This document shows positions 1 through 64,000 of a stretch of DNA of 64,000 nucleotides, in pieces (positions within the stretch are counted from its first letter, which is position 1; the number at the start of each line of letters is the position of its first letter). A program made the translations under genes and the position numbers. The DNA is from Clostridia bacterium (lineage in GTDB: Bacteria; Bacillota; Clostridia; Oscillospirales; CAG-272), in contig JAFQPI010000005.1 in NCBI GenBank assembly GCA_017411805.1, forward strand, positions 1,538-65,537, read 5' to 3'. The notes under the pieces are model-generated. The model worked only from the letters and a program-made list of their open reading frames with translations. It made no database searches and had not been told where the DNA came from.

Positions 1-56
1 CATCACTGGGCAAAAGCGCACGCCGCTGCCTAAATTTATTTGGAGGTGCCGAAAAA

Positions 57-206
57 ATGAGAGTTAAGATCACTTTAGCGTGCAGTGAATGCAAACAGCG
101 TAATTACGACACGAAGAAGAACAAGAAAAACGATCCTGACAGACTTGAAATGAACAAGTACTGCAGATTCTGTCGTAAACACACTCTGCACAAGGAAACA
201 AAGTAA
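57..206 (+). CDS. rpmG: 50S ribosomal protein L33
   Basis: 49-aa ORF below the ORF-track cutoff, translated by hand: [49 protein letters not shown]. It has the two CxxC pairs typical of L33, a GGAGGT RBS at 42-47, and lies in the conserved rpmG-secE-nusG order. Confidence 0.85.
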
Positions 207-223
207 GGCGGGAGGGAAACAAA

Positions 224-454
224 ATGGCTGAAACAAAAACAAATAAACCCGCAAAGACTCCCTTTAAGGAGAGAGTTGCCAAGTTTTTCCGCGAATATAA
301 GAGCGAGATCAAGAAGATATCCTGGTCAAGCCGTGCACAGACACTTAACAATACGTGGGCTGTACTCGTTGCTTCCGTGGCTATCGCTGTTGTAATTGCA
401 GTAGTCGATCTCGGTGTATCGCGCGGAATCCAGTGGCTCGGAAATCTTATCTGA
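224..454 (+). CDS. secE: preprotein translocase subunit SecE
   Basis: 76 aa with a Lys-rich N-terminus and a single C-terminal TM helix (WAVLVASVAIAVVIAVVDL). Located between rpmG and nusG. Confidence 0.8.
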   Translation: MAETKTNKPAKTPFKERVAKFFREYKSEIKKISWSSRAQTLNNTWAVLVASVAIAVVIAVVDLGVSRGIQWLGNLI

Positions 455-493
455 GTCCGATAGTTAGCGGTATATGATGAAAAAGGTGAGATA

Positions 494-1048
494 ATGGCAT
501 TTATTGACGAATTTTACGATCACAGCGGCGAAGCGAAATGGTACGTCGCACACACATATTCCGGCTATGAAAACAAGGTTAAGACAAACCTTGAAAAAAT
601 CGTGGAAAATCGCGGAATCAGCGATAAGATAGTGGACGTAAAGGTCCCTGTTGAGGTTGTCACCGAAATCAGTGACGGCAAGGAAAAGCAGATCGAAAAC
701 AAGATTTTCCCGAGCTATGTGCTGGTAAAAATGATTATGACGGACGAAACATGGCACGTCGTAAGAAATATCAGCGGTGTTACCGGCTTTGTAGGACCCG
801 GATCCAAGCCTATTCCGCTTACCGATGAGGAGGTTGCGGCGCTCGGTGTTGAAGAAAACACGCCGAAGATCGCAGTAAGCTTCAAGGTTGGCGATGCTGT
901 CGTTATCACGGACGGACCTCTTGAGGGAAGCCGCGGTACTGTACAGGAGATCTCAGAGGATCTTGAAAAGGTTACGGTTCTTGCAAATATGTTCGGACGC
1001 GAAACTCCGTTCGAGCTTGACACAAAGAGTATAAAACTCGCTGAATAA
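494..1048 (+). CDS. nusG: transcription termination/antitermination factor NusG
   Basis: 184 aa. N-terminal KWYVAHTYSGYENKV NGN motif and a C-terminal KOW-like segment (FKVGDAVVITDGPLEGSRGTVQEI). Conserved gene order. Confidence 0.9.
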   Translation: MAFIDEFYDHSGEAKWYVAHTYSGYENKVKTNLEKIVENRGISDKIVDVKVPVEVVTEISDGKEKQIENKIFPSYVLVKMIMTDETWHVVRNISGVTGFVGPGSKPIPLTDEEVAALGVEENTPKIAVSFKVGDAVVITDGPLEGSRGTVQEISEDLEKVTVLANMFGRETPFELDTKSIKLAE

Positions 1049-1153
1049 GGATCCTTATTCAAATTACTACTTTCCGCCCTATAAGGGCACAAAGTGGGAG
1101 GGAGTAAAATTTTTGAGTGCTCCCGACAAATCACCACACGGAGGTAAATAAAA

Positions 1154-1579
1154 ATGGCTAAGAAAATAATGGGCTATATCAAGCTTCAGCTGCCCGCAGG
1201 TAAGGCAACACCCGCTCCCCCGGTAGGTCCGGCTCTCGGTGCGTACGGTGTAGCTATCCCTAACTTCACTAAGGAATTCAACGAAAGAACAAAGAACGAT
1301 ATGGGTCTTATCATCCCTGTAGTTATTACAGTATATGCAGACCGTTCGTTCACATTTATTACAAAGACTCCTCCGGCACCCGTTCTTATCAAGAAGGCTT
1401 GCGGTATCGAAACAGCATCCGCAACACCTAATAAGACCAAGGTTGCCAAGATCACCCGTGAACAGTTAAAGCAGATCGCGACAACAAAGATGGTTGACCT
1501 CAATGCGGCAAACATCGACACAGCTATCAGCATGATCGCAGGTACTGCACGCAGCATGGGCGTAGAAGTTGTAGACTAA
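1154..1579 (+). CDS. rplK: 50S ribosomal protein L11
   Basis: 141 aa. [21 protein letters not shown] is the hallmark L11 N-terminus. GGAGGT RBS upstream. Confidence 0.95.
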
Positions 1580-1596
1580 GAGAGGAGTAGAGAATA

Positions 1597-2283
1597 ATGG
1601 GAAAGAAATATCAGGACAGCATTAAGCTTTTAGAAAAGGCTAAGCTTTATGATCCGGCAGAAGCTCTCGCTCTCGTTTGCCAGACTTCAAAAGCAAAGTT
1701 CGATGAAACAATCGAAATTCACGTAAGACTCGGCGTTGACTCCCGTCACGCAGACCAGCAGGTAAGAGGCGCCGTTGTACTTCCTAACGGTACAGGTAAG
1801 ACTGTAAGAACTCTCGTATTTGCAAGAGGCGATTTTGCAAAGGCAGCAGAGGAAGCAGGAGCTGATTTTGTTGGCGCAGAAGAGTACGTACAGAAGATCC
1901 AGACCGAAAACTGGTTTGACTTCGACCTTATCATCGCAACACCCGATATGATGGGCGTTATCGGCCGTCTCGGTAAGGTTCTCGGTCCTAAGGGACTTAT
2001 GCCTTCCCCCAAGAACGGTACCGTTACTCCCGACGTTGCCCGTGCAGTTAACGAGGCAAAGGCAGGTAAGATCGAGTACCGTCTTGACAAGACCAACATC
2101 ATCCACTGCCCTCTCGGCAAGGTATCCTTCGGCGAGCAGAAGCTCCAGGAGAACTTTGACGCTCTCGTTGGCGCAGTTATCAAGGCTAAGCCCGCTGCTG
2201 CTAAGGGTCAGTACATCAAGAGCTGCGTAATCGCATCCACGATGGGCCCCGGCGTTAAGATCAACCAGGCTAAGCTTGGCTAA
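1597..2283 (+). CDS. rplA: 50S ribosomal protein L1
   Basis: 228 aa with [23 protein letters not shown] and [16 protein letters not shown] motifs. Follows rplK. Confidence 0.95.
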
Positions 2284-2285
2284 TA

Positions 2286-2313
2286 AAAAAAGACCGCTTC
2301 GGCGGTCTTTTTT
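2286..2313 (+). terminator. intrinsic terminator after rplA
   Basis: AGACCGC-TTCG-GCGGTCT hairpin (2291-2308) followed by a T-run. Confidence 0.8.
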
Positions 2314-2373
2314 AGTGTAAAGTGAAAAGTGTAAAGTGAAAAGTGAAGGTAGCTTTTCGCTTTGGCGAAAAGC
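2314..2373 (+). repeat. heptad-array/hairpin element A
   Basis: AGTG at 2314, 2321, 2328, 2335 and 2342 (strict 7-nt phase: AGTGTAA AGTGAAA AGTGTAA AGTGAAA AGTGAAG), then GTA and the hairpin GCTTTTCGC-TTTG-GCGAAAAGC (2352-2373). Confidence 0.8.
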
Positions 2374-2397
2374 AATTCTTAATTTTTCTTAATAATT

Positions 2398-2427
2398 GTT
2401 GACCTTATTGTATAATTATGATATCAT
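2398..2427 (+). promoter_or_regulatory. possible sigma-A promoter for the 2476 gene
   Basis: TTGACC (2398-2403), 18-nt spacer, TGaTATCAT extended -10 (2419-2427). Confidence 0.3.
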
Positions 2428-2475
2428 ATATAAGATTGGACTATCGACAATAATATACAAAAGGAGACTTCTTTC

Positions 2476-3207
2476 ATGCTCTGGGGGACTTTCGGCATCA
2501 TACATATTCTCAGTCTTGTTTTCGCCCTTCTGCTCAATGTCGCACTTTACTTTGTTCTTAAACGCTGTCCGCAAAAAATTCAGATCATCGTCCTCGGCAT
2601 CCTTTCCTTCTCGGGAATTGCCGCCATCATCTACAATCTCGTCGCGTGGGATTCCCCGCTCGAGTATCTCCCGCTTCATCTCTGCTCGCTCAACGCCCTG
2701 ATCCTTCCCTTCGCGGTCTTCACGAGGAACAAGGTGGTAGCTAACCTTACCCTGCTTTGGTCTCTCGGCGCGGCAGTTGCGCTTATCCTCAATCACGCAG
2801 TCGCCTCGGCAGAGGTCCTTGACCCCGTCTTCTGCTTCTACTTTTTCCCGCACGTTTTTGAGATGAGCATTCCCATCCTGCTTTTCAAGCTCGGACTTTG
2901 CAAGCTTGACGCAAAGTGTATCATTTCGACCGTCGGTATCACCGGCGGAGTATATACCGTGATCCACTTTATCAACGTCGCGCTCAACAATTACTGCATC
3001 GAGAACAATATCCTCGATTGGGCAGGCAACGTGATCCAGGTCAACTATATGTACTCGATCACTCCGGACAACCCCGTGCTCGTCCTCTTCCACAATCTCA
3101 TTCCACATTCCTTCTGGTATATGCTCCCCGCGGTACTTATCGCCGCCGTCTACCTCGGCGCGATCTACGGCATCGCGGCACTTGTGATGAAAAAGAAAGC
3201 CAATTAA
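2476..3207 (+). CDS. polytopic integral membrane protein (TIGR02206/YwaF-like)
   Basis: 243 aa with about 7 hydrophobic helices. The LPLHLCS motif is reminiscent of the YwaF/TIGR02206 family. AAGGAGA RBS at 2460-2466. Confidence 0.55.
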   Translation: MLWGTFGIIHILSLVFALLLNVALYFVLKRCPQKIQIIVLGILSFSGIAAIIYNLVAWDSPLEYLPLHLCSLNALILPFAVFTRNKVVANLTLLWSLGAAVALILNHAVASAEVLDPVFCFYFFPHVFEMSIPILLFKLGLCKLDAKCIISTVGITGGVYTVIHFINVALNNYCIENNILDWAGNVIQVNYMYSITPDNPVLVLFHNLIPHSFWYMLPAVLIAAVYLGAIYGIAALVMKKKAN

Positions 3208-3211
3208 ATAT

Positions 3212-3246
3212 AAAAACCATGCTGACTCAATATCAGCATGGTTTTT
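3212..3246. terminator. bidirectional intrinsic terminator
   Basis: AAAAACCATGCTGA ... TCAGCATGGTTTTT, a perfect 14-nt inverted repeat flanked by A- and T-runs, lying between convergent genes. Confidence 0.8.
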
Positions 3247-3281
3247 AGTTATTCAGCAAACTCCGTTCAGCAAGCCCCTTC

Positions 3282-4043
3282 TCAGTCAAAATTAACAATA
3301 TAATTGCAGCTGACAGAAACAACGCCTTCATATGCGCTCAGCTTTTCCGCGATCTCATCAATGCGCTCCTTATTATCGCTGTCGAAATGGAAGGTGTACA
3401 TCGTCTCTCCCGTATTCAGATCCATCATGTGAAAGATCCCAATACAATCAAGCTCGGAAAAATCGGTCAGATTTGGATTATAGCCCGATTTTACCGTGAC
3501 GATCAGATTGCTTACGCTGTATCCCGCTCGTTTTGAAGCCTCAGACTTAGCCTTGTTCGCCTCGTCGCCGAAGGCACGGACGTCTTGATATATCCCATTC
3601 AGAGTACCGAGGGAGGTCAAGGAATCTGAAATCGAATTTGAGTATTTTACTTCGTTATTGCTGTAAACAAGATAAGCTTCCTTCTTGTCGCCATCATCGG
3701 TAAAAAGAACTCTGATATAGCTGTCGCCGGGACCAGAGCTATCCGATCCGGATGCATACGTGCCGTTCTCAAGCAGCCCCCGAAGCTTTGACTGCAATTC
3801 AGCATTCGGATGGGCAATATAGGAGGAATGTCCCTCGCTGTTGAAGATGTTGATCACACATGAATTATCCTTACTCGAAACGGATACGTCCGTTTCGGGC
3901 GGGATCACTCCGATAAAACCGGGATCTGTAGAATTATTCTCTCCCGTCAGCGCCCCGTCGCCGATGCCCACGCAGGAGGGCAGCTTCAGTATTACGAAAA
4001 CGCACGCAAGGATCACGCAAAGCAATCTGTATTTGCCACTCAT
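3282..4043 (-). CDS. secreted lipoprotein, unknown function
   Basis: 253 aa. Signal peptide with lipobox LPSC followed by VGIGDGAL. Last gene of the sigma/anti-sigma operon. Confidence 0.6.
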   Translation of the reverse strand: MSGKYRLLCVILACVFVILKLPSCVGIGDGALTGENNSTDPGFIGVIPPETDVSVSSKDNSCVINIFNSEGHSSYIAHPNAELQSKLRGLLENGTYASGSDSSGPGDSYIRVLFTDDGDKKEAYLVYSNNEVKYSNSISDSLTSLGTLNGIYQDVRAFGDEANKAKSEASKRAGYSVSNLIVTVKSGYNPNLTDFSELDCIGIFHMMDLNTGETMYTFHFDSDNKERIDEIAEKLSAYEGVVSVSCNYIVNFD

Positions 4044-4059
4044 AATATTTCTCCTTGAC

Positions 4060-4911
4060 CTATTCGAGATAATCCATTAGCTTCTGAAATATCCCCTCGG
4101 AGTAACGCGTATCGAAGCTTGCGTTGCCCTCAAGAAATCCGTACGATTGCTTGATCGTGTCGTTTTGATCAACAATAAAGTGCGCTTCAAACGAGCCATA
4201 CCTGAAAGTTATCATAACAGCGAACGATGACGGCACGGCTACCAAGTCATTATTCGTTGTCAATACCGAGGCGGTAGTGAGAAGCTTATACAGCTCAGCC
4301 GCATCATCGGCACCGAGCTCTGCACTCTTTGGTATGCGGGAGCTCAGAAAGCTTACCTTAGTCAGCTTTGCGTACTCAGGCTTTATCGCATAAGACGCGC
4401 AATTGAGCAGCCTCATAAATATTCCTTGGCTGTAGCCCTCAAGCTTTCCCGACCACGCAAGCGTTGCCACTCCGTCTTCGGTGATCTCAACGTAATCGTC
4501 CGCGTATATGCGGAATCCGCCCCACAGCGCAGGCTCGTCGCCTGATGCAAGATAAAGCTTCAGATCGACGTAGGTCTGATTTCTGTCGCAATCGCGCTCC
4601 TCACGCTCGCCGGAAAAAATAATATCGTAGAATTCCTTTGCAACGGTATAGCCGAAGCTGAGATCCGCCTGCAGATCGCCGCTCGGCGAATACTTCTTGA
4701 AGACGGCTTCCATACTCGTTTCAACGTACTGACCAACTTCGGCAAAGTACATTTCATTCGTTTTAATATTTTCGGGCAGTTTTTCGGTATTTTTTTCGCC
4801 CGAGCTTTGGATATTATCGAACAGCGCTCCGTCGCCGATGCCCACGCAGGAGGACAGAAAGACGCATAACAAAAGTATCAGCGCGGCTACCGCTGCTATT
4901 TTAGGCTTCAT
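4060..4911 (-). CDS. secreted lipoprotein, unknown function
   Basis: 283 aa. Signal peptide with lipobox LSSC followed by the same VGIGDGAL segment as the neighbouring gene. Confidence 0.6.
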   Translation of the reverse strand: MKPKIAAVAALILLLCVFLSSCVGIGDGALFDNIQSSGEKNTEKLPENIKTNEMYFAEVGQYVETSMEAVFKKYSPSGDLQADLSFGYTVAKEFYDIIFSGEREERDCDRNQTYVDLKLYLASGDEPALWGGFRIYADDYVEITEDGVATLAWSGKLEGYSQGIFMRLLNCASYAIKPEYAKLTKVSFLSSRIPKSAELGADDAAELYKLLTTASVLTTNNDLVAVPSSFAVMITFRYGSFEAHFIVDQNDTIKQSYGFLEGNASFDTRYSEGIFQKLMDYLE

Positions 4912-4923
4912 ACGCCGTCTCCT

Positions 4924-6354
4924 TTACGCCGCGAGCTTGAAACAATAGTCACCGTTGAGCTTCATTGAAGCAAGCTCTTCCGCACTTACGTAGATCACAA
5001 CGTTACCCGAAGCGGTGATCTCGATATAGCGAACGTGGGGAAGCAATTCCTTATATACTTCTTGCGAATCGCGATAGAGATTCTTGCGCATAAGCTCGAT
5101 CTCGCCGTTGATAGCAGAGGTGTCGCTATCGAAGAGAGCGGAATCAAAAACGCCGTCCTTCAAATATTTTGCAACAGCATCCTCTCCGCAAAGCTCGATA
5201 GCCGCAGAAACAAGCGATCCGTCCGCAGCCGCAGCCTCAAGCGCGGTGCGCCAAGCGGGACGCTTAGCAGCCTCTCCGAAGAGAGCAACGTATTTGCTTT
5301 CGTATTCGGATCTGTCAAGCATATCACCGAAAACGGCAGGCTCCGCGGTAACGGCAAAGAGGACGTCCTTGCCTTCGTTTGCCGCAATAGCGTCATGAAG
5401 CTTCTTTGATACTATCTTGCCGTTCCATTCGATGCTGCGCTCGATCACGCCCGCATTGATATCATACTTGCCCGCCTTTGAGAACTTCACGCCGCCAAGT
5501 CCCTCAAGCGCCATAAGCTCACCCTCTGTAACAAAGATGATGAAGCGGTTATTATCCTCAATAAACTCGATTCCGAAATCATCAAGCATCTCGCGCACGT
5601 CATCCGCGATATTTCTCCAAAAACCGTTTGTAAAATGCACGCATTCGTCCCAAAGCTCCTCTGCCTTCTTCGACATAGCGTTGATATCGGCGTTGAGAAG
5701 ATCGGTCTCAAGCTCGCCGCTTGCAAAATAACGATAAAGCTCGTCGATCTCGTATCTGTCCTTATACTGCTCGTAGATAGCGTTGATATCAAAATCGCTC
5801 TTGAACTGATCGTAAATTCCGGCAAGCGCCTCGAGATCAGCCATCTCGTATTTTGAGAGCCAATAAGCCGTCTCTCTCTCAATATACTCCTTGCTCATAT
5901 AGAGATTGGGAGATACCGTGACCTCGACAGCCCAAGTGCGGTTCTCATCGTTGCTTGATACCATGCTCTCGTAAAGCTCCTGGTCAAGCTCAAGCTGATT
6001 GACGACGGCATATTTATCGGGAGCTACGTCTGCAAACGCGCTCTCAACCGAATAGTATTCGCCCGAGGTATAAACCGTTCCCGCAGTAAGCTGGGCAGAC
6101 GACGTGACGTTTCTGATGATGACCGCACCCTCGGGAGGCAGGAGCGACTGAGGCTCTCCGTTGCCTCTGAGCGCAAAAGCGGCTGCAACTCCGCCAACCA
6201 GTATAACGACCGCAAGGGTTGCCGCGATCAAAGCTGTCATGAATTTGCGGCGGCTTACACCCACCTTGCCCGCAGTCTTCTTTTCGCCGAGCGCATCTGC
6301 TATGACGTCATCGTCAAGCATACCGAGTATTCTGTTCATTTCTTCCTTTTTCAT
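4924..6354 (-). CDS. membrane-anchored anti-sigma-like protein (partner of ECF sigma 6351..6893)
   Basis: 476 aa. Its start overlaps the sigma stop by 4 nt. Short cytoplasmic N-terminus (ILGMLDDDVIADAL), one TM helix (FMTALIAATLAVVILVGGVAAAF) and a large extracytoplasmic domain. Confidence 0.5.
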   Translation of the reverse strand: MKKEEMNRILGMLDDDVIADALGEKKTAGKVGVSRRKFMTALIAATLAVVILVGGVAAAFALRGNGEPQSLLPPEGAVIIRNVTSSAQLTAGTVYTSGEYYSVESAFADVAPDKYAVVNQLELDQELYESMVSSNDENRTWAVEVTVSPNLYMSKEYIERETAYWLSKYEMADLEALAGIYDQFKSDFDINAIYEQYKDRYEIDELYRYFASGELETDLLNADINAMSKKAEELWDECVHFTNGFWRNIADDVREMLDDFGIEFIEDNNRFIIFVTEGELMALEGLGGVKFSKAGKYDINAGVIERSIEWNGKIVSKKLHDAIAANEGKDVLFAVTAEPAVFGDMLDRSEYESKYVALFGEAAKRPAWRTALEAAAADGSLVSAAIELCGEDAVAKYLKDGVFDSALFDSDTSAINGEIELMRKNLYRDSQEVYKELLPHVRYIEITASGNVVIYVSAEELASMKLNGDYCFKLAA

Positions 6355-6893
6355 AACGTAATACCCTCCTTTTCAAGATATACGCGTAATTTGTTTCTCA
6401 TTCTGAAAAGCATGGATTTGATCTTACCGACCGAAAAGCCCTCCTCTGCCGAGATCCTCTCAAGAGGCTCAAGCGAGAAATAGTGCTTGACGAAGATCCT
6501 TCTCTCCTCCTCCGAGACGGCTCTAAGGAATTCGGATATCAGCTTCGCAAGCTCCTCTGCCGAATGATCCGCCGTCTCACCGACGATCTCCGCGAGCTCC
6601 TCCGCGGGAAGCAGGACGGCTGAACGCTTTTGAGCGTTCATATACTCCAGCCTGCGAAGCGCGTGGTTTCGCACGATCTTGGTGATATATGCGGGAAGGC
6701 TCTGCGGCTTTTTTGGCGGTATCGAATGCCACAGCGAAAGATAAGTGTCATTCTCACATTCCTCGACGTCAAGGTCGTTTTCCAAGATATTGTGCGCAAT
6801 CCTACGGCAGAGCGCTCCGTATTTCGCCGAGGTCTCTTCTATTGCCGCTTCGTCACGGGCAAAGAAAAGCTCAATTATCCTCTTATCTTCCAA
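6351..6893 (-). CDS. ECF-type sigma-70 family RNA polymerase sigma factor
   Basis: 180 aa with region 2 (DVEECENDTYLSLWHSIP) and region 4 (ISAEEGFSVGKIKSMLFRMRNKL). The start is TTG at 6891-6893, preceded by AAAGGA. Paralogous to 17239..17790 and 42557..43105. Confidence 0.8.
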   Translation of the reverse strand: MEDKRIIELFFARDEAAIEETSAKYGALCRRIAHNILENDLDVEECENDTYLSLWHSIPPKKPQSLPAYITKIVRNHALRRLEYMNAQKRSAVLLPAEELAEIVGETADHSAEELAKLISEFLRAVSEEERRIFVKHYFSLEPLERISAEEGFSVGKIKSMLFRMRNKLRVYLEKEGITL

Positions 6894-6955
6894 AGTCTCA
6901 CATCCTTTTCATTGGTCTTCACCTTATATGACCGAAAAAATCTCAAAAGGTTTCA

Positions 6956-6970
6956 CATTTTCTGAAAAAT
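6956..6970. promoter_or_regulatory. CodY-box-like palindrome upstream of the sigma operon
   Basis: CATTTTCTGAAAAAT matches the Firmicute CodY consensus AATTTTCWGAAAATT at 13 of 15 positions. It overlaps a longer AT-rich palindrome at 6962-6997. Confidence 0.3.
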
Positions 6971-7004
6971 TCACAAATTTTTTTGTGATTTTTTCAGATA
7001 ACGC

Positions 7005-7040
7005 GATTTTTTTACAAAAATGGGCTGCTTACTTGCGAAG
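7005..7040 (-). terminator. intrinsic terminator of the ABC/GldG/DUF4340 operon
   Basis: ATGGGCTGCT ... AGCAGCCCAT hairpin (7011-7039). The A-run at 7006-7010 gives a T-run on the minus strand. Confidence 0.75.
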
Positions 7041-7054
7041 CAGCCCATTAAAAC

Positions 7055-9280
7055 TTAATCCGAATATTTATCGGTAGCCACGATCTTCTCGCCGCGGATG
7101 ACCTTTCCGGCATCGTTTGCGATCTTCTGCGTAAAGCTGCGAAGCACGCGGAATTCGCCCTCGCCGTCATTTACGGTGATCAAAGCCATACGCTCGGAAT
7201 AATTGTAATACTTGTATTCGTATACGGTGTCCTTATAGGAAGTCTCAACCTTGATCCTTACGTCGTAATCATCGCGATGCTTAAGGATATTATCAAGCTC
7301 TTCCTCGGTAAGGCCGTTTACACCGTCATGAACGCTTCCGAGCTTGGATGCGTAGAGCAGCGCGCTGAAGAACTTACGGAAGTTCGACATGCCGTAGCGG
7401 AGATATTCCTTGACCAGAGTGCCCTCGGAGGTCAGGATACGGATCTTATCCGCGGAAACGTATACCTGATATCCCTCGACGTCGATATAACCCACAAGGA
7501 CTACGACCTCTTGACCGAGCGAGTTTGTCTCGTACTTTCCGCCCGTGATGCTTACCTTGTCGCCCGCGCTGTTATAAGCCTTTACCGTCTCGTGGTCGAT
7601 GACCCACTTGAATCCCGACTTATCGGTTACGGTAAGCTCGGAGATCGCCTCCATCTTGTTGCCGTTTGAATCGCTGGCGATAATGGACATCTTATCCGAG
7701 ATGATGGTGCCCTTCTTCTTAGCCTCCTCGGAGCAATTCTTGTTTGTCACCGAATCGGAAAGAGAGTTATCGAGCAGGAAGGTATAAAGAACGCCGTTGT
7801 ACTCAACCTCTATCTTGGTTGCCCAAGCAAGGTTCATGGAGAAATAGAGATCGTCAACCCAATCGTTCTTAGTATAATTAAGGAAGGAAAGCTGCGAGCG
7901 GTCTACCTCAACTATGATATCATAGAGGCCGGAGGTCATATATCTTGTGCCCTCCTCGGTCTCCTCGCTGATGAGGATCAGATGCTCGTATTCGTCCAGG
8001 AATTTGAAATAGATAACGTACTCGGGTTCAACAAGACCGTATTTTTCCAGATCCTCATCTTCAACGCCGAGCTTGACTACGCCTTTGGGAGATAGCATAT
8101 AGAAGGACTGCAGACAGGTATCTATCGAGCCGTCGTTCGCAACGTATCCCTCGGGGTAGGAAAGAACGTAGGGCGTGTTGGCATAGAAGGTGCCGGTTCT
8201 CTCGTCAAGATCCCAATAGGTAAAGGATACGATGGGATCAAGATTGAGCTTTTCAAGCTCCTCGTCCGTTATATCCTCGGGGATCTCGTTGAAGGTCGCG
8301 CCGTCCCAGATGGTGAAGGTCTGAACGTCGAAATAGTTGTTCATCTCCATCGGATACGTCACAAGGGGAGTGACGAAGGTCTCGATCGGAACGTGAAGAA
8401 CGCTTTCGATGCTGTCATAGGTCTTGCCGTCGTACATACCGAGCATAGAGCCGTCTATGCTGTAGTTCATAACGTAAACGGCGTCTCTTTCGGGCAGCTT
8501 GACATAGTAGCCTGTGCGCGAGGGAACCGCATCGCCGACGTAAACGGTATGAGAATTACCGTTGAGATCTGTAATTCTGTACCAATTGGGCTCGTAATTA
8601 TATTCCTTGCCCTCCTCGTCCACTCTTACCTCGGGTGCCAGACCGTACTCGGTATAGAGACCGTTTTCGTCCTTGATGGGATCGGGGATCTTACGTGTCG
8701 AAAGCGAGTATCCGCAGGAGACCGCAAGAGACGAGAACATTACCTGTGAATATGGTGTGCCCTCAAATCCCTCGATCTGGAAATCGCCGTCCTTATCAAC
8801 GTAGAAAACGAAGGCACCGTGCTCGTTATGAACCTCGATCTTTTCGATGTCAGCCTGCTTGATCTGCTTGAACATCTGAATTCGGTTCGCGATACCGACC
8901 TCCTCGCCCTCGACCGTGTCAACCACAGAGTAGACCGAGTTTACACCCGTCTCATGGTCAACCTCGACCTCAGTTCCGAGCTCGGTAACGTAGATATAAA
9001 TATTTTTGCTTGTGTCCGCAGAGACCGAAAGCTCGAGCGTATCGCCTTTCTTATCGCACATGACGTAGATGCCGTTCTTCTGCTTGATGACGTATTCGGT
9101 TCCATCGTAATCCTCAAAATAAATGAGGTTTACGATGTAGTCAACAACGCAGAAAGCAACGATGAGAAGAACGATAACTATCGCCAGAGCGATGATCCAG
9201 TTTCTCTGCATCTTTGCCACCGAGCGTCGGCGGACGAGCTTTACGGGGCTCTCGTTCATTACCTTGCGATCGTTTGTCAT
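7055..9280 (-). CDS. large N-terminally anchored extracytoplasmic protein (DUF4340-like), last gene of the ABC operon
   Basis: 741 aa with one N-terminal TM helix (WIIALAIVIVLLIVAFCVV). ATGA overlap with the upstream GldG-like gene. Position matches the common ATPase / ABC-2 permease / GldG-like / DUF4340 operon layout. Confidence 0.5.
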   Translation of the reverse strand: MTNDRKVMNESPVKLVRRRSVAKMQRNWIIALAIVIVLLIVAFCVVDYIVNLIYFEDYDGTEYVIKQKNGIYVMCDKKGDTLELSVSADTSKNIYIYVTELGTEVEVDHETGVNSVYSVVDTVEGEEVGIANRIQMFKQIKQADIEKIEVHNEHGAFVFYVDKDGDFQIEGFEGTPYSQVMFSSLAVSCGYSLSTRKIPDPIKDENGLYTEYGLAPEVRVDEEGKEYNYEPNWYRITDLNGNSHTVYVGDAVPSRTGYYVKLPERDAVYVMNYSIDGSMLGMYDGKTYDSIESVLHVPIETFVTPLVTYPMEMNNYFDVQTFTIWDGATFNEIPEDITDEELEKLNLDPIVSFTYWDLDERTGTFYANTPYVLSYPEGYVANDGSIDTCLQSFYMLSPKGVVKLGVEDEDLEKYGLVEPEYVIYFKFLDEYEHLILISEETEEGTRYMTSGLYDIIVEVDRSQLSFLNYTKNDWVDDLYFSMNLAWATKIEVEYNGVLYTFLLDNSLSDSVTNKNCSEEAKKKGTIISDKMSIIASDSNGNKMEAISELTVTDKSGFKWVIDHETVKAYNSAGDKVSITGGKYETNSLGQEVVVLVGYIDVEGYQVYVSADKIRILTSEGTLVKEYLRYGMSNFRKFFSALLYASKLGSVHDGVNGLTEEELDNILKHRDDYDVRIKVETSYKDTVYEYKYYNYSERMALITVNDGEGEFRVLRSFTQKIANDAGKVIRGEKIVATDKYSD

Positions 9281-10869
9281 GCGTATTTTCTCCTTACAAG
9301 AACGTAAACGCCCGCGATCGCAGTAATAAGAGTGGGGATAACTATGAGAGCGATGGTGTATCTGTTAGCCTGAGCTGTGGTCAAAGTCTCGATATCCGTA
9401 GAAGCGAAGGGCTTGAGCTTAAGTCCGACGGGAACGAATTCGCGTCCTGTAGCGCGCAGAGAGCTGAGCATCAGGTCGGTGTTGCCGTAGGTGTTTGAGA
9501 GCAGAAGAGTGCTCGAAAGGAAATCCGTCGAGCCGCAAGCAAGAACGTAGGAGTAATCCTCATTCTCGTTGTCAACCATTCTCGATTCGCGTGTGACAGT
9601 CATAAGCTTGAAGGGATCCTTAGCGTTTGCCTGTCCGACGACCTTTGTATCAACAACTGCGGTTGCCGTTGCGGGAGAAAGGAAGATATCGTACATCTCG
9701 CGCGAGATACCGTCGTTGTAATAGTAACCGTAATCGAACTGATAGGAAGGATCCTCCTCGTCGGTGTAGGTCGATTTCTCGTACATATCCGAGTAGGAGA
9801 TGCCCATTGTATTCTTGAAGATTACCTTGGGAGGATAGGTGGTGCGCATGTCGCTGTGGAGAGATGCGCCGAGGCCGTAGGTCGCGTATGCGCCGACAAC
9901 GGTCATGCCGTCCTCGGTAAGCGAGTTCTGATAGTCGCGAATAGTGGTGCCCTGAATTTTGCCGAGATTATCGGTGTGTCTGTCAAACTTGACGCCCCAT
10001 TCCTCAAGATACTCCTCAAGATTGGGAAGCAGAGGCGTGGTGGGGTTCATGAAGACCATGAGCGCGTTCGTTCCGTCAAGGAAGCGGTCAAGCTTCTCGA
10101 TCTCGGAGATCGTGGAAACGCCGTCGCTTACAAGGAAGTCGTCCTGCGGATCGTATACCATGATAAGGCGGCAATCCTCGGGGATCTCATCCTTCGCAAG
10201 GTCGAGCAGCTGCACCTTATATCCGCCGTCCTCAAGAAGCTGGAAGATATACTGTGTCTCCTGGAGCGCGGAATCGGTCATGAAGGGCTCGCCGTGATTG
10301 ACTGTGATGCAGGCGATGGGGGACTCTGCCTGAGTTACCGCAAGGATACCCGAAACGAACTTCTTCTCGCCGCTGTATGCCCAGGGAGTATCGGAAGCGG
10401 CGTCGTTGAAGGTGAACATCGACTTGAGTCTGTAAACGCGGAACTCGGTGCCCGAATAGATGATGATATCGCTGGCATAGATCGCGTCCTTGGAATTGTT
10501 CTTGAATCTATTGACAGCCGAGGGCTCGCGCCAGATATTTACGGTGTCAACGTGGACATAATCGTTCTTCTCTGCGAGTCCGAGAGCGGTCTTATATACC
10601 ATCTTGCTGTAATAATCGTCCTCAAGATTATCGGGATCGTCGCAGAAAAGGATATGAACATCCTTGTCCACGTTTTCAAGTGCCTGAACGGCAACGTCGG
10701 AAAGCGTATAGATCTCGTCGCGGGTGAGATCGGTGTACCAAAGATACTTGTCCGCAAGGAGCTTGAATACGCCGTTGAAAAGCATGACAGCCGCGATGAT
10801 AACGCAGGTCATGATAACGGAAAGGCTTCCGTACTTGAATTTACGGGAGGAGAAAGCAGAATTCTTCAT
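9277..10869 (-). CDS. GldG-like ABC-transporter auxiliary protein
   Basis: 530 aa with N- and C-terminal TM helices flanking a large external domain. Operon context follows an ABC-2 permease. Confidence 0.55.
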   Translation of the reverse strand: MKNSAFSSRKFKYGSLSVIMTCVIIAAVMLFNGVFKLLADKYLWYTDLTRDEIYTLSDVAVQALENVDKDVHILFCDDPDNLEDDYYSKMVYKTALGLAEKNDYVHVDTVNIWREPSAVNRFKNNSKDAIYASDIIIYSGTEFRVYRLKSMFTFNDAASDTPWAYSGEKKFVSGILAVTQAESPIACITVNHGEPFMTDSALQETQYIFQLLEDGGYKVQLLDLAKDEIPEDCRLIMVYDPQDDFLVSDGVSTISEIEKLDRFLDGTNALMVFMNPTTPLLPNLEEYLEEWGVKFDRHTDNLGKIQGTTIRDYQNSLTEDGMTVVGAYATYGLGASLHSDMRTTYPPKVIFKNTMGISYSDMYEKSTYTDEEDPSYQFDYGYYYNDGISREMYDIFLSPATATAVVDTKVVGQANAKDPFKLMTVTRESRMVDNENEDYSYVLACGSTDFLSSTLLLSNTYGNTDLMLSSLRATGREFVPVGLKLKPFASTDIETLTTAQANRYTIALIVIPTLITAIAGVYVLVRRKYA

Positions 10870-10891
10870 ATTTAGTTATCCTCACTTTCTC

Positions 10892-11659
10892 TTAAGCCCA
10901 ACGGCGGCGCTCATAAACGCGCACCGTAAGGTAAATGGCGATGAAGGTCACCGATACGTAGTAAAGCAGAGCCGACCAATCGAGGATTCCGTACTGGAAA
11001 TTCGAGAAGCGCGATACAACGCTGACCCAGTCGATAACGTAGCGGATGACGTAGTTATTGATAAGTCTTGTTCCCTCTTCCTCACTGCCGACGCTGTTTA
11101 CCATATTGAGAATAAGCATAACGGCAAGGACCGCGATGGTAACGACCGCCGCGGAGAGCTGATTTTCGGTCATAGAGGAAATGAGAATGCCGATCGCGAT
11201 GAATACCGCGCCAACGAGAAGCACGCCGATAAGCGAGCCGATGATCTCGGGGGTAACCGGACCGATGGTCTCACCGTCGCTCGCCTTAGTCTCCTGCGAG
11301 CCGATGACGTAAAGGGGGATGAGATTGATGCAGGAAACAGCCAGGCAGCCGCCAAAGATCGACATAGCCGCGAGGAATTTGCCCATGACCATGCCCGTGA
11401 TCGAGATCGGCGCGGTCAGGAGCATCTGCTCGGTTCTCATCTTGCGCTCCTCGGAGAAGGTCCTCATGGTGAGCAGCGGGATGATGATGATCATACAAAG
11501 TATGAGGAAGTAATAATAGGATGCGGTGTTGTAGGTATTGCTCTGGAGAGTGGTATAGCAGCAGAGACCTGCCGAAAGAGCCAGAAATACTCCGATAAAC
11601 ACATATCCCACCGGGTTGATGAAATATGAACGCATCTCCTTTTTATAAATTGCAAGCAT
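10892..11659 (-). CDS. ABC-2 type transporter permease
   Basis: 255 aa with 6 predicted TM helices and an MLAIYKKEMRSYFINPVGYVF N-terminus typical of ABC-2/GldF-like permeases. Confidence 0.65.
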   Translation of the reverse strand: MLAIYKKEMRSYFINPVGYVFIGVFLALSAGLCCYTTLQSNTYNTASYYYFLILCMIIIIPLLTMRTFSEERKMRTEQMLLTAPISITGMVMGKFLAAMSIFGGCLAVSCINLIPLYVIGSQETKASDGETIGPVTPEIIGSLIGVLLVGAVFIAIGILISSMTENQLSAAVVTIAVLAVMLILNMVNSVGSEEEGTRLINNYVIRYVIDWVSVVSRFSNFQYGILDWSALLYYVSVTFIAIYLTVRVYERRRWA

Positions 11660-11680
11660 TGCGTTTGGTTTTCCTTTCTT

Positions 11681-12829
11681 TTATTTCTTCTCTTCGGTCT
11701 TATCCTCGGAAGCAAAGGTGTCTTCCTTGATCGAATGATCCTCGTAGTAAGCCGAATCCGAGCTTTCCTCGTCATAGGAAGCGTTTTCCTGATCCTTTAC
11801 CGTCTTTTCAACGATACCGGCGGCAACTTCCTTCTCCTCGGCAGCTCTTACACCCTCGTAGCGGGACTTCTTCTTCGGTCTTTGAACGCCCTCGGGAGCT
11901 GTCTTATCGACAACGGCAATGAAGATATCCTCGATGCTCATGCCGAGAGCCTCCATACCGATGAGGGGCCATTTTCTTTCAGCCAGAGCCCAGAAGAGCT
12001 TCTTGCGGACGTCGATTCCGACCTCGCTCTCGATCATGTAGGTATAAGCGTCTCCGTCGCGAGCCGCAAGCACCTCAGCATAGCAGATGCCGGGAAGGTT
12101 GCGGAGCATTGCGAGAACGTCGCGCTGAGGACCGCTGATCTTGACGTTGAAGCGGCGGGTATTTTCGACGGCACGCGAGATATTCTCGGTCAGCTCGTTT
12201 GCCACGATCTTACCCTTGTTGATGATGACGATCCTGTCGCAGACCGCCTGGACCTCCTGCAGAATATGCGTCGAGAGGATGACGGTGTGCTCCTTACCGA
12301 GGGTACGGATAAGGTTTCTGATCTCGATGATCTGCTTGGGGTCGAGACCGATGGTCGGCTCGTCAAAGATGATGACGGGAGGGTTGCCGACGAGTGCCTG
12401 TGCGATGCCGACACGCTGCTTGTAGCCCTTCGAGAGGTTCTTGAGCATTCTCTTATAAACGTCCGTGATCTTGACGACCTCGCAGATCTCGCGTAGGTGC
12501 TTCTCCTTATTGAGCTTGCAGTTCTTGAGATCGTAAGCAAAGGAGAGATACTCTTCAACAGTCATATCGGGATAGAGGGGAGGCTGCTCGGGCAGGTAGC
12601 CGATCAGTCTCTTTGCATTCAGCGGGTCGTCGAGAATATCAACGCCGCCGATCTTGATCGAGCCCGAGGTGGAGGAGAGATAACCCGTGAGCATATTCAT
12701 CGTGGTACTCTTGCCCGCGCCGTTTGGACCGAGGAATCCGAGAACCTCGCCCTTAGCAACCTCAAAGCTGATATCATCCACGGCTGTAAAATTGCCGTAG
12801 TTCTTCACCAGGTGAGAAATTTTAATCAT
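11681..12829 (-). CDS. ABC transporter ATP-binding protein with acidic C-terminal tail
   Basis: Walker A GPNGAGKST, signature LSKGYKQR, Walker B IIFDEPTIGLD. Start chosen at MIKISHLVKNYG (AAAGGA RBS) rather than the track start at 12886. The last ~90 aa are a low-complexity Glu/Lys/Ser-rich tail. Confidence 0.85.
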   Translation of the reverse strand: MIKISHLVKNYGNFTAVDDISFEVAKGEVLGFLGPNGAGKSTTMNMLTGYLSSTSGSIKIGGVDILDDPLNAKRLIGYLPEQPPLYPDMTVEEYLSFAYDLKNCKLNKEKHLREICEVVKITDVYKRMLKNLSKGYKQRVGIAQALVGNPPVIIFDEPTIGLDPKQIIEIRNLIRTLGKEHTVILSTHILQEVQAVCDRIVIINKGKIVANELTENISRAVENTRRFNVKISGPQRDVLAMLRNLPGICYAEVLAARDGDAYTYMIESEVGIDVRKKLFWALAERKWPLIGMEALGMSIEDIFIAVVDKTAPEGVQRPKKKSRYEGVRAAEEKEVAAGIVEKTVKDQENASYDEESSDSAYYEDHSIKEDTFASEDKTEEKK

Positions 12830-13109
12830 TTCGGTGATCCTTTCAGTTTCCTTCCGATTATCATTATAATAATCGCATTTTAACACATCGTATAGTATAT
12901 CATAAATATATTAATTGTATATGAACATTACACAAAATCAAGATCATTTAAGGTGAAAAGTTGGTGATTTTTGTGTGATTTCTACATATTTTTATAATTG
13001 TTCGATGAGTTTGTGCATTTTTCTCGATCTGCATCTTTATCAGCGAAGCACTGCAGGTCATAAAGAACGTTATGCAGAAAACCCGACAAACAGATGCGCA
13101 ATCTCGAAC

Positions 13110-13158
13110 TCCCCTTCCCTGTTCAAGGGAAGGGGACGGGGGATGGGTCCCGATTTGA
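13110..13158 (+). repeat. hairpin / G-quadruplex element, copy 1
   Basis: Perfect 11-bp hairpin TCCCCTTCCCT-GTTCA-AGGGAAGGGGA. G-runs GGG-AA-GGGG-AC-GGGGG-AT-GGG at 13127-13147, then TCCCGATTTGAA. Confidence 0.75.
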
Positions 13159-13219
13159 ATTATGCAAAACTATAGCCGAAGACTATGTCCAAAAACATAA
13201 TTTGAGCAGAAACAAGGCA

Positions 13220-13268
13220 TCCCCCTCCCCGTTGAGGGGAGGGGGAGCGAGGGGGTGGGTCCCTATTG
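13220..13268 (+). repeat. hairpin / G-quadruplex element, copy 2
   Basis: Perfect 11-bp hairpin TCCCCCTCCCC-GTTGA-GGGGAGGGGGA. G-runs GGGG-A-GGGGG-AGCGA-GGGGG-T-GGG at 13236-13259, then TCCCTATTGAA. Confidence 0.75.
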
Positions 13269-13348
13269 AAGGCGCGCGATTTTTGCCATCCGTATAAAGA
13301 CAATTATTGCTATGCAGTGCAACCGAAACAGCTACACAAAATAATAAT

Positions 13349-13377
13349 TTGACTTTTCGCGCGATATATGGTATAAT
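13349..13377 (+). promoter_or_regulatory. sigma-A promoter of the CXXC / polyferredoxin operon
   Basis: TTGACT (13349-13354), 17-nt spacer, TGgTATAAT (13369-13377). Confidence 0.55.
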
Positions 13378-13420
13378 ATAGTGAATTATTATGTTATCGT
13401 TTCCGGAAGGAGTTTTTCAA

Positions 13421-14182
13421 ATGGATGAGAAAAAGCTTCGGCTTATACATACCGTGTGCGGATGCGTGATCTCCGCCGCGTTGATCGCGGCGGCAGTCTG
13501 TCTGATAATTTCCGCTTACACGATCTACAAATCGGGCGACTCGCCCTACACCCCCGAAAGCATCGGCGCGGAATACGCAAAGATCGCAGTTCCGCTCTGG
13601 ATCGCGATCGGCTCGATTTTCGCGGGAATTATACTCAACGTCGCGTTGCCTTTACCAAAAAGCAAGAATAAAGCACTCAAAGATCCCTTTATCAAGCTTC
13701 GTATCCTTCAAAAGAAGCTTCCCGAAGCGTCGATGACAGTCAAGATCAAACGCGAACGCGAATTCCGCAAGCTGATGAAGATCATCTGCGCCGTCCTCTG
13801 CCTTGCATCCTTTATCCCTGCAGTACTTCTTCTCACTTGGTTCGATCACTTCACGGTATCAAATCTGACAGTCGCTTTGCTCGAGACCGTACAGCTTCTT
13901 CTCGTAGGAGTGATCATCTCTGGAGTTCTCCTCTTCATCCTTTCCATACTTGAGAACAAGAGTGCCGAACGTGAAATCGAATGGTCAAAAATTGCTATTT
14001 CTTCAAGCGAAAAATCCGAAGAAAAAGCTCCTGAAAACAATGAAAACAAGATAAAGATCGCACGCCTCGTCCTCGTCGGAGTTGCCTGTGCCCTCATCGT
14101 CATCGGGCTCACTCAGGACGGTTTTTACGACGTTTTGCAGAAAGCGATCCGCATTTGCACCGAGTGCATCGGTCTCGGTTAA
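13421..14182 (+). CDS. membrane protein with C-terminal CXXC motif
   Basis: 253 aa from MDEKKLRL (AAGGAG RBS at 13407-13412). About 5 TM helices and a Glu/Lys-rich loop. The C-terminus IRICTECIGLG has CTEC at 14156-14167. Confidence 0.55.
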   Translation: MDEKKLRLIHTVCGCVISAALIAAAVCLIISAYTIYKSGDSPYTPESIGAEYAKIAVPLWIAIGSIFAGIILNVALPLPKSKNKALKDPFIKLRILQKKLPEASMTVKIKREREFRKLMKIICAVLCLASFIPAVLLLTWFDHFTVSNLTVALLETVQLLLVGVIISGVLLFILSILENKSAEREIEWSKIAISSSEKSEEKAPENNENKIKIARLVLVGVACALIVIGLTQDGFYDVLQKAIRICTECIGLG

Positions 14183-14194
14183 GGAGGTAGAATT

Positions 14195-15646
14195 ATGAAG
14201 ATTAAAGAATGGTTCGCCTCGCACAAGCCGACGAAGCGCCGCCTCATCCAGCTCTACGCCGCCCTTCTCTTCAACGCGAATCTCAAGGGTTTTGGCAACG
14301 GACGAATTTATCAGGGTCCCTTAAAGGGCATCTGCGCGCCCGGCATAAACTGTTATTCCTGCCCCGCGGCATCAGCGGCTTGTCCCCTCGGCTCTCTCCA
14401 GAATGCGCTGACCGCGGCAAACAAGTCGATCCCCTACTATATGGTCGGAATCATCCTCCTTTACGCGCTCCTTTTCGGACGCTGGATCTGCGGTTTTCTC
14501 TGCCCCTTCGGGCTCATCCAGGATCTTCTTTATAAGATCAAGACCCCGAAGATCAAGAAAAATCGACTGACAAAGATCCTCTCGAAGCTGAAATACGTCA
14601 TCCTTGCCGTTTTCGTCTTCGCACTGCCGCTGATCTACGCCTTCCGCGAGTTCGTCCTTCCCGCATTCTGCAAGTACATATGCCCCGCGGGAACGCTCGA
14701 GGGCGCGGTCGGACTTCTCTCCAACGAAAACAACGAGAACATGTTCTCGATGCTCGGCCCGCTCTTCACCTGGAAATTCTTCCTCCTTGTCGTATTCGTG
14801 ACAGGCGCGGTCTTCATTTACCGCTTTTTCTGCCGTTTCTTCTGCCCGCTCGGACTGATCTACGGTCTCTTCAACAAGATCTCCTTTGTCGGAGTGTCTG
14901 TTGACAAGGCAAAATGCACCGAATGCGGACGCTGTTACTCCGCCTGCAAGATGGATATCTCGAAGGTCGGCGACGTCGAGTGCATCCAATGCGGCGACTG
15001 TATTTCCGAGTGTCCGACCTCCGCGATCTACCGCCGAGGCCCGCGTTTCCTGATCGATCCGGGTACCCCCAACGGCAAGATCGGCGAGGAGACCGCAAAG
15101 AAAAACAGGATCGGCAAGCGAATCGTCGCCGCGATCCTCGCAGTTATTCTTGTCGGCGCGCTCGTTTACTACAACTTCATCGACAAGGCTCCCGAGGCAG
15201 TTACGGGTGCCGAGGTCGGACAAATGTGCCCCTCCGAGGAGATCCCGCTTTACAATTCGGATCAGACCTTCGGCTTCAGCGTGACCACGACCAACAGCAA
15301 AGTCAGAGTTATCAACTTCTGGGGCACCTGGTGCGGCCCCTGCGTTGCCGAGCTTCCGCACTTTGACGAGCTTGCAAGCGAGTATGAGGGAGAAGCCGTG
15401 TTTATCGCGATCCACTCGAGCTACGCGGGAGATACTGCGCTTGATTTCATCCTTGAAAACTACCCCGACTCGAAGATGCTCTTCGGTCAGGGCGACGAGA
15501 CAGACTCCTATTTCTACGCACTCGGCGGCGGCGACACCTGGCCGATGACGGTCGTTCTTGACGCTGACGGAATCATCACCGCGCGCTTTGACGGCTCTGT
15601 TGATTACGAAACGCTGAAGAGTGCTATCGAAGAAGCACTTAAATAA
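14195..15646 (+). CDS. NapH/MauN-like membrane polyferredoxin fused to a TlpA/ResA-like thioredoxin domain
   Basis: 483 aa. CYSCPAASAACP motif, TM helices, two 4Fe-4S motifs (CTECGRCYSAC and CIQCGDCISECP), a further TM helix, then WGTWCGPCVAELP (WCGPC at 15329-15343). AAGGAGG RBS. Confidence 0.7.
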   Translation: MKIKEWFASHKPTKRRLIQLYAALLFNANLKGFGNGRIYQGPLKGICAPGINCYSCPAASAACPLGSLQNALTAANKSIPYYMVGIILLYALLFGRWICGFLCPFGLIQDLLYKIKTPKIKKNRLTKILSKLKYVILAVFVFALPLIYAFREFVLPAFCKYICPAGTLEGAVGLLSNENNENMFSMLGPLFTWKFFLLVVFVTGAVFIYRFFCRFFCPLGLIYGLFNKISFVGVSVDKAKCTECGRCYSACKMDISKVGDVECIQCGDCISECPTSAIYRRGPRFLIDPGTPNGKIGEETAKKNRIGKRIVAAILAVILVGALVYYNFIDKAPEAVTGAEVGQMCPSEEIPLYNSDQTFGFSVTTTNSKVRVINFWGTWCGPCVAELPHFDELASEYEGEAVFIAIHSSYAGDTALDFILENYPDSKMLFGQGDETDSYFYALGGGDTWPMTVVLDADGIITARFDGSVDYETLKSAIEEALK

Positions 15647-15652
15647 AACAAT

Positions 15653-15747
15653 CCGCCAAAGGCGGAGTTAATGTTGCGCAAAGCGCAAGTTAATATCGCG
15701 CGATGCGCGAGTTAATGTTCGCCCGATGGGCGAAGTTAAAGGTTAAT
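15653..15747 (+). repeat. heptad/hairpin element E: tandem array of four hairpin units sharing an AGTTAAT linker
   Basis: TCCGCC-AAA-GGCGG AGTTAAT | GTTGCGC-AAA-GCGCA AGTTAAT | ATCGCGC-GAT-GCGCG AGTTAAT | GTTCGCCC-GAT-GGGCGA AGTTAAA GGTTAA. AGTT at 15667, 15689, 15711 and 15735 (period 22-24). Stem sequences differ but pairing is kept. Confidence 0.8.
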
Positions 15748-15782
15748 TTCCGAGCCGAAAGGCTCGGAAATTTTCATTTTTA
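15748..15782 (+). terminator. intrinsic terminator (terminal hairpin of element E)
   Basis: TTTCCGAGCC-GAAA-GGCTCGGAAA followed by TTTTCATTTTT. Confidence 0.75.
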
Positions 15783-16116
15783 TTGAAGCGGAAAAGTTTT
15801 CGTCCACCTTTTTCAAAAGGTGGCAGAGCTCGAGACAGAGTCTCGTCTTAATGCAAAAGCTTCAGCTTTTGCTACTGTGCTTCAAAATTCTGAAGCTCCG
15901 CTTCTGAATTTTGGATAGAGTCAATCCTTCCCGAATGTAGGGAAGGATTGCGCTCTATCACCCCCCACCCTGCACCCGTCTCGCTGCGGCTCGGTCACGC
16001 CGCGGGTCTGACGGTCCCCCGGACCGTCATTCAATACCGCGTCGCCGCTTCGCTACCCGTAAACCGGGGAGATTGCGCGCGGGTCACTTTCCGCCGCGTG
16101 CTTGATTATCGGATTC

Positions 16117-16146
16117 TAAAAACCCCGCCCAAACCGGCGGGGTTAA
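16117..16146 (-). terminator. intrinsic terminator of the sigma/anti-sigma pair 2
   Basis: AACCCCGCC ... GGCGGGGTT hairpin (16122-16145). The preceding A-run gives a T-run on the minus strand. Confidence 0.7.
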
Positions 16147-16150
16147 TTGA

Positions 16151-17242
16151 TTATTCCGGCGCAACCTCGTTTGCGGGCGCACTTGTTGTGGCTTCGACAA
16201 GACCGTCTGTGACGGTGCTGTCGGGGTTGATAACCGTGACGAGCTCGGTATTGGCCTTGAATATCTCACAAAGCTCGCTCGTTGCCTCGCCGCCGACATT
16301 GAAGAATATGATCCCATCGCAGATCGGACCGCCGATCGCGATATATCCGTTGTCGAAAACATAAAGGAAATTCATCATCTTGCCCGCCGACGCCATTGAG
16401 AAGGTCACGCGGCGTATCTCGCCGCATCTGTTCATTCTGCCGTCAACGGCATCGTAGGGGTGAACGACCTCCGCCTCTCCGTTGAGGGTAAGCAGGAATT
16501 TTACGATATCCGATCCACCTTCGGTGACGCGGTATTTATCAATTTTCTTGCTGTTAAAGCGCGGATATTCGGTAACGAGCGCGTCCTTTCCGATATCCAT
16601 ATGCAGAGCGGCATTGAAATCCGAGAAGAAGTTTTGCAAGGTTGAAAACTTATATTCGGTGTTCAGCGCGGCGTAGTAATGCTCGGTGGTCTTTGCCGTA
16701 CCCTTTTCGAGATACTTCACCGCGACTGCCGCGTCGGTTGAAACGCCTCGGATCTCGTAAACCTCGGCTCCCACGGTCACAACGTCGCGCTCGGTGTCGT
16801 TATAATGCACATACCACCCCGTTCTGACCTTGATCTCATCGAGCTTTTCGCCAATAAACTCGCCGCTTTTGTCGAGCGGTAATGCGTTTCCGAGATCATA
16901 CTTTGCATATTTTTTGGTTTCGATCTCGGCGAAGGAAGATTCTACAAGAACAGCCATTCCCCCTTCAGTCACTCCGCTGCCCGTGTTCGGATTGAACAGA
17001 TCAAAAACGTTGCTCCAGACAATAGCGTCTCCGACTATATTTTCATCGGTATCATCGGGTTCGTTTCCGTCACCGATCAGCATCGGTAAGCCTATGACGA
17101 GTCCCGTGATCATCAAGGCAAACGCCGCCGCGATCGCCGCGATCTTAAGTATCGGTCTTCTTTTTACGGTCACTACCCTGTCGGCGCGCTCGATCAGATC
17201 CGCGTCGATATTTCCCATTGCATCAAAAAAAACATTTTTCAT
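16151..17242 (-). CDS. membrane-anchored anti-sigma-like protein (partner of sigma 17239..17790)
   Basis: 363 aa from MKNVFFDAMGNIDADLIERA. ATGA overlap with the sigma stop. TM helix ILKIAAIAAAFALMITGLVIGL. The track start at 17392 would run through the sigma gene. Confidence 0.5.
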   Translation of the reverse strand: MKNVFFDAMGNIDADLIERADRVVTVKRRPILKIAAIAAAFALMITGLVIGLPMLIGDGNEPDDTDENIVGDAIVWSNVFDLFNPNTGSGVTEGGMAVLVESSFAEIETKKYAKYDLGNALPLDKSGEFIGEKLDEIKVRTGWYVHYNDTERDVVTVGAEVYEIRGVSTDAAVAVKYLEKGTAKTTEHYYAALNTEYKFSTLQNFFSDFNAALHMDIGKDALVTEYPRFNSKKIDKYRVTEGGSDIVKFLLTLNGEAEVVHPYDAVDGRMNRCGEIRRVTFSMASAGKMMNFLYVFDNGYIAIGGPICDGIIFFNVGGEATSELCEIFKANTELVTVINPDSTVTDGLVEATTSAPANEVAPE

Positions 17243-17790
17243 AGTGTGTAGCCTCCTTTTCTGAGTGCTTCTTTTAGCTTTTTTCTGGTTCTTGAAAGAA
17301 TGACGAGGACGTTTGCCTCCCTCAAGCCAAATCTGCGCGCGATCTCGGCTGTGCTGTCGCAGTAGAAATAGCGGCGCACGAAGATATCGCATTCGCGCTC
17401 GGGGAGCAAACGAAGGAAATCATTCAAAAGCCTTGAGAGTTCGCCCTTTTCGAACTCGTCGGATGTATCTGCAAGAAACTCCTCGGCTTCCTCGAGACAG
17501 AGTGAAACCTCGCAACCGCCTCTCTTTTCGGCGGTCATTTTTCTGTATCTGTCAAGCGAGAGGTTGCGAGTAACCGTCCCAAGATACACTTTCAGCAACT
17601 TCGGCTCCTCGGGTGGGATAGTGTTCCACGCGCGCAGGAGCGTGTCGTTAAAAACTTCATCCGCATCCTCGTCGCTATCGAGGATGTTTTTTGCTATCGC
17701 CCTGCAATATTTTCCGTACGCCGCCTCGCTCTCGCGCAAAGCACGCTCGTCGCGGGCGAAAAACAGCTCGATTATTCTTTCGTCGTCCAT
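17239..17790 (-). CDS. ECF-type sigma-70 family RNA polymerase sigma factor
   Basis: 183 aa. MDDERIIELFFARDERAL... Paralog of 6351..6893, with regions 2 and 4 recognisable. AAAGGAG RBS. Confidence 0.8.
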   Translation of the reverse strand: MDDERIIELFFARDERALRESEAAYGKYCRAIAKNILDSDEDADEVFNDTLLRAWNTIPPEEPKLLKVYLGTVTRNLSLDRYRKMTAEKRGGCEVSLCLEEAEEFLADTSDEFEKGELSRLLNDFLRLLPERECDIFVRRYFYCDSTAEIARRFGLREANVLVILSRTRKKLKEALRKGGYTL

Positions 17791-17868
17791 GTCATTCTCC
17801 TTTATCTTCCTGATGGCGCCTCACACTATAAGACGTATTTTTATTCGTTTTCTAACATATAATTCGAA

Positions 17869-17927
17869 AATTTCCGCTGCGCGGAAATTCTCCTTAACTT
17901 TCCACTTTACACTTTACACTTTACACT
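17869..17927 (-). repeat. heptad-array/hairpin element B
   Basis: Minus strand reads AGTGTAA AGTGTAA AGTGTAA AGTGGAA AGTTAAG GAG, then the hairpin AATTTCCGC-GCA-GCGGAAATT. CACT lies on the plus strand at 17903, 17910, 17917 and 17924. Confidence 0.8.
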
Positions 17928-17960
17928 TAAAAAGACCCATCGTCGACGATGGGTCTTTTT
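17928..17960 (-). terminator. intrinsic terminator after 17963..18403
   Basis: AGACCCATCGTCGACGATGGGTCT palindrome flanked by A- and T-runs. Confidence 0.8.
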
Positions 17961-17962
17961 AA

Positions 17963-18403
17963 TTATGCAGCTTTCTCAAGCTCGATCGTCATTTCCTTGG
18001 AACCGTTGGAGAAATAATATTCCTCTGCGGTATCAACGACATATCCCTCAACTGCTGCCGCGATGAGAACGTGGAAATCGCTCGTATCGAAATCAAAGGT
18101 AACGGTTCCGTCCGCGCCGGTTCCCTTGGGCATTCTGCATCCCTTGGAATCGCACATCTGGATCTGTACGCCTGCGATCGGGTTGCCGTCCTTGTCGGTC
18201 ACGGTAACCTTGTATCCGGTAGCCGCGGGCTCGGTAGCCTCGTCGGTACCGTCAGCTTTGGTTGCGTCCTCGGTGGTCTCACCGCTCGAGGTAGGTGCTT
18301 CGGTATTGTTATCGGGTTCTGTTGTAACTTCTCCGCTCTCGTTGCAGGCAACAAAGGACATGCAAAGGCAGAGCGCGAGAAGGATCATGATCAGCTTCTT
18401 CAT
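17963..18403 (-). CDS. small lipoprotein with Ig/carboxypeptidase-regulatory-like domain
   Basis: 146 aa with lipobox FVAC and a Thr/Glu-rich linker. YKVTVTDKDGNPIAGVQIQM...GADGTVTF resembles prealbumin-like fold repeats. Confidence 0.5.
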   Translation of the reverse strand: MKKLIMILLALCLCMSFVACNESGEVTTEPDNNTEAPTSSGETTEDATKADGTDEATEPAATGYKVTVTDKDGNPIAGVQIQMCDSKGCRMPKGTGADGTVTFDFDTSDFHVLIAAAVEGYVVDTAEEYYFSNGSKEMTIELEKAA

Positions 18404-18571
18404 CTGTTTTCTCCTTGTTTTTCATTTTTACCGCCCTATTATATCATGCAAGCACTTCAATATCAATGAATTTTTTGTAAAATTACATGCATTATTTTTT
18501 GCCCAAAATCGGAGTTTGTGAATGACTTTACGCCGATATGGAAACAAATTATTATATATTATAGGTAGGAC

Positions 18572-18600
18572 TTGTTTTTTCGCCGTAAATATGGTATAAT
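18572..18600 (+). promoter_or_regulatory. sigma-A promoter of the protease / peptide-transport block
   Basis: TTGTTT (18572-18577), 17-nt spacing to TATAAT, TGgTATAAT (18592-18600). Followed by a ~105-nt AT-rich leader. Confidence 0.5.
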
Positions 18601-18709
18601 TGTTCAGTCGCGCTAAATTTATATATTATATATCTCTTTAATTAAATTGTCTTTATTTAATATATTATATATTTTTATCGTTAAACAATTCGCGAAAGGC
18701 AAAGGAAAA

Positions 18710-21700
18710 ATGAAGAAACAGAAAAAAACCAAGATCCTGTCAGCTATGCTTGCAATGCTGTTGCTGACAACAATGATCGTCGGAGTCTGCGTTAATTCCG
18801 CCGGCGACGCCGCCGCGGAAGCTTACATCGGCCTCTTCGACGGAAAGGTCTTCAACGACATATCGAAATACTTCTCGAATGCCGTTGTGGCACTTCCCGA
18901 CAAGGTCAAGGACGACCAGATCATCTCACTCATCATTGAATGCGACGCAGAAAGTCTGCTTGACGCATACGAGGCGTCCGACAAAACGATGAGTATCTCC
19001 GAGTTTGCGCTCTCCGATGAAGCCGCAGCTCTCCGCGAGAACATCTCGAAGGAGAACGCAAAGCTTATCGAAAAGCTCAACCGCGCCGGCTACACCTATG
19101 AGCTCGGAGTTAATTACGACACAGTCATCGCCGGATTTGAGCTTCTCATCACCGCGCGTGATTTTGAGGACGTATGCAAAACTCTCGGAAGAAAGACCAA
19201 CGTCATCGTAGGCGACGTCTACGAAAAAACCGAGACTCAGCTGGTCGAGAACACCGTAAACGTTCAGGACACCGGTATCTTCAACAGCATCGGTTGCGGA
19301 TACGACGGCTCGGGTACAGTTGTTGCGGTCCTCGATACCGGTCTTGACTATTATCACACCGCCTTCTCGACCGACAATTTCACGTCGAATACGCTCGGTA
19401 TGACCTTTGACGACGTCAAGGGCTTCATCGGAGATACCGTGGCATCCGACAAGCAGTCGGGTCTGACCGCCTCCGATGTTTACATAAGCGAGAAGGTACC
19501 CTACGGATTTGACTACGCTGACGGCGATGCCGACGTATTCCCCATCCAGAGCGACCACGGCACGCACGTTGCCGGCGTTATCGCGGGTAAGGACGACGTT
19601 ATCACGGGTGTTGCGCCCAACGCGCAGCTCGCCATCATGAAGATCTTCTCGGATATCGTTGATACCGCGCGTACCTCCTGGATACTTGCGGCACTTGAGG
19701 ACTGCGTAGTTCTCGAGGTTGACGTTATCAACATGTCGATCGGTACCTCCGCGGGCTTCTCGCGTGAGAATGACAAAGAGCAGATCACCGGCGTTTACGA
19801 CCGTATCCGCGCTCTCGGAATCAGCATGGTAGTTGCGGCTTCCAACAGCTTCACCTCAACCTACGGCTCCGAGAAAAACGGTAACCTCGGTCTGACCTCC
19901 AACCCCGATAACGGTACCGTCGGATCTCCCTCTACGTATAAGGGCGCGCTCTCGGTTGCATCCATCAACGGCGCAAAGACCCCCTATATGCTCTACGGCG
20001 ACACCATTATCTACTATATTGAAGCTACCGACCGCGTTTCCGAGGAAAAAGAATTCGTTGCCGACCTATTGCCGGACGGAACGAATGAGGCGGAATACGA
20101 ATTCGTCACCATTCCCGGTGCGGGACGCTCCGCCGACTATACAGGCATCGACGTCAAGGGCAAGATAGTCCTTGTCAGCCGCGGATCGACCACCTTCGAG
20201 GAAAAGGCGATCGTAGCCGAGCAAAAGGGCGCGGCAGGTATCATCATCTACAACAACGTAGCCGGTGATATCAAGATGACCGTCGGCGACGCGAAGCTCG
20301 CGGTATGCTCGATAAGCCAGGACGAGGGCGAAATGCTCGCAGCCGCAGGCACGGGAACTATCAAGATCTCCAAGAGCCAGACCTCGGGTCCCTTCATGTC
20401 CGACTTCTCCTCCTGGGGTCCCTCCCCCGACCTCGAGATCAAGCCCGAGATCACCGCGCACGGCGGAATGATCCTCTCCTCGGTACCCGGTCAGGACTAT
20501 GACCGAATCTCGGGTACCTCGATGGCATGCCCCAACGTATCGGGTCTCGTTGCCATCCTCCGTCAGTACGTCCGCGAGAACTTCCCCGCGATATCTGATA
20601 ACAACATCGAGATCGCAGCTACGGTCAACCGCCTCCTGATGTCCACCGCCGATATCGTAAAGAACAAGAACGGTCTGCCCTACGCTGTCAGAAAGCAGGG
20701 CGCGGGTCTTGCAAATCTTACCAACGCTATCGCAACGGATGCCTACATTCTTACATATGACCGCCGCGACGGCTCCATCATGGACAAGTCCAAGATCGAG
20801 CTCGGCGACGACCCCGCAAAGAACGGCGTATACACTCTCAAATTCTCTGTTTATAATTTCGGTTCTTCTTCTCTTTCCTATGATATATCTGCATGTGTAA
20901 TGACCGAGGGTATCAGCGATACCAAGACGAATGACGGTGAATACACCGTAAACGAGCAGGGATACCTCCTCGAAAACGGCACGACCGTCGAGATCACAAA
21001 CGTATCGAACGGCACTCTCTCGGGCACCAATCTCACGGTTGCCGCAGGCGCGACAGCCGACGTTACGGTAACCGTCACCATCTCGGATGCCGATAAGGAA
21101 TATCTGAACAGATTTGAAAACGGCATGTACGTTGAGGGCTTTGTTAAGCTGACCGCTACCTCGGGTACAGAGGTTAGCCTCTCCGCTCCCTTCCTTGCCT
21201 TCTACGGCGACTGGACGGTAGCTCCCCTCTTCGACATCGACTACTTTGAAACCAACGCAGACGAGATCGACGATTCCATCGACCTCGCCGACAAGACTCT
21301 TCCCGATGCGTACGCGACCCGCCCCGTCGGCTCGCTCTACGACGACTACGTATCCTTCCTCGGCGGATACTACTTCGAGCAGGATCCCTCCTCGAAGCTC
21401 ATTGCCGCAGACCGTAAATATATCTCTATCTCGAACGTCGAAGGCACCGTCCACTCGCTTGAATACGTCTGGGGCGGACTTCTCAGAAGTGCCGAGCGCA
21501 TCGAGATCACCATCACGAACGACGCTACGGGCGAGGTTGTCTTCTCGAAGACCGAATACGACGTCCGTAAGTCCTACGGCGACGGCGGATCGATCTACCC
21601 CGCAAATATCAAGGTAGGCTTCGACGCCATCGACGAGGAGCTTGAAAACAACTCGAAGTTCACCTGCCTAATCAAGGGCTACCTTGATTACGGAGACGGC

Positions 21701-24700
21701 GGCGAGGCAAAGAACCTCAACAACACCTTCGAATTCCCCATCTACGTCGATTTCCAGGCTCCCGCCGTAACCGACGTTGAGTTCTACACCGAGTACGACC
21801 GCTCGGAGGAAAAGACCCGCCTCTTCGCAAAGGTTGCCGTCTACGACAACCACTATTCGATGGGCGCACAGTTCGGATACGTTGCAAACGAAGGTGAAAA
21901 CGGCTTCGTATTCCACGCATTCGACAAGTACATCACCTCGATCTACTCGGATTACAACTCCACCTCCTACGTTGTATACGAGCTGACCGATTACGTTCAG
22001 CGCATCAAGGAAAACGCAAGTAACAGAAATACCTTCACTGTCGTAACCTACGACTATGCGCTCAACACCGCAACCTACGAGATCTCGCTTCCCGACGAGT
22101 ACGTTGACATGTACTTTGAGGAGGAGAGCATTAAGCTCAGCCCCAACGAGACCTACGAGCTCAAGCCCATCCTCTACCCCGGAAGCGAATGGAGCGAGCT
22201 GCTTGAGTACTACTCGACCAACATGAACGTTGCAAGAGTTGTGGGCAACAGAATAATTGCTATCGAGCCCGGCGTTACCAGAATCGTAGCGCGCGACCCG
22301 GTAACCAAGAAGACGGCGCATCTCTCACTGACCGTCCTCGGCGAGGGCGAGGAGGGCTATCAGAAATTCGATAAGCCCGTTACGGACAATTTCGTCCTCA
22401 CCGGTTTCTATACCAACAAGGCATATTACCAGCTTGATGCCACCGAGCGCGATATCGGAAGCACGGGCGACGAGATGAAGTTCGTCGGCGAGAATTATTT
22501 CCTCTCGCTCTTCCCCTCCGAATCGGTAACGCTCCGCTATATCTTCGACGCTTACTTCCCCGATGAATATACGGTTCAGTTCGAATCGAGCAACGAAAAC
22601 ATCGTAACCGTTGATGAGCACGGACAGATCACGGCAGCCAACGAGGGCTTTGCCTCGATCTCTGTCAACGTAATGCGCATCGAAAAGGTAACGGGCGAGA
22701 ACGGCAAGACCGAAAACGTCTACCATTCCACCTATTACTCCAAGTCGATCTCGGTTGAGGTCAAGGAGCCCTGGATCACCTCGGGTCCCTCGCTCTCGCA
22801 CTACTTCGGACTTGGCGGCACGGTAACCTTCCCCTCCACCCTCGCGGTAACCGAGATCGGTCAGTTCGCATTCTCGAACTTCGACTACATCCCCAAGACA
22901 GAGGACGACGAGATCTCCGAGGAGGTCCCCGAGACCACCAAGATGTGGTACCTCGGCGACGACACCATCACCAAGGTCGTAGTTCCCGAGGGCGTTGAAA
23001 AGATCGGTCGCTTCGCGTTCGCAAATCTGACCGCGCTCCAGGAGGTCGTTCTTCCCTCCACTCTCAAGATCATTGACTACGGAGCATTCTACGGATGTAC
23101 CTCGCTTGTAACCGTTTCCGGCATCGAGCACGTCAAGTTCATCAACGAGGCAGCATTCTTCGGATGCAACCTTTCGGGCGCACTTGAGCTTACCGAGGCA
23201 GTTGCTCTCGGCGAATACGCCTTTGCAAACAACAAGAACCTCAAGAACCTCACCCTCTCCGAAAAGACCAAGTCTGTTGCCTCCTACGCCTTCAGCGGAT
23301 GCGAAACTCTCAAGAAGGTCAACATCGAGGCTGACAAGATCAAGCTCGGTCTGAGCGTATTCTCGGGATGCAAGGCTCTTACCGAGATCTCCGTCAACGC
23401 CGCGGTTATCCCCGCGGGAAGCTTCTCTGACTGTACCAAGCTCAAGAAGGTGACCATCGGCGCGGACGTTGCCGTAATCGGCGAATACGCATTCAAGAAC
23501 ACCTCGGTCGAATCCTTCACGGTCGCTGAAGGCAACGCGACCTTCAAGCCCCAGAACGGCAAGCCCTACCTCCTCTCTGAGGACGGCAAGACCATCCTCC
23601 TCTGCGCTCCCACGGCAGAGACGCTTGAGCTCCCCGCATCGGTTACAACGGTCGGCGACGGTGCTTTTTCGGGCAACCCGAACCTTATCTCCGTCAAGAT
23701 GCCCGGCGTTACCAAGCTCGGCAACTACGCTTTCGCTGATTGCGAAGCTCTCGCAAGCGTTGAGTTCGGCAAGCTGACACACATCGGCGACTACGCCTTC
23801 TCGAACACCGTACTCACCGCAACTCCCGCGCTCGGCTCGGTAAGCTACATCGGCGCGAATGCATTCAGAAATACCCTCATCACATCGGTTGAGATCGCAA
23901 ACTCCACCGAGATCGGTAATAACGCCTTCCGCGGCTGTGAAAAGCTTGAAAGCGTCAAGATCGGCAACAACGTAACGATCGGCAGCTACGCATTTGCCCT
24001 TGATATGACCGACAACTGGACCTACGGCTACTACAGACTCCCGGACAACAACCGCGTTTATTACTACATTTATACCTCGCCCCTCCATTCGCTCACGATC
24101 GGCGAGAACGTCAAGATCGGCAGAGGCGCATTCCACGGCGCATCCGAGCTTACCTCGGTCACCCTCGGAAAGAACGCGGAGATCGGAGACCACGCATTCT
24201 ACAATGCCTCCATGCTCAAGGATATCGATCTCTCGAAGGTCGTCTCCATCGGTGAGCTTGCCTTCTCGGGCGACGAGACCTATGAATACGTGGACAGCAG
24301 CTTCTCCCTCATCGCTACCGATGAGAACGGCCTCTACCGCCGCCATTACCACACTCCCCTGCTTGAGAGCATCGATCTCTCCTCCGCGGAAAAGATCGGC
24401 ATGGGCGCATTCTCCTACGTCACAACTCTCAGATCGGTAAAGCTCGGCTCCAAGCTTACGGAGATCGCGGATGCCGCATTCTATAAGGCAACCGCGCTTA
24501 CCGACATCAGCTTTGCGGGAATCGAAAAGATCGGTGAGAGCGCATTCGGCGAGACAGCTCTCAAGTCGCTTGACCTCTCGAAGGTCAAGGAGATCGGCGA
24601 AAGCGCGTTCGCATACGTCGAGGCCCTCGAGTCTGTGATCTTTGCGGACGGCGTTAAGATCGGCAAGGGCGCGTTCGGCTACACGACAAAGCTTACAAAG

Positions 24701-25924
24701 CTTGAAAATGACAAAATGATCGCAAGCGTTGACGATTACGCCTTCGCTTACTCGGCTATCACCTCCATCAATCTTTCGAATGCAGAATACGTCGGTACTC
24801 ACGCCTTCATCAAGGAAGAGGTCACTCCCTTCCGCGTGACTCTCGGCGAAAAGCTCACCGATATTGGCGAGAACCCCTTCGCAATGTGCAACCTTCCCGT
24901 GTTCTCAACCATCGTCGTAACAGAATTCAACGGCAAGCAGTATGAGAACACCTCCTACGACTTCGAGCTTTCCGAGAACGTGCTCGTCATCGCCGGCTCG
25001 CTCTACCGCCGCGTACCGAACGGTCTTGAGCTCATCACCTATGCGGGCGAGGGCAAGAACGCCGTCATCGCGGATGGAACAGTACGTCTTTCGGCGATGT
25101 CCTTCGCGGGAAGCGACGTCAAGAGCGTTGAGCTGCCAAAGGAGCTGAACGCTATCGGACACAAGGCGTTCTACGGCTGTGAAAAGCTCACTCTCGTTAC
25201 CTTCAAGAGCTACGACGCCCCCATCCTCGAGGAGGAATTCGATTACAACTACTATGCAACCTTCGAGAACATCCCCGCAACGGGCGACTACGAGTTCGTT
25301 GATCAGAACGGCGGACAGCTCATCTATTCGGGCATCGAGGTCGTTCCCTACTTCATGTGGAACGCCGCTGACGCACCCTACGTCATCTACTACGGCGCAA
25401 ACTTCATCGACTACATCGGTCACGTCGAAAACAAGATCACCATGGTCTACCCCTCGAACGGTAAGAATTACGATTCCTTCATCCTCGGTCAGTACTTCGA
25501 CACCGTCATCCTCGGTGCTGCGGCTGCCGATGATATCACTCTCCACGCGATCGACCTTATCGATAAGCTTCCCGAAACGGTTTCCCTTGAGGATCGTGCA
25601 GCGGTTGAAGCAGCACGCGCGGCTTACGACGCTATCTCGACCCTCGAGCAGCGAGCTCTCGTAACCAACTACTCGAAGCTCACTGAGGCTGAGGACAGAA
25701 TCGAAAAGCTTCTCTCTCTTGAGAATCCCGAGGAAACCACTCCTCCCGCAGACGAGGAGGATCCCAAGCTCGACATAACCACCATAATCATCATTATCCT
25801 TACATCCGTCCTTGCCGCAGCGGTTATCACCATCATCATCATTGATTGTGTCCGCCTCGGAAAGAAGAAGGAAAACTCCGCAGAGGAAGGAGACAAAAAC
25901 GACGAAAATGATAAGAACGAATAA
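18710..25924 (+). CDS. giant cell-surface subtilisin-family (S8) serine protease with PA insert, Ig-like domains, BspA-type leucine-rich repeats and C-terminal membrane anchor
   Basis: 2404 aa from MKKQKKTKIL (signal peptide). Catalytic motifs VAVLDTGLD, SDHGTHVAGVIAG and SGTSMACPNVSG. PA-like GKIVLVSRGSTTFEEKA..AAGIIIYNN. Big_2-like segments. A long array of IGxxAFxxC/T LRR_5-type repeats. C-terminal TM helix plus a charged tail. Confidence 0.85.
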   Translation: MKKQKKTKILSAMLAMLLLTTMIVGVCVNSAGDAAAEAYIGLFDGKVFNDISKYFSNAVVALPDKVKDDQIISLIIECDAESLLDAYEASDKTMSISEFALSDEAAALRENISKENAKLIEKLNRAGYTYELGVNYDTVIAGFELLITARDFEDVCKTLGRKTNVIVGDVYEKTETQLVENTVNVQDTGIFNSIGCGYDGSGTVVAVLDTGLDYYHTAFSTDNFTSNTLGMTFDDVKGFIGDTVASDKQSGLTASDVYISEKVPYGFDYADGDADVFPIQSDHGTHVAGVIAGKDDVITGVAPNAQLAIMKIFSDIVDTARTSWILAALEDCVVLEVDVINMSIGTSAGFSRENDKEQITGVYDRIRALGISMVVAASNSFTSTYGSEKNGNLGLTSNPDNGTVGSPSTYKGALSVASINGAKTPYMLYGDTIIYYIEATDRVSEEKEFVADLLPDGTNEAEYEFVTIPGAGRSADYTGIDVKGKIVLVSRGSTTFEEKAIVAEQKGAAGIIIYNNVAGDIKMTVGDAKLAVCSISQDEGEMLAAAGTGTIKISKSQTSGPFMSDFSSWGPSPDLEIKPEITAHGGMILSSVPGQDYDRISGTSMACPNVSGLVAILRQYVRENFPAISDNNIEIAATVNRLLMSTADIVKNKNGLPYAVRKQGAGLANLTNAIATDAYILTYDRRDGSIMDKSKIELGDDPAKNGVYTLKFSVYNFGSSSLSYDISACVMTEGISDTKTNDGEYTVNEQGYLLENGTTVEITNVSNGTLSGTNLTVAAGATADVTVTVTISDADKEYLNRFENGMYVEGFVKLTATSGTEVSLSAPFLAFYGDWTVAPLFDIDYFETNADEIDDSIDLADKTLPDAYATRPVGSLYDDYVSFLGGYYFEQDPSSKLIAADRKYISISNVEGTVHSLEYVWGGLLRSAERIEITITNDATGEVVFSKTEYDVRKSYGDGGSIYPANIKVGFDAIDEELENNSKFTCLIKGYLDYGDGGEAKNLNNTFEFPIYVDFQAPAVTDVEFYTEYDRSEEKTRLFAKVAVYDNHYSMGAQFGYVANEGENGFVFHAFDKYITSIYSDYNSTSYVVYELTDYVQRIKENASNRNTFTVVTYDYALNTATYEISLPDEYVDMYFEEESIKLSPNETYELKPILYPGSEWSELLEYYSTNMNVARVVGNRIIAIEPGVTRIVARDPVTKKTAHLSLTVLGEGEEGYQKFDKPVTDNFVLTGFYTNKAYYQLDATERDIGSTGDEMKFVGENYFLSLFPSESVTLRYIFDAYFPDEYTVQFESSNENIVTVDEHGQITAANEGFASISVNVMRIEKVTGENGKTENVYHSTYYSKSISVEVKEPWITSGPSLSHYFGLGGTVTFPSTLAVTEIGQFAFSNFDYIPKTEDDEISEEVPETTKMWYLGDDTITKVVVPEGVEKIGRFAFANLTALQEVVLPSTLKIIDYGAFYGCTSLVTVSGIEHVKFINEAAFFGCNLSGALELTEAVALGEYAFANNKNLKNLTLSEKTKSVASYAFSGCETLKKVNIEADKIKLGLSVFSGCKALTEISVNAAVIPAGSFSDCTKLKKVTIGADVAVIGEYAFKNTSVESFTVAEGNATFKPQNGKPYLLSEDGKTILLCAPTAETLELPASVTTVGDGAFSGNPNLISVKMPGVTKLGNYAFADCEALASVEFGKLTHIGDYAFSNTVLTATPALGSVSYIGANAFRNTLITSVEIANSTEIGNNAFRGCEKLESVKIGNNVTIGSYAFALDMTDNWTYGYYRLPDNNRVYYYIYTSPLHSLTIGENVKIGRGAFHGASELTSVTLGKNAEIGDHAFYNASMLKDIDLSKVVSIGELAFSGDETYEYVDSSFSLIATDENGLYRRHYHTPLLESIDLSSAEKIGMGAFSYVTTLRSVKLGSKLTEIADAAFYKATALTDISFAGIEKIGESAFGETALKSLDLSKVKEIGESAFAYVEALESVIFADGVKIGKGAFGYTTKLTKLENDKMIASVDDYAFAYSAITSINLSNAEYVGTHAFIKEEVTPFRVTLGEKLTDIGENPFAMCNLPVFSTIVVTEFNGKQYENTSYDFELSENVLVIAGSLYRRVPNGLELITYAGEGKNAVIADGTVRLSAMSFAGSDVKSVELPKELNAIGHKAFYGCEKLTLVTFKSYDAPILEEEFDYNYYATFENIPATGDYEFVDQNGGQLIYSGIEVVPYFMWNAADAPYVIYYGANFIDYIGHVENKITMVYPSNGKNYDSFILGQYFDTVILGAAAADDITLHAIDLIDKLPETVSLEDRAAVEAARAAYDAISTLEQRALVTNYSKLTEAEDRIEKLLSLENPEETTPPADEEDPKLDITTIIIIILTSVLAAAVITIIIIDCVRLGKKKENSAEEGDKNDENDKNE

Positions 25925-27266
25925 GAAAAAGCTCACTCTCCTGCTTATTTCCGCGATAGCCCTGATCGCGATCCTTACAGGCTGCTCCCAATGGGAGCTG
26001 CCTTATGAGGATCTTGACCGAGACGGCTATACCGTGAGCGTACGCTTCGATCCCTGCGGCGGTGCCTTTGCAAACACCGAAAACGTACAGGTCGTTGACG
26101 TATTCAAGCTCGGAGATTACAAGAAGGATACATCGGGTAACTACTCGATCTCCCTCATCACCCCCGATGACAGCCGCCGCGGAGACCGCGCATTCTCGGT
26201 CTCAAAGAACGGTTGCTTCTTCGCAGGCTGGTACCGCGAATGCTCGCTGAGAACAGATGCTTCGGGCAATCCCCTCGATTGCTACGGCAACCTCACCTCC
26301 GAATCGGGTCTTGAGCAGGGCTACACCTACTCGGGCCTTTGGAACTTTGAGACCGACGCGCTTTCTGTTCCCGAGGGAAATTACAGCTCCGAGACTCCTT
26401 ACATGACCCTCTACGCGGCATGGATCCCCTATTTCAATTTTGAATTCTACGTCAAAAACGCAAGCGGCTCCTTCGAGCTCTACGATTCCGATCAGCTCGT
26501 CTCTCTCGCTATCCCCGAATGGAATATGGAAACAGGCAAGATCGATATGAAGGACTTCCCCGAGATCGACGGCAAGACCTTCCGCGGAGCATATCTCGAC
26601 CCCGAGATGACCAAGCCCATAACCGATACCCTCTCGGGCGAGATCGACTATGAGCACGGCATCAGTGCGACGGAAAAGATCGCGGTCTATACCGAATTTG
26701 CCGACGGCGAATGGTATAGGATCACAAACGCAAAGCAGTTCGCGGCAACAAAGCTTTCTGCTTGCTACTATATCGAGGCTGACCTCGACTTCACGGGCGT
26801 GAACTGGTCCGCGGCTCTTGCGGGCGGCAGCTTCACCGGAAAGATCTACGGCAACGGCCATAAATTCTCAAACATCAGCTTTATCCAGGCTGACAACTCC
26901 AAGACAAACGGCGGCCTCTTCGGCGCTGTTGCGCAGGGTGCGGTCATAAAGGATATTGCATTTGAAAACGTCACCTACACCCTCGGCGCAGGCTCGCGTA
27001 TGCAGGCTCCCGTATTCGGACTCCTCTGCGGCACGCTCTCCGAGGATGCGCTGATCGAAAAGGTATCGATCACTTCCTCCGAGTTCATCATCTCGGGCGA
27101 TATCTATCCGCAGGAATACACCCTCGGCACTCTCGTCGGAAACGGCGATAACAGAGGAATCGATTTCTCGGGAATCAAGGTATCGCTGAGCGAAGGATCC
27201 GATAGCAAGATCTCGATCAAAACAAACAGCGAAACCGGAGAGATCACTCTCACCTTTCTGAACTGA
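25908..27266 (+). CDS. lipoprotein with Listeria/Bacteroides-type repeat and GLUG-like region
   Basis: 452 aa from MIRTNKKKLTLLLISAIALIAILTGC (lipobox). Overlaps the protease gene by 17 nt. YTVSVRFDPCGG and GGLFGAVAQGAVIKDIAFENV motifs. Confidence 0.6.
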   Translation: MIRTNKKKLTLLLISAIALIAILTGCSQWELPYEDLDRDGYTVSVRFDPCGGAFANTENVQVVDVFKLGDYKKDTSGNYSISLITPDDSRRGDRAFSVSKNGCFFAGWYRECSLRTDASGNPLDCYGNLTSESGLEQGYTYSGLWNFETDALSVPEGNYSSETPYMTLYAAWIPYFNFEFYVKNASGSFELYDSDQLVSLAIPEWNMETGKIDMKDFPEIDGKTFRGAYLDPEMTKPITDTLSGEIDYEHGISATEKIAVYTEFADGEWYRITNAKQFAATKLSACYYIEADLDFTGVNWSAALAGGSFTGKIYGNGHKFSNISFIQADNSKTNGGLFGAVAQGAVIKDIAFENVTYTLGAGSRMQAPVFGLLCGTLSEDALIEKVSITSSEFIISGDIYPQEYTLGTLVGNGDNRGIDFSGIKVSLSEGSDSKISIKTNSETGEITLTFLN

Positions 27267-27307
27267 TAAAAATTTAAAAAGATAAATATTAATTGGAGGA
27301 AAACAAA

Positions 27308-29875
27308 ATGTCAAAGAGAATTGTCTCACTGATGCTTGCAGCCGTAATGCTCTTCGGCGTGCTTGCTTCAACTACCGCCTGCAAGAATAAAGCGGCGGCT
27401 CCCGACGCCCTCGTTATCATGACCGAGGACCTCGATGGACTCTTCAACCCCTTCTATTCGACCACGGGTGCCGATGCAAACATCGTTTCGATGACCCAGA
27501 TCGGTATGCTCGGCTCAAGCTATGAGAACGGCAACGTCACAGTAGCTTTCGGTAAGGATCATGCAGTAGCCGTCCTCGACTACGTTATCAACTATGATTC
27601 CGCAACCGACAAGACCACCTACACCTTCGTCCTCAAGAACGACATCGTCTTCTCGGACGGCCATCCCCTCACTATGGAAGACGTACTCTTCAACCTCTAC
27701 GTCTACCTCGATCCCGTTTACACAGGTTCTTCCACCATGTACTCGACCGATATCGTAGGACTTCAGGACTACCGTAACCAGCAGCTCGGCGCGGATTCCA
27801 ACGTTGACGACACCATCACAAGCGCAGCAAACGACCGCGCTCAGAACCGTCTCAACGAGCTCATCAACCTCTTCCGCTCGGTCGGCAAGACCCAGACCGC
27901 AGGCTCCTACAGCGCAGACTATGATAAGATGGTCGCAGCTATCAACAAGCATTCTCTCTCCTCGGGCTATATCAACGCTATCTCCAACAACGCCTCTGAG
28001 GTAACCACCAAGAATCTTCTCGAGGACTATGAGGAAGCTCTCCGCCTCTTCAAGGAAGAGCTCGGCACCGACTATATCTCCGCTAAGGAAGCTTACCTTG
28101 AGGAGCCCTATAAGTCCACAGGCGAGTTCGACGAGGTAACCTCCTTCATGTACGCTGAGGGCTACGTTACCGTTGAGTACGCAAAGGATCCCACAACAAA
28201 TAAGGATATCAAATCCAAGATTGAAAAGGTCACCCGCCTCTACAACCCCGACGTTGTAAAGGATATGAACTCCGCTATCGAATACGTTTACAACTCCAAG
28301 ATCGAGCAGGAGCTCGACATCATCCTTTCCTACTGGGCAACCGCAAACAAGCTCCGCACATCCTACGCCGCAAAGGCTAAGGAAGTCATCCTTCGCGCAA
28401 ATATGAAGGACGGAGAGCTCACCGTTCCGAACATCTCTGGTATCGTTTCCCTCGGTCACAGCACCGATACACAGACAGTTACCGCTCAGAACGGAACCTA
28501 CACAGTAGCTCACGAGCATGACGCAAACGGCAAGCCCCAGAACGCCGAGGAATACGACGTTCTCGAGATCACAATCAACGGCACAGACCCCAAGGCTATC
28601 TGGAACTTCGCGTTCTCCGTTGCTCCCCAGCACTACTACGCAGAGGGCTACACCGTTGACATTGCAAACAACAAGTTCGGCGTTGACTACGCTTCCTTCG
28701 GCTACATGACCGACGTTATCCAGTCTCCCAGAAACGTCAAGCTCCCCATGGGCGCAGGCGCATACAAGGTAACCGACAGCCAGAACAGCGACAATCCCGC
28801 CGAGAGCGATTTCTTCATGAACAACGTCGTTTACTTCAAGGCAAACAACTCCTTCATGATGGGTCAGCCCAAGATCGAGAAGGTTCGTTACCAGGTAGTT
28901 TCGGCGTCGAACGCTATCTCCGCTCTTGAATCCGGCTCTGTTCACTTCGTAACTCCTCAGTTCACTCAGGCTAACATCGACCTCATCAACGGTCTCAGCT
29001 CCAAGGGCATCGAGAAGACCTACACCGATCAGCTCGGCTACGGTTATATCGGTATCAACGCAGGCAAGGTTCCGAACATCTACGTTCGCAAGGCTATAAT
29101 GTCCGCAATGAACACATCCCTCGCCCTCTCCTACTACTCGACCGGTATGGCAGAGACCATCTACTGGCCCATGTCCACCGTTTCCTGGGCATATCCCAAG
29201 TCTCCCGACGGCTCCAACAGCCGCGATAACCTCCACGATTATCCCGCTATCTCCTTCGACCGCGAAAAGGCTAAGGAATCCGTTCTTGAATACATGGAGC
29301 TCGCAGGCGTTTCCGCAGGCGATTCGGCTCTCTCCATCAAGTTCACAATCGCAGGCTCGAACCTCACCGACCACCCCACGTATCAGACCTTCCAGTCTGC
29401 CGCTGACCTCCTCAACGAGTGCGGATGGAATATCGAGGTAGTTCCGGATACTCAGGCTCTCACCAAGCTCTCCACAGGCTCGCTCGCAGTTTGGGCAGCA
29501 GCATGGGGAACCACCGTTGACCCCGATATGTATCAGGTATACCACAAGAACTCCACAGCAACAAGCACACTCGCTTGGGGCTACCGCGAGATCCTTGCAT
29601 CCCCCGCTTCCTATCCCGAGGAGACTCAGATCCTTTCAAAGCTCAGCGACGTCATTGACGACGCGCGCGAGATCAACGATCAGGCTGAGCGTTCTGCTCT
29701 CTACAAGACAGCTATGGGATACGTTCTCGACCTCGCAGTTGAGCTTCCCGTATACCAGCGTAAGGTTCTCTACGCTTACAATGCAAAGGTCATCAGCACC
29801 TCCTCCCTTCCCGCTGAGATTAACCCCTACACCTCTCCCCTTGATAAGCTTTGGGAGATCGAATTTGCAAAGTGA
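27308..29875 (+). CDS. oversized ABC substrate-binding lipoprotein, family 5 (peptide/nickel, OppA/DppA-like)
   Basis: 855 aa from MSKRIVSLML (GGAGGA RBS at 27295-27300) with lipobox TTAC. Followed directly by OppBCDF-type genes. About 300 aa longer than typical family-5 binding proteins. Confidence 0.7.
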   Translation: MSKRIVSLMLAAVMLFGVLASTTACKNKAAAPDALVIMTEDLDGLFNPFYSTTGADANIVSMTQIGMLGSSYENGNVTVAFGKDHAVAVLDYVINYDSATDKTTYTFVLKNDIVFSDGHPLTMEDVLFNLYVYLDPVYTGSSTMYSTDIVGLQDYRNQQLGADSNVDDTITSAANDRAQNRLNELINLFRSVGKTQTAGSYSADYDKMVAAINKHSLSSGYINAISNNASEVTTKNLLEDYEEALRLFKEELGTDYISAKEAYLEEPYKSTGEFDEVTSFMYAEGYVTVEYAKDPTTNKDIKSKIEKVTRLYNPDVVKDMNSAIEYVYNSKIEQELDIILSYWATANKLRTSYAAKAKEVILRANMKDGELTVPNISGIVSLGHSTDTQTVTAQNGTYTVAHEHDANGKPQNAEEYDVLEITINGTDPKAIWNFAFSVAPQHYYAEGYTVDIANNKFGVDYASFGYMTDVIQSPRNVKLPMGAGAYKVTDSQNSDNPAESDFFMNNVVYFKANNSFMMGQPKIEKVRYQVVSASNAISALESGSVHFVTPQFTQANIDLINGLSSKGIEKTYTDQLGYGYIGINAGKVPNIYVRKAIMSAMNTSLALSYYSTGMAETIYWPMSTVSWAYPKSPDGSNSRDNLHDYPAISFDREKAKESVLEYMELAGVSAGDSALSIKFTIAGSNLTDHPTYQTFQSAADLLNECGWNIEVVPDTQALTKLSTGSLAVWAAAWGTTVDPDMYQVYHKNSTATSTLAWGYREILASPASYPEETQILSKLSDVIDDAREINDQAERSALYKTAMGYVLDLAVELPVYQRKVLYAYNAKVISTSSLPAEINPYTSPLDKLWEIEFAK

Positions 29876-29895
29876 TAATCTGACGGAAAAGAATC

Positions 29896-30891
29896 ATGTT
29901 CAAGTATATTGTTAAAAGACTCGCGCTTGCCATTCTGATCCTGCTGGGCGTATCGCTGATCATTTATATTCTGATCCGCTGCATGCCCGTCAGCTTCATT
30001 GAAGGCAAGATCGCGGAGATGAACCAGGGCGGTGCAACCATCCCCGAGGAAACGATAGAGAATATGAAAAAGCTCTACGGACTTGAGGATGACAGCTTCA
30101 TGGGCATTCTCAAAGGATATCTGAGCTGGCTTGGAAAGCTTGTTCGATTCGATTTCGGAACGAGCTTCAAGTATGGTCAGCCCGTTATCGACGTTATCGT
30201 CGATCATATGGGCGTATCCTTCGCGGTAGCCCTGATCGCCACCGTCTTTGAGTTCATGATCGCAATACCGCTCGGTATCACTGCGGCAACTCATCAGTAC
30301 TCGATCCGTGACTACGTAGTCACGATCTGTGTAATGATAGGCATTTCGCTTCCCTCCTTCTTCTTCGGACAGGTCCTCAAGGACTTTCTGGCGAATAAGC
30401 TGGGGCTCTTCCCACCGTCGGGTCTCGTTGACGCAACCGCGTCGAATACGGGTATCGCACTCCTCGGCGACTACTTCATGCATATGTTCATCCCGATACT
30501 CACCGTCGTTATCCTTTCGATCGGCGGACGAATGAGAATGACGAGAACGAATATGCTCGAGGTCCTTAATTCCGACTATATCCGCACAGCGCGCGCAAAG
30601 GGACTCAAAGAAAGCGTAGTTATCAATAAGCACGCCTTCCGCAACACTCTCATTCCCCTTGTAACCTCGCTTGCGGGACTTCTCCCCTCCCTTTTCTCGG
30701 GAGCTATCATAACCGAGCAGGTCTTTGACCTGCCCGGTATCGGTAACGTAGCGTTCAAGGCAATGATGCAGGCGGATATCCCCTTCATCATGGGATACAA
30801 TATGTTCCTCGCCCTCCTCTCGGTTATGGGCGTGCTCCTTGCCGACCTTATGTACGTTATCGTTGACCCACGCGTCAAGCTGACCAAATAA
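29896..30891 (+). CDS. peptide ABC transporter permease (OppB/DppB-like)
   Basis: 331 aa with MFKYIVKRLALAILILLGVS N-terminus and the YIRTARAKGLKE motif. Confidence 0.85.
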   Translation: MFKYIVKRLALAILILLGVSLIIYILIRCMPVSFIEGKIAEMNQGGATIPEETIENMKKLYGLEDDSFMGILKGYLSWLGKLVRFDFGTSFKYGQPVIDVIVDHMGVSFAVALIATVFEFMIAIPLGITAATHQYSIRDYVVTICVMIGISLPSFFFGQVLKDFLANKLGLFPPSGLVDATASNTGIALLGDYFMHMFIPILTVVILSIGGRMRMTRTNMLEVLNSDYIRTARAKGLKESVVINKHAFRNTLIPLVTSLAGLLPSLFSGAIITEQVFDLPGIGNVAFKAMMQADIPFIMGYNMFLALLSVMGVLLADLMYVIVDPRVKLTK

Positions 30892-30904
30892 GGAGGTAAT
30901 TATC

Positions 30905-31942
30905 ATGTCAAACGAAAATGAAAAAGTAATTACCCCCGCCGAGCAGAACGAGCCGCTTGATAAAAATATCAAGCTGATGTCCCCCGGAATGATGGTGGCA
31001 CGCCGCTTCTTCCGCTCCAAGCTTTCGATGATCGGGCTTCTTATGATCGTCGGACTCTTCCTCTTCTGCTGGCTCGGACCCGTCGTATATCCCGTATGGG
31101 GCGAAACACAGCAGGATTTCTCGGGCAAGACCGAGTATACTTACTCGCTCGTCACCTATGAAAAGGACGGTCAGACTCATTCCTTCTATCAGATCGTCGA
31201 GACCGGCAAGGAGATCAACGCCCTCGCCGCACCCTCTAAGGATCATATCCTCGGCACAGATAAGGACGGCCGCGACGTCTTCACGCGTCTGATGTACGGC
31301 GGACGTATCTCCCTCGCCGTATCCTTCATCGCCGTCTTCGCGATCAATATCCTCGGAGTTGTTCTCGGCGGTATCGCGGGATACTTCGGCGGAATCATCG
31401 ACGACGTCATCATGCGTATCTGCGATATTCTGATGTGTCTGCCCGGATTCCCGATCCTTCTGATCATCTCGACCCTCCTTGACGCGGCGAACGTCGCGGC
31501 AAACATGAGAATATATTTCCTCATGGCGTTCCTGACCCTCTTCTCATGGCCCGGAACCGCACGCCTTGTCCGCGGTCAGATCCTCTCGCTCCGCGAGCAG
31601 GAATACATGGTTGCCGCTGAGGCTATGGGATATTCGACCTCGCGCAAGATCTTCAAGCATCTTATCCCGAACGTAATGCCCCAGCTCATCGTCTCGATGA
31701 CTCTCTCCCTCGGAAGCATGATCCTCTACGAGGCATCGCTCTCCTACCTCAACATGGGCGTTCGCGCACCTTACGCCGCATGGGGAACCATGATCAACAT
31801 CGTAGCCGAGGACTCGAACATTCTCCAGAACTTCTTCAACGTCTGGGGACCTCCCGGTCTCTGCATCATCATCGCCGTTCTCGGCTTCAACTTCGTCGGA
31901 GACGGCCTGCGCGATGCGCTCGACCCCAAGCAAAGGAGATAA
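30905..31942 (+). CDS. peptide ABC transporter permease (OppC/DppC-like)
   Basis: 345 aa with EYMVAAEAMGYSTSRKIFKHLIPNV motif. AAGGAGG RBS. Confidence 0.85.
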   Translation: MSNENEKVITPAEQNEPLDKNIKLMSPGMMVARRFFRSKLSMIGLLMIVGLFLFCWLGPVVYPVWGETQQDFSGKTEYTYSLVTYEKDGQTHSFYQIVETGKEINALAAPSKDHILGTDKDGRDVFTRLMYGGRISLAVSFIAVFAINILGVVLGGIAGYFGGIIDDVIMRICDILMCLPGFPILLIISTLLDAANVAANMRIYFLMAFLTLFSWPGTARLVRGQILSLREQEYMVAAEAMGYSTSRKIFKHLIPNVMPQLIVSMTLSLGSMILYEASLSYLNMGVRAPYAAWGTMINIVAEDSNILQNFFNVWGPPGLCIIIAVLGFNFVGDGLRDALDPKQRR

Positions 31943-31947
31943 CAGAG

Positions 31948-33105
31948 ATGGCTATTAATAATATAGGAAAGAAAAAATCAAACGGACACTATCTTTCGGG
32001 CAAAGAAATACGCGCCATCGCCAAGGCAAACGCCAAGGTCATGCGCGAGCTTGAGGCGAAGAAATTCCGCAAATGCCCCGAGTCCGAATACCTGAGCGAG
32101 ATGAAGAATCCCGAGAATATCCTCGAGATTGACGGGCTCCACTCCTACTTCTTCACCGATCAGGGCGTTGTCAAGGCTGTAAACGGCGTATCCTTCGACA
32201 TTCCCGCGGGCTCGACCGTCGGCGTCGTCGGCGAATCCGGTTGCGGCAAATCGGTCACAAGTATGTCGGTCATGCGTCTTCTTCAGGGACCCACGGGTCA
32301 GATCGTTGAAGGCTCGATCCGCTTCCGCTCGAACGACGGAAAGGTCTACGATATCGCAGAAATGCCGATGTCCGAGATCCACCGCATCCGCGGCAATCAG
32401 ATCTCGATGATCTTCCAGGAGCCCATGACCTCCCTTAACCCCGTTTTCACCATCGGCGAACAGCTCGACGAGGTCACACTCATCCACATCCCCGGCGCAA
32501 CCAAGGAATCCGCCAAGGCTAAGTCGCTTGAGATGCTCGAGCTTGTCGGCATTGCGGCTCCCGACCGAGTATACAAATCCTTCCCCCACGAGCTTTCGGG
32601 CGGTATGCGTCAGAGAGTTATGATCTCTATGGCTCTCGCCTGCAACCCCAGACTCATCATCGCCGACGAGCCCACAACAGCTCTCGACGTTACCATTCAG
32701 GCGCAGATCCTCGATCTTCTCCGCGATCTTAAGACAAAGATCAACGGCTCGATCATGCTCATCACCCACGACCTCGGCGTTATCGCTGAAATGGCGGACT
32801 ACGTCGTCGTAATGTATGCGGGCAAGGTAATTGAGCGCGGAACGGCTTCCGAGATCTTCCATGATCCCCGCCACCCCTACACCATCGGTCTGCAGAAGTC
32901 GAAGCCGACCATGAATTCCGACTCCGACACCCTCTTCAATATCCCCGGAAACGTCCCCAACCCCGTTAACATGCCCTCGCATTGCTACTTTAAGGAAAGA
33001 TGCGACCGCTGCACGGCTAAATGCTCGGGCGACTATCCCGGAATGATTCAGGTCAGCCCCACACACTACGTCGCATGCCACCTCTACGGAAAGGAGGAAG
33101 AATAA
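31948..33105 (+). CDS. peptide ABC transporter ATP-binding protein (OppD/DppD-like)
   Basis: 385 aa from MAINNIGKKK. Walker A GESGCGKS, signature LSGGMRQR, Walker B IIADEPTTALD, and a C-terminal Cys-containing oligopeptide-ATPase tail. The track start at 31780 overlaps the permease. Confidence 0.85.
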   Translation: MAINNIGKKKSNGHYLSGKEIRAIAKANAKVMRELEAKKFRKCPESEYLSEMKNPENILEIDGLHSYFFTDQGVVKAVNGVSFDIPAGSTVGVVGESGCGKSVTSMSVMRLLQGPTGQIVEGSIRFRSNDGKVYDIAEMPMSEIHRIRGNQISMIFQEPMTSLNPVFTIGEQLDEVTLIHIPGATKESAKAKSLEMLELVGIAAPDRVYKSFPHELSGGMRQRVMISMALACNPRLIIADEPTTALDVTIQAQILDLLRDLKTKINGSIMLITHDLGVIAEMADYVVVMYAGKVIERGTASEIFHDPRHPYTIGLQKSKPTMNSDSDTLFNIPGNVPNPVNMPSHCYFKERCDRCTAKCSGDYPGMIQVSPTHYVACHLYGKEEE

Positions 33106-34110
33106 ATGTCAGAAAACAAGAATATCCTCCCTCCCGATCCCGAGGCTATACTCGAAGTACGCAACCTCGAGAAGCGATTCGTCCTTGAGAAAACTCTCAT
33201 GGGCAAGCCTACAAAGGAGCTCGTTGCCGTAAACGATATCTCCTTTAAGCTAAAGGCGGGCGAAACTCTCGGTATCGTTGGCGAATCGGGATGCGGCAAG
33301 ACCACTCTCGGACGCACCATCCTCCGTCTCCATCCTTCGAACGGCGGCGAGATCTACTTCAAGGGTCAGAATATCGCCGAGCTCAAGGGAAAAGAGCTCC
33401 GCGATCTCCGCACCAAGATGCAGATCATCTTCCAGGACCCCTATTCCTCGCTTCCTCCCCGCGCGACTGTCGGCGACATCCTCTCCGAGCCCGTTCTCGT
33501 TCACGGGATCGTCCCCAAGTCCGAGGTCAAGGAATACGTCCTCGATCTTATGGAAAAATGCGGTCTGCGCGACTACTACTACGAGCGTTATCCGCATGAA
33601 TTCTCAGGCGGTCAGCGTCAGAGGATCTGTATCGCGCGCGCGCTTTCGGTAAAGCCCGAGCTCGTCATCTGCGACGAGCCGGTTTCGGCACTCGACGTTT
33701 CGATCCAGGCGCAGATCATCAACCTCCTGAAGGACCTTCAGCGTTCGATGAATCTGACCTACCTCTTCATCTCGCACGATCTTTCGGTCGTCAAATTCAT
33801 CTCGGACAAGGTCGGAGTTATGTACCTCGGCAAGATGATGGAATTCGGAGACAAGAAGGACATCTTCGGCAATCCCCTCCATCCCTACACGAAGGCTCTC
33901 TTCTCCGCGATCCCGAATCCCGATCCCGATATGAAGATGAACCGCATCCACCTCGAGGGCGATATCCCGTCCCCCGCCAATCCCCCCTCGGGATGCCGCT
34001 TCCACACCCGTTGCCCGATGGCAACAGAGGAGTGCTCGAAGTGCGTTCCCGAATACCGCGAGGTTGAGCCCGGCCACTTCGTAGCCTGCCACCTCTGCCA
34101 CAAGAATTAA
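33106..34110 (+). CDS. peptide ABC transporter ATP-binding protein (OppF/DppF-like)
   Basis: 334 aa. Walker A GESGCGKTT, signature FSGGQRQR, Walker B VICDEPVSALD. Confidence 0.85.
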   Translation: MSENKNILPPDPEAILEVRNLEKRFVLEKTLMGKPTKELVAVNDISFKLKAGETLGIVGESGCGKTTLGRTILRLHPSNGGEIYFKGQNIAELKGKELRDLRTKMQIIFQDPYSSLPPRATVGDILSEPVLVHGIVPKSEVKEYVLDLMEKCGLRDYYYERYPHEFSGGQRQRICIARALSVKPELVICDEPVSALDVSIQAQIINLLKDLQRSMNLTYLFISHDLSVVKFISDKVGVMYLGKMMEFGDKKDIFGNPLHPYTKALFSAIPNPDPDMKMNRIHLEGDIPSPANPPSGCRFHTRCPMATEECSKCVPEYREVEPGHFVACHLCHKN

Positions 34111-34114
34111 AGAT

Positions 34115-34411
34115 ATGGCTAAAAAAGAAAAGAAAAAACGCGAGAAGGTAGTCTGGATCGACGACGGCAGAACTATTGCCGATATGTCGAACCTGCCGAA
34201 TCGCGGACTCGGCAAGAGCCTCTCGGATGCCGCGCCCAAACGGCAAATGAGCGAGACCGAACGCCGGTTCCGCAAAACTCAGCCGAAATGGAAAGAATAC
34301 CTTTCCACATATTTCGCCGCCGTCAGAATGATGTTCCTCCCGATGCTCGTCGTCATAGGCATCATCTGCGTCGCGTTTCTGATTCTCTATATTTTGTCCG
34401 TATTGGCATAA
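34115..34411 (+). CDS. small tail-anchored membrane protein, unknown function
   Basis: 98 aa with a Lys-rich N-terminus and a C-terminal TM helix (MLVVIGIICVAFLILYILSVL). Starts 4 nt after the oppF-like stop. Confidence 0.45.
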   Translation: MAKKEKKKREKVVWIDDGRTIADMSNLPNRGLGKSLSDAAPKRQMSETERRFRKTQPKWKEYLSTYFAAVRMMFLPMLVVIGIICVAFLILYILSVLA

Positions 34412-34414
34412 TAT

Positions 34415-34457
34415 GACCGGACCGTTTATTATTTAAAACGGTCCGGCTATTTATTTT
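34415..34457 (+). terminator. intrinsic terminator ending the protease/Opp block
   Basis: GACCGGACCGTTT ... AAACGGTCCGG hairpin followed by T-rich sequence. Confidence 0.75.
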
Positions 34458-34468
34458 ACTCAATCTTA

Positions 34469-34497
34469 TTGACAGCAGATAGAATATGTGGTATAAT
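34469..34497 (+). promoter_or_regulatory. sigma-A promoter of the SDR gene
   Basis: TTGACA (34469-34474), 17-nt spacer, TATAAT (34492-34497). Confidence 0.6.
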
Positions 34498-34549
34498 AAA
34501 AATGTAATTAAATGTATATTCTAATAAAAACAATAAAGGAGAAACAAAA

Positions 34550-35308
34550 ATGAGACTTGAAAACAAATCGGTAGTCGTTACCGGTGCTTCATCCGGAATG
34601 GGAAAGCAGATCGTTGAGACCTTTGTTAAAGAGGGCGCAAATGTTATCGCAGTTGCAAGAAGAAAGGAACGCCTTGATTCACTCGTTGAAAGCCTCAAGG
34701 ATGCTCCCGGCAAGGTTATAGCATTCGCGGGTGATGTCAGCAACCGAGCAGACAACGAGGCAATGATCGACCTTGCGGTCAAGGAATTCGGCAAGCTCGA
34801 TATTCTCGTCAACAATGCGGGCGTTATGGACGATATGGCTCCCATCGCTGAGGCATCAGACGAAAAGTACGAATATGTTATGAAGATCAACGTTTACGGT
34901 CCTATGGCTGCTATGCGAAAGGCATGTCAGGTATTCCTCGCTCAGGGCAACGGAGGCAATATCATCAACGTATCCTCCATCGGCGCTCAGCATCAGGCAG
35001 CGGGCCCCATCTACGGCGCGTCAAAAGCAGCACTCAATGCTATGAGCCGCAACACCGCTTATATGTATAAGGCAGAAAACATCCGCTGCAACGTCATTGC
35101 TCCCGGCGGAATCAAAACCGAAATCGGAGCTGCTATGGGTATGCCCAATATGACCGGCTACAGTAAGATCGGTCCTGTGCTTGGTATTGCACCTCCCCAG
35201 GGCGAAGCATCCGATATAGCCAAGACTGCTCTCTTCCTTGCAAGCGATGAGTCTGCATACATCAGCGGCGTTATCCTTCCCGTTGACGGTGGTTGGACAT
35301 CGTTCTGA
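34550..35308 (+). CDS. SDR-family oxidoreductase
   Basis: 252 aa. TGASSGMGK cofactor motif, NNAG, and YGASKAA catalytic motif. Confidence 0.85.
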   Translation: MRLENKSVVVTGASSGMGKQIVETFVKEGANVIAVARRKERLDSLVESLKDAPGKVIAFAGDVSNRADNEAMIDLAVKEFGKLDILVNNAGVMDDMAPIAEASDEKYEYVMKINVYGPMAAMRKACQVFLAQGNGGNIINVSSIGAQHQAAGPIYGASKAALNAMSRNTAYMYKAENIRCNVIAPGGIKTEIGAAMGMPNMTGYSKIGPVLGIAPPQGEASDIAKTALFLASDESAYISGVILPVDGGWTSF

Positions 35309-35316
35309 TAATTGAT

Positions 35317-35355
35317 AAGATCCGCCTCGCGTAATCGCGGGGCGGATCTTTTTTG
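35317..35355 (+). terminator. intrinsic terminator after the SDR gene
   Basis: AAGATCCGCC ... GGCGGATCTT hairpin followed by TTTTT. Confidence 0.8.
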
Positions 35356-35399
35356 TTTACAACTCGTAATTTATTTCCGGCACAATGTGTGCTATAATT

Positions 35400-35505
35400 A
35401 TAATAGCGTTCAGCACACGGTATGCCGATGGTGTGCTGAACCTCAATATCTGTTGAACTCTACTCTCGGTTTACATAGATTCTCCCCGAAGTAGAGCTAT
35501 TTTTA
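35400..35505 (+). ncRNA. candidate small RNA (promoter + two hairpins + terminator)
   Basis: Extended -10 TGcTATAAT at 35390-35398. Hairpin GTTCAGCACAC ... GTGTGCTGAAC (35408-35441). Second imperfect hairpin CTCTAC..GTAGAG (35458-35496) followed by CTATTTTT. No convincing ORF or RBS. Confidence 0.25.
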
Positions 35506-35572
35506 TGCAAAGTTTCGTGACAAAACATCAAATATAGGTTATAATTATATCAATACTAAAATGGGGAAAGAT

Positions 35573-36436
35573 ATGAGCAAATACAGAATAGTAACCGATT
35601 CCGCCTCGGATATGGGCGAGCATCTCACCGAATGGGGCGTTGCATCCGCAAGCCTGACTTTGAAATTCGATGGCGATGATATTATTCAAAAGAATGACGA
35701 GGTTGAGCCCGTCGCTTTTTACAACCGTATGCGCGAGGGCGCAAGTGCAAAAACTTCTGCGGTCAACCCCGAGGCATTTATCGAGGTCTTTGAGCCGATC
35801 CTTGCCGAGGGCGACGATATTCTCTATATCGGCTTTTCATCGGGTCTGAGCACCACCTGCAATTCGGGTAGGATCGCGGCTGAAAAGCTTATGGAGAAAT
35901 ATCCCGAGCGAAAGATCATCGTCATAGACTCTCTTTCGGCTTCAGCGGGCTTCGGTATGCTCGTTTACCTTGCCGTCAAGAAGAAGAATGAGGGAGCAAC
36001 TCTCGAAGAAAACGCCGAATACGTAACCTCCCTCATACCCCATATGTGCCATTGGTTCACCGTCGACGACCTCGTTTACCTCAAGCGCGGCGGACGCATC
36101 AGTCCCACCGTTGCCTTTGTCGGCGGCGTTCTCGGAATCAAGCCCGTACTCCACATGGACAACGAAGGACATCTGATCAACAAATTCAAGGTTCGCGGCA
36201 GACGCGCATCTATCAAGGCTCTTGCCGACAAGCTCGGTGAGCTTATGACCGACAAATCGCAGGGTCCCGTCTTCATCTGCCACGCCGATTGCGAAGGCGA
36301 CGCCGCTCTCCTCTCCTCGATGATAAAGGAGACATACGGACTTGACACCGACATCACCGTCTTCACAGGCCCCGTAATCGGTGCCCATTCGGGTCCCGGT
36401 ACACTCGCACTCTTCTTCATAGGAAACGAAAGGTAA
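35573..36436 (+). CDS. DegV-family fatty-acid-binding protein (FakB-like)
   Basis: 287 aa from MSKYRIVTDSASDM, a typical DegV N-terminus. Adjacent to a DAK2-domain protein. Confidence 0.8.
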   Translation: MSKYRIVTDSASDMGEHLTEWGVASASLTLKFDGDDIIQKNDEVEPVAFYNRMREGASAKTSAVNPEAFIEVFEPILAEGDDILYIGFSSGLSTTCNSGRIAAEKLMEKYPERKIIVIDSLSASAGFGMLVYLAVKKKNEGATLEENAEYVTSLIPHMCHWFTVDDLVYLKRGGRISPTVAFVGGVLGIKPVLHMDNEGHLINKFKVRGRRASIKALADKLGELMTDKSQGPVFICHADCEGDAALLSSMIKETYGLDTDITVFTGPVIGAHSGPGTLALFFIGNER

Positions 36437-36463
36437 AACGCCGACTCTCGGCTGCTGATTGAT

Positions 36464-38140
36464 ATGAACAATACCAAAACCGAATTCATTCTCACGGGCG
36501 AATATTTCGTCAAAATGATCCATGGCGCCGCCCTCAATCTCAGAAGCGAGGCGCAGAAGATCAACGATCTCAACGTCTTTCCCGTACCCGACGGAGACAC
36601 GGGTGACAACATGCTCTCCACCCTTATGGGCGGAGTTGAGCGCGCCCGCAGCTCCGGAGAGGGTCTGGGCGTGACCGCACGCAGGGTCGCGGACGGCATG
36701 CTTCTTTCTGCCCGCGGCAACTCGGGAGTCATCCTATCTCAATTCTTTGACGGAATCGCCGCAGGCTTTGAAGGCCTCGAGACCGCAGACGCCAAGGACA
36801 TCGGCAGAGCCTTCCGCAAGGGTGTCCGCCGCGCATACCGCGCGGTTATGAAGCCCGCGGAGGGCACGATCCTCACCGTTGCCAGCGACGCGACAGAGTA
36901 CGCATGCAACAAAAAGACGGGCTCGGTCGAAGACTTCCTCGGCAACTTCGTCCGCGAGGCGCGCCGTTCCCTTGACCGTACTCCCGAGCTTCTTCCCGTC
37001 CTCAAGAGTGCGGGAGTAGTCGATTCCGGAGGAGCGGGTCTGCTTTCGATCATTGAAGGCATGTGCGGAGTCTTTGACGAAAGCTTCAACATTGAGACTT
37101 TTGATAATACCGTGATCGGCAATTCTACGGCGAACAAGATCGACTTCGACCTCTTCTCCGAGGATGATATCCTTGAATACGGTTATTGCACAGAGCTTCT
37201 CGTTCGCTTGCAAAGCTCCAAAACCGATATATCCACCTTCGATGAGGACATATTAAAGGATGCGCTGACCGAGATCGGAGATTCTATCGCGATAGTAAAA
37301 TCGGGCAGCATACTGAAGATCCACGTTCACACAAAGACCCCCGACCGTGTCCTTGCACTTTGCCAAAAGCACGGCGAATTTCTCAAGGTCAAGATCGAGA
37401 ATATGTCGCTTCAGCATAACTCGATCGAAACAGAAACGGTTCGCGAGGCGGAAGCCGTAATGGCCGAGCAGACGAGGAAGGCTTTCGGTGTCGTTGTTGC
37501 CGCCTGCGGCGATGGCATCAAGCAGACCTTCCTTGAATGCGGTGCCGATTTTATTGTTGAGGGCGGACAGAGCATGAATCCCTCGGCGGAGGATTTCATC
37601 CGCGCCTTTGAGGCAGTGAATGCCGCCACTATATTCGTTTTCCCCAACAACGGCAACGTCATCCTCGCGGCGAGACAGGCGGCTAAGATGTTCGCCGCTT
37701 CCGATATCCGCGTTATTCCTTCCCGTAACGTCGGCGAGGGATATGCCTCCCTTTCGATGATCGATACCTCGTCGGGCGATGCCGATGCCATTGAGGCAGA
37801 GTTGTGCGCAAATATGCAGGGCGTTGTGACCGCGGAGATCGCGCGCTGCATCCGCGACGCCGAAATGCAAAACGTCGCGATCCACACCGGCGACTACATC
37901 GGCTACGTTGGCAAAAACATTCTTTCTGCTTCAAACGATAGACTTGAAGCATCCCTCAAGCTGATAGACTCGCTCGGTCTTGACAGCCACGGGCTCTTCC
38001 TTCTCTTCTCGGGAATCGACTCGACAGAGGATGAGACCGCGCAGATCTGCGACTATATCGCCGAGCATTATCCCGATTGCGAGGTCTACCCGATCTACGG
38101 CGGACAGGAGATCTATAGCTACATTATGGTAGCTGAGTAA
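36464..38140 (+). CDS. DAK2-domain protein (YloV/FakA-like fatty acid kinase subunit)
   Basis: 558 aa with N-terminal Dak2 motif NVFPVPDGDTGDNM. Length and architecture match YloV/FakA. Confidence 0.75.
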   Translation: MNNTKTEFILTGEYFVKMIHGAALNLRSEAQKINDLNVFPVPDGDTGDNMLSTLMGGVERARSSGEGLGVTARRVADGMLLSARGNSGVILSQFFDGIAAGFEGLETADAKDIGRAFRKGVRRAYRAVMKPAEGTILTVASDATEYACNKKTGSVEDFLGNFVREARRSLDRTPELLPVLKSAGVVDSGGAGLLSIIEGMCGVFDESFNIETFDNTVIGNSTANKIDFDLFSEDDILEYGYCTELLVRLQSSKTDISTFDEDILKDALTEIGDSIAIVKSGSILKIHVHTKTPDRVLALCQKHGEFLKVKIENMSLQHNSIETETVREAEAVMAEQTRKAFGVVVAACGDGIKQTFLECGADFIVEGGQSMNPSAEDFIRAFEAVNAATIFVFPNNGNVILAARQAAKMFAASDIRVIPSRNVGEGYASLSMIDTSSGDADAIEAELCANMQGVVTAEIARCIRDAEMQNVAIHTGDYIGYVGKNILSASNDRLEASLKLIDSLGLDSHGLFLLFSGIDSTEDETAQICDYIAEHYPDCEVYPIYGGQEIYSYIMVAE

Positions 38141-38147
38141 GCCCAAT

Positions 38148-38181
38148 GCCCAACTTCCTATGAGGAAGTTGGGCAATTTTA
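38148..38181 (+). terminator. intrinsic terminator after the DAK2 gene
   Basis: GCCCAACTTCC-TATGA-GGAAGTTGGGC followed by AATTTTA. Confidence 0.75.
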
Positions 38182-38250
38182 TTCGCTTTACGCGGTGATA
38201 TTCGGCTAACACCGAGTGATATTTGCTCCGCAAGCTTTGGTGGCTAACAA
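38182..38250 (+). repeat. short hairpin/linker repeat, possible degenerate relative of element E
   Basis: CGC-TTTA-CGCG GTGATATT CGG-CTAACA-CCG AGTGATATT; GTGATATT at 38196 and 38216 (20-nt period); GGCTAAC at 38204 and 38241. Confidence 0.4.
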
Positions 38251-38342
38251 ACTCAAACAAAAAAAGAATTGACCTGTTTCTATTGACTATAATTCCCAAA
38301 TATGTTATAATAAATTGACAATAAGTAAAGGAGATACCGCAT

Positions 38343-39854
38343 ATGAAACGCACATTATCAGCTATTTTATCAATAATTATGCTTCTCGGCACACTCTTTA
38401 CAGCCATCGGCTGCAGCGATCCCTCCAATAATCAGGACCCCGCAACCACCACAGCTGCTGCTGTGGGAAGCAACGCCGATGAAGTTACGACAGATAATCT
38501 TTATGATGACAAGGGATATCTGAAAGACAGCCTCGATCCAAGTCTCAACTTCGGCGGCGAAACGGTCAACATTTTTGCCTGGGAGCATACTCTGCCCGAA
38601 TTCGAGGTAGAGGAGCAATCCGGAAACATTGTCGAGGATGCGATCTATACGCGAAATGCAAACACCGAAAGCAGACTTGGCGTCAAGCTCGAATTTACCA
38701 TCACAAAGGGTAATTCGGGCGCGTTCAAAGAGTTTTGCCAGGAGGTCTCAAACAGCATCAGCGTAAACGACGGCGCATACGACCTTATCGGTTGCTATCT
38801 GCGTTCGGCAGGTGTCCTGACTCTTGAGCACCATCTTCTTGACATGCTTGAGGTCGATCATCTCGATTTTGAAAAGCCCTGGTGGTCAAGCAGCCTTCTT
38901 GAGCTCAACACCATAAACGACAGTCTCTACTTCATTTCGGGAGACGTTGCCTCCACTCTGATCTATCAGATGATGTTCATGATCTATAACAACGATCTTG
39001 GAGCAAACAAAAATCTCACAAGTCCTCAGGAAACCGCCCTGGACGGCAATTGGACGCTTGAAATGCTCTTCGAGATGACGCAGGGGATATACAACGACCT
39101 TGATAGCGACGGCTTGAAGTCCGATGAGGACTGCTACGGTCTCTACTCGATAAGCCACCCGCTTCTCGATATCTTCTATATGGGTTCCGATATGCATTAC
39201 GTTATCCCCGACGCTGAGGGAAATCTGATTCTTTCGGAAGACGTATTGAGCGACAAATCATTCTCGGTCATTGACCGCCTCATTAACCTTTACTATACCT
39301 CAAACGACGGCTACTTCACAAAAACTGCCCCCTATACGATTTACTCTGCGGGCAATTCGCTCTTCTATAACGTATCCGGCGAAATCCTTTCAAAGTATTT
39401 CCGAGGATCCGACATAGACTACAGTATTCTTCCCGCGCCCAAATATGACGAGTCGCAGAAAAACTACCGCACTCCCGTTGCCTTCACTCACACGATGTAC
39501 TGCATTCCCGCAGATGTAAAAAACACCCAAAAGTCGGGCGCCGTACTCGAGTGCATGGCTTCCGAGGCATACCGCAACGTAACTCCCGCGCTCTTCGAGA
39601 CCGCATTCAAATATCAGTACTCCAAGAATCCCCTCGATGCAGAGATATTTGAGATCATCCGCAACAACGTCGTCTTCGATATCAGCCGCCCCTTCTTTGA
39701 TTCGCTCGGCGGAGATACTTCCAGCCCCATCCGTATCTGGAGAAACCAGATCGAAAACGGCTCGAATCAGCTCTTCTCCAAGGGCAAATCCTTCCGCGGC
39801 AGATGGTCGGGCACTCTTAAGGATATCTCAGAAAAATTAAAGGAGATCGATTGA
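38343..39854 (+). CDS. large lipoprotein, possibly solute-binding-like, unknown function
   Basis: 503 aa with lipobox AIGC. No adjacent transporter genes. The fold assignment is a guess from size and composition. Confidence 0.4.
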   Translation: MKRTLSAILSIIMLLGTLFTAIGCSDPSNNQDPATTTAAAVGSNADEVTTDNLYDDKGYLKDSLDPSLNFGGETVNIFAWEHTLPEFEVEEQSGNIVEDAIYTRNANTESRLGVKLEFTITKGNSGAFKEFCQEVSNSISVNDGAYDLIGCYLRSAGVLTLEHHLLDMLEVDHLDFEKPWWSSSLLELNTINDSLYFISGDVASTLIYQMMFMIYNNDLGANKNLTSPQETALDGNWTLEMLFEMTQGIYNDLDSDGLKSDEDCYGLYSISHPLLDIFYMGSDMHYVIPDAEGNLILSEDVLSDKSFSVIDRLINLYYTSNDGYFTKTAPYTIYSAGNSLFYNVSGEILSKYFRGSDIDYSILPAPKYDESQKNYRTPVAFTHTMYCIPADVKNTQKSGAVLECMASEAYRNVTPALFETAFKYQYSKNPLDAEIFEIIRNNVVFDISRPFFDSLGGDTSSPIRIWRNQIENGSNQLFSKGKSFRGRWSGTLKDISEKLKEID

Positions 39855-39865
39855 TCAATATAATA

Positions 39866-39907
39866 GGGGCTGATTCATTAACTTGAGTGATTCAGTCCCC
39901 TTTTTTG
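39866..39907 (+). terminator. intrinsic terminator
   Basis: GGGGCTGATTCA ... TGATTCAGTCCCC imperfect hairpin followed by TTTTTT. Confidence 0.7.
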
Positions 39908-39969
39908 ATGTCCTTGACATCCTCATCCACCGCGCCTCCGCCCGAAGTATTTGCTTAGAAATAAAAAAA

Positions 39970-40298
39970 GCGCGATCGCGTTCTCCTTCCACCACACGTT
40001 CGTGTGGTCCCCCTCCCTCCCGGAGGGAGGCTTAATGGTAACTGCAAACTACTTCGAATATTCAATGAACATCGTTTTTCTTAATCTAAAAAAGCAAATA
40101 GGAAAATTTTATTTGAATAAATTTGCACTAATAACAGAGTTTTTGCAAATCTTTTGAATAAAACATTCCTATTTAAATATGCAAAATTACAGATACAAAC
40201 GATATTCGATGTACAAACAATTGAATTTGCACAAACTCTTAGCCTCCCTCCGGGAGGGAGGGGGACCGACGCAGGTCGGTGGAAGGAGCCCGCGATCG
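39970..40298. repeat. 330-bp palindromic MITE-like element with ~62-bp terminal inverted repeats
   Basis: The reverse complement of the left arm 39970-40035 aligns with the right arm 40239-40298: identical AGCCTCCCTCCGGGAGGGAGGGGGACC, then a variable but structure-preserving hairpin (CCACACG-AA-CGTGTGG vs CCGAC-GCAG-GTCGG), then identical TGGAAGGAG..CGCGATCG. The core is AT-rich and has no credible ORF. Confidence 0.7.
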
Positions 40299-40419
40299 AA
40301 CCTCTATGTATTTTACGCGCAAGCTTTGGGCAGAGAGTGATGGCTTGCGTTTTTGAAAACTTTTTCAATAAAACATTCCTGTTTGATATTTGATGATTTA
40401 TTCGAGATCTTCACATAGT

Positions 40420-40460
40420 TAAAGGGCTGATCCATTGATTTGTTAATGAATCAGCCCCTA
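40420..40460 (-). terminator. probable terminator of sigma/anti-sigma pair 3
   Basis: GGGCTGATCCATT ... AATGAATCAGCCC imperfect hairpin with a short T-run on the minus strand. Confidence 0.5.
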
Positions 40461-40499
40461 TCCGCTATAAGGCGGCAACTATCTCTTTTACCGTTTCTG

Positions 40500-42560
40500 T
40501 TAATTATAAATCTTCAAAACCTTGAATTCGTCAAGATGCATGACGTAGAAATAATCATCCGCAAGGGTTGCGCGGGCGGAAGATAGATCGCCAAAGCTTT
40601 GATAGGTAATGCCTTCATTCAATACCTCGTATAGCTTATATCCGTTAAAGGAAAGCAGGATATATCTGCCGTATTCCTCGTATTTGCCGGTAAAATCGTT
40701 TACCATGAGTCCAACGAGTCCGCGCTCACGGTCGATGAAATAGGATTTGTAATCGGACGAGATCTCCGCGCCTTCGATCTCATACGCGCAGACAGACTCA
40801 ACCTTATCGCCCTCCTCAACGTAGACCTCGATCTTGATTATATCGCGGCTCGCTCCGTAGCCGATTCCGAGGAGGAATCCGTCGCCGAAGTTGACAAGCG
40901 AGGAAGAATAACCCTTGATGACGCCCGTATCTGTATAGGTGATATTGCTCATATCCGAAAGGTCGAAGAAGTAAACGGGATCGGTGAAGGTGATGACAAC
41001 TGCGGTACAGACGTATGCGTTCGTTCCGTCAAAGCGGACAGATTCAACCGTCTCGCCGTCGGGAGCAAAGTCGCGTACCTCGCCGATGATCTCAAAGCTC
41101 TCAAGATCGATGCAGAAGAGCGCGGCGTTCGTGTTCATCCGGATTGCCAAAGCTTCGCCATCGCGTTTGCCCCACTCGATAACACCGTCTTTGACCTGTG
41201 CATCGCCCATATATTTTGTACCGCTTGTAGTTGTAACAACACGGAGCACGCCCTCGTATTCATCAAGGCTGTACTGATTCTTGACTCTGCCGTCAACAGT
41301 AACGCTTCCGAGCTTCGAAAAACCGCCCTCGCCGTAACCGAGCGCAAAGATCTCGGTCATATTCTTGCTTTCAATGAATTTCACGCCGTCGTCCTCAACT
41401 TCGCATGCGCCCGTGTATGCCCTGGTAAGAAATATCTTATCATTCGAAACGTAGACCTGATCCGAATAGCAGAGGCATCCCGCCGCGCCCTCGAGTTCGA
41501 GAGTCTCCATATCGACCTGCGCTACGACGGTGTAGTACTTCGAGGTGAGGGTATCGGGGAAAACGATGTCCTCGGCGCTCATTACCTCAAATCCCTCGCC
41601 GCGATCGATCACGGGAAGGAAGCTCTGCTCGTTTTCGTAGTCGATCTTATTAACGTAATAGCGGCTCATCAAGAGGATCTTGCCGTCAACGAGGCGAGCC
41701 GAGAGATAGTCGCCGCTGATGGCGAAATGATCCTTGGGCTTGATATTATCGGGGTCGGAAACGTCGAGCGATATCAGGATCGTAACCGAGAGCTTGCTCT
41801 TTTCGGATGCGTTTTCGGTATAACCAACGCCGCTTCCGAGAACCGTCAGAGTCTTGCCGTCCTCGGAGAGAAAGATCTGCGCGCCGTAGAGATGCGAAAG
41901 CATATTCGCATAGCCGGGATTGATCACGTATTCGGAAACGAGACGGCTCTCCTCTCCCTTGATCGAGTATACCTTAAGCGTCATGCTATTGCTGTTGAGG
42001 TAGAAGATATGCGTTTTCGTGCGCTTGATGAGGTCGGCTTCGATAACGCCCGAGACCTGATTATCCGTCGTTTCAACGTATTCACCGTTGATGCTGTCAC
42101 TCAAGCCGCCCGAGACTTCTCCGTACGTCGGGCTTGATGCGCCCGGCGCCATCTCGGCATCAAACCTGTTCTCGCCCTTCCCCATAAATCCTCCGAGCAA
42201 GGACTCGAGAATGTCCTCAACGTAGTTTTCAAAATTATTGGACGCGGAATTTTGCCTCTTCTGAGACTGGTCGTACTTGTAAAAAGCGAGCATCAGATCG
42301 AGATATTCGCTGTCTTCGTGATCTCTGAGAACTGCGGGAAGGTTATTTTTGTCGATCGACTGGGGATCGTCTCCCATATCATACGGCAAAAAGAGCCAGA
42401 GGCAGGCGGACGTCACGACAAGCGAGATACAAGCCGCGATCAGAGTAAATTTGCGCCAGAATCTGTTCTTTGCGCTCATCCGAGGCATATTCGGATCGGC
42501 TTCTGCGATCATTTTAGGGTCTATATTTGATAATTCTCTGTAAATATCTTGCTTTTTCAT
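40500..42560 (-). CDS. membrane-anchored anti-sigma-like protein with large beta-propeller-like ectodomain
   Basis: 686 aa. ATGA overlap with the sigma stop. N-terminus YRELSNIDPKMIAEAD plus TM helix FTLIAACISLVVTSACLWLFL. The ectodomain resembles the secreted beta-propeller (PF09826-like) family; this is a recollection, not a search result. Confidence 0.45.
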   Translation of the reverse strand: MKKQDIYRELSNIDPKMIAEADPNMPRMSAKNRFWRKFTLIAACISLVVTSACLWLFLPYDMGDDPQSIDKNNLPAVLRDHEDSEYLDLMLAFYKYDQSQKRQNSASNNFENYVEDILESLLGGFMGKGENRFDAEMAPGASSPTYGEVSGGLSDSINGEYVETTDNQVSGVIEADLIKRTKTHIFYLNSNSMTLKVYSIKGEESRLVSEYVINPGYANMLSHLYGAQIFLSEDGKTLTVLGSGVGYTENASEKSKLSVTILISLDVSDPDNIKPKDHFAISGDYLSARLVDGKILLMSRYYVNKIDYENEQSFLPVIDRGEGFEVMSAEDIVFPDTLTSKYYTVVAQVDMETLELEGAAGCLCYSDQVYVSNDKIFLTRAYTGACEVEDDGVKFIESKNMTEIFALGYGEGGFSKLGSVTVDGRVKNQYSLDEYEGVLRVVTTTSGTKYMGDAQVKDGVIEWGKRDGEALAIRMNTNAALFCIDLESFEIIGEVRDFAPDGETVESVRFDGTNAYVCTAVVITFTDPVYFFDLSDMSNITYTDTGVIKGYSSSLVNFGDGFLLGIGYGASRDIIKIEVYVEEGDKVESVCAYEIEGAEISSDYKSYFIDRERGLVGLMVNDFTGKYEEYGRYILLSFNGYKLYEVLNEGITYQSFGDLSSARATLADDYFYVMHLDEFKVLKIYN

Positions 42561-43105
42561 AATTCAATTCCCTCCTTATGTAGGTGTTCTCTCAGCTTTT
42601 GGCGCGTTCGGAAAAGGAGCATGGTGACCGCGCTTTCCTTCAAGCCGTGGCGTTCGGCAATTTCCGCGACGGGACAAGTGTAGAAGTATCTCTGAAGAAA
42701 GATTATGCGCGATCTTCGGTCAAGCGAGCGCAAAAAGCTATCGAGAGCCATCCGCAGCGCCATAGCGTCGCACATCTCGCCCTCTCCGTCAGATACACAT
42801 TCGCCAAGCTCGTCAAGCGCGATCTCGTGCTCGCATCTCTTGCCCGCCATCTTCAGATTATAGCGGTTTATCGCAAGATTGCGGCAGATCGTGGCAAGAT
42901 AACCCTTAAGCGATGCGGGTCTTTCGGGCGGGATCGAATTCCACGCGCGGAGATAGGTATCGTTTTCGATCTCCTCGCAGTCGCATTCGTCCTCAAGCAC
43001 GCGAAAAGCTATATACCGCAGATATTTGCCGTACTTTCTCTCACTTTCCTCAATGGCTGCCTCGGAGCGCTCCCAAAACAGCTCGATTATTCTCTTGTCT
43101 TCCAT
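42557..43105 (-). CDS. ECF-type sigma-70 family RNA polymerase sigma factor
   Basis: 182 aa. MEDKRIIELFWERSEAAIEE... Third paralog. AAAGGAG RBS. Confidence 0.8.
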   Translation of the reverse strand: MEDKRIIELFWERSEAAIEESERKYGKYLRYIAFRVLEDECDCEEIENDTYLRAWNSIPPERPASLKGYLATICRNLAINRYNLKMAGKRCEHEIALDELGECVSDGEGEMCDAMALRMALDSFLRSLDRRSRIIFLQRYFYTCPVAEIAERHGLKESAVTMLLFRTRQKLREHLHKEGIEL

Positions 43106-43213
43106 GACGTACTCCTTTGTTTACCGCACAGAAATCCGCACGTGTGAAGGTCCTTCACCCTAATAGACAGTAAAAATAACACTTACAACACTCAAAAATC
43201 GAATTTTTATTTT

Positions 43214-43242
43214 ATTATACTATATTTTTTTGCAAAAGGCAA
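43214..43242 (-). promoter_or_regulatory. sigma-A promoter for sigma/anti-sigma pair 3
   Basis: Minus strand reads TTGCCT, 17-nt spacer, TATAAT (plus-strand AGGCAA at 43237-43242 and ATTATA at 43214-43219). The ~100-nt leader contains the GTGAAGG-N-CCTTCAC hairpin (43146-43160). Confidence 0.5.
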
Positions 43243-43261
43243 GACAATTGATCCGCTTTGC

Positions 43262-43290
43262 TTGACAAGGCCAACATAATAATGTATAAT
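43262..43290 (+). promoter_or_regulatory. consensus sigma-A promoter
   Basis: TTGACA (43262-43267), 17-nt spacer, TATAAT (43285-43290). Both hexamers are perfect. Confidence 0.65.
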
Positions 43291-43326
43291 AGTAATCAAT
43301 AAAACTAACATTTTTTGGAGGAAAAA

Positions 43327-45429
43327 ATGAAACGGTCATTCGGATTTTTACTTACTCTGTGCATGATCCTTCTCTCGCTCACTCTCGTTTTCGCATCCTG
43401 CGATGAGGCCGCAGAGGATACTACACCCGATGAGATCACAACCGCTGAAGAAACCACATCAGAAAATACAACCGAAGCTCCCCATACTCACGCATGGAGC
43501 GATTGGAGCGAGACAACAGCCGCTACCTGCTCGGCGGAAGGTCTCAATGAGCGAACCTGCGCCTGCGGCGAGAAGGAAACTCAGTCCATCCCCGCTCTCG
43601 GACACACCGAGGTCGTTGATGCAGCAGTTGCTCCCACCTGCACCTCGGAAGGCAAAACCGAAGGAAAGCATTGCTCTGTCTGCAACGCGGTTACCCTGCC
43701 CCAGAACGCTATAGCTGCTCTCGGACACACCGAGGTCGTTGACGTGGCAGTTGCTCCCACCTGCACCTCGGAAGGCAAAACCGCAGGAAAGCATTGCTCT
43801 GTCTGCAACGCGGTTACCCTACCCCAGAACGCTATAGCTGCACTCGGACATACCGAGGTCGTTGATGCCGCTGTTCCCGCAACCTGCACCACGCCGGGAC
43901 TTACAGAGGGCAAACATTGTTCTGTCTGCAACGTAGATACCATACCCCAGAACGCTATAGCTGCTCTCGGACACACCGAGGTCGTTGATGCCGCGGTTCC
44001 CGCGACTTGCACCTCCACCGGACTTACAGAGGGCAAACATTGCTCTGTCTGCAACGTAGTACTAAAGGAACAGAAAGAAACTCCCATATCGGACCATAAT
44101 TTTTCCGATTGGAAGGTTGGAGTAGCCGAGACCTGCACCACCGACGGAAGCAGGATCCGGGAATGTGTCTGCGGCGAAAAGCTCGAGCGCGGAGTATTTG
44201 CGGCGCATCATTACGTTTATAACGGCACGACGGGAAAATGCTCGGGCTGCGGCGACGTTATCACTTACACCGACGGTCTGATCTTCACGCTTTCGGGTGA
44301 CCAAAGCTATTATATCTGGACAGATATAACATTCCATAATGACACCACAGTAACCGAAATTATTGTTCCTCCCATGTACAACGGCCTGCCCGTAAAGGAC
44401 ATTAAAGTGGATGCCCGTGGACTTGAAAATTTAAAAAGAATAGTATTGCCTGACGGAATCGAATCAATAACAAAATGTTGGATGCAATTTAGTCCCTTGT
44501 TTTCAACGATCAACTTCCCCGACGGTCTCAAAACAATTGGTAAGGGAGCTTTTTCGATATCAGCCAGCGAAACCGCAAATCTGACTGATATTCGGCTCCC
44601 CAGTACGCTCACTTCTATCAACCGATCCTTCTTGCAGGGTCATTCCTACCCGGATAACAGATATCATAAGTATATTTCGGTCGCATACGGCAATCCGGTT
44701 TATCACTCGCAAGATAACTGTCTGATAGAAACACAAACAAAAACACTGATCATGGGTACCGCTCTTTCGGTGATCCCCACCGACGGAAGCGTAACCGCAA
44801 TCGGCCCGTGTGCTTTTATGGCTATCCCGGAGCTCACAAACGTAGTGATCCCCGATGCAATAACTCATATCGAAAAATGGGCGTTTTATTGCTGCAACAA
44901 TCTTGAAAGCATTCATTTTGGTGCGGGATTTACTCCTGGTGAAAATTTCCCGCTTGTTTTTGGACAGTTTTCAAGACACATTAAGCTGAATCAAATCACC
45001 GTTTCTGAAAACAATCCCGTGGTTTATGCGGTAAATAATTGCCTTATCGAAAAAGCATCCAAAACTTTGCTGTTAGGATGTAACACAAGTATAATTCCGT
45101 CAGACGGAAGCGTTGAAATAATCGGTAATCGGGCATTTGCAACTTGCACCTTCAAAACAATAAATATTCCCATAACAGTTAAACAAATAGACGATGAAGC
45201 GTTTATGTTATCGGCTCTTGCTGCAGGAAATGCGCTTGTCGGTGGTAGCGGATTTACTTATGACGGTATAATTTACTACGAAGGCAGGATTGAAGACTGG
45301 GAAAAGATCAACATTCACAGATACGCTTTTGCTCATGAGGTCGGACAGGAGCATCTCATTCCCGTAATTTGCTCAAACGGAGAAACAGGCGTTGAAAGCA
45401 ATTTCAAATTAGGATATAAACCCTTTTAA
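43327..45429 (+). CDS. surface lipoprotein with tandem Cys-rich 41-aa modules and BspA-type leucine-rich repeats
   Basis: 700 aa from MKRSFGFLLTL (GGAGGA RBS) with lipobox FASC. Four near-identical ALGHTEVVDAAV.PTCT..G.TEGKHCSVCN repeats flanked by two diverged copies. C-terminal LRR_5-like IGxxAF repeats. Confidence 0.7.
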   Translation: MKRSFGFLLTLCMILLSLTLVFASCDEAAEDTTPDEITTAEETTSENTTEAPHTHAWSDWSETTAATCSAEGLNERTCACGEKETQSIPALGHTEVVDAAVAPTCTSEGKTEGKHCSVCNAVTLPQNAIAALGHTEVVDVAVAPTCTSEGKTAGKHCSVCNAVTLPQNAIAALGHTEVVDAAVPATCTTPGLTEGKHCSVCNVDTIPQNAIAALGHTEVVDAAVPATCTSTGLTEGKHCSVCNVVLKEQKETPISDHNFSDWKVGVAETCTTDGSRIRECVCGEKLERGVFAAHHYVYNGTTGKCSGCGDVITYTDGLIFTLSGDQSYYIWTDITFHNDTTVTEIIVPPMYNGLPVKDIKVDARGLENLKRIVLPDGIESITKCWMQFSPLFSTINFPDGLKTIGKGAFSISASETANLTDIRLPSTLTSINRSFLQGHSYPDNRYHKYISVAYGNPVYHSQDNCLIETQTKTLIMGTALSVIPTDGSVTAIGPCAFMAIPELTNVVIPDAITHIEKWAFYCCNNLESIHFGAGFTPGENFPLVFGQFSRHIKLNQITVSENNPVVYAVNNCLIEKASKTLLLGCNTSIIPSDGSVEIIGNRAFATCTFKTINIPITVKQIDDEAFMLSALAAGNALVGGSGFTYDGIIYYEGRIEDWEKINIHRYAFAHEVGQEHLIPVICSNGETGVESNFKLGYKPF
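43594..44065 (+). repeat. in-frame 123-bp tandem repeat (about 3.8 copies)
   Basis: Unit starts (GCTCTCGG/GCACTCGG) at 43594, 43717, 43840 and 43963. Very high nucleotide identity between units. Confidence 0.9.
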
Positions 45430-45478
45430 ATCAAAGATAATCTAAACCGCAAAAGCAAGCATTTCTTTCTGAAAAACC

Positions 45479-45507
45479 TTGACTCCGCCGCGATATTGTG
45501 TTATACT
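45479..45507 (+). promoter_or_regulatory. sigma-A promoter of the oxidoreductase gene
   Basis: TTGACT (45479-45484), 17-nt spacer, TGtTATACT (45499-45507). Confidence 0.5.
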
Positions 45508-45539
45508 TTTAGTAATAATTTTTAATCGGAGGAAAACAT

Positions 45540-46568
45540 ATGATCCGTGCTGCTATGATCGGCTTCGGCGGTATCGCCCAGTCGCATAAAAACTCTTATC
45601 TCTCGCTTGAAAAGCGTGGTATCCCCGTAAAACTCGTCGCCATCTGCGATATCGACCCGAAGGCTTTCGAGCGCCGTGTCAAGATCAATATCGACACGGG
45701 CGAAGCAGGCCTCGGCGGTGATTTCCGCACCTACACAGACCTCGAAGAAATGCTCGCAAACGAGCAGATCGACCTCATCGACATCTGTCTTCCCACTCCC
45801 CTTCATTGCGAATACGCGATCAAGATGCTCGAGCGCGGCTACCACGTTCAGAGCGAAAAGCCGATGGCTCTCACCGAGGAGGACTGCCGCCGCATGATCG
45901 AGGCGCGCGACCGCTCGGGCAAGCAGCTTATGATCGGTCAGTGCCTGCGCTTCTTCCGTCAGTACGAGTTCCTCAAGGCTTGCATTGACGACGGCAGATA
46001 CGGCAAGCCCACCGCCGCGCAATTCGACCGTCTCGGCGGACCTCCCAGATGGGGCTGGAACAACTGGTACATGAAGCCCGAGCTTTCGGGCGGCGTAATC
46101 TACGACCTCCACATCCACGATTGCGACATGATCCGCTGGCTATTCGGCGAACCGAAGTCCTTCTCCGCAGTTGCGGCGCAAACTTTTGTTAAGCACGACA
46201 CCGTCTTCGTACAGTATCACTACGAAAACCTTCCCGTCAGCGCGGTTGCAGAATGGTCGCTCAAGGGAGTCAAGTTCCACGCGGCATACCGCGTAGGATT
46301 TGAAAAAGCGTCGGTCATCTACGACGAAAACGGCGTGACCGTTTATTCGAAGGAAGACGGATCGGCAGAGAAGATCGAGATGGCACCCTACGGAGGCATC
46401 GAAGCCGAGATCGAATACTTCGTCGATTGCCTCGAAAAGGGGATCGCACCCGAGCGCAATATGCCCGAATCCTCCGCACGCACCGTTGCGATCGCAAACA
46501 AGCTCCTCTGGTCCGCCGACCATATGGGCGAGAGAATGGAATTCGACCCGCCCGTTTACGGAAACTGA
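45540..46568 (+). CDS. Gfo/Idh/MocA-family oxidoreductase
   Basis: 342 aa with N-terminal Rossmann motif IRAAMIGFGGIAQSH and the EKP motif (QSEKPMA). Confidence 0.8.
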   Translation: MIRAAMIGFGGIAQSHKNSYLSLEKRGIPVKLVAICDIDPKAFERRVKINIDTGEAGLGGDFRTYTDLEEMLANEQIDLIDICLPTPLHCEYAIKMLERGYHVQSEKPMALTEEDCRRMIEARDRSGKQLMIGQCLRFFRQYEFLKACIDDGRYGKPTAAQFDRLGGPPRWGWNNWYMKPELSGGVIYDLHIHDCDMIRWLFGEPKSFSAVAAQTFVKHDTVFVQYHYENLPVSAVAEWSLKGVKFHAAYRVGFEKASVIYDENGVTVYSKEDGSAEKIEMAPYGGIEAEIEYFVDCLEKGIAPERNMPESSARTVAIANKLLWSADHMGERMEFDPPVYGN

Positions 46569-46688
46569 AAACAGCCTGAAGCTTTTAAAGATTCTTAAGA
46601 AACTTTTCCCGAAAAGTTTCTTAAGCGGAGCGCGAGGCAGAGCCTCGCCAATACTGCTCCAAACCGACTGCGCCCCGCAGGCGGGATC

Positions 46689-46731
46689 AAAAAGATCCGG
46701 CACATCATTCCCGATGTGCCGGATCTTTTAT
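46689..46731. terminator. bidirectional intrinsic terminator
   Basis: AAAAGATCCGGCACATC ... GATGTGCCGGATCTTTT, a 17-nt perfect inverted repeat between convergent genes. Confidence 0.8.
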
Positions 46732-46736
46732 TAATA

Positions 46737-47570
46737 TTAAATCGCGCCTCTTCTGCGTCTTTCGAGCGTAAGACACGCGGCGGGGATGAGGCATGCGAGG
46801 GAGACCGCGCCGAGCACCGTGGCACGCTCTGCCGCCGAGTCACCCGTGGAGGGGGAGACGTCTGCTCTGTATTCTTCCATTCCGTAACGTCCTATTGCCA
46901 ACAAGATGCTATATTCCGATTCAGCGATGCGCCAGACTTCTTTAGTTTTCACAAATTTACATGTTACTGTATCGGACCAGCCCCATGCATTATGCACATC
47001 AACTTTGGCAATAGCTGATTGTGAATCTCCCGATATAATATCAATGCTGATCTTTGTGTAATCCTTGTTTTCATAATATTCGCCATTTAAATATGCAGCA
47101 CTGTAATCAGCAAGACCACTTAAAAACCAATCGCCGTTAATATCTTGGAAATATAGCCCGCCCTTCTTGTTTCTTTCGAGATAAATTTCATAAGGATAAT
47201 ATCCATCCGCAAAAAACGTGTATGACGAAGGTGCAATATCTTCAGTATACAAGGTTTCCGCATATTTGCACATTCCATCGTATGAACCTCCGGGAAGATT
47301 TTCTTCGTATACCGGAAAGAGTACTTTTTTCCCTACAAATTCTCCGGAGTCTTCATCGTATAAATATTCTTCTTTACGTTCATATATATTGCAGATAGGT
47401 TTTTTGTCAAATTGAGAACAAAGATGCACATCCGAATGAAAATCGCATGCTTTGCCCACCAGTTCTTGTGCCTCTGATTTGGAAATCGTGTTTGTATTAT
47501 TGGCAGATATAGGGATTATACTGAGTGCAATGATGCACAAAGCTATACAACAATAAAATATTTTTTTCAT
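46737..47570 (-). CDS. secreted wall-anchored protein with SPSTG sorting signal
   Basis: 277 aa with an N-terminal signal peptide. C-terminus VSPSTGDSAAERATVLGAVSLACLIPAACLTLERRRR: motif, hydrophobic stretch, basic tail. Confidence 0.65.
   Translation of the reverse strand: MKKIFYCCIALCIIALSIIPISANNTNTISKSEAQELVGKACDFHSDVHLCSQFDKKPICNIYERKEEYLYDEDSGEFVGKKVLFPVYEENLPGGSYDGMCKYAETLYTEDIAPSSYTFFADGYYPYEIYLERNKKGGLYFQDINGDWFLSGLADYSAAYLNGEYYENKDYTKISIDIISGDSQSAIAKVDVHNAWGWSDTVTCKFVKTKEVWRIAESEYSILLAIGRYGMEEYRADVSPSTGDSAAERATVLGAVSLACLIPAACLTLERRRRGAI
46774..46856. repeat. 83-bp near-identical segment encoding the sorting signal (copy 1)
   Basis: 80 of 83 nt identical to 47638-47720, while the rest of the two genes is highly diverged. 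Confidence 0.9.
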
Positions 47571-47600
47571 TACGAACCTCCTTGCTGACTTGATGTTTTT

Positions 47601-48440
47601 TCAAAATACAACTGTTCTTCTGCGTTTGATTGTAAGGCACGCGGCGGGGATGAGACAGGCGAGGGAGACCGCGCCGAGCAACGTGGCACGCTCTGCCGCC
47701 GAGTCACCCGTGGAGGGGGATTCGGTATAACGTATAACGGAAGGCTCCCATAAGTCTTTGGCGGATCGCTCATAGCGGAGCATCTTGGTGAACGGAGAAT
47801 CCGTGATACGCCATCCGTCATCGGTATTCACGAGATAGCACTCTACCCAACCGTAATACATGGATTCGTTTCTGTCCAGCTGAGTAAGATATCTTACCGT
47901 TGCTCTCTCATTATCTGCATAAACGATATCAATGTTATCTGCCGTAAATTGCTGCTGATCAGTTTCCCCATAATACCAAGGCTGCACCTCTGTCCAATCA
48001 TGACCAATCCCATTAGTCATATATATATGTCCATCTTCGGATTTATAAAACATTGGGAACTCTAAATCATAATATGCGAACGCAAATGTATTATACATAC
48101 TATCGGCAATATCTGCTGTATATATACTTTTTGAATAATCCGATAGCGAATCGTAATCTCCACTCGGAAACTTTGATTCGTCAATTACCAAATAGTACAT
48201 CGCCTCTCCGGATATATATTTATCTTCTTTAGAATAGTAATAATTAACTTCAATTTTTATATAATTATTCCTATCTATTGTTCCCAATGGTGGGTCAAGA
48301 TGAGTAAATTCATATATTTCTACCGCTTTATTAATCAATTCACCCGCTTCTGCTTCGGTTAGATATTCAGCGGCACTACACGGGAGTAATATAGTTGACA
48401 GCATTATTAAAAGAATTAAGATACAAGTTATTTTTTTCAT
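47601..48440 (-). CDS. secreted wall-anchored protein with SPSTG sorting signal (paralog)
   Basis: 279 aa with a signal peptide. C-terminus ESPSTGDSAAERATLLGAVSLACLIPAACLTIKRRR. Confidence 0.65.
   Translation of the reverse strand: MKKITCILILLIMLSTILLPCSAAEYLTEAEAGELINKAVEIYEFTHLDPPLGTIDRNNYIKIEVNYYYSKEDKYISGEAMYYLVIDESKFPSGDYDSLSDYSKSIYTADIADSMYNTFAFAYYDLEFPMFYKSEDGHIYMTNGIGHDWTEVQPWYYGETDQQQFTADNIDIVYADNERATVRYLTQLDRNESMYYGWVECYLVNTDDGWRITDSPFTKMLRYERSAKDLWEPSVIRYTESPSTGDSAAERATLLGAVSLACLIPAACLTIKRRRTVVF
47638..47720. repeat. 83-bp near-identical segment encoding the sorting signal (copy 2)
   Basis: See 46774-46856. Confidence 0.9.
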
Positions 48441-48895
48441 TGTTTAGTTACCTCTCATTATATTTGTTTTTGACTCGGAATAACGCGATGTTTGTCACAA
48501 CTGCCAACTTTCACCGTGGAATCCATTGTCTTATTTGTATTATATCACAAAAGTCCGTGGCTTGTCAAGAATTATTTTGTCGAATGTGTTAAAAAACTTG
48601 CATTTGTATAAGCCATAAAATATCCCTTCATATAACAAGTACCCAAATGATAGCAAAAAGTCACACTTTTTTCGAAACTTTTTTCGAGAAGTGTGACTTT
48701 TTGTATGATTGCACAAAACCGGTAGGGCGTTTTTGTTTATAATGACGTTTGTTGTTCGGCGTATATCCATATTATTCCATTTTTTATTTATTGAGAAAAA
48801 ATCTGAAAAGTCTAACTTCCGACCCACGGCTTTTTAGTCAATAAAACGATTTTTATTTTTTCCCTTCGGTCTTGGCATTATTTCAAAATATTGCC

Positions 48896-48924
48896 TTGAC
48901 TTTTCTCCCGATTTATGTTATATT
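48896..48924 (+). promoter_or_regulatory. sigma-A promoter of rbfA-nrnA
   Basis: TTGACT (48896-48901), 17-nt spacer, TGtTATATT (48916-48924). Confidence 0.5.
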
Positions 48925-48973
48925 ATAATAGTAATAATATGCTTAAAAATTAGTTTTATAGAAGGTAAAAATC

Positions 48974-49393
48974 ATGGCAAACTACAGACGCGGCAGGATC
49001 AACGACGAGGTCCGCAAGGCTCTCTCCGAAATTCTCAGAGAGGTCAAGGACCCCAGAGTCAGCTCCGCATTTATCAGCATCACGGGCGCTGAGGTTACGC
49101 CCGATCTCAAATACGCAAAGATCTACTATTCCCTTCTCGGCGCAGACGGCGACCGCGAGAAGGAAAAGAAGGTCGCTGAAGGTCTCAAATCGAGCAACGG
49201 CTACATCCGCCGCGCTCTCGCCCGCGCAATAGATCTGCGCCAGACCCCCGAGCTCTCCTTCATCCTCGACCGCTCGGGCGCAAACGGCGCGTATATCTCA
49301 TCTCTGCTGCACAAGGTCGAGACCGACAGCGCGGAAAGAGCCGCAAGGCTCGGGCTCACCTCTGAATCTTCAGACAAAGAAGGTGACGAATAA
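48974..49393 (+). CDS. rbfA: ribosome-binding factor A
   Basis: 139 aa. RINDEVRKALSEILREVKDPRV and YIRRALA...LRQTPEL motifs. Confidence 0.85.
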   Translation: MANYRRGRINDEVRKALSEILREVKDPRVSSAFISITGAEVTPDLKYAKIYYSLLGADGDREKEKKVAEGLKSSNGYIRRALARAIDLRQTPELSFILDRSGANGAYISSLLHKVETDSAERAARLGLTSESSDKEGDE

Positions 49394-50397
49394 TGCGCAA
49401 TCTGACCTTTAAGTCCGCTTGCAGAAGTCTTTATGAGCTTTCGCGACGCGGCAATCTCGCGCTTCTCGTTCACGCGCGTCCCGACGGCGACTGCATCGGA
49501 TCGGCTTATGCCACAGCCGTGCTCCTCGCTTCGGTCGGTTGCCGCGCGCACGTCGTATGCGCAGATCCACTCCCCGCAAGGCTCCGCTTCATAGCGGAAA
49601 GCGCGGGCTTTGATCCCGAGATCACGGTAGATAAGCTCCCCGAGGAATTCCTTCCCGGCAACGTGAGCGCGGTCGCCCTTGATATTGCGGCGGCAACACA
49701 GCTCGGAAGCCTTGAGGGCAGATACGATATTGCTCTCTCCTTCGACCACCACGCGCGTTCGACGCCCTTTTCCGACCGCTATCTCTCGGCAGATGCCTCG
49801 GCAACAGGCGAGATCGTCTGGCGCATAGCACGCGAGTGGATCAGAATGGGATACATCGACTATATTCCCTCGGCTGTCGCGCCCGCGGTTTACGCCGCGA
49901 TCAGCTCGGACACAGGCTGCTTCCGTTACTCGAACGTCACTCCCGCCACACACAGAACGGCGGCGCAGCTCATCTCGCTCATTCCCTCGCACGCCGAGAT
50001 CGACCGTCTCCTCTTTGAAACGAAAACCCCGGGAAGACTTGCCGCGGAAAAAGCCGCGCTCGAGCTTCTCAGCTTCGCCTCGAACGGCAAGATAGCCGTG
50101 TGCTCGATCTCTCTTGATCAGATCGCATCGCACGGACTCGCCTCCGAGGATCTCGATGCACTCATCGACATCGCGCGCTCTGTCGCGGGAGTTGAGATCG
50201 CCTTCTCGATCCGCGAGGAAGCGGAGGGGCTCTACCGTGTTTCCGCACGCTCAAACTCAAACGTTGACGTCTCTTCGCTCTGCGCGTATTTCGGCGGCGG
50301 CGGACACGTAAAGGCGGCGGGCTGTACAGTTTCCGCCGATACCCTCGAAAAAGCAAAAGAAATCATACTCGGACGCGCGGAACGCCTCGTATCCTGA
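49393..50397 (+). CDS. DHH/DHHA1 phosphoesterase (NrnA-like)
   Basis: 334 aa. Motifs HARPDGDCIGS, FDHH and GGGGHVKAAG. ATGA-type coupling to rbfA, as is common in Firmicutes. Confidence 0.75.
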   Translation: MRNLTFKSACRSLYELSRRGNLALLVHARPDGDCIGSAYATAVLLASVGCRAHVVCADPLPARLRFIAESAGFDPEITVDKLPEEFLPGNVSAVALDIAAATQLGSLEGRYDIALSFDHHARSTPFSDRYLSADASATGEIVWRIAREWIRMGYIDYIPSAVAPAVYAAISSDTGCFRYSNVTPATHRTAAQLISLIPSHAEIDRLLFETKTPGRLAAEKAALELLSFASNGKIAVCSISLDQIASHGLASEDLDALIDIARSVAGVEIAFSIREEAEGLYRVSARSNSNVDVSSLCAYFGGGGHVKAAGCTVSADTLEKAKEIILGRAERLVS

Positions 50398-50416
50398 CCG
50401 TTCCGAAGGGGGAAAG

Positions 50417-51121
50417 ATGTCAAAAGGAAATAAATATTTCACGACGCGAAGACTATTGGCTCTCTTCTCCGCGCTCGTCATCCTATCCCTCGCCGCTCTC
50501 ATTACTTATTTACTCTGGGGCAGGATATCTTCGGTCGCCTCATCCCCGCAAGCTCTGCGCGATCTGATCCTATCGTACGGCGCCGCTTCATACGCCGTCG
50601 GGCTCGGTCTGCAGATACTGCAGGTCTTCGTCGCGCTCCTTCCCGGTGAGCTTATCGAGCTCGCGCTCGGATACGCCTTCGGTTTTTTCGGAGGCACCTT
50701 GATCTGCCTTTGCGGTATCGCAGCGGCAACGATCCCCGTATTTCTTTTGACCAAAAAGCTCGGCATGCGCTTCGTCCTGATATTCTTCGAACGCGAAAAG
50801 CTTGAGAATCTTTCATTTATTAAGGATGAACATCGGCTGAAAAGGCTCGTGTTCCTTCTCTTTTTCATCCCCGGAACGCCCAAAGATCTGCTCACCTATT
50901 TTGTCGGGCTCACGCCGCTGAAGCTCAGTGAATTTCTCCTCTTAACGCTTACCGCACGAATCCCCTCGATCGTCACGTCGACCGCAAGCGGCTACTTCTT
51001 TGCCGAGGGAGATTATCTCACGTCGGCGATCATCTTTGCCGTCACGGGCGCGCTCTCGATTTTCGGCCTTTGGATCTATAAGCGCATCACGACTCGCATC
51101 AAGTCCAAAAAAGATAATTAA
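50417..51121 (+). CDS. TVP38/TMEM64 (DedA-related) family membrane protein
   Basis: 234 aa, polytopic, with LLPGELIELALGYAFGFFGG and IPGTPKDLLTYFVGLT motifs. Confidence 0.7.
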   Translation: MSKGNKYFTTRRLLALFSALVILSLAALITYLLWGRISSVASSPQALRDLILSYGAASYAVGLGLQILQVFVALLPGELIELALGYAFGFFGGTLICLCGIAAATIPVFLLTKKLGMRFVLIFFEREKLENLSFIKDEHRLKRLVFLLFFIPGTPKDLLTYFVGLTPLKLSEFLLLTLTARIPSIVTSTASGYFFAEGDYLTSAIIFAVTGALSIFGLWIYKRITTRIKSKKDN

Positions 51122-51218
51122 ATATTCCGTTTTTGGAATTTTTTTGGTATTCGCTCGATTTATAAATCGGCGGATACCTCTTTTTTTCCGCTTTTGGAAT
51201 TTTTCTTTCAAAAAGTAC

Positions 51219-51247
51219 TTGACAAAAGGGCAAGATAGTTGTATAAT
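51219..51247 (+). promoter_or_regulatory. sigma-A promoter of recA
   Basis: TTGACA (51219-51224), 17-nt spacer, TATAAT (51242-51247). Confidence 0.6.
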
Positions 51248-51291
51248 GTAATAAAAGAATTCCAAATTTCGTTTTTTATGAGGTAATTAAA

Positions 51292-52386
51292 ATGGCAGCA
51301 AAGAAAAACACAGCGGCACTTCCCGCAGACGGCGACGCAAAAAAGAAAGCACTGCAGACCGCTATCTCGCAGATCGAGCGTGATTTCGGCGCGGGCGCGG
51401 TTATGCGGCTCGGAGAAAACGCGCATATGGAGGTGCAGGCGATCCACACAGGCTCGATCTCGCTCGATATGGCTCTCGGAATCGGCGGACTTCCCCGCGG
51501 AAGAATCGTCGAGATCTACGGTCCCGAATCCTCGGGTAAGACAACCGTTGCGCTCCACGTCGTAGCAGAAGTTCAGAAGACAGGCGGCGAAGCCGCATTC
51601 ATCGACGCCGAGCACGCGCTCGATCCGGTTTACGCCAAGGCTCTCGGCGTTGACATAGACAATCTTCTCGTTTCTCAGCCCGACTGCGGAGAGGATGCTC
51701 TCGAGATCACCGAATCGCTCGTTCGCTCGGGCGCTGTCGACATCGTCGTCATCGACTCGGTTGCCGCACTCGTTCCTCGTCAGGAGCTCGAGGGCGATAT
51801 GGGCTCATCGCAGGTGGGCGTTCAGGCAAGACTTATGTCGCAGGCTATGCGCAAGCTTTCCGCCGCGATCTCGAAGTCGAACTGCCTTGTAATTTTCATC
51901 AACCAGCTCCGTGAAAAGGTCGGAGTTATGTATGGCAACCCCGAGGTCACAACGGGCGGCCGTGCGCTTAAATTCTACGCATCGGTCAGAATCGACGTCC
52001 GCAAGTCGGAGCAGCTTAAGACAGGTAACGACATCTACGGCAACCGCGTAAAGTGCAAGGTCGTAAAGAATAAGGTCGCTCCCCCCTTCCGCACCGCTGA
52101 ATTTGACATTCTCTACGGCAAGGGAATCTCCCGCGCAAGCGAGATCGTTGATATGGGCGTGACTCTTGAAGTAATCCAGAAGAGCGGTTCGTGGTTCTCT
52201 TATAACGGCGAGCGCATCGGCCAAGGACGCGACAATGCAAGAAAGACGATCGAAAGCGATCCCGCGCTCTTTGCAGAGATCGAGGCAAAGATCCGTTCCA
52301 TGAGCGACAAGCTTGCGGACGAGGATGCCGCAGATTTCGAGCTTGACGACGACGATCTCGATATCGATCTTCTCGGCGACCTTTGA
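51292..52386 (+). CDS. recA: recombinase RecA
   Basis: 364 aa. [14 protein letters not shown], Walker [10 protein letters not shown], and the [22 protein letters not shown] loop. Confidence 0.97.
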
Positions 52387-53000
52387 TGATGAAGATCATT
52401 TCTCTCCGCGCCTCGGACGGCGGCGGGGCGATGCGGATCGACGTCAAGCGTGACGGAGAGAAAAAAAGCGAGGCTTTCTATATTCTCTCTTCACATTTCA
52501 GAGAATACGAATTCTCAAAGGGCGAATACCCCGACGAAGCTTATGACGTTCTTTCACGCCTCGACGCGATCTGCCGAGGTGTCAAATGCGGCAGGAGGAT
52601 ACTCGGATACGGCGCAAATTCTGCGTCGGCTCTGCGCATGAAGCTTATAGGCAAGGGTATCAGACCCGAATACACCGATGAGGTGATCGAGATCCTTTCC
52701 TCCGAGATAGGGCTCGACGAAACACGCGACGCGATGCGGCTTTGCGAGCTTCAGATCTCAAAAAATACCGGCGCGCGGCGTATCCTTGCATACCTCAAAG
52801 GCAGAGGCTATTCGGACAGCGCACTTGAGGAGGTCAAGGAGTACCTTTCGGAGATAGATTTTACCCCTATCTGCCGCAACTCTATGATGAAAAAATACGG
52901 CGAGATCCCCGCGGATCTCGACCGAAGAAAAAAATGCATCGACTATCTTTTGCGTCAAGGATTCTCATACAACGATATCAAGCGTGCTTTTGAGGAATGA
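52386..53000 (+). CDS. recX: RecX-like regulatory protein
   Basis: About 204 aa, overlapping the recA stop. Repeated three-helix-like segments (LRMKLIGKGIRPEYTDEVIEIL; LAYLKGRGYSDSALEEV; IDYLLRQGFSYNDIKRAF). The call rests on position and repeat pattern. Confidence 0.6.
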   Translation: MMKIISLRASDGGGAMRIDVKRDGEKKSEAFYILSSHFREYEFSKGEYPDEAYDVLSRLDAICRGVKCGRRILGYGANSASALRMKLIGKGIRPEYTDEVIEILSSEIGLDETRDAMRLCELQISKNTGARRILAYLKGRGYSDSALEEVKEYLSEIDFTPICRNSMMKKYGEIPADLDRRKKCIDYLLRQGFSYNDIKRAFEE

Positions 53001-53020
53001 CGCACATACGGTGATATAAC

Positions 53021-55168
53021 ATGCCAAGAAAAAACAATGCGGGAGCGGGAGCCGTCAGTCTTTCCTCTCCCGTCACCGTTCTTTCGGGAGTCGGTCCCGC
53101 AAAAGCGGCTGCATATGCCAAGGCGGGTATCGAAACGCTCGAAGACCTGCTTTTGCACATCCCTCGCAATTATGAAAACCGAGGCGACGTCCGTCTTCTC
53201 TCGGATGCTCGCACAGACGGAGGCAAAACCGCCGTCATACTGACTATCGCAACCGCACCGCAGGCGGCAAGACTCAAAGGAAAAATGACCGTCGTAAAGT
53301 TCCGTGCCTTTGACGAAAGCGGTTCTTGCGAGCTTGTCTTCTTTAATATGCCTTTCCTGCGCCAGGTCTTCACTGTAGGATCCGAGTGGCGCTTTTTCGG
53401 CGTTGTTGAGCGCATTCAAAAGCGCACGATGACGACCTATAAGCTCACCTCCCCCGCATACGAGCCCTATACGGAAGGCAGGCTCCCCGATTTTACGGCA
53501 ATCTATCCTCTTTCCGAGGGACTTACCCAGAAAAATCTTGCCGCGCACGTAAGTGAGGCGATCAGGCTTTGCGGTGCGCCGGCGGATCTTCTTCCCGACG
53601 AGATACGCCGCAAGCGTGCGCTCTGCACTCTCTCCTATGCAGTACGAAACATCCATAACCCCGAGGATTATGCGGCACTTGCGGCGGCAAAACGACGCTT
53701 GATCTACGACGAATTCTTCCTGTTTTCGCTTTCAATAGCAATGCAGGGCAAACGAAAACGCGAAGGGCGCTCGTTTTCTTGTACCAAGCAAAACATTTCG
53801 CCCCTTCTCAAGCTTCTTCCCTACGAGCTGACTGCGGCTCAAAAGCGTTCGATAACCGAAATAGCCGCAGACATGAGAAAAGAAACACCCATGCGCCGTA
53901 TGCTCATCGGCGACGTTGGATGCGGCAAGACTATCGTTGCGGCATCGGCAATGCTGATCGCGATCATGAGCGGGCGACAGGCAGCACTTATGGCACCTAC
54001 CGAGATCCTTGCGCGTCAGCACTATGAAGATCTTTCCGAGCTTTTCGGCAAGCTCGGCATCGAGACCGCGCTCCTTATAGGCGCAACACCCGCCAAGGAA
54101 AAACGACGCATATACTCCGCGCTCTCTGCCGAAGACGAGTCCTCGCGCCTCCCGATCGTTATCGGAACACACGCTCTGCTTTCCGAAGGCGTGCAATTTT
54201 CCGCACTATCACTCGTCGTAACCGATGAGCAACACCGATTCGGTGTCAATCAACGAGCGGCTCTCACCGAAAAATCAAAGGGAACGCATCTGCTCTCAAT
54301 GTCGGCAACACCGATCCCTCGCTCACTCGCGCTTGTAATGTACGGCGATATCGACATCTCGCGAATCGACGAAATGCCCCCCGGCAGACAGAGAGTCGAC
54401 ACCTTCGTAGTTGACGAGGGATACCGCCCGAGGCTCATAAACTTCATCAAAAAAACCGCCTCGGAGGGCGGGCAAATATACGTCGTCTGCCCCGCCATTG
54501 AAGAAAACGACAGCGGCGAGGTCAGCCTTTACGATATAAACGACGACGGAATACGAAAAAAGCCTCCCCTGAAGGCAGCTATCAAATTTGCCGAAGAGTT
54601 GAGCGAAGCTCTGCCCGAACTTTCGGTCGCATTCCTCCACGGCAAGCTCAAGAGCGACCAAAAGGAAGCTATCATGACCTCGTTTGAATGCGGAGATATC
54701 GACATTCTCGTATCAACGACCGTAATCGAGGTCGGAGTAAACGTACCGAACGCCTCGCTTATGATAGTGGAAAACGCCGAACGATTTGGTCTTTCCCAGC
54801 TTCATCAGCTTCGCGGACGTGTCGGCAGAGGCAAAAGAAAATCCTACTGCGTTCTTGTCTCGGACGACAGCGCGGAGACAGCACGCAAGCGTCTTTCTGT
54901 AATGAAGGATAATTACGACGGATTTTCGATCGCCGAGGCAGACCTACAGGCGCGCGGTCCCGGCGACTTCCTTTCATCGAATTCCAATGAAATACGTCAG
55001 AGCGGCGGCTTGCGCTTCAGATTTGCCGATCTTTGCGGAGACGCTTCAACATTCGTCAACGCGACAGAGGATGCGCACGCTCTCCTGGATTCATCCCCTA
55101 CGCTTGACAATTATCCCCTCCTGCGCGACGCAATAAGCAAGCTCGGCGCAGGCACAAATACTGATTAA
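53021..55168 (+). CDS. recG: ATP-dependent DNA helicase RecG
   Basis: 715 aa. Wedge-domain N-terminus, helicase motif I GDVGCGKT, DEQHRFG (motif II), and QLHQLRGRVGRG (motif VI). Confidence 0.92.
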   Translation: MPRKNNAGAGAVSLSSPVTVLSGVGPAKAAAYAKAGIETLEDLLLHIPRNYENRGDVRLLSDARTDGGKTAVILTIATAPQAARLKGKMTVVKFRAFDESGSCELVFFNMPFLRQVFTVGSEWRFFGVVERIQKRTMTTYKLTSPAYEPYTEGRLPDFTAIYPLSEGLTQKNLAAHVSEAIRLCGAPADLLPDEIRRKRALCTLSYAVRNIHNPEDYAALAAAKRRLIYDEFFLFSLSIAMQGKRKREGRSFSCTKQNISPLLKLLPYELTAAQKRSITEIAADMRKETPMRRMLIGDVGCGKTIVAASAMLIAIMSGRQAALMAPTEILARQHYEDLSELFGKLGIETALLIGATPAKEKRRIYSALSAEDESSRLPIVIGTHALLSEGVQFSALSLVVTDEQHRFGVNQRAALTEKSKGTHLLSMSATPIPRSLALVMYGDIDISRIDEMPPGRQRVDTFVVDEGYRPRLINFIKKTASEGGQIYVVCPAIEENDSGEVSLYDINDDGIRKKPPLKAAIKFAEELSEALPELSVAFLHGKLKSDQKEAIMTSFECGDIDILVSTTVIEVGVNVPNASLMIVENAERFGLSQLHQLRGRVGRGKRKSYCVLVSDDSAETARKRLSVMKDNYDGFSIAEADLQARGPGDFLSSNSNEIRQSGGLRFRFADLCGDASTFVNATEDAHALLDSSPTLDNYPLLRDAISKLGAGTNTD

Positions 55169-55180
55169 GAGGTAAAAATT

Positions 55181-55789
55181 ATGGAAAAATCACGCGGAAT
55201 CATCATCCTTGACCCCGGACACGGACAGTTCGGCAACCCACATACCACCCGCGCGGGCTTCTACGAGGGCACGCAGAATTTCATCCTCTCCTCCTTCCTC
55301 AAGGCAGAGCTTGAGTCTCTCGGCTTCGACGTTCGAATGACGAGAAACAAGGTCGAGGACGACCCCGGGCTCGTTGAGCGCGGATCTATGTCGGGCGAGC
55401 TCGGAGCAGTTATGTTCCTTTCGATCCACTCGAATGCACCCGGCGGCAATCCTTCCGACGAGAGATACCCCAAGGTTCGAGGTGCTGAGACCTTCTATTC
55501 GGTTTCCGACTGCGAGGGCAATGCGCCTATCGCGCGCGACCTGACCGATGCCGTCGTCCGTACGATGGGCACTGAGGACCGCGGAATCAAGACCCGCCGC
55601 TACCCCGATAACGAGTCGATCGACTACTACGGAGTTCTCCGCTCTGCCGCCGCATCGGGCTGCAAGCGCGCCTTCCTCATCGAGCACGGCTTCCATACCA
55701 ACCCCGAGGACTCGGCGTTCTTACAGGATTCCGATTGCCTCGCGCGTTTGGCGAAGGCGGAGGCTGAGGTTATTGATAAGTGGTTCTGA
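55181..55789 (+). CDS. N-acetylmuramoyl-L-alanine amidase (Amidase_3 family)
   Basis: 202 aa. IILDPGHG, SIHSNA and IEHGFHTN zinc/catalytic motifs. Confidence 0.8.
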   Translation: MEKSRGIIILDPGHGQFGNPHTTRAGFYEGTQNFILSSFLKAELESLGFDVRMTRNKVEDDPGLVERGSMSGELGAVMFLSIHSNAPGGNPSDERYPKVRGAETFYSVSDCEGNAPIARDLTDAVVRTMGTEDRGIKTRRYPDNESIDYYGVLRSAAASGCKRAFLIEHGFHTNPEDSAFLQDSDCLARLAKAEAEVIDKWF

Positions 55790-55805
55790 CCTGCAAGATA
55801 ATTAG

Positions 55806-55869
55806 AGTGGCTAGTGGCTAGTGACTAGTGACTAGTGAATGGTAATTTTCCTCACGATGTTCGGAAAAT
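55806..55869 (+). repeat. heptad-array/hairpin element C
   Basis: AGTG at 55806, 55813, 55820, 55827 and 55834 (AGTGGCT x2, AGTGACT x2, AGTGAAT), then GGTA and the hairpin ATTTTCC-TCACGATGTTC-GGAAAAT (55845-55869). Confidence 0.85.
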
Positions 55870-55934
55870 ATTCCTATTGATAATTCAATTCGGTGTTGAT
55901 ATACCAATGTTGAGTAAAATAATTCAATATCACA

Positions 55935-55982
55935 AAAATCTCGGATATTATGAAGTTTATGCTCCATAATATCCGAGTTTTT
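55935..55982. terminator. bidirectional intrinsic terminator between amidase and trxB
   Basis: CTCGGATATTATG ... CATAATATCCGAG (55940-55977) flanked by AAAAA and TTTTTT. Confidence 0.8.
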
Positions 55983-55991
55983 TATAAAAAC

Positions 55992-56064
55992 AATTTTCGA
56001 ACGAAGTGAGAAAATTTCTACCTTCCACTAGCCACTAGTCACTAGCCACTAGCCACTAGTCACT
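55992..56064 (-). repeat. heptad-array/hairpin element D (inverted partner of C)
   Basis: Minus strand reads AGTGACT AGTGGCT AGTGGCT AGTGACT AGTGGCT AGTGGAA GGTAGA, then the hairpin AATTTTC-TCACTTCGTTC-GAAAATT. CACT lies on the plus strand at 56026, 56033, 56040, 56047, 56054 and 56061. Confidence 0.85.
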
Positions 56065-56101
56065 TTAACAACAGTCCAACGTCAGCACGAAGGAATTTTT
56101 C

Positions 56102-57025
56102 TTATTTCGACAAAGAATCCACGTACTTACAAGCCGCGAGAGCCGCGCAAGCACCGTCGGAGGTTGCGGTTGAGATCTGGCGGACGCCCTTCTTGCGGCA
56201 GTCGCCCGCGGCAAAGATTCCTCCGCAGCCCATATCGCCGTCGTCCGACGCGATCAGATAGCCATAGGGATCGATCGGCGCGAGATCCTTGAAGATCTCG
56301 GTTGCCGGTGCCATTCCAACCGCAAGGAAAACGCCGTCGAGCTTAATCTTACTGAGACCCCCCGTCTCGGTATTTCTGACCACAATACCGGTAAGATTTC
56401 CGCCTTCGGAAACGTATTCCTCAACGACCGTGTTGTAAATGATCTCTACGTTCTCCATCGACTTCAGCTCTGCCGCCGTATTCGCCTCACAGGTAAGATC
56501 GGCGAGATTCTGAACGATCGTCAGCTTTCTTGCTGTCTTCGCAAGCAGAAGCGCCTCGACAGCCGCCGAGTTTCCGCCGCCGATAACGCCAACCTCACCG
56601 CCGGCATAGAAAGCGCCGTCGCAAACCGCGCAGAAAGAAATGCCGTGACCGACAAGCTCCTCCTCGCCCGCAAGACCTAAGCGGCGATGATGCGATCCGA
56701 CCGCTACGATCACGCTTTTTGCTTTGAAATCGCCGTCGGGAGTCTCGAGTGTATAGTATTTTCCATACTTATCATATGATATCGCGGTGACCTCCGCACA
56801 TTCGATCTCCGCGCCGAGTCCGAGTGCCTGCTCGACCATCTTGTCGGCAAGCTCGTTGCCCGAGATCTCGGAAAATCCGGGGTAATTCTCGATCTTCGGC
56901 GAAAAAGTCATCTGTCCGCCAAAAGTCGATTTTTCAATTACCGTCACGCTCTTTCCCGCACGAACCGCGTAAATTGCCGCAGTCAGACCCGCAGGTCCCG
57001 CTCCGATTATAATAATATCTTTCAT
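56102..57025 (-). CDS. trxB: thioredoxin-disulfide reductase
   Basis: 307 aa. IIIIGAGPAGLTAA FAD motif, redox-active CAVCDG, and second dinucleotide motif VGVIGGGNSA. Confidence 0.92.
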   Translation of the reverse strand: MKDIIIIGAGPAGLTAAIYAVRAGKSVTVIEKSTFGGQMTFSPKIENYPGFSEISGNELADKMVEQALGLGAEIECAEVTAISYDKYGKYYTLETPDGDFKAKSVIVAVGSHHRRLGLAGEEELVGHGISFCAVCDGAFYAGGEVGVIGGGNSAAVEALLLAKTARKLTIVQNLADLTCEANTAAELKSMENVEIIYNTVVEEYVSEGGNLTGIVVRNTETGGLSKIKLDGVFLAVGMAPATEIFKDLAPIDPYGYLIASDDGDMGCGGIFAAGDCRKKGVRQISTATSDGACAALAACKYVDSLSK

Positions 57026-57078
57026 AATTTTCCTCTTAACGAAGATCGGCTGCCAAAAGCAGCCGATCTTTTATTGAT

Positions 57079-59466
57079 TTATGCCTGAGCCGTAGTCTTG
57101 ATAAACTCCTTAACGCCCGCGATATCGGCAAACGCGGTGAAGTCCTCGCCTACGATATAGAGCAGAGTGGGAGCCTGACGTGTGTCATACTTCTTTGCGA
57201 AGTCGGGATCATCCTCAAAGTAGACCTTCTCGAACTCGATTCCCGCCTTCTCGAGGAGAGAAGCCGCGATCTTGCACTTGGGGCAGGTCTTGGTTGCAAA
57301 GAGAACAACGCGTCCGTCCTCGTAAACAGCATCACACGTGTTGCTGACTTTACCCTGAGTAACGTTTCCGTGACCTCTGTCCTCGAAGTGAAGCATGGAC
57401 TGTTCGGGATCGTACTCAACTCTTTCCTTATATTCCTGCGACTTGCCGTCGTTCCAGTTCTGAACGGGACGGTAGTAACCGGTAATACGGCTGTAGACCT
57501 CTGTAACCTTGCCGCACTTGGGGCAGGAGAAGTGTTCGCCCGCGATATATCCGTGCTCGGAGCAGACGGAGTATGTGGGAGAGAGAGTATAATAGGGGAG
57601 CTTGTAGTTCTCCGCGATCTTGCGGATGAGTGAGGCTGCCGCCTTCCAATCGGGAAGCTTTTCGCCGAGGAAGGTATGGAATACGGTGCCGGAGGTATAG
57701 AGAGTCTGGAGCTCGTCCTGAATATCGAGAGCCGCAAATACGTCGTCGGTGAAGCTTACGGGGAGGTGGGAGGAGTTTGTATAGTAGGGAGTTTCGCCCC
57801 GGGACGCTGTAATGATATCGGGATATCTCTTCTTGTCGTGCTTAGCAAGACGGTAGGAGGTGGACTCTGCGGGAGTTGCCTCGAGGTTGTAGAGATCGCC
57901 GTACATTTCCTGATAGTCGGAAAGTCTCTCGCGCATATGATTGAGAACGTCCTGGGTGAACTTCTGTGCCTTCTTATCGGTGAGATCCTTCTTGAGCCAC
58001 TTAGCATTGAGGCAAGCCTCGTTCATGCCGACAAGACCGATGGTCGAGAAGTGGTTGTTGAAGGTGCCGAGGTAACGCTTGGTGTAGGGATAGAGGCCCT
58101 CGTCGAGGAGCTTGGTGATAACGTCGCGCTTGATCTTGAGCGAACGAGCCGCGATATCCATAAGTCTGTCGAGCTTACGGTAGAAATCGTCCTCATTCTC
58201 GGCAGTATAACCGAGGCGGGGCATATTGATGGTAACAACGCCGACGGAACCCGTGCTCTCGCCGCTTCCGAAATAACCGCCCGACTTCTTGCGAAGCTCG
58301 CGGAGGTCAAGACGCAGACGGCAACACATGGAACGAACGTCGCTCGGCTCCATATCGCTGTTGATGTAATTCGAGAAATAAGGAATGCCGTACTTCGAGG
58401 TCATCTCGAAAAGAAGGCGGTTGTTCTCGGTATCCGACCAGTCAAAATCACGTGTGATCGAATAGGTGGGGATGGGATACTGGAATCCGCGGCCGTTGAC
58501 GTCGCCCTCGATCATGATCTCGATGAACGCCTTGTTGACCATATCCATTTCCTTCTTGCAGTCACCGTAGGTGAAGTCCTGTTCACGACCGCCGACGATA
58601 GCGGGCTTGTCGATCATATCGGGAGGACATACCCAGTCGAGAGTGATGTTCGAGAAGGGTGCCTGAGTACCCCAACGCGAGGGAGTGTTTACACCGTAAA
58701 CGAAGGACTCGATGCACTTCTTGACCTGATCGTAGGTAAGATTATCGGTCTTTACGAAGGGAGCGAGGTATGTGTCGAAGGAGGAGAAAGCCTGCGCGCC
58801 TGCCCACTCGTTCTGCATGATACCGAGGAAGTTGACCATCTGGTTACAGAGTGTGGCAAGATGCTTAGCGGGAGCGGAAGAGATCTTTCCCGTGATTCCG
58901 CCGAGACCGTCCTCGATAAGCTGACGGAGCGACCAACCTGCGCAATAGCCGGTCAGCATGGAGAGATCGTGGAGATGGAGATCCGCACTCTGATGTGCCT
59001 GAGCGATCTCGTCGTCATAGATCTCGGAGAGCCAATAGTTTGCGGTGATGGCGCCCGAGTTCGAGAGGATAAGTCCTCCGACCGAATAGGTTACGGTCGA
59101 GTTTTCCTTAACTCTCCAGTCTGTGCTCTTAACGTAGGAGTCAACGAGAGCCTTGTAGTCAAGGATCGTGGACTTCATATTACGGAGCTTTTCGCGCTGA
59201 CGGCGGTAGAGGATGTATGCCTTTGCAACGTCCTCGTAGCCCGCCTGCGCAAGAACAGCCTCAACGCTGTCCTGAATGTCCTCAACCGCGATCTTCTCGT
59301 CCTTTACCTTGGGCTCGAAGTGGGAGGTGACGCGAATGGCGATAAGATCGATCACGTCGGGATTATATTTTCTGTCGCAAGCCTCGAATGCAAGCGTTAT
59401 CGCCTTGGATATCTTGGAAATATCAAAATCTACTGTTTTGCCGTTTCTTTTAACTACCTGATACAT
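57079..59466 (-). CDS. nrdD: anaerobic (class III) ribonucleoside-triphosphate reductase with C-terminal thioredoxin-fold extension
   Basis: 795 aa. ATP-cone N-terminus (VVKRNGKTVDFDISKI), Zn-ribbon CPKCG, and glycyl-radical motif SRITGYYRPVQNWNDGK. A 108-aa extension follows, containing VVLFATKTCPKCK (CPKC at 57274-57285). Confidence 0.9.
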   Translation of the reverse strand: MYQVVKRNGKTVDFDISKISKAITLAFEACDRKYNPDVIDLIAIRVTSHFEPKVKDEKIAVEDIQDSVEAVLAQAGYEDVAKAYILYRRQREKLRNMKSTILDYKALVDSYVKSTDWRVKENSTVTYSVGGLILSNSGAITANYWLSEIYDDEIAQAHQSADLHLHDLSMLTGYCAGWSLRQLIEDGLGGITGKISSAPAKHLATLCNQMVNFLGIMQNEWAGAQAFSSFDTYLAPFVKTDNLTYDQVKKCIESFVYGVNTPSRWGTQAPFSNITLDWVCPPDMIDKPAIVGGREQDFTYGDCKKEMDMVNKAFIEIMIEGDVNGRGFQYPIPTYSITRDFDWSDTENNRLLFEMTSKYGIPYFSNYINSDMEPSDVRSMCCRLRLDLRELRKKSGGYFGSGESTGSVGVVTINMPRLGYTAENEDDFYRKLDRLMDIAARSLKIKRDVITKLLDEGLYPYTKRYLGTFNNHFSTIGLVGMNEACLNAKWLKKDLTDKKAQKFTQDVLNHMRERLSDYQEMYGDLYNLEATPAESTSYRLAKHDKKRYPDIITASRGETPYYTNSSHLPVSFTDDVFAALDIQDELQTLYTSGTVFHTFLGEKLPDWKAAASLIRKIAENYKLPYYTLSPTYSVCSEHGYIAGEHFSCPKCGKVTEVYSRITGYYRPVQNWNDGKSQEYKERVEYDPEQSMLHFEDRGHGNVTQGKVSNTCDAVYEDGRVVLFATKTCPKCKIAASLLEKAGIEFEKVYFEDDPDFAKKYDTRQAPTLLYIVGEDFTAFADIAGVKEFIKTTAQA

Positions 59467-59489
59467 GCTGTTTCTTCCTTTCTCATTTT

Positions 59490-59613
59490 TATCTATATAT
59501 AGTGCTTGGGTTTTAGCGTGGCGAGTTATATTATACTATATATTGTGTTTTTTGTCAACCCCTAAAAACAAGATATTGTGCTGATTTTGAAAAATCAGCA
59601 CAATATATAGTAA
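59490..59613. promoter_or_regulatory. cluster of four NrdR-box-like palindromes
   Basis: Compared with the NrdR-box consensus acaCwAtATaTwGtgt: 59533-59548 ATACTATATATTGTGT (15/16), 59566-59581 (13/16), 59598-59613 (13/16), 59490-59505 (core CTATATATAGTG 12/12). The last three centres are spaced 32-33 bp. Confidence 0.6.
59530..59558 (-). promoter_or_regulatory. consensus sigma-A promoter of nrdD
   Basis: Minus strand reads TTGACA, 17-nt spacer, TATAAT (plus-strand TGTCAA at 59553-59558 and ATTATA at 59530-59535). The best NrdR box fills the spacer and -10. Confidence 0.6.
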
Positions 59614-59648
59614 ATATTCTGTTTTTTTGGTTAGTTTCAACAATAAAA

Positions 59649-60347
59649 TCAATCAACTCCGCGGATCTCAACGAGTCCGACCGCGTCTTTTACGATATCG
59701 GCGAAAGATTCAATTTCACCTCTATCGAATCCGTGAAGTCCGCCGTACATTACAGCGCCCGAATCGACGAAATTCTGGAGGTAATACGCCTTCGCTCCGC
59801 GGATAAATTCTGCAATTCCGCGCATCGAATCTTCGTCATGCAGCTCGCGGACGAGCGTGGTGCGCAGCTCATAATCGATCCCCGAAAGCATAATAAACGA
59901 CAGCGATGCGCGAACGAGCTCAACGTCAAAATTCTTGACTCCGACCGTCTGCGCGTATTTTTCGGGCGAATTCTTGATATCCATCGCCACCTTGTCGCAA
60001 AGTCCCTCCGAGATCACGTGCGCGAGACGCTCGGGGTGCGTACCGTTGGTGTCGAGCTTGATCTTGTAATCTCCGATATCGCGGATGGCGCGGAGGAAGT
60101 CCTCAAGATCGGGCTGAAGCAGGGGCTCACCGCCGCTGACACAGATGCCGTCAAGGATGCCTTTACGTTTTTTCAGATGGGCAATCACCTCGTCCACCGT
60201 GTAGCCTTCGGTGCCGCGCGGGTCGAGAACGAGCGGAGAATTGTGACAGAATGGACAGCGCAGATCACATCCGCCCGTGAAAACGGTGCAGGCGGTAAGC
60301 CCGGGGTAGTCGAGAAGAGTCAGTTTGTTAAAGCCTTGAATGTTCAT
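59649..60347 (-). CDS. nrdG: anaerobic ribonucleotide reductase activating protein (radical SAM)
   Basis: 232 aa from MNIQGFNKLTLLDYPG. CDLRCPFCHN radical-SAM cluster motif, GICVSGGEPL, and a GAGGTG RBS. The track start at 60809 overlaps the upstream gene. Confidence 0.88.
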   Translation of the reverse strand: MNIQGFNKLTLLDYPGLTACTVFTGGCDLRCPFCHNSPLVLDPRGTEGYTVDEVIAHLKKRKGILDGICVSGGEPLLQPDLEDFLRAIRDIGDYKIKLDTNGTHPERLAHVISEGLCDKVAMDIKNSPEKYAQTVGVKNFDVELVRASLSFIMLSGIDYELRTTLVRELHDEDSMRGIAEFIRGAKAYYLQNFVDSGAVMYGGLHGFDRGEIESFADIVKDAVGLVEIRGVD

Positions 60348-60355
60348 TTTGCACC

Positions 60356-62173
60356 TCAGTTGTATTCCGCGTAAAAGCTTCTTGCCTTGTAGAAGGCTCT
60401 GCCCTCGAAAATATATCCGATTGAGATCGCTACGCTTCCGTGGAATTCGTAAAGATTGAAGCGGTCGGTATTGTGATCGGCATAGACCTTGGTTGCGACC
60501 GTCCGTGCCGCAGTACCGTCGGGGAAGGAGCAAATGCACTTGACGTTGCCCGCGTCGATCTGCGACGAGCCCGCGTAATTCGAAATCAGCTCGCCCGTGG
60601 TCTTGTCGAAAATTCTGATGATGCTTCCGCCGACCCATACCTGATCGTCGTTTCCGCTGATGGCGGAAAGATCGTGGCCGCCCTTCATTCCGTTGCAGCC
60701 GTAGGAGGAGATCTTCGTCATTGTGGGAGCTTCGGAATCGCCGCCTATCTCGTAAGCTACGATCTCGCTGCTTCCCATAGCCCACAAGACCTCGCGCGTC
60801 TCGTCCCAAAGGACTGCGTGCGCGCTGGTCAGCTGAGCCGAAGCATATCTGTTATTTCTTGCTTTTTCAGTCGAATAAACGCGGATGAATCCCTTGCTCG
60901 TATCGCTTCCGCCCGAGGAAGCGACCGCTACCAAGCCGGAAGGCAGATACTCGATCGAATGAGGAGAGGTACCCTTAAGCTCAACCTCCCAGAGGCATTT
61001 TTCTTCGGGATAGGACGCAACACCAACGTATCCCGATGATGACGTGAACATAATGATATAAGTTCCCCACTTTTCGCTGTAGCGCAGACGCGCCTCGTCA
61101 ACGCGGTTGCCGTAGCCGTTCAGCGAGAATCCGTTCGTGGTCTTCGGCTTGAATTCATATTTATGGATAGGCTCCTTACCGCTCGAAAGATCATATACCG
61201 CTATGCTCGCGTTAAGCTGATCGGTAAGCGCAATGGGCTTGGTGCCGAAATCGGTGAGCGTTGGCAAGGAAACACGCTCGAAAGCGATCGTCTTTACATC
61301 GCCGAGCGTCAGAGAGACCTTCTCCTGTCCCTTCGGGAAAAGCTGATCGGTCAGAAGTCGGGCAGCCTTTACGACAAGTCCGCCCTCGCCGCAGAGAATT
61401 ACGTTTCCGTCCTTAGCTCCGAGGGCGTATTCGGAATCCTTGACCGTGAAGCCGGACGCGCGTCCGATAAGTATCTGCTTGCCCGAAGCCGAGCCCGTTT
61501 TCAGAGTTTCGAGAAGTATGCCCGTCTTTTCAAGTATACGCTCCGAGATCATTTCTGCCGCGTATCTTTCATCGGCATCGGCATAAGCGGGGATCACGAG
61601 CGAATATTCGCCGATCGGCACGCCCTCAAGCAGGCATTCGCTGACCGCATACTGACCCGCCGAGAAGTAGGAAAGGCCGTATTCAATCCCGCCGTCCTTG
61701 AAGCAGAATTCGAGGAAATGCTCCATAGCCTTCAAGGTTGCTTCATAGCTGCCGCCGCAGACGACGATCCTTCCGCTTTCGGGGAAATATTTGATTGCAA
61801 AATCGTCGGCAAGGAGATCAGCCATGACCTCCGCGGTCTCGGGGCGATTCGTTTCGCCGACGAGGATCTCGAGTGCCTTTTCGGGCAGAGTTTCACCGGA
61901 TTTATACCAGTCGTCACCGATCGCGATGTCCTTCACCGTCTCCTCAAGCGTATTCTTGAACTTGACAGACGCCGAGATCATATCCTTCGACGCTTTTGAA
62001 GAACGGACGACCTTGTAGCCGGAAAGCAATACGCTTGAAGGCAGCTCGGTCTTCTCCTCGGTAGGTCTCTCAACTCCGGGGTCTGTAACGACAGGATCGA
62101 GCAGGTCGTCCGAGCAGGACGAAAAAAGCATCAGAAAGCAAATCATCAGGGTAATTAATCTATATATCTTCAT
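60356..62173 (-). CDS. large lipoprotein, unknown function (C-terminal propeller-like region)
   Basis: 605 aa from MKIYRLITLMICFLMLFSSC (lipobox; GGAGGA RBS). No recognisable catalytic motifs. Confidence 0.5.
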   Translation of the reverse strand: MKIYRLITLMICFLMLFSSCSDDLLDPVVTDPGVERPTEEKTELPSSVLLSGYKVVRSSKASKDMISASVKFKNTLEETVKDIAIGDDWYKSGETLPEKALEILVGETNRPETAEVMADLLADDFAIKYFPESGRIVVCGGSYEATLKAMEHFLEFCFKDGGIEYGLSYFSAGQYAVSECLLEGVPIGEYSLVIPAYADADERYAAEMISERILEKTGILLETLKTGSASGKQILIGRASGFTVKDSEYALGAKDGNVILCGEGGLVVKAARLLTDQLFPKGQEKVSLTLGDVKTIAFERVSLPTLTDFGTKPIALTDQLNASIAVYDLSSGKEPIHKYEFKPKTTNGFSLNGYGNRVDEARLRYSEKWGTYIIMFTSSSGYVGVASYPEEKCLWEVELKGTSPHSIEYLPSGLVAVASSGGSDTSKGFIRVYSTEKARNNRYASAQLTSAHAVLWDETREVLWAMGSSEIVAYEIGGDSEAPTMTKISSYGCNGMKGGHDLSAISGNDDQVWVGGSIIRIFDKTTGELISNYAGSSQIDAGNVKCICSFPDGTAARTVATKVYADHNTDRFNLYEFHGSVAISIGYIFEGRAFYKARSFYAEYN

Positions 62174-62254
62174 TTTCAATTCCTCCGTACCCATACATTT
62201 TACAATTATTTATGTGAAAAGTCAAGTGATTAGAGAAAAAATTTCGTTTTCCCC

Positions 62255-62283
62255 TTGAAGGACGGAGAAAAAAGTGGTACAAT
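62255..62283 (+). promoter_or_regulatory. sigma-A promoter of the hydrolase gene
   Basis: TTGAAG (62255-62260), 17-nt spacer, TGgTACAAT (62275-62283). Confidence 0.45.
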
Positions 62284-62325
62284 TATTACATATCGATCAA
62301 CAAGAGTAAAATGGAGGATTCCGAT

Positions 62326-63156
62326 ATGATCAACGAAACCATTCACCTTTGGGACAAGCATCCCGAGGCTACACTTACAACCTATTGCGTAACCAATCAC
62401 CCCGAGCTCAAGCTTAAGCCGCGCCGCGCCGTCGTCGTTTGCCCCGGCGGAGGCTACCACTTCCTCTCCGAGCGCGAGGCTGAGCCCATCGTCTTCAAGT
62501 TCCTCTCCGCGGGCTTCAACGTATTCCTTCTCCGTTATAGTATAGGTCCGAACGCAAAGGACTACGCGCCCTTGATCGAAGCAGGAATGGCTATCAAATA
62601 CGTCCGCGAAAATGCGGAAAAATACAACACCGACCCCGACTACGTCTTCATCAGCGGCTTCTCGGCAGGCGGACATCTTGCCGCAAGCGCGGGAACGCTC
62701 TGGAACGTAAAGCCCGTCCGCGAGGCTCTCGGCATCGAATCGGGCGAGGTTCCCGAGGGCATCAACCGTCCGACGGGAACCATCCTCTCCTACCCCGTTA
62801 TCACAGGCGGCGACAAGGCGCACAAGGGCTCTATCAAGAACGTATCGGGTTGCGATCCCCTCACAGACGAGGCGATCGCCGAATTCTCGCTCGAGCTCCA
62901 CGTCGACGAGACCACCTCGCCCGCCTTCATCTGGCACACCTTCACGGATAAGACGGTTCCCGTAGAAAACGCGCTCCTCTACGCCTCCGCTCTGACCGCG
63001 CATAAAGTCCCCTTCGAGCTTCATATCTACCCCGAGGGTGTTCACGGTCTCTCGCTCTGCAACGAGTGGACCTCCTCGCAGAACCCCGACAAGATCGTTC
63101 CGCATTGCGAAGATTGGATCAATCTTGCTATCAAGTGGGCTCTGGAGCTTAAATAA
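62326..63156 (+). CDS. alpha/beta-hydrolase-fold esterase
   Basis: 276 aa from MINETIHLWD (GGAGGA RBS at 62314-62319). Oxyanion-hole VVCPGGGY, nucleophile elbow GFSAGGH, and C-terminal HIYPEGVHG. Confidence 0.75.
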   Translation: MINETIHLWDKHPEATLTTYCVTNHPELKLKPRRAVVVCPGGGYHFLSEREAEPIVFKFLSAGFNVFLLRYSIGPNAKDYAPLIEAGMAIKYVRENAEKYNTDPDYVFISGFSAGGHLAASAGTLWNVKPVREALGIESGEVPEGINRPTGTILSYPVITGGDKAHKGSIKNVSGCDPLTDEAIAEFSLELHVDETTSPAFIWHTFTDKTVPVENALLYASALTAHKVPFELHIYPEGVHGLSLCNEWTSSQNPDKIVPHCEDWINLAIKWALELK

Positions 63157-63578
63157 TGCCGAAGAATCCAAAGCTCGCCTTTTGGCTCACCGTCATACCG
63201 GCAGCGGCAGGATCGGCGATCTCGGTATACCATCTCTTTCGCGTCGCTCAAACCGTCGCAAACCCCGATTATTCAAAAATGCTCTCGGGCTTTTCGGGGT
63301 CGCTGTACCTGATCTTCGATTATTTTGCAATGTCTCTACCGATATCTCTTCTCTTGCTTTCCGCGCTCCTTCTCAATCTCTTTTGGTCGCGTACGCTCGG
63401 GAAAGGCTGGAATCTCTCCGCCATTGCCGCGATCACGGTATTTCTGGCAAGCGGACTCGTCATCCTGTTTGGGATCAATGCGGGCGCGCCCGCGGTTACG
63501 CTCAATCTCGCGCTACGCACCATAGCGGAGTCACTGACGGCTGTTTTTCTCGCGCACAGCCTGACGGTCAAGAGGTGA
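63156..63578 (+). CDS. small polytopic membrane protein, unknown function
   Basis: 140 aa with 4 hydrophobic helices. Its ATG overlaps the hydrolase stop (TAATG). Confidence 0.5.
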   Translation: MPKNPKLAFWLTVIPAAAGSAISVYHLFRVAQTVANPDYSKMLSGFSGSLYLIFDYFAMSLPISLLLLSALLLNLFWSRTLGKGWNLSAIAAITVFLASGLVILFGINAGAPAVTLNLALRTIAESLTAVFLAHSLTVKR

Positions 63579-63662
63579 ACTGATAACCGCAGACAGCAAA
63601 GCTTATGAAGATCTTTCATTACCGCATTTATTGCGCTTCATTTTGCCGCATCATTCAATAAC

Positions 63663-63712
63663 AAAAAACAACTCGGAAATCAATGAAGATCCATCGATTT
63701 CCGAGTGTTTTT
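63663..63712. terminator. bidirectional intrinsic terminator
   Basis: ACTCGGAAATC ... GATTTCCGAGT (63671-63705) flanked by A- and T-runs, between convergent genes. Confidence 0.75.
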
Positions 63713-63720
63713 ATTTAAAT

Positions 63721-64000
63721 TCATTCTTCGACAAGCTCAATATCCGCGCCGATCGCACGAAGCTTGCCAACGATATCGTCGTAGCCTCTCTCGATCCTCT
63801 CAACGCCCGTGATAGAGGTCTCGCCCTCGGCATTGAGTCCCGCAATGATCAGAGCCGCGCCCGCGCGAAGGTCGGAAGCCTCAACTGCGGCAGATTTGAA
63901 TCTTTCGATTCCCGTAATGGTTGCGCGATTGCCCTCGATCGAGATGTTAGCACCCATCTTCGAAAGCTCATCAACGTATTTGAAGCGATTTTCCCAAACG
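63721..64000 (-). CDS. murA: UDP-N-acetylglucosamine 1-carboxyvinyltransferase, 3' part (5' end outside the window)
   Basis: Hand translation continues in frame to the window edge: ..VWENRFKYVDELSKMGANISIEGNRATITG...DLRAGAALIIAGL...IERGYDDIVGKLRAIGADIELVEE. This matches the conserved MurA C-terminus. Confidence 0.85.
   Translation of the reverse strand, partial: VWENRFKYVDELSKMGANISIEGNRATITGIERFKSAAVEASDLRAGAALIIAGLNAEGETSITGVERIERGYDDIVGKLRAIGADIELVEE

What the first reader, a model, noticed from the sequence alone, without database searches (positions are those of the whole stretch)
2314..2373. Modular 3'-flank repeat family: (AGTKNNN)n heptads + AAGG junction + TTTCC/GGAAA hairpin (element A; family definition)
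Directly after the rplA terminator the plus strand reads AGTGTAA AGTGAAA AGTGTAA AGTGAAA AGTGAAG GTA, then the hairpin GCTTTTCGC-TTTG-GCGAAAAGC.

The same architecture recurs four more times in 64 kb. Each copy is oriented like the gene that ends just upstream:
- 17927-17869 (-): AGTGTAA x3, AGTGGAA, AGTTAAG, GAG + AATTTCCGC-GCA-GCGGAAATT.
- 55806-55869 (+): AGTGGCT x2, AGTGACT x2, AGTGAAT, GGTA + ATTTTCC-N11-GGAAAAT.
- 56064-55992 (-): five AGTG(A/G)CT heptads, AGTGGAA, GGTAGA + AATTTTC-N11-GAAAATT.
- 15667-15771 (+): AGTTAAT x3, each separated by a 15-nt hairpin, then AGTTAAA GGTTAA + TTTCCGAGCC-GAAA-GGCTCGGAAA.

The constant parts are AGTK in a strict phase, a purine-rich AAGG/AATGG junction, and a terminal hairpin built from TTTCC/GGAAA. 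The variable parts are the 3 nt filling each heptad and the copy number (4-6).

I do not recognise this as a named family (REP/BIME, BOX, RUP or CRISPR). Every heptad boundary creates an NAG triplet at 7-nt spacing, and it is UAG in elements C and D. That is the geometry bound by HutP-type multimeric RNA-binding proteins (UAG-N4 repeats). A 3'-UTR protein-binding array is therefore one hypothesis. Slippage-prone DNA or a non-autonomous mobile element are alternatives.
Basis: seen in the sequence. Interest (0 to 1): 0.7.

Follow-up and report, generated by a model that had tools for sequence, protein, structure and literature searches.

The report
Heptad-repeat palindromic elements, IVS-like
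The repeats are real: they are gene-less copies of a little-studied selfish-looking element whose ends are arrays of 7-base repeats, and whose complete form carries a small four-helix-bundle gene like the one in ribosomal-RNA intervening sequences, which may help explain the long-puzzling heptanucleotide repeats of many bacteria.

Summary
All five elements are at the stated coordinates, and a 4-heptad AGTK pattern gives 9 hits against 0 in shuffles.

The HutP-type 3'-UTR reading is not supported. C and D are the two arms of one ~260-nt palindrome that folds at -126 kcal/mol (z = -18.5). Two more copies in the same genome (F/G) use AATGCWA heptads, so they lack AGTK and NAG, and F is antisense to both of its neighbours.

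The family is lineage-specific: six contiguous arrays in ~72 kb, against about one in 0.94 Mb of related Clostridia.

The same convergent heptad arrays flank, or lie directly beside, four-helix-bundle genes (S23p / PF05635 / TIGR02436, Avd-like). This holds in 4 of 4 sampled Clostridial homologue groups, 11 of 13 plasmid loci across four phyla, and the published Coxiella 23S rRNA intervening sequence (IVS).

The hairpin-interleaved form (element E) has the architecture of the orphan Rfam motif Gut-1, but does not reach its score threshold.

Best reading: these are ORF-less, IVS-like heptad-array elements. How they work is inferred, not shown: arm pairing, RNase III processing and terminator insulation.

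Side finding: the window contig is chimeric inside rplA.

The parts
2287..2313 (+). rplA intrinsic (bidirectional-looking) terminator, A-run/hairpin/T-run, directly abutting array A
2314..2348 (+). Element A heptad array: AGTGTAA AGTGAAA AGTGTAA AGTGAAA AGTGAAG
   Evidence: identical in 7 same-organism contigs
2349..2373 (+). Element A junction (GTA, completing AAGGTAG) and hairpin GCTTTTCGC-TTTG-GCGAAAAGC (2352-2373)
17893..17927 (-). Element B heptad array: AGTGTAA x3, AGTGGAA, AGTTAAG; preceded by the terminator of the Big_1-like gene (17929-17962)
17868..17892 (-). Element B junction GGAG and hairpin AATTTCCGC-GCA-GCGGAAATT
55806..55869 (+). Left arm (C) of one palindromic element: 5 AGTGRCT/AGTGAAT heptads, GGTAA junction, ATTTTCC-TCACGATGTTC-GGAAAAT module
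55934..55984 (.). Central A-run/long hairpin/T-run (bidirectional terminator-like; stem 55940-55977) of the C/D element; loop region conserved with the F/G element (TAATGGAGCAWAARCTTCAWAAYATC)
55992..56064 (-). Right arm (D) of the same palindromic element: 6 heptads, GGTAGA junction, AATTTTC-TCACTTCGTTC-GAAAATT module; pairs with arm C over ~34 bp plus the modules
15652..15744 (+). Element E forward arm: four GC hairpins (15652-66, 15674-88, 15696-710, 15718-34) joined by 7-nt linkers GTTAATG/GTTAATA, then GTTAAAGGTT
15745..15772 (+). Element E terminal hairpin AATTTCCGAGCC-GAAA-GGCTCGGAAATT followed by a T-rich tail (terminator-like)
15804..15896 (+). Second arm of E (E'): four more perfect hairpins separated by 6-7-nt linkers (CAGAGCT, TCTTAAT, TACTGT); the linkers are not complementary to those of E
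38182..38233 (+). Weak sixth copy (H): three small hairpins with (G)TGATAT linkers, directly after the terminator hairpin 38149-38173 of the fakA-like gene; sub-threshold Gut-1 hit at 38144-38227

Best explanation
The window holds gene-less (ORF-less) members of a lineage-expanded family of heptad-array palindromic elements.

A complete element of this kind has three parts: a purine/G-rich array of 7-nt units (either contiguous, or as 7-nt linkers between small GC hairpins), a small gene for a four-helix-bundle protein (S23p / PF05635 / TIGR02436, a paralogue of the DGR protein Avd), and the complementary array. This is the anatomy of the S23p-bearing intervening sequences (IVS) of 23S rRNA.

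In the window copies the gene is absent:
- C/D and E/E' are arm pairs around a central terminator-like hairpin.
- A, B and H are single forward arms sitting between a gene's terminator and the next promoter.

What is shown:
- the anatomy;
- the arm-to-arm pairing potential;
- the lineage-specific expansion;
- the tight and taxonomically broad association of such arrays with the four-helix-bundle gene;
- the fixed polarity, with the G-rich arm first.

What is inferred:
- When a paired copy is transcribed, the arms form a 30-60-bp duplex that RNase III cleaves, as demonstrated for rRNA IVSs. The A-run/hairpin/T-run centre would act as a bidirectional terminator. Such copies would then be tolerated, or mildly useful, as 3'-end insulators between genes.
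- The 7-nt register reflects either recognition by the element's own four-helix-bundle protein or replication slippage that expands and contracts the arms by whole units.
- The solo arms are half-elements or decayed copies.
For: 1. C/D folds as one hairpin: -125.8 kcal/mol (z = -18.5) on the - strand and -120.1 (z = -16) on the + strand. F/G gives -115 kcal/mol, z = -10.3.

2. C/D and F/G share the junction, the module, the loop TCRC-N4-YTC and a central-hairpin core.

3. Gene-bearing counterparts exist. In L040, L031, L109 and L012, heptad arrays flank or abut a TIGR02436 gene. In the L040 transcript the two arrays pair around the ORF.

4. In the window's own organism, a four-helix-bundle gene 9.4 kb upstream of element A is flanked by (hairpin + ATGATGA)n and (hairpin + TCATCAT)n. 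This is the E architecture.

5. Independent samples agree. All four homologue groups, chosen without looking at their flanks, have such arrays beside the gene. So do 11 of 13 plasmid loci from Cyanobacteriota, Gemmatimonadota, Pseudomonadota and Bacteroidota.

6. Polarity is consistent. The purine/G-rich arm lies upstream of the gene in every informative case. In ORF-less pairs from many phyla, the partner array lies downstream 21 times and upstream once.

7. The published Coxiella IVS has an S23p ORF, 2-3 strain-variable GACAGAT heptamers, a 28-bp terminal inverted-repeat stem, and an RNase III cut at the first repeat.

8. The expansion is lineage-specific. There are 6 contiguous arrays in ~72 kb, against about 1 in 0.94 Mb of Clostridia with 64-77% RecA identity. 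No array follows rplA in relatives.

9. Gut-1 seed sequences show the same pairs with a central terminator.
Against: - There is no four-helix-bundle gene inside the window.
- The interior of C/D has no detectable similarity to that family. 'ORF-less derivative' is therefore an inference from shared anatomy, not from homology.
- A, B and H lie just downstream of intrinsic terminators, so they may be little transcribed. That weakens an RNA-level role for them.
- No target-site duplication or empty site was found. The copies are highly diverged from one another.
- The gene-bearing copy in this lineage sits at a conserved syntenic position (mfd - X - gene - thiamine transporter) across species with 59-76% protein identity. 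It has therefore not moved recently.
- All the same-organism contigs are one clone (99.95% identical or more), so array stability is uninformative.
- The association with the gene is correlative. RNase III cleavage and protein binding are untested.
- Most array-bearing loci from other phyla (116 of 120) have no such gene within 8 kb.
Confidence: 0.6

Rival explanations
1. These are plain long simple-sequence repeats. On this view, heptanucleotide arrays arise and drift by polymerase slippage in a slippage-prone lineage, and have no identity as elements and no function.
For: Heptanucleotide units are the commonest long SSR class in many prokaryotes, and slippage was the explanation proposed (Mrazek 2007, as summarised in PMC4679880). 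Unit number changes by whole 22-nt units between L232/L235 (7 units) and L233 (4 units), which encode an identical protein. In Coxiella the repeat count varies between strains. Arrays occur sporadically across phyla.
Against: Slippage alone does not explain several features:
- the conserved junction and hairpin module shared by seven copies whose heptads differ;
- the near-exclusive convergent pairing, 21:1;
- arms that keep complementarity beyond the repeats;
- the narrow copy number of 4-6;
- the tight association with one gene family.
Confidence: 0.15
2. The arrays work at the DNA level, as protein-binding sites. They would be cooperative operator- or centromere-like sites, as with the omega repressor of pSM19035 binding WATCACW heptads. 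The binding protein could be the four-helix-bundle protein or a ribbon-helix-helix protein, and the arrays would act on neighbouring promoters or on chromosome structure.
For: Three contiguous heptads (21 bp) and the hairpin-interleaved period (22 bp) both equal about two helical turns. Several linkers (GTGATAA, GTGATAT, TTATCAC) resemble the omega heptad; that resemblance is recalled from my own knowledge and was not tested here. Array F abuts a perfect TTGACA-17-TATAAT promoter of pth. Arrays A and B lie 51 and 39 bp upstream of predicted -35 boxes. A, B and H lie after terminators, where DNA-level roles are more plausible. Within the Clostridial gene subfamily the linker stays RTKATRW while the hairpin sequences change.
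Against: Heptad sequences differ greatly between arrays in one genome (AGTGTAA, AGTGRCT, AATGCWA, GTTAATR), which does not fit a single sequence-specific binder. The distances to promoters are not constant. The hairpins covary to keep pairing, which points to a single-stranded form. No binding data exist for any S23p-family protein.
Confidence: 0.12
3. The elements are conventional MITEs: non-autonomous transposons whose heptad-array terminal inverted repeats are recognised by a transposase encoded elsewhere in the genome.
For: C/D and F/G have inverted termini and conserved internal features. The family is expanded in one lineage. Assemblies break at the arrays. Most homologous four-helix-bundle genes sit on very short contigs.
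Against: No target-site duplication is visible at C/D or F/G. Copies share only short motifs, not the near-identity typical of active MITEs. No transposase is present in the window or in the L121 flank. The arm sequences differ between copies, which a single transposase would not tolerate.
Confidence: 0.08
4. One reading: single-stranded 3'-UTR arrays of NAG-N4 triplets bound by a HutP-type multimeric RNA-binding protein.
For: In the window, all five copies point the same way as the gene that ends upstream.
Against: - A and B have AAG rather than UAG at heptad boundaries, and F/G have AAA.
- F is antisense to both of its neighbours.
- C and D pair with each other, so they are not single-stranded.
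- A, B and H follow terminators.
- No hut genes or HutP-family protein were seen among the window proteins that were scanned or annotated.
Confidence: 0.02

Closest known systems
S23p-bearing intervening sequences (IVS) of 23S rRNA (Coxiella burnetii, Leptospira; PMC4990558)
   Same: Both have terminal inverted repeats that pair into a long stem. Both have tandem heptamer repeats in the 5' arm, with a strain-variable unit number. The complete forms carry a four-helix-bundle (S23p, PF05635) ORF between the arms. Folding energies are of the same order: -143 kcal/mol for the Coxiella IVS, against -126 and -115 here.
   Different: The window copies are not in rRNA; they lie between protein-coding genes. 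They carry no ORF and have a terminator-like hairpin at the centre instead. Their arms are built almost wholly of heptads plus a junction/hairpin module. RNase III excision is demonstrated only for the rRNA IVSs.
Rfam RF01706 Gut-1 RNA motif (Weinberg et al. 2010, PMC2864571)
   Same: Gut-1 is three small hairpins separated by a conserved 7-nt linker (RUGAAAU). That is the architecture of element E, of copy H, and of the arrays beside the Clostridial four-helix-bundle genes. The seed sequences, read with their flanks, are convergent pairs after a stop codon and terminator. One seed pairs a hairpin-type arm with a contiguous-heptad arm.
   Different: Scores are below the gathering threshold of 50 bits: 26.3 bits at window 38144-38227, no hit at all for E, and 25-39 bits beside the related genes. 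Gut-1 was described as a candidate sRNA known only from human-gut metagenomes. The text I read gives no link to a palindromic element or to a gene.
Genome-wide heptanucleotide repeat families: Xanthomonas GGGAATC and Nostoc GGGGAYT (PMC4692102), Beggiatoaceae TAACTGA (PMC4679880), cyanobacterial STRR and 'long SSRs' (Mrazek 2007)
   Same: All are intergenic arrays of 7-nt units, abundant in some lineages and absent in relatives. The preferred copy number is about 4. Many occur as convergent inverted pairs (70-75 pairs in Xanthomonas). They sit near stop codons or upstream of ORFs on the antisense strand, and their function is unknown.
   Different: Those families use one dominant heptad per genome. 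Here several heptads coexist, together with a shared junction/hairpin module and a hairpin-interleaved variant. None of those papers connects the repeats with the four-helix-bundle gene.
REP/BIME and MITE-type intergenic palindromes
   Same: These are also short palindromic units at gene 3' ends, sometimes in alternating arrays with short conserved linkers. They are multi-copy and lineage-specific, and REPs are thought to affect mRNA 3' ends.
   Different: No RAYT or other transposase was seen, and no target duplication. The arms here are tandem 7-mers rather than a single imperfect palindrome, and the copies are far more diverged from one another.

Membership tests
Heptanucleotide long simple-sequence-repeat families (LSSR / STRR-like) | Tandem head-to-tail 7-nt units, at least 4 copies, far beyond chance | tested here: met
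   TRF period-7 arrays of 4.6-5.7 copies. The pattern gives 9 hits against 0 in shuffles.
Heptanucleotide long simple-sequence-repeat families (LSSR / STRR-like) | Intergenic location and lineage-specific over-representation | tested here: met
   All copies are intergenic. There are 6 arrays in ~72 kb, against about 1 in 0.94 Mb of related Clostridia.
Heptanucleotide long simple-sequence-repeat families (LSSR / STRR-like) | Frequent convergent inverted pairs (as in Xanthomonas) | tested here: met
   C/D and F/G are convergent pairs. Across phyla the partner array lies downstream 21 times and upstream once.
S23p-type intervening sequence (IVS) | Terminal inverted repeats that pair into a long stem | tested here: met
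   C/D folds at -125.8 kcal/mol (z = -18.5) with about 34 consecutive arm pairs. F/G gives z = -10.3. This is not met by the solo arms A, B and H.
S23p-type intervening sequence (IVS) | Four-helix-bundle (PF05635/TIGR02436) ORF between the arms | tested here: not met
   No family member is found in six-frame ORFs of the window. The C/D central ORF has no Pfam hit. The feature is met in L121 (same organism), L040, L031 and 11 of 13 plasmid loci.
S23p-type intervening sequence (IVS) | Insertion within a 23S rRNA helix | tested here: not met
   All copies lie between protein-coding genes, and the window has no rRNA.
S23p-type intervening sequence (IVS) | Excision by RNase III | not testable with these tools
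   This needs RNA end-mapping or an in vitro cleavage assay.
Rfam RF01706 Gut-1 RNA | Covariance-model score at or above the gathering threshold (50 bits) | tested here: not met
   26.3 bits at window 38144-38227. Element E has no hit even at E <= 10.
Rfam RF01706 Gut-1 RNA | Three or more small hairpins separated by a conserved 7-nt linker | tested here: met
   E has four hairpins with GTTAATR linkers. H has three hairpins with (G)TGATAT linkers. The model consensus is shown.
HutP-type binding site | UAG triplets spaced by 4 nt on single-stranded leader RNA, with a hutP gene present | tested here: not met
   UAG occurs only in C/D. A and B have AAG, and F/G have AAA. C/D are base-paired. No hut context was found.
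MITE | Terminal inverted repeats flanked by a target-site duplication, with near-identical copies | tested here: not met
   Inverted termini are present. However, no duplication is visible at C/D or F/G, and the copies share only motifs.
REP/BIME | Associated RAYT (Y1 transposase) and a conserved 5' tetranucleotide + palindrome unit | tested here: inconclusive
   GTAG precedes the hairpin in A, D and F only. No Y1 transposase was found among the window or flank genes annotated. The whole genome was not available.

The most novel reading that the evidence does not exclude
The heptanucleotide repeat families scattered through bacterial genomes (cyanobacterial STRR, Xanthomonas GGGAATC, Beggiatoaceae TAACTGA, Mrazek's long SSRs and the orphan Gut-1 motif) may all be the termini and gene-less derivatives of one widespread class of selfish element. 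That element would be built around the Avd-like four-helix-bundle protein. The protein would read the 7-nt register of its own arrays, on RNA or single-stranded DNA, and would drive their maintenance or spread. RNase III processing of the paired arms would make insertions harmless, even inside rRNA and inside operons such as cas6-cas4.
Probability: 0.3. Interest if true: 0.85.

Novelty: new variant of a known kind. Interest (0 to 1): 0.6.

Why it matters
Heptanucleotide tandem repeats have been catalogued in bacteria since 1990 without an accepted origin or function. The four-helix-bundle 'S23p' family is one of the commoner proteins of unknown function, and its only characterised relative is the DGR accessory protein Avd.

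This work ties the two together. Arrays sit next to the gene in 4 of 4 Clostridial groups and in 11 of 13 plasmid loci across four phyla. The published Coxiella IVS shows the same combination, and in one organism gene-less copies occur alongside a gene-bearing one.

Two descriptive puzzles thereby become one testable model. The model also re-reads the orphan Rfam motif Gut-1 as one arm of a palindromic element, not as a free-standing sRNA.

On the practical side, these arrays break short-read assemblies, and they need to be recognised during annotation.

Tried and rejected
1. **Rfam.** At gathering thresholds nothing matched in the window. The permissive scan gave only a weak Gut-1 hit at 38144 and spurious miRNA hits.

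2. **HutP/TRAP-type reading.** Rejected on the F/G copies and on the arm pairing.

3. **Hypervariability between strains.** All same-organism contigs (L121-128, L138-150) proved to be one clone and carry identical arrays, so this test is uninformative.

4. **Conservation at the rplA 3' flank.** Relatives have the terminator but no array, and synteny is broken there, so no empty-site comparison was possible. The identity ranking of those relatives was also distorted by the chimeric L1 protein.

5. **RecA-anchored metagenome scan.** It returned only relatives at 64-77% identity. That was useful as a background census but too distant for an orthologous C/D site. I could not check synteny there because the scripting machine was lost.

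6. **Target-site duplications** at C/D and F/G: none seen.

7. **Small ORFs in the central regions.** The shared 'ME(H/Q)KL(H/Q)NI' reading reflects DNA conservation of the hairpin. It has no Pfam match.

8. **CodY box, RBS-plus-start-codon and sRNA-promoter readings** of the junction and hairpin: considered by eye and dropped for lack of spacing or start codons.

9. **Gene-context statistics in the Gut-1 Stockholm file:** not held there.
Full report
**1. The observation**

- Element A reads AGTGTAA AGTGAAA AGTGTAA AGTGAAA AGTGAAG GTA, followed by GCTTTTCGC-TTTG-GCGAAAAGC. It starts immediately after the rplA terminator.
- B, C, D and E are as stated.
- A four-heptad AGTK pattern occurs 9 times, against 0.00 in 100 dinucleotide-preserving shuffles. 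The three-heptad version occurs 13 times, against 0.01.
- TRF finds the four contiguous arrays and the period-22 array of E.
- Flanking genes are rplA and a TMEM164-like gene (A); a small Big_1-like gene and an ECF sigma factor gene (B); an amidase gene and a thioredoxin-reductase-like gene (C, D); and a Fer4/thioredoxin gene (E).

**2. Corrections to the anatomy**

C and D are convergent and 190 nt apart. Folded as one strand, window 55800-56070 forms a single giant hairpin:

- ΔG is -125.8 kcal/mol (z = -18.5) on the - strand and -120.1 (z = -16) on the + strand.
- About 34 consecutive pairs form between the heptad arms.
- The 'module hairpins' and their loops pair arm to arm.
- A long hairpin flanked by an A-run and a T-run sits at the centre.

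Contigs of the same organism extend upstream of the window and hold two more modules, F and G (L121 6259-6320 and 6594-6530). They have the same junction and hairpin (GAGGTAG-CTTTTC...GAAAAG; AAGGG-AAATTTCC...GGAAATT), but their heptads are AATGCAA/AAGGCAA/AATGCTA.

- F/G is again a convergent pair around a central A-run/hairpin/T-run. It folds as one hairpin (-115 kcal/mol, z = -10.3).
- Its central hairpin shares the core TAATGGAGCAWAARCTTCAWAAYATC with C/D.
- It lies between two genes on the same strand, so F is antisense to both.
- The outer edge of F abuts a perfect TTGACA-17-TATAAT promoter for pth.

It follows that AGTK and the NAG triplets are not defining features, and that the orientation rule is not general.

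E also has a second arm: four more perfect hairpins with 6-7-nt linkers at 15804-15896. A weak further copy (H, ~38182-38233) follows the terminator of the fakA-like gene.

A, B and H share one layout: stop codon, intrinsic terminator, forward array, next promoter.

**3. Distribution**

The organism is an uncultured Oscillospiraceae/Clostridia bacterium from ruminant gut metagenomes.

- Related Clostridia with 64-77% RecA identity (80 loci, 0.94 Mb) contain about one genuine heptad array. This genome has six in roughly 72 kb.
- Relatives have the rplA terminator but no array after it.
- All same-organism contigs are one clone (99.95% identical or more) and carry identical arrays, which says nothing about variability.
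- Short-read (Logan) contigs end at the arrays.
The 120 loci it returned span Planctomycetota, Acidobacteriota, Cyanobacteriota, Chloroflexota, Bacteroidota, Clostridia and others.
- Among the intergenic arrays in those loci, an inverted partner array lies downstream in 21 cases and upstream in 1. Orientation relative to genes is only weakly biased.

**4. What the arrays belong to**

In L040 (a Ruminococcus MAG), (AGTGGTT)n and (AACCACT)n bracket a 122-aa gene. Its product is a clear TIGR02436/PF05635 four-helix-bundle protein, with 139 bits against TIGR02436 and a weak match to the DGR protein Avd. In the transcript, the two arrays pair around the ORF.

- L031, L109 and L012 show the same gene beside heptad arrays.
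- In the window's own organism the gene lies 9.4 kb upstream of element A. It is flanked by (GC hairpin + ATGATGA)x4 upstream and (GC hairpin + TCATCAT)x3 downstream, which is the architecture of E.

I then ran two independent tests.

*(a) Homologues of that protein.* They were chosen by identity and contig length only: L231, L232-236, L237-246, and L247 from the isolate Sporobacter termitidis DSM 10068. All carry hairpin + 7-nt-linker arrays in inverted orientation next to the gene. L232 and L235 have seven units where L233 has four, although the protein is identical, so arrays change by whole 22-nt units.

*(b) The plasmid collection.* A tblastn search found 39 records, mostly Nostocales. 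Of the 13 loci I inspected, 11 have inverted arrays of 7-nt units (8-nt in two cases) flanking or immediately beside the gene.

| Organism | Repeat unit |
|---|---|
| Anabaena | AGGTGAC |
| Pseudanabaena | TTAGCTT |
| Geminocystis | AAAAGGG |
| Leptolyngbya | GGGGAGA-like |
| Stanieria | GCAGAAG |
| Nostoc punctiforme | GTCAGGA |
| Calothrix | TTAGCTG |
| Azospirillum | AGAGGAC |
| Riemerella | GGTTTAA |
| Gemmatirosa | GGAGGGCA (8-mer) |
| Picosynechococcus | GGAGATAA (8-mer) |

The two exceptions encode the same Nostoc PCC 7120 protein. In every informative case the purine/G-rich arm is upstream of the gene on its sense strand. That is the same polarity as in the gene-less pairs.

**5. What is already known**

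- **Coxiella IVS.** The 23S rRNA intervening sequence of Coxiella is a 428-nt element. It has a 28-bp terminal inverted-repeat stem, an S23p ORF, and two or three strain-variable GACAGAT heptamers upstream of the ORF. RNase III cleaves at the start of the first repeat (PMC4990558).
- **The protein family.** PF05635 proteins are Avd-like (PMC10053308). The solved homologues 2GSC and 2RLD each have five chains.
- **Heptamer repeat families.** These have been described in Xanthomonas and Nostoc. Xanthomonas has about 186 sites per genome, 70-75 convergent pairs and a preferred length of four units; most are transcribed and the function is unknown (PMC4692102). They have also been described in Beggiatoaceae (PMC4679880). 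The latter paper summarises Mrazek's finding that heptanucleotide units dominate long SSRs.
- **Gut-1.** Rfam RF01706 is three hairpins separated by RUGAAAU. It was reported as a candidate sRNA seen only in human-gut metagenomes (PMC2864571).
  - Arrays beside the Clostridial genes score 25-39 bits against it, where the threshold is 50. Window 38144-38227 scores 26.3 bits, and E scores nothing.
  - Its seed sequences, read with their flanks, are convergent pairs after a stop codon and terminator.
  - One seed pairs a hairpin-type arm with an arm of contiguous heptads across a central terminator. That is independent support for grouping E with A-D.
- **Prior links.** I found no paper in the searchable library that links the gene family to tandem-repeat arrays, apart from the Coxiella case. 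The library is incomplete, so this is not proof of novelty.

**6. Mechanism**

The following are shown:

- the palindromic anatomy and its folding potential;
- the shared junction/hairpin module;
- the fixed arm polarity;
- the lineage-specific expansion;
- unit-number variation in a related array;
- the gene association.

The following are inferred:

- Paired copies, when transcribed, give a long duplex that RNase III cleaves, as in the rRNA IVSs.
- Their centre acts as a bidirectional terminator, so they survive at gene 3' ends as neutral or mildly useful insulators.
- The purine-rich GG junction corresponds to the Shine-Dalgarno region that follows the 5' arm in gene-bearing copies. Compare GAGAGGTGA in L040, GGAGG in L121 and AAGGAG in Riemerella.
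- Solo arms are half or decayed elements.

One hint points to an RNA form. All three non-Watson-Crick positions in the central stems of C/D and F/G are G·U-compatible on the same relative strand, read. The - strand of C/D also folds 5.7 kcal/mol better than the + strand.

Against an RNA role for A, B and H: they lie after terminators.

A DNA-level role, as protein-binding arrays with two-turn periodicity near promoters, remains open and is listed as a rival explanation.

**7. Verdict**

The finding is real and more structured than a simple repeat. The proposed HutP-like function is not supported. The elements are best filed as a new, multi-flavoured variant of the known but unexplained heptanucleotide-repeat families. 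They relate to S23p-type IVS elements by shared anatomy, and to the Gut-1 motif by architecture without meeting its score threshold.

The wider inference, that these families in general derive from four-helix-bundle elements, is the most novel reading that the evidence allows. I give it a probability of about 0.3.

**Limits**

- The whole genome was not available.
- The genome-collection scan was biased to AGTG heptads and was capped at 120 loci.
- The scripting machine was lost, so later counts rest on the built-in tools and on direct reading of sequence.

Noticed in passing
window 1-1980 (joint at 1948-1979, inside rplA): The window contig is chimeric or recombinant. Positions 1 to ~1947 are 95.5% identical to L129, a different Oscillospiraceae species, and only ~78% identical to L121. 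A 32-33-nt stretch is identical in all three. From ~1980 onward the window equals L121 at 100%. This is the typical signature of a k-mer assembly joint in a conserved gene. The secE-nusG-rplK part therefore belongs to another organism than elements A-E.
   Followed up: yes
window 39970-40300 (within the intergenic region 39855-40499): Another large nested palindrome, without heptads. It has 27-nt perfectly complementary arms (GGTCCCCCTCCCTCCCGGAGGGAGGCT) 208 nt apart, further arm hairpins, an AT-rich interior with a 36-nt direct repeat, and the two neighbouring genes' terminators as an outer 20-nt inverted pair. It gave a spurious 49.5-bit hit to the plant MIR7533 model.
   Followed up: partly
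L248 (Anabaena sp. 90 pANA02), L249 (Pseudanabaena galeata), L257 (Picosynechococcus PCC 7003): The four-helix-bundle gene, with its flanking repeat arrays, is wedged inside CRISPR-Cas operons: between cas6 and cas4 in two loci, and between cas10/cmr2 and cmr3 in the third. In Anabaena the cas6-to-gene spacer is a ~300-nt run of CAGGTGA/CAGGGAA heptads.
   Followed up: partly
L232/L235 versus L233, upstream of the four-helix-bundle gene: Contigs encoding the identical protein differ by exactly three 22-nt hairpin + linker units (7 against 4 units). This is direct evidence that these arrays expand and contract by whole units between strains.
   Followed up: yes
one search hit list; Logan contigs L123, L125, L126, L142, L149, L150: Most homologues of the four-helix-bundle protein sit on contigs of only 0.5-2 kb, and short-read contigs of the window organism end at the heptad arrays. 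These repeats systematically break metagenome assemblies.
   Followed up: no
L011 6299-6367 (rumen MAG RUG10619): Two different heptad arrays, (AGTGATT/AGTGGCT)x6 then (AATGTYG)x4, fill the whole spacer between the recA stop codon (which lies inside the first heptad) and the start codon of the next gene. In the window the corresponding genes (recA, recX) overlap.
   Followed up: no
window 43594-44060, inside ORF 43315-45429: There are 3.3-3.8 tandem copies of a 123-nt (41-aa, Cys-containing) repeat in a BspA-type leucine-rich-repeat protein. The gene follows an ECF sigma factor gene (42557-43105) that is read divergently.
   Followed up: no
window 6351-6893, 17239-17790, 42557-43105: Three ECF-type sigma-70 genes lie within 64 kb. 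Each is next to large genes of unknown function or for surface proteins, including a 2425-aa S8 protease/LRR protein at 18647-25924.
   Followed up: no
L231 2994-3094, L232 2968-3068: A bona fide TPP riboswitch (70-76 bits) lies just downstream of the 3' array of the four-helix-bundle gene and upstream of a YuaJ-type thiamine transporter gene. In these species the element therefore sits between the mfd region and a riboswitch-controlled gene, at a conserved syntenic position.
   Followed up: no

Follow-up and report, generated by a model that had tools for sequence, protein, structure and literature searches.

A heptanucleotide-repeat array carrying perfect hairpins behind a Clostridia gene: a recurring intergenic element with a possible 3'-end or insulator role

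Introduction

REP/BIME elements of enterobacteria are mosaics of extragenic palindromes with short conserved linkers, which lie at the 3' ends of genes or between convergent genes and for which mRNA stabilisation, transcription attenuation and gyrase or IHF binding have been proposed as roles. Beside a terminator, HutP binds UAG-N4 repeats with a period of 7, and cold-shock proteins occupy some 7 nt. Heptads of the form WATCACW (= WGTGATW) are the sites of the omega protein, while LytTR sites such as TACGTTAAT repeat at 21–22 bp.

Two further kinds of intergenic sequence resemble the element described here. Heptanucleotide repeats of bacteria include the long simple sequence repeats (SSRs) of Mrazek et al. 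2007, cyanobacterial STRR and the TAACTGA repeats of Beggiatoaceae (PMC4679880). They share with the family described below the 7-nt unit, the intergenic direct arrays of 2–10 copies, a patchy yet very wide phylogenetic spread and words that often contain stop triplets, and slippage is thought to generate them. Secondly, in 13 genomes, termination sites derived from RNA-seq coincide with hairpin clusters at most 80 nt from stop codons (PMC8355165). Such hairpin-cluster termination units (Gupta & Pal 2021, PMC8355165) and ordinary terminators resemble our element in their C-rich 5' arms and in several hairpins that are separated by less than 15 nt and lie no further than 80 nt from the stop codon, and our element likewise ends in a canonical hairpin and U-tract.

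Here, we analysed element E, an array of different hairpins separated by a constant word, within a 64,000-nt stretch of DNA from an uncultured gut Clostridia bacterium (the window). E is confirmed as a real, recurring kind of intergenic element that was previously undescribed; in the literature, we found no description of hairpin-intercalated heptad arrays.

Results

Element E spans positions 15652–15784 of the plus strand and consists of four perfect GC-rich mini-hairpins, each followed by GTTAAT+N, and an end made of GTTAAAGG, a 12-bp hairpin and a T-tract (Table 1). The initial annotation had listed four different hairpins with a constant word, then a terminator hairpin, and all of these are present in the sequence. 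It had placed the array 7 nt past the stop codon of a polyferredoxin gene; the actual gap is 5 nt (AACAA), and the 483-aa product of ORF 14195–15646 is not simply a polyferredoxin but a Fer4_5/4Fe-4S protein fused to a thioredoxin/redoxin domain. The linker had been given as AGTTAAT. The word is indeed constant, but its A is the last paired base of each stem, so that the unpaired linker measures exactly 7 nt (GTTAAT+N). The basic unit of E is a 15-nt hairpin plus 7 nt, i.e. 22 nt, and the hairpins are 47–73% identical to each other, their stems varying by paired changes while the linker stays constant, as had been noted. Stop codons are present in all three frames of E, which is fairly often expected of A/T/G-rich 7-mers, and none of the small ORFs across E is conserved.

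Table 1. Positions of element E, its parts and neighbours, and of the related arrays A–D in the window
Feature	Position	Strand	Details
Stop codon TAA of upstream gene	15644–15646	+	Closes ORF 14195–15646
Hairpin 1	15652–15666	+	TCCGCC-AAA-GGCGGA, 6 bp, −8.9 kcal/mol
Linker	15667–15673	+	GTTAATG, 7 nt, C-free, TAA inside
Hairpin 2	15674–15688	+	TTGCGC-AAA-GCGCAA, −6.4 kcal/mol
Linker	15689–15695	+	GTTAATA, 7 nt
Hairpin 3	15696–15710	+	TCGCGC-GAT-GCGCGA, −8.1 kcal/mol
Linker	15711–15717	+	GTTAATG, 7 nt
Hairpin 4	15718–15734	+	TTCGCCC-GAT-GGGCGAA, 7 bp, −9.9 kcal/mol
Terminal box	15735–15744	+	GTTAAAGG + TT; family-wide last-word-in-AAGG signal, 2–4 nt ahead of the terminal hairpin
Terminal hairpin	15745–15772	+	AATTTCCGAGCC-GAAA-GGCTCGGAAATT, 12 bp, −19.3 kcal/mol; family AATTTYC/GRAAATT base
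T-rich tract	15773–15784	+	TTCATTTTTATT; with the terminal hairpin fits the intrinsic-terminator consensus
Convergent gene beyond E	16151–17392	−
Family member A	2314–2373	+	AGTGTAA/AGTGAAA x4, AGTGAAGG, TA, hairpin GCTTTTCGC-TTTG-GCGAAAAGC; past the rplA terminator
Family member B	17870–17928	−	AGTGTAA x3, AGTGGAA, AGTTAAGG, AGA, hairpin ATTTCCGC-GCA-GCGGAAAT; past a Big_1 gene's terminator and ahead of an ECF sigma gene
Family member C	55806–55869	+	AGTGGCT/AGTGACT x4, AGTGAATGG, TA, hairpin ATTTTCC-(11 nt)-GGAAAAT; after an amidase_3 gene
Family member D	55992–56064	−	AGTGRCT x5, AGTGGAAGG, TAGA, hairpin AATTTTC-(11 nt)-GAAAATT; after a Pyr_redox_2 gene, convergent with C

Does this arrangement exceed chance? 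The RNA fold of 15644–15790 reaches −62.1 kcal/mol against −37.3 ± 3.6 in shuffles (z = −6.9), and the opposite strand folds equally well (z = −7.0). Chains of at least four perfect hairpins, 3–12 nt apart, arise 0.01 times per dinucleotide-shuffled window (100 shuffles, maximum 1), whereas the real window holds two, both in E's intergenic region. The window has no excess of the word AGTTAAT (6 copies against 5.8 expected); three of the six copies sit in E at an exact spacing of 22 nt, a period that TRF also calls. The identical E sequence was found on 7 other metagenome contigs of the same species, and DNA runs screened for strain variation at E gave no clean unit gain or loss. The same runs contained other AGTTAAT-linked arrays and a hugely abundant neighbouring repeat. 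In a consensus scan for intrinsic terminators, the terminal hairpin showed 12 pairs, a loop of 4 and the tail TTCATTTTTA; that hairpin and T-tract act as a canonical intrinsic terminator is a well-supported prediction from these features. The initial annotation had assigned the array to a 3' UTR; the site of E between a stop codon and this predicted terminator would allow this, whereas many relatives lie past a terminator.

The end of E is shared with four other arrays in the window, A–D, as xxxAAGG, 2–4 nt and an AATTTYC/GRAAATT hairpin. A likeness to the ending of B had been reported before; the alignment of 21 terminal modules (E, A–D and 16 relatives) extends it, as homology, to A, C and D as well. 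In this alignment AAGG is invariant or nearly so, six of the seven consensus pairs of the terminal stem show double compensatory changes and none a one-sided change, and TTT/AAA is kept in 19–20 of the 21 copies, so that the sequence of the hairpin is conserved and not its structure alone. In other respects, too, E behaves as a member of this family: it holds at least three direct repeats of one 7-nt C-poor word (GTTAATG, GTTAATA, GTTAATG, GTTAAAGG; 15667–15742), its AAGG-ended last word is followed 2–4 nt on by an AATTTYC/GRAAATT hairpin and then by T/A-rich sequence, and it lies 3' of a same-strand gene. The words of E do not run head to tail, a 15–17-nt hairpin standing between them. However, plain and hairpin-separated ATGATGN heptads adjoin in one array of another Clostridia locus (L127, 3318–3400), and because such a mixed array exists, E is filed as a variant rather than excluded. 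We consider it very probable that E belongs, as a variant with hairpins, to a family of intergenic heptanucleotide-repeat elements that are strand-specific. The grammar of this family is well supported. It comprises N copies of a C-poor 7-nt word with the core R-Y-K-A and nearly always UGA or UAA inside; optionally, one short perfect GC-rich hairpin (5–7 bp, triloop) between consecutive words; and a last word in AAGG, 2–4 nt, a longer AATTTYC/GRAAATT-based hairpin and AT-rich DNA. The location directly 3' of a same-strand gene is supported equally well.

Is the insertion of hairpins between heptads a common motif? The initial annotation had suggested that heptads can carry inserted hairpins and that E-type units should be sought elsewhere. 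They do recur in further Clostridia MAGs and in metagenomes, where 24 more arrays comprise about 97 hairpins (L127 and L221 genome loci and metagenome contigs), with the linker GTGAAAT (an AGTGAAA-type word) and the end GTKAAGG plus hairpin. Independent arrays of E's grammar lie in the Clostridia MAG loci L127, L174, L190 and L221. Together with the mixed array in L127 and two RNA-library contigs (X45, X46) that carry E's own terminal module behind plain AGTGRCT heptads, these arrays support the suggestion. At least eight family arrays are crossed by RNA-library contigs of 200–1000 nt, which are devoid of strand and end information and may contain DNA. None of the metatranscriptome contigs spans the junction between the upstream gene and E, the organism being too rare in them.

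At the orthologous site, in a MAG whose upstream protein is 91% identical, the four-hairpin array is kept and its words and hairpins are wholly replaced: four different hairpins are joined by ATGATGA linkers with periods of 24, 20, 20 and 22 and followed by ATGAAGG and an AATTTCC...GGAAATT hairpin, whose 7 AU-rich base pairs and 11-nt loop are too weak to terminate. In a MAFFT/RNAalifold comparison with E, the terminal module alone aligns and the units are too diverged. Orthologues at 86–88% identity have no array, and in a sister MAG the heptads of B have drifted to AGCAACT. Between L190 and L221 (90% identity), the hairpins are kept via double compensatory changes, and all five linkers are changed in parallel by two bases. 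Both of these arrays are bounded by 70-bp inverted repeats, which are absent from the window and from the other 235 of the first 237 loci, the set searched for them. As these repeats are confined to L190/L221 within that set and BLAST found the E region to be without flanking repeats, we rejected the idea that E is a mobile element; a BLAST search with the E region, run on the window and on all loci, also gave no copies of E's hairpins. A phage origin was rejected as well: plain AGTG arrays are abundant in viral contigs, and about 235 viral-contig pattern matches contained one true hairpin array.

Tandem units followed by a terminator, in an intergenic site between convergent genes, might recall a known small-RNA repeat locus such as a ToxI-like type III antitoxin, a CRISPR-like array or REP/BIME. 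We give this reading next to no credence, since the units are non-identical with a constant part of 7 nt only, no co-oriented ORF lies downstream of E and the stretch from stop codon to array has no promoter. Rfam gave no match at gathering scores across the whole window, and within 15500–16250 searched at E-values up to 10 it gave chance-level matches only (E ≥ 0.35). In particular, a ToxI-like system was rejected because the units differ and the 370 nt up to the convergent gene contain no plausible plus-strand ORF. CRISPR arrays have repeats of at least 23 nt and non-palindromic spacers, as against the 7-nt constant part and the 15–17-nt palindromic variable parts of E. REP/BIME would demand a single sequence family, whereas the hairpins of E are too dissimilar to form one and the about 97 others are diverse. 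Other known signals were tried and discarded: the integron attC core (GTTRRRY) matches poorly and the units are far too short; a SECIS element does not suit an upstream gene whose stop codon is TAA; CodY-box half-sites (AATTTTC/GAAAATT) appear in some terminal hairpins only and with the wrong spacing; and FtsK/SpoIIIE polar sequences are at odds with array orientation, which is mixed within the 64 kb.

The spacing of the units bears on whether the words are read in duplex DNA. AGTTAAT every 22 bp resembles LytTR-type 9-bp repeats at 21–22 bp, and the plain arrays resemble the heptads of omega-type ribbon-helix-helix proteins, such that E might consist of double-stranded iterons for a transcription factor; the initial annotation had called iteron-like binding conceivable from the ~22-bp phase. 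However, across the 24 arrays and about 97 hairpins the linker is constant at 7 nt and the hairpins range from 11 to 27 nt, which leaves no duplex phasing, and with family periods of 18–34 nt and the unequal periods of the orthologue, the two-turn phasing is an accident of E rather than a family property. A fixed centre-to-centre duplex spacing, as in LytTR- or omega-type iterons, was not found across the family. Moreover, the spacers are always palindromes, for which iterons offer no reason, the words differ between arrays, and array orientation follows the upstream gene and not the downstream one. Finally, the arms of the terminal inverted repeat lie 3–14 nt apart among the 21 modules, a variable distance that argues for a folded strand over a dimer site. 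Iterons are extremely unlikely.

The stems of the about 97 hairpins are 98% Watson-Crick and contain 6 G·U against 5 A·C pairs (~1% G·U), compared with about 10% G·U in terminator-like hairpins of the same loci. With G·U pairs no more frequent than A·C, the stems bear no signature of the RNA strand, and we dropped the argument that compensatory changes prove RNA structure; the paired changes fit DNA-level palindrome maintenance as well as RNA and need not mean RNA selection. The hairpins are nevertheless polar: 5' arms favour C over G (224 vs 135, p = 3e-6) and loops T over A (142 vs 25, p = 5e-21), the polarity of ordinary terminators.

Placement is polar, too. Arrays lie on the strand of the upstream gene in 86 cases and on the opposite strand in 26 (plain arrays 68 vs 21, hairpin arrays 18 vs 5), while they are unbiased relative to the downstream gene (46 vs 43 and 10 vs 9, respectively). 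Of the window's five arrays, three run on the plus strand and two on the minus, and their orientation is independent of GC skew. Many arrays (A, B, L122, L136, L196, L253, L328) lie past a strong canonical terminator, and convergent pairs are frequent (C/D, L127, L153, L174). This placement, tied to the upstream gene whatever the orientation of the next one and often past the gene's own terminator, would suit an element that acts when read from the other side and shields the upstream gene from downstream polymerases. The G-free antisense RNA of plain arrays (UUUCACU-like, with YC about every 7 nt) could then be a Rho-loading pad, and the antisense hairpins followed by AUUUCAC or CAUUAAC could be serial weak terminators. 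About 60% of the hairpins have antisense loops of the GAA, GCA or GNRA type, and hairpin 1 of E is followed on the minus strand by TTGTTTTATT, which a consensus scan scores as a terminator-like site for antisense transcription. Even so, we find a barrier of this kind quite unlikely: arrays of 30–45 nt are too short for a full rut site, the structured hairpin arrays disfavour Rho, the C-rich 5' arm matches terminators in the sense and not the antisense direction, and the loops of E (AAA, GAT) fall outside the antisense-GNA trend. Cyanobacteria, which are not known to have Rho, are rich in heptad repeats.

Inside any one array the words are all alike; from array to array they differ, and they change in concert. 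The window alone contains AGTGTAA, AGTGRCT and GTTAATR, and 600 bp of L127 contain AGTGCAA, ATGATGC and GTGAAAT. An oligomeric or cooperative protein binding single-stranded RNA or DNA could be responsible, gripping identical 7-nt words (core RYKA: GUGA, AUGA, GUUA, GCUA) that stand head to tail in plain arrays and between inert hairpin 'beads' otherwise. The hairpins would serve only to keep the words unpaired and evenly shown, and the AAGG box with the terminal hairpin would be a nucleation or end signal. The invariant linker beside hairpins of variable length, the identity of words inside each array, the parallel change in L190/L221 with hairpins kept, the strand specificity and the sequence-conserved terminal hairpin are all compatible with such a platform, and C and D read (UAG-N4)n exactly, as HutP sites do. 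NAG recurs every 7 nt exactly in C and D; in E, GAG or AAG overlaps each stem end; and the ATGATGA and GTGAAAT arrays, against the platform, have no NAG. Also against it, the word differs between arrays of one genome, so that a single genome-wide protein would need a very loose specificity, which in turn would leave the identity within arrays unexplained. No candidate protein was found. We regard the platform as improbable, with a small but appreciable chance of being right.

A chance of the same order falls to a non-adaptive origin, in which heptanucleotide SSRs grow by slippage in the little-constrained DNA behind genes, intrastrand template switching perfects the short palindromes that appear within them, and the result is a set of spacers that are tolerated, may be spread by small mobile units and have no sequence-specific function. 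No long SSR class is more abundant in prokaryotes than the heptanucleotides (Mrazek 2007, as quoted in PMC4679880), and AGTGNNN arrays occur in more than 10 phyla and many viral contigs. Turnover is fast, given that E and its orthologue have the terminal module alone in common, that orthologues at 86–88% identity have no array and that B has drifted in the sister MAG. The equal numbers of G·U and A·C in nearly perfect stems are what templated palindrome correction predicts, and the homogeneous words of each array and the inverted repeats around the L190/L221 arrays fit as well. On the other hand, whole-unit slippage would homogenise the hairpins, yet all differ within an array. The grammar is kept across MAGs (7-nt linker, AAGG end, base of the terminal hairpin), orientation is strongly biased and to the upstream gene only, arms and loops are polar in composition, and the four-hairpin array endures at the orthologous site despite total sequence replacement.

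Discussion

We speculate that E is a 3'-end module or an insulator whose hairpin cluster forms co-transcriptionally on a heptad scaffold prone to slippage; to this reading we assign a probability of roughly 0.35. RNA polymerase running past the upstream gene would read E co-transcriptionally, and each mini-hairpin would fold alone, the differing sequences stopping mispairing between neighbours. Mini-hairpins and terminal hairpin together would form a cluster-of-hairpins 3'-end module that slows the polymerase, with the transcript ending at 15773–15784 and its multi-hairpin 3' tail withstanding 3' exonucleases. Since the stems are perfect palindromes, the same DNA puts hairpins before minus-strand polymerases too: polymerases arriving from the convergent gene may also meet these stems as hairpins, the last on that path being followed by UUGUUUUAUU. 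The 7-nt words would be a scaffold inherited from plain heptad repeats. Most simply, word sameness and perfect palindromes would be kept by DNA-level processes, namely slipped-strand realignment with extruded hairpins and templated quasi-palindrome correction. E agrees with the concept of a hairpin-cluster termination unit (at least two hairpins less than 15 nt apart, about 80 nt from the stop codon; PMC8355165), having five hairpins with gaps of 7–10 nt, the first of them 5 nt past the stop codon.

Several observations speak against such a module. Sense transcripts should rarely get to arrays that lie past strong terminators; the linkers are not U-rich, so that single units are not terminators; and selection at the RNA level would not usually leave a G·U content as low as 1%. 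In plain heptad members the terminal hairpin is the only one, and a hairpin function therefore cannot unite the family. The concerted change of all five L190/L221 linkers is not explained by a role in termination.

Somewhat less probable than the 3'-end module, and put forward tentatively, is a reading in which the arrays are a new class of cis-element, where the sameness of the words counts and not which word it is, and the hairpins are removable beads. Word identity might be what is read, for instance by a protein lattice that assembles cooperatively on single-stranded RNA or DNA, or the arrays might form a slipped DNA or RNA structure in which hairpins are extruded and linkers pair out of register. 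Two findings are hard to explain otherwise: the parallel two-base change of all five linkers, and the four-hairpin array that is kept at an orthologous site although all its words and hairpins have been replaced. If true, this would define a strand-specific insulator behind Clostridia genes and give a functional handle on the heptanucleotide-repeat excess in bacteria.

Through E and its relatives, heptanucleotide repeats, the commonest long simple repeats in prokaryotes, gain a grammar, in which 7-nt words, with or without hairpins inserted between them, lead to an AAGG end box and a terminal hairpin, and the whole lies behind genes with fixed placement and polarity. Their evolution is unusual in that words change in concert, hairpins are kept and stems are perfectly Watson-Crick. 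If functional, they would add a widespread level of control, at 3' ends or as insulators, that has so far gone unannotated in Clostridia of gut and rumen, a group for which current RNA-family and terminator annotation is poor; if non-functional, they would be a clean natural example of DNA-level repeat and palindrome upkeep. With this grammar, a vague statistical oddity becomes a testable question.

How does the family compare with the described systems? Known heptanucleotide repeats are contiguous, whereas neighbouring words in E are always separated by a perfect hairpin, a different one each time, and the family, unlike them, has a defined end (AAGG and hairpin). TAACTGA repeats stand just upstream of start codons in sense orientation, in contrast to arrays that are placed 3' of genes and unbiased to the next gene. 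Compared with hairpin-cluster termination units, E alone has a constant 7-nt spacer word, perfect Watson-Crick stems, triloops and a conserved AAGG box; many of its relatives lie past a terminator, and the link to plain heptads is outside that concept. HutP and TRAP antitermination sites likewise present short words at fixed spacing on single-stranded RNA beside a terminator hairpin, but the word of our family is not conserved (GTTAATR, ATGATGA, GCTAAAT) and its arrays lie behind genes, not in leaders. The omega heptad iterons of inc18 plasmids resemble the plain arrays in their contiguous 7-bp WGTGATW units in Firmicutes (close to AGTGANN), and LytTR direct repeats resemble E in their 9-bp GTTAAT-type repeats at about 21–22 bp; both are fixed-spacing duplex promoter sites, whereas our family has variable spacing, palindromic spacers and a strand-specific position behind genes. 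REP/BIME, finally, are like E arrays of palindromes with short conserved linkers behind genes or between convergent ones. Their hairpins, however, belong to one sequence family, alternate in orientation and are mobilised by RAYT transposases, while those of E all differ, stand in direct orientation and leave the linker as the conserved part.

Results

Element E, a tandem array of hairpins with a predicted terminator behind the redox gene ORF 14195-15646, has the layout that the initial annotation described, and each piece could be located in a reading of 15300-16100 (see table). The A of its 'AGTTAAT' linker is still paired, as the final base of each stem, which leaves an unpaired linker of exactly 7 nt; together with a hairpin of 15 nt, this makes up the 22-nt unit. 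The array indeed starts directly 3' of the stop codon, at a distance of 5 nt instead of the 7 given previously, and the upstream 'polyferredoxin' does carry Fer4_5/4Fe-4S domains, together with thioredoxin/redoxin domains. Seven further contigs from this species, an uncultured Clostridia bacterium of gut or rumen, have an identical E sequence.

Features of element E, plain heptad arrays of the window and hairpin arrays of other loci
Feature	Position	Strand	Sequence	Source
Plain heptad array A	2314	+		TRF + regular-expression scan
Plain heptad array B	17928	-		TRF + regular-expression scan
Plain heptad array C	55806	+		TRF + regular-expression scan
Plain heptad array D	56064	-		TRF + regular-expression scan
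E, stop codon of ORF 14195-15646	15644-15646	+	TAA	window sequence
E, stop codon to hairpin 1	15647-15651	+	AACAA	window sequence
E, hairpin 1	15652-15666	+	TCCGCC-AAA-GGCGGA	window sequence
E, linker	15667-15673	+	GTTAATG	window sequence
E, hairpin 2	15674-15688	+	TTGCGC-AAA-GCGCAA	window sequence
E, linker	15689-15695	+	GTTAATA	window sequence
E, hairpin 3	15696-15710	+	TCGCGC-GAT-GCGCGA	window sequence
E, linker	15711-15717	+	GTTAATG	window sequence
E, hairpin 4	15718-15734	+	TTCGCCC-GAT-GGGCGAA	window sequence
E, terminal box	15735-15744	+	GTTAAAGG-TT	window sequence
E, terminal hairpin	15745-15772	+	AATTTCCGAGCC-GAAA-GGCTCGGAAATT	window sequence
E, tail	15773-15784	+	TTCATTTTTATT	window sequence
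Hairpin array L127			GTGAAAT linkers; end GTGAAGG or GTTAAGG-AA-hairpin	
Hairpin array L190			GCTAAAT linkers; end GCAAAGG-TA-hairpin	
Hairpin array L221			GTGAAAT linkers	
Hairpin array L174 (very close to E)			GTTAATG linker; end GTTTAAGG-TA-hairpin	

The four hairpins have folding energies of -6.4 to -9.9 kcal/mol each and the terminal hairpin one of -19.3 kcal/mol, and on both strands the region folds much more stably than shuffles (z = -6.9 and -7.0). Chains of at least four perfect hairpins spaced by 3-12 nt occur twice in the window, both times in E's intergenic region, compared with 0.01 per window in 100 dinucleotide shuffles. A consensus scan classed the terminal hairpin and tail as terminator-like.

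The second chain directly follows E (15778-15962), and an inverted copy of 15823-15962 (84% identity) is found elsewhere in a sister MAG (L238 1432-1571). The segment 15778-15840 (GAAGCGGAAAAGTTTTCGTCCACCTTTTTCAAAAGGTGG) is a very abundant dispersed repeat, with many different flanks and a depth of 6740 versus 22 for the neighbouring gene in one gut DNA run. GC-rich 15978-16068, between convergent genes, recurs in many RNA-library contigs with varying flanks and a depth of up to 344; it had no credible match in Rfam and is either a dispersed repeat or a non-coding RNA of no assigned family. Inside ORF 43315-45429, a 123-nt tandem repeat (43594-44060; 3.8 copies, 87% identity) presumably encodes a repeated protein domain.

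In the plain arrays A-D, the last word is closed by AAGG or AATGG and followed by 2-4 nt, a hairpin with an AATTTYC/GRAAATT base and T/A-rich sequence. The ending of E had been likened to that of B; indeed, the terminal modules of E, A-D and 16 relatives from other MAGs align, with near-invariant GT.AAGG and TTT/AAA columns and a 7-pair consensus stem showing double compensatory changes in six pairs and one-sided changes in none. All five arrays lie 3' of a same-strand gene. We conclude, with a probability of about 0.85, that E belongs to a family of heptad repeats with an AAGG-hairpin end, located behind genes, as a variant that carries hairpins.

A terminal-hairpin subtype (C, D, L174, L190, L202, L238) has an 11-nt loop whose sequence is conserved: the MAG copies read TCGCGTTGCTC or TCGCTGCGCTC, and those of the window TCACGATGTTC or TCACTTCGTTC. 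In this subtype, TTGCTC precedes GATAAT or TATAAA by 16-17 nt and might thus serve as a -35 box as well, in an arrangement coupled to a promoter. Between the convergent arrays C and D lies a unit of about 120 nt (55870-55991). It combines a promoter-like TTGATA-17-TATACC with an ORF of 20 codons (MLSKIIQYHKNLGYYEVYAP) and a strong hairpin (CTCGGATATTATG...CATAATATCCGAG) that runs into T6; a related MAG (L153) keeps this arrangement. At 40418-40460, a lone AGTTAAAGG precedes a hairpin (GGCTGATCCATT...AATGAATCAGCC) with a near-identical counterpart in L221, around 760-790.

Is the same grammar used in other genomes? Four further Clostridia MAGs had E-like arrays in a hairpin-chain scan of 1.9 Mb of fetched loci, and a metagenome scan (GTGAAAT-N13-23-GTGAAAT-N13-23-GTKAAGG, matches parsed into arrays) gave, among the matches listed, at least 24 different arrays that together hold about 97 hairpins. 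That heptads can carry inserted hairpins, as initially suggested, is directly demonstrated on the plus strand of L127, where a plain AGTGCAA array precedes a mixed array of ATGATGC/A/T words with and without intervening hairpins side by side, ending in ATGAAGG-AAA-terminator. Scanning GTDB species genomes for AGTGNNN x3 + AGTK-N0-2-AAGG yielded at least 118 loci in more than ten phyla; among the matches listed, a short terminal hairpin follows the array in Clostridia and Negativicutes, and usually a spacer and inverted array outside Firmicutes. In viral contigs, true hairpin arrays were rare (1 of about 235 pattern matches).

AGTGNNN arrays also occur in many viral contigs (L008-L119; 22 arrays in the 10 kb of L048) and in more than ten bacterial phyla (L120-L237), and the inverted arrangement outside Firmicutes gives long hairpins just 3' of stop codons. 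A Lentisphaerales MAG (L189 1003-2140) has 13-nt hairpins, GCTGC-NNN-GCAGC with paired changes, spaced by the 7-nt word ATGAAGC, an E-type grammar in a different phylum.

Homologues of E's upstream protein share 91, 88, 87 and 86% identity. In the 91% MAG (GCA_017632155.1), an array begins three bases after the stop codon: [TCGCGGCGTTGCCGCGA]ATGATAA[TCTGCTTCGCAGA]ATGATGA[TCGGCTGCGCCGA]ATGATGA[TTTGCCTGCGGCAAA]ATGAAGG-TG-[AATTTCC-TCGCTGCGCTC-GGAAATT]TTCAAT. Like E, it has four hairpins, 7-nt linkers, an AAGG box and the family hairpin, whereas all hairpins and the linker word differ and only the terminal module is alignable. The 86-88% orthologues have different neighbouring genes and no array at the site, but a plain terminator or an adjoining gene. 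The B orthologue keeps its heptad array with words drifted to AGCAACT-like, and the C/D orthologues keep AGTGRCT in different copy numbers.

Across the metagenome arrays, the linker is invariably 7 nt and hairpin length ranges from 11 to 27 nt. Hairpin arrays share no common duplex phasing, which argues against the iteron-like binding once considered conceivable from the ~22-bp phase. The stems of the roughly 97 hairpins comprise 614 Watson-Crick, 6 G·U, 5 A·C and 2 other pairs, versus about 10% G·U in terminator-like hairpins of those loci, a rough control only. Words are near-identical inside an array and different between arrays of one genome. Almost all contain UGA or UAA, and E has such stops in all three frames, not a very unlikely outcome for A/T/G-rich 7-mers. 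L190 and L221 are 90% identical over 340 nt, flanking 70-bp inverted repeats included, and retain hairpins 1-3 and the terminal hairpin; hairpin 4 carries two double compensatory changes, and in each of the five linkers the same two positions are changed (GCTAAAT versus GTGAAAT, GCAAAGG versus GTTAAGG). These arrays between ~70-bp inverted repeats (GGTGTCCCCTCATCACCCGCTGCGGCGGGAGCTTCTCCCAGGAGAAGCCTGGG; L190 4560-4870, L221 290-590) look MITE-like.

Among the matches listed, the upstream gene lies on the same strand for 68 plain arrays versus 21 on the opposite strand, and for 18 hairpin arrays versus 5; downstream genes split 46 versus 43 and 10 versus 9. Since the window arrays (three plus, two minus) share a uniformly negative GC skew, polarity follows the upstream gene and not replication. 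Many arrays lie beyond a canonical terminator (e.g. A, B, L122, L136, L196, L253, L328); E, its orthologue, L127 and L294 begin at the stop codon. The 5' arms favour C over G (224 versus 135, p = 3e-6), with the same polarity as ordinary terminators read in sense, and loops favour T over A (142 versus 25, p = 5e-21), most frequently TTC, TGC and TTT in about 97 hairpins, reading GAA, GCA or GNRA on the other strand. Minus-strand hairpin 1, followed by TTGTTTTATT, is terminator-like too in the consensus scan.

E's terminal module occurs in two RNA-library contigs, there behind plain GCTAGTGGCTAGTGACTAGTGG; the junction of gene and E was covered by none of the RNA runs. RNA-library contigs of 200-1000 nt hold at least eight other family arrays. 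This is weak evidence that family arrays are transcribed; such contigs may include DNA carry-over.

Discussion

E may act during transcription as a cluster of hairpins that forms a 3'-end or insulator module; this is the reading that we tentatively favour. It fits the position between stop codon and predicted terminator, the terminator-like polarity of the stems, the convergent arrangement of the genes and published evidence that clusters of hairpins mark sites of termination (PMC8355165). In that case, the uniformity of the words and the perfection of the palindromes would be upheld at the DNA level. Against such a module speak the family members beyond terminators, the plain members without hairpins, the near absence of G·U pairs and the concerted linker changes between L190 and L221. 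These objections keep two rivals alive, each unlikely in our view: the array may be a platform for a factor binding single-stranded RNA or DNA, or a product of non-adaptive repeat dynamics. A third alternative, less likely still, is that it is a barrier to antisense transcription. Duplex iterons, a CRISPR-like array, a type III antitoxin array and REP/BIME each failed defining tests.

Hairpin clusters and promoter-coupled terminators have already been described (PMC8355165; bioRxiv 10.64898/2026.08.19.745784), and heptanucleotide repeats are recognised and unexplained in bacterial genomes (PMC4679880, citing Mrazek 2007; PMC4692102). Our literature search returned no account of heptad words with diverse perfect hairpins between them and an AAGG-hairpin end. 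Compared with known heptanucleotide repeats, E, for all its intervening hairpins and AAGG-hairpin end, which we did not find described, belongs to a recognised kind of repeat.

Follow-up and report, generated by a model that had tools for sequence, protein, structure and literature searches.

Heptad arrays joined to a conserved hairpin form a dispersed 3′-flank repeat family in uncultured ruminant-gut Clostridia

The window analyzed here, a 64-kb stretch of DNA (64,000 nt) from a Clostridia bacterium, includes a convergent gene pair encoding an amidase and a thioredoxin reductase-like protein. The intergenic region between them contains two inverted arrays of 7-nt units, designated C and D, each with an adjoining hairpin, on either side of a bidirectional terminator. 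Its features, in window coordinates, are as follows.

55181-55789, plus strand: N-acetylmuramoyl-L-alanine amidase gene (Amidase_3; Pfam E=1.6e-24, from the ORF list)
55806-55840, plus strand: array C, five AGTG heptads (AGTGGCT AGTGGCT AGTGACT AGTGACT AGTGAAT)
55844-55871, plus strand: hairpin C, with stem AATTTTCC, 11-nt loop TCACGATGTTC and GGAAAAT(A)T (by folding)
55872-55933, plus strand: AT-rich C-side spacer of 62 nt, with direct repeat ATAATTCAAT at 55880 and 55919
55934-55983, both strands: bidirectional intrinsic terminator, consisting of an A-run, the stem CTCGGATATTATGAAG / CTCCATAATATCCGAG and T6
55992-56022, minus strand: hairpin D and tail, reading GGTAG AAATTTTC TCACTTCGTTC GAAAATT on the minus strand (by folding)
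56064-56023, minus strand: array D, six AGTG heptads (AGTGACT AGTGGCT AGTGGCT AGTGACT AGTGGCT AGTGGAA)
56102-57025, minus strand: thioredoxin-reductase-like gene trxB (Pfam Pyr_redox_2, E=1.1e-42)

Array C begins 16 nt past the amidase stop codon (TGA, 55787-55789), and array D begins 37 nt past the trxB stop codon (56102-56104). Both were detected by TRF as intergenic, head-to-tail 7-nt units; the pattern AGTGN3AGTGN3AGTG has 13 matches in the window versus 0.11 expected, a count reached in none of 100 shuffles. The final heptad of array C merges into a conserved tail, AGTGAATGGTA, here read as GGTA. A covariance model of tail and hairpin, R1, scores hairpin C at 29.9 bits (E=1.8e-4) and hairpin D with its tail at 22.9 bits (E=0.0054); in plus-strand reading, hairpin D (55992-56016) is AATTTTC / GAACGAAGTGA / GAAAATT. 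The arms of the terminator stem (55940-55955 and 55962-55977) form 16 bp, with T6 on the plus strand and ATTTTT on the minus strand, and the element is predicted, by program and by folding, to be a Rho-independent terminator in both directions. The C-side spacer block, which includes a promoter-like match (TTGATA-16-AATAAT), is present also in cassettes of both paralogous and orthologous origin.

The original prediction had described this region as five heptads and a hairpin, a bidirectional terminator, then a hairpin and six heptads, and all of these components were recovered at 55806-56064. The hairpin loops are indeed near reverse complements, being identical at 8 of 11 positions once one loop is reverse-complemented, and the inverted-repeat arms (55806-55844 and 56019-56057) are 39 nt long and 92% complementary, enclosing an AT-rich non-coding interior in an element of 259 bp overall. 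The region can be described as an imperfect palindrome, as proposed, albeit a lopsided one: the C-side spacer measures ~62 nt and the D-side spacer ~8 nt. The further proposal of extensive complementarity between the two convergent 3′ UTRs could not be upheld. Because of the inversion of the arrays in the DNA, both transcripts, although read from opposite strands, carry the same AGUG-sense sequence, and they are complementary only in their overlap at the common terminator (~45 nt). Pairing of array with array requires that one transcript read through the terminator. Likewise, the proposed recurrence of UAG every 7 nt is seen in C and D, but other copies in the window read AAG, so that UAG is not conserved in the family; the family-wide constant part of the heptad is AGT(G/T) followed by a purine.

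Within the window, R1 matches A, B, E, C, and D, and nothing else. The three additional family members are listed below.

2288-2373, plus strand: member A, the rplA terminator (2288-2313) followed by five heptads, AGTGTAA/AGTGAAA (2314-2348), and the tail GTA
15652-15775, plus strand: member E, a 22-nt-period series of four GC mini-hairpins with AGTTAATRTT between them, and no heptads
17869-17960, minus strand: member B, the terminator of a lipoprotein gene (17963-18403, minus strand) followed by heptads (17927-17893)

The hairpin of member A (2352-2373), GCTTTTCGC-TTTG-GCGAAAAGC, scores 53 bits with R1. Member B is located upstream of an ECF-type sigma gene and combines heptads AGTGTAA (three units), AGTGGAA, and AGTTAAG with the hairpin AATTTCCGC-GCA-GCGGAAATT (17889-17869; 51.4 bits). 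Member E begins 5 nt past the stop codon of the ORF at 14195-15646 and, after its mini-hairpins, continues with AGTTAAAGGTTA and the hairpin ATTTCCGAGCC-GAAA-GGCTCGGAAAT (34.4 bits). Comparison of the whole window with Rfam 15 gave no match at the gathering threshold, and E-value mode returned only sub-threshold, terminator-driven matches. In the search of metatranscriptome contigs, the C/D region was without coverage and only cross-mapping rplA contigs matched. One RNA contig, X23 (2315-2510), spans array A up to the next gene at a depth of 3, which may reflect DNA carry-over or a unitig break at the repeat.

The host clade consists of uncultured Clostridia of the ruminant gut, and related MAG species bear elements at several other gene ends. 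The family is multicopy: five copies occur in the 64-kb window and five each in 21-22 kb of two relatives (L117 and L118), contig depth over the arrays, including array D, is 10-17x that of the flanks with many differing flanking sequences, and mosaic paralogues are found at single-copy depth in the same genome. Each unit consists of a slippage-prone array of three to seven heptads with the consensus YAGTGRN, and a constant module comprising the tail RAAGG(T)A and the hairpin AAATTTYC(GC)-loop-(GC)GRAAATT. In 283 kb from the clade, no tetramers other than AGTG/CACT and its phase shifts recur three times at period 7; within the heptad, A, G, and T never vary, 95% of units have a purine at position 5, and 85% have a pyrimidine at position 7. 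Array length changes in exact 7-nt steps, both within and between species. For instance, each array is one heptad shorter in a strain from run X4 (7 nt missing at 55818 and at 56040), and the orthologous nrdD-trxB spacer carries 1, 2, 2, 4, 4, or 5 units in one allele and none in the other. Heptad variants are homogenized within a genome, with unit types common to both arrays in each genome and AGTG changed to AGTT in all units of both arrays in L125. R1 finds more copies in relatives, some of them without heptads or with decayed ones; the array is decayed at L119 6458 and absent from L121 21337, L122 98, and member E, and all of these keep the tail and hairpin, indicating that the array is the least constrained part of the unit.

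Related sense-oriented AGTG arrays also occur between genes in many phage contigs, one of which (L075) has sense-strand AGTGAAG arrays immediately ahead of Shine-Dalgarno sequences or terminators. For the constant module, IMG/VR gave just one weak match, and an origin in phages was rejected. GC palindromes of the classical, GTAG-tagged type adjoin the module at the metagenome loci L140 and L236.

Units sit directly past stop codons or terminator T-runs, in the sense of the gene that ends upstream. Such co-orientation had been predicted for C and D, each placed between the stop codon of its own upstream gene and the terminator, and the rule extends to ~21 arrays of the clade: 20 of 21 are co-oriented with the upstream gene, the lone exception being a mis-called ORF. 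Arrays start 0-44 nt past a stop codon or terminator, with 13 of 20 located between convergent genes and five in tandem arrangements; at a convergent gene pair, the orientation rule automatically produces a mirror pair. Counting against an RNA-level role, copies A, B, and the one upstream of trxB follow a terminator, and only read-through RNA would include these. The placement of A, C, and E on the plus strand and B and D on the minus strand within 54 kb indicates that orientation tracks transcription and not replication, and a replication-strand bias was rejected on this basis. Three other explanations were also discarded. Provision of stop codons in all three frames is true of C, D, A, and B but fails for arrays of AGTGGAC or AGTGGAG; pairing of the heptads with the 3′ end of 16S rRNA would involve just 3-6 nt and is inconsistent; and inspection of the trxB-upstream copy revealed no convincing -35/-10 elements for an internal promoter.

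The entire cassette, composed of array, hairpin, spacer, terminator CTCGGATAT..ATATCCGAG, and the hairpin and array of the inverted arm, is a repeated unit that also occupies the spacers of other convergent gene pairs. The terminator core with its arms was found between convergent genes at three loci in L118 and two loci in L117. An alignment of 17 half-cassettes showed that the outer terminator stem, CTCGGATAT/ATATCCGAG, is common to all cassettes, and that the inner stem varies with compensation. A type-2 arm, AGTGRAC-AGTGGTT-AGTGGAC-AGTGGAC-AGAAAGATGCG, is near-identical in paralogues and across species despite diverged spacers. C/D and four other cassettes are inverted doublets, with arms 120-170 nt apart around the terminator; solo units without a partner arm, such as A, B, E, and the trxB-upstream copy, are common. 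Species differ by gain, loss, or replacement of cassettes: in L124 and L128 the amidase/trxB spacer holds nothing but a 45-nt terminator, in L121 and L126 it holds unrelated filler, and in L120, L122, and L123 an inserted small ORF. The locus-specific role implied by the original prediction is not supported by these observations. Close relatives that retain the amidase/trxB pair lack the region or have other sequence in its place, an outcome that the original prediction itself had named as refuting, and the module is also present at unrelated loci.

The hairpins are 21-28 nt long. An alignment of 21 distinct copies has 96% paired cells and shows UA<->CG changes at two pairs, and its score was attained by none of 500 shuffles. 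Pairing has been kept through compensatory change; at an orthologous site in L122 and L129, for example, a double change converts TTTTCGC/GCGAAAA to TTTTTGC/GCAAAAA. The hairpin sequence is nonetheless mostly conserved instead of covarying, since six of nine pairs never vary, and these unvarying stem pairs fit protein recognition or recent common descent as well as they fit folding. Across copies, the loop measures anywhere from 3 to 14 nt, a range that speaks against a fixed dimer site in dsDNA. The stem is immediately preceded by GTAG in A, D, L118-C, and L132 but by GTAA, GGAA, GAGA, or GTTA in C, B, E, L117, L125, and L129, so that the tag is not constant. Predicted folding energies are -59.3 kcal/mol for UTR C (z -5.9), -62.1 kcal/mol for UTR D (z -6.3), and -123.9 kcal/mol for the read-through form (z -11.8); arrays C and D are also partly self-complementary via CUAG. 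In 13 palindromic composites from other metagenomes, folding showed no consistent strand preference (G-U versus A-C), a missing asymmetry that is equally compatible with a DNA-level element.

Taken together, these results suggest that C and D are very probably copies of a dispersed 3′-flank repeat family and not a locus-specific device. The complete interpretation, that they belong to a dispersed modular family of the REP/BIME/REPIN or MITE type most likely acting as RNA at mRNA 3′ ends, is assigned a probability of roughly 0.5. Its functional component, an RNA-level role at the mRNA 3′ end, is put forward tentatively, at somewhat less than even odds, and is drawn from the orientation rule and the compensatory changes. 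According to this model, the unit would act strand-specifically as RNA at the 3′ end of an mRNA, where hairpins and terminator may define and protect that end in a REP-like manner. Upon terminator read-through, the second arm could pair with the first to form a duplex of ~40 bp enclosing the terminator, and this duplex would either stop antisense read-through into the convergent gene or expose the transcript to RNase III. Copies may have been spread by a transposase, or by recombination or gene conversion.

The same organization could also be produced by a purely selfish MITE- or REPIN-like element, in which the arrays are terminal inverted repeats or transposase-binding sites mobilized in trans, for example by an HUH/Y1 enzyme reading the hairpin and a nearby motif, and in which orientation would reflect tolerated insertions of no benefit to the host. 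Although judged unlikely, this possibility is favored by the 39-nt inverted arms (92%) around a non-coding, AT-rich interior (259 bp), by the occurrence of the cassette at several loci with a type-2 arm near-identical across paralogues and species, and by its variable presence between species. The GTAG that immediately precedes some hairpins (A, D, L118-C, and L132), a trait of REPs (PMC3733652), and the tagged palindromes beside the module in L140 and L236 point in the same direction, but the tag is inconstant (GTAA, GGAA, and GAGA also occur) and solo units (A, B, E, trxB-upstream) commonly lack a partner arm. Moreover, the strict sense orientation, together with the compensatory change at an orthologous site, suggests that a folded, strand-specific product is under selection. 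An all-against-all BLAST of 981 ORFs lying at most 1.5 kb from an array, taken from viral and metagenome loci, found no transposase-like family recurring near arrays and returned only phage structural proteins, ABC transporters, and similar. The flanks of seven cassettes share no direct repeat that would represent a target-site duplication, although this argument is weakened by the fact that HUH-type elements make none.

If the arrays were instead read as single-stranded RNA, they might serve as a platform for an oligomeric protein with a 7-nt register, following the logic of HutP (NAG-N4) or TRAP, whose binding would modulate hairpin or terminator folding and thus, at the ends of many operons, read-through or the stability of the mRNA. 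This reading, the closest to the idea behind the original prediction, appears improbable. The unit does have the form N-A-G plus 4 nt, with the positional preferences given above; C and D read (UAG-N4) five to six times, all copies are sense-oriented with arrays of three to seven units adjoining a hairpin, and sense arrays also precede Shine-Dalgarno sequences or terminators in phage contig L075. However, the array decays or disappears in copies whose tail and hairpin stay, its core has changed from AGTG to AGTT throughout both L125 arrays, and C and D are partly self-complementary via CUAG. Array C also lies 100 nt from the terminator, whereas a HutP site overlaps its own terminator, and ten small ORFs tested in the window have no RNA-binding or transposase domain and include no candidate binding protein. 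The broadest version, in which such a protein reads the register genome-wide, on nascent or read-through RNA from many operons where HutP serves one, setting terminator efficiency or 3′-end stability, and phage AGTG arrays and the AGT-containing heptamers of Cyanobacteria and Beggiatoaceae reflect the same mechanism, is a long shot; if it were true, bacterial heptamer repeats would gain a function. A role as duplex DNA seems very unlikely. Here the arrays would be bound cooperatively by a ribbon-helix-helix (omega-type) protein or a nucleoid protein, or by gyrase, a binding proposed for BIMEs, and would serve as roadblocks or topological insulators against the supercoils of convergent transcription. 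In favor of this role, the complementary strand of the unit (AGTCACT, TTTCACT) agrees with the omega heptad WATCACW at 5-6 of 7 positions, a run of three units spans 21 bp (two helical turns), convergent genes flank 13 of 20 arrays, and the palindromic composites fold without a strand preference. Against it, a strict orientation with respect to the gene upstream is unexpected of a simple duplex site, neither a double change that preserves pairing nor a loop of 3-14 nt would be tolerated at a dimeric dsDNA site, and the arrays, unlike omega operators, do not precede promoters. Finally, heptanucleotide repeats are described as the commonest class of long simple-sequence repeats in many bacteria, changing length by slippage, in the part of PMC4679880 that cites Mrazek 2007, and the 7-nt length variants seen here (+/-7 nt) would suit chance or neutral microsatellites beside an ordinary terminator. 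That reading is scarcely credible, being contradicted by the excess of matches (13 versus 0.11 expected), by recurrence of the AGTG core only, by the orientation rule and arms identical across species, and by the constant association, recognized by R1, of the arrays with one conserved tail and hairpin.

For the preferred interpretation, a functional 3′-end module would show how gut anaerobes insulate convergent genes and would offer a compact terminator/insulator part for engineering. Should the family prove selfish, it would represent a new non-autonomous element, with its mobilizing enzyme still to be found. In practical terms, the arrays break metagenome assemblies, as seen from contig ends and depth spikes at arrays, and are usable as strain markers.

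Several known systems share individual properties with this family. Omega (RHH) operators of inc18 plasmids such as pSM19035 consist of at least seven contiguous WATCACW heptads upstream of regulated promoters; the present arrays are not of this type, lying behind genes, obeying a strand rule, and matching at 5-6 of 7 positions on the complement. HutP binds UAG plus 4 nt, in regularly spaced NAG triplets, and TRAP likewise recognizes regularly spaced triplets. The register of C and D is exactly UAG plus 4 nt, but HutP acts at a single locus, where two sets of three NAG triplets overlap the 5′ arm of a leader terminator, whereas the present arrays occupy many 3′ flanks, 30-100 nt from the terminator. 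Despite their spacing, C and D do not qualify as HutP-type sites, since the family includes array-less copies and UAG is not conserved; the organism is not known to have a hutP gene. MITEs such as the Correia elements of Neisseria are co-transcribed as hairpins that can be RNase III substrates, and they can carry terminator or promoter activity. The present cassette resembles them in being 100-300 bp long, non-coding, and intergenic with terminal inverted repeats, and differs in lacking a target-site duplication, in having arms made of variable-number tandem heptads, and in the occurrence of half-elements alone.

Intergenic heptamer repeats are a recognized but little-studied class (PMC4679880, PMC4692102), although a literature search with the literal array sequence retrieved no relevant paper. 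A role in transcript stability or translation has been proposed for STRR/heptamers such as TAACTGA in Beggiatoaceae, Cyanobacteria, and Bacteroidetes and GGGAATC in Xanthomonas (PMC2670836, PMC4679880, PMC4692102). The present arrays are likewise heptanucleotide simple-sequence repeats (LSSR/STRR type), intergenic and tandem, which change copy number by whole units and sometimes form inverted, hairpin-forming pairs; by our own reading, the published units CCCCAGT, CAACAGT, and TCAGTTA also include AGT. In contrast, they are short (three to seven units), tied to a conserved tail and hairpin, strictly sense-oriented, and located behind genes, whereas most TAACTGA repeats are found immediately ahead of start codons and have the opposite strand sense. 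Such repeats are common yet unexplained, and the present family adds a clean strand rule and a portable bidirectional-terminator cassette.

REP elements are found downstream of ORFs, between convergent and unidirectional genes, and as inverted dimers, and are presumed to be transcribed in 3′ UTRs (PMC3733652). The present family shares with REP, BIME, and REPIN sequences a short hairpin unit with a linear motif on its 5′ side, dispersed in many intergenic copies, as well as the post-ORF location, frequent inverted doublets able to fold into a larger hairpin, and mosaic modules (PMC3733652); both the stem-loop and the high-copy, intergenic, post-ORF habit are represented. It differs in its AT-rich stem, in the restriction of GTAG to some copies, in arms set 120-170 nt apart around a conserved terminator, and in its Clostridia host, whose phylum is not among the hosts of GTAG/CGTC REPs in PMC3733652. 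Among the annotated ORFs in ~280 kb of clade sequence, no RAYT (Y1 HUH transposase) was identified. REP-like repeats have been well studied in Proteobacteria but hardly in Clostridia, and the present family fuses to its conserved hairpin a slippage-prone tandem heptad array that is absent from REPs.

The spacer between the convergent amidase and trxB genes is occupied by two copies, C and D, of a REP/BIME- or MITE-like dispersed 3′-flank repeat with an array of tandem 7-nt AGTG units (heptads). Direct reading of the sequence at 55806-56064 bore out the original prediction of a mirror pair around a bidirectional terminator, and this layout is statistically solid. The same architecture was found at three further window sites, elements A, B, and E:

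55789, + strand: stop of the amidase gene (Amidase_3), 16 nt before array C
55806-55840, + strand: array C, five heptads (AGTGGCT twice, AGTGACT twice, AGTGAAT), then tail GGTA
55844-55871, + strand: hairpin C, AATTTTCC / TCACGATGTTC / GGAAAAT(A)T, then a 62-nt AT-rich spacer
55940-55955 / 55962-55977, both strands: terminator stem, flanked by an A-run and T6
After tail GGTAG, - strand: hairpin D, AAATTTTC / TCACTTCGTTC / GAAAATT, then 8 nt and the terminator common to the C side
56064-56023, - strand: array D, six heptads, then tail GGTAG
56102-56104, - strand: trxB stop, 37 nt before array D
Behind rplA: element A, a terminator followed directly by five AGTGTAA/AGTGAAA heptads and hairpin GCTTTTCGC-TTTG-GCGAAAAGC
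Between a lipoprotein gene (upstream) and an ECF-type sigma gene (downstream): element B
15652-15775, behind ORF 14195-15646: element E, four GC mini-hairpins in place of heptads, then the usual tail and hairpin

Both arrays C and D were detected by TRF, and the window has 13 matches to three AGTG at period 7 where 0.11 would be expected, a count reached by no shuffle. The inverted C/D arms (39 nt) are complementary at 92%, and the predicted terminator folds, by computation, in transcripts of both strands. The C-side spacer block, which includes an ATAATTYAAT direct repeat, is kept in paralogous cassettes (array, hairpin, spacer, terminator, and inverted hairpin and array), suggesting that this spacer may be more than filler. 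The same spacer contains a promoter-like match, TTGATA-16-AATAAT (10/12; 55896-55923), directed at the terminator only ~15 nt downstream.

A covariance model built on two heptads plus the tail and hairpin, searched over the whole window with filters off, scored A, B, E, C, and D at 53, 51, 34, 30, and 23 bits, respectively; beyond these, no window match had E < 0.01 save reverse-strand echoes of the same palindromes, and an Rfam search of the window gave no family matching the repeat. The mini-hairpin stems of element E differ and are self-compensating, with linker AGTTAATRTT and a 22-nt period. In related Clostridia genomes, copies with decayed heptads (L119 6458) or none (L121 21337 and L122 98) all retain tail and hairpin, so that RAAGG(T)A plus AAATTTYC(GC)-loop-(GC)GRAAATT constitutes the constant part, to which the array is an expandable appendage. 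Of 105 heptads, 95% have a purine at position 5 and 85% a pyrimidine at position 7, A, G, and T being fixed by definition.

Element A stands within 494-3207, where nusG-rplK-rplA is followed by a terminator, the element, and a TMEM164-family membrane protein gene in place of the usual rplJ-rplL; Rfam detected no L10 leader there. At 15790-16150, further hairpins (e.g., GTCCACCTTTTTCAAAAGGTGG) crowd a 500-nt gap between convergent genes, at a metagenome contig depth 5-10x single-copy; L121 has similar sequence at ~4540, as do the amidase/trxB fillers of both L121 and L126. These hairpins form a second dispersed repeat family, distinct from the AGTG one. Elsewhere in the window, ORF 43315-45429 contains 3.8 tandem copies (87% matches) of a 123-nt unit (43594-44060), presumably encoding a 41-residue Cys-containing protein repeat. 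A 2425-aa ORF (18647-25924) has a signal peptide, the subtilisin-type catalytic motifs DTGLD, HGTHVAG, and GTSMACP, long stretches resembling leucine-rich repeats, and a membrane anchor at the C-terminus; it probably encodes a large surface protease/adhesin.

In the clade, 20 of 21 arrays are co-oriented with the gene ending upstream, the one exception being an artefact of crude ORF calling. These arrays start 0-44 nt past the stop codon or where a terminator T-run ends, and the downstream neighbour is a convergent gene for 13 and a tandem gene for 5. Replication was rejected as the source of this rule, since copies lie on both strands inside the same 54 kb; orientation therefore follows transcription. 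Pairing holds in 96% of cells across 21 distinct hairpins, and two inner pairs alternate between U-A and C-G with a covariation score reached by no shuffle; at the orthologous site upstream of trxB, L122 and L129 have TTTTTGC/GCAAAAA versus TTTTCGC/GCGAAAA in L117, L118, and L125. Comparative analysis thereby shows that hairpin pairing is maintained. Loops of 3 to 14 nt speak more for folding of a single strand than for a dimer site in duplex DNA; the invariance of 6 of 9 pairs, however, makes sequence-specific recognition as likely as folding alone.

The trxB protein is encoded on gut-metagenome contigs that have a 100% identical spacer. Scanning species genomes with RecG retrieved 13 MAGs (RecG 80-93% identical) of goat, cattle, or yak gut origin, which carry the label Eubacteriales or Clostridia bacterium; 12 of them keep the order recA-recX-recG-amidase >< trxB-nrdD. 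Their amidase/trxB spacers vary widely:

L124, L128: terminator alone, ~45 nt
L121, L126: unrelated hairpin-rich filler
L120, L122, L123: small Cys-rich ORF inserted, with the D-side array alone remaining in L120
L117, L118, L125, L127, L129: mirror arrays around the terminator core CTCGGATAT..ATATCCGAG

The Cys-rich ORF, with several CxxC pairs, takes the cassette's place at L120 6375-6860, L122 11036-11450, and L123 6965-7390. Given this variation, the C/D structure is not conserved along with the gene pair, as judged by the original prediction's own test. Within each genome, both arrays have a common unit type that differs between genomes: AGTG[GA]CT in the window and L118, AGTGAAC-AGTGGTT-AGTGGAC-AGTGGAC in L117 and L127, AGTGGTC in L129, and AGTT[AG]CT in all units of both L125 arrays. 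The comparison shows that unit types are homogenised within genomes.

The nrdD-trxB spacer has two alleles in the clade, unrelated to each other. One is a plain hairpin without a T-run (window 57026-57078 and five relatives); in the other (for example L117 13972-14091), a different terminator precedes an array of 1, 2, 2, 4, 4, or 5 heptads with its hairpin. This heptad element lies just 27 nt upstream of the trxB start, leaving no space for a conventional promoter. In a strain from one metagenome, arrays C and D are each shorter by exactly 7 nt; array length is shown to change through 7-nt slippage. Contig depth over arrays is 10-17x that of the flanks, and the flanking sequences are many and different. 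Contigs at single-copy depth that join the A-type array to an E-type hairpin are further mosaic paralogues of the same genome. A full cassette recurs between other convergent genes (L117 20724-20966 and L118 19350-19610); the orientation rule thus produces the mirror pair, which is at the same time a unit that is itself repeated. A half-cassette lies at L118 240-351. Alignment of 17 half-cassettes has a constant outer terminator stem and an inner stem that varies with compensation. C and D are thus shown to belong to a multicopy modular family, whose cassettes are gained and lost between species.

The original interpretation of C and D was partly right. The two convergent 3′ UTRs had been expected to be extensively complementary; because inverted repeats in DNA give opposite-strand transcripts the same sequence, both UTRs bear AGUG arrays and overlap at the terminator only. 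A long duplex (computed fold, -123.9 kcal/mol, z = -11.8) forms only in a transcript reading through the terminator. Likewise, UAG every 7 nt holds for the C/D unit type and fails for the family as a whole. The module would belong to the mRNA 3′ region, where, by analogy with REPs, its hairpins and the terminator would fix and protect the 3′ end. At convergent pairs, read-through would yield the long duplex, a potential RNase III substrate and barrier to antisense transcription. Metatranscriptome contigs did not cover the C/D region. No RNA-binding or transposase domain was found in ten small window ORFs, nor any recurrent transposase-like ORF near arrays among 981 ORFs of viral and metagenome loci.

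IMG/VR contigs are rich in AGTG heptad arrays; among the matches listed, one 10-kb contig (L045, IMGVR_UViG_3300047586_000106) has 20 arrays, mostly inverted pairs between genes. In the viral contigs L045, L073, L081, L036, L027, and L063, nearly all intergenic regions are such pairs, e.g., (AGTGGTC)n .. (GACCACT)n, and the L063 units, AGTGGCT/AGTGACT, are identical to those of the window. Matches of a metagenome pattern scan include a termite-gut family of compact palindromes, (AGTGRAR)n - TTTTCGC..GCGAAAA - spacer - TTTCGGC..GCCGAAA - (CACTYTY)n. Compact palindromes of this layout (~140 nt), with purine-rich heptads, on the metagenome contigs L146, L160, L161, L169, L173, L183, L191, L200, L218, L235, and L248 are bordered by TTAACGGCAG/CTGCCGTTAA, fold into a long stem that encloses two hairpins, and often directly abut a Shine-Dalgarno sequence and start codon. 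The exact tail and hairpin module is rarer than the arrays, with 10 matches in 692 kb of pattern-scan metagenome loci and one weak match in IMG/VR.

A literature search found no description of an AGTG heptad and hairpin family. In published work, heptamer repeats rank as the most common class of long simple repeat in bacteria, without established function (PMC4679880, PMC4692102, PMC2670836), and REPs have the same genomic habit as the repeat described here (PMC3733652). At L140 5890-6060 and L236 400-520, GC-rich palindromes of the classical GTAG-tagged type (GTAGGGGC...GCCC) stand in tandem adjoining the array/hairpin module, an arrangement that resembles BIME mosaics.
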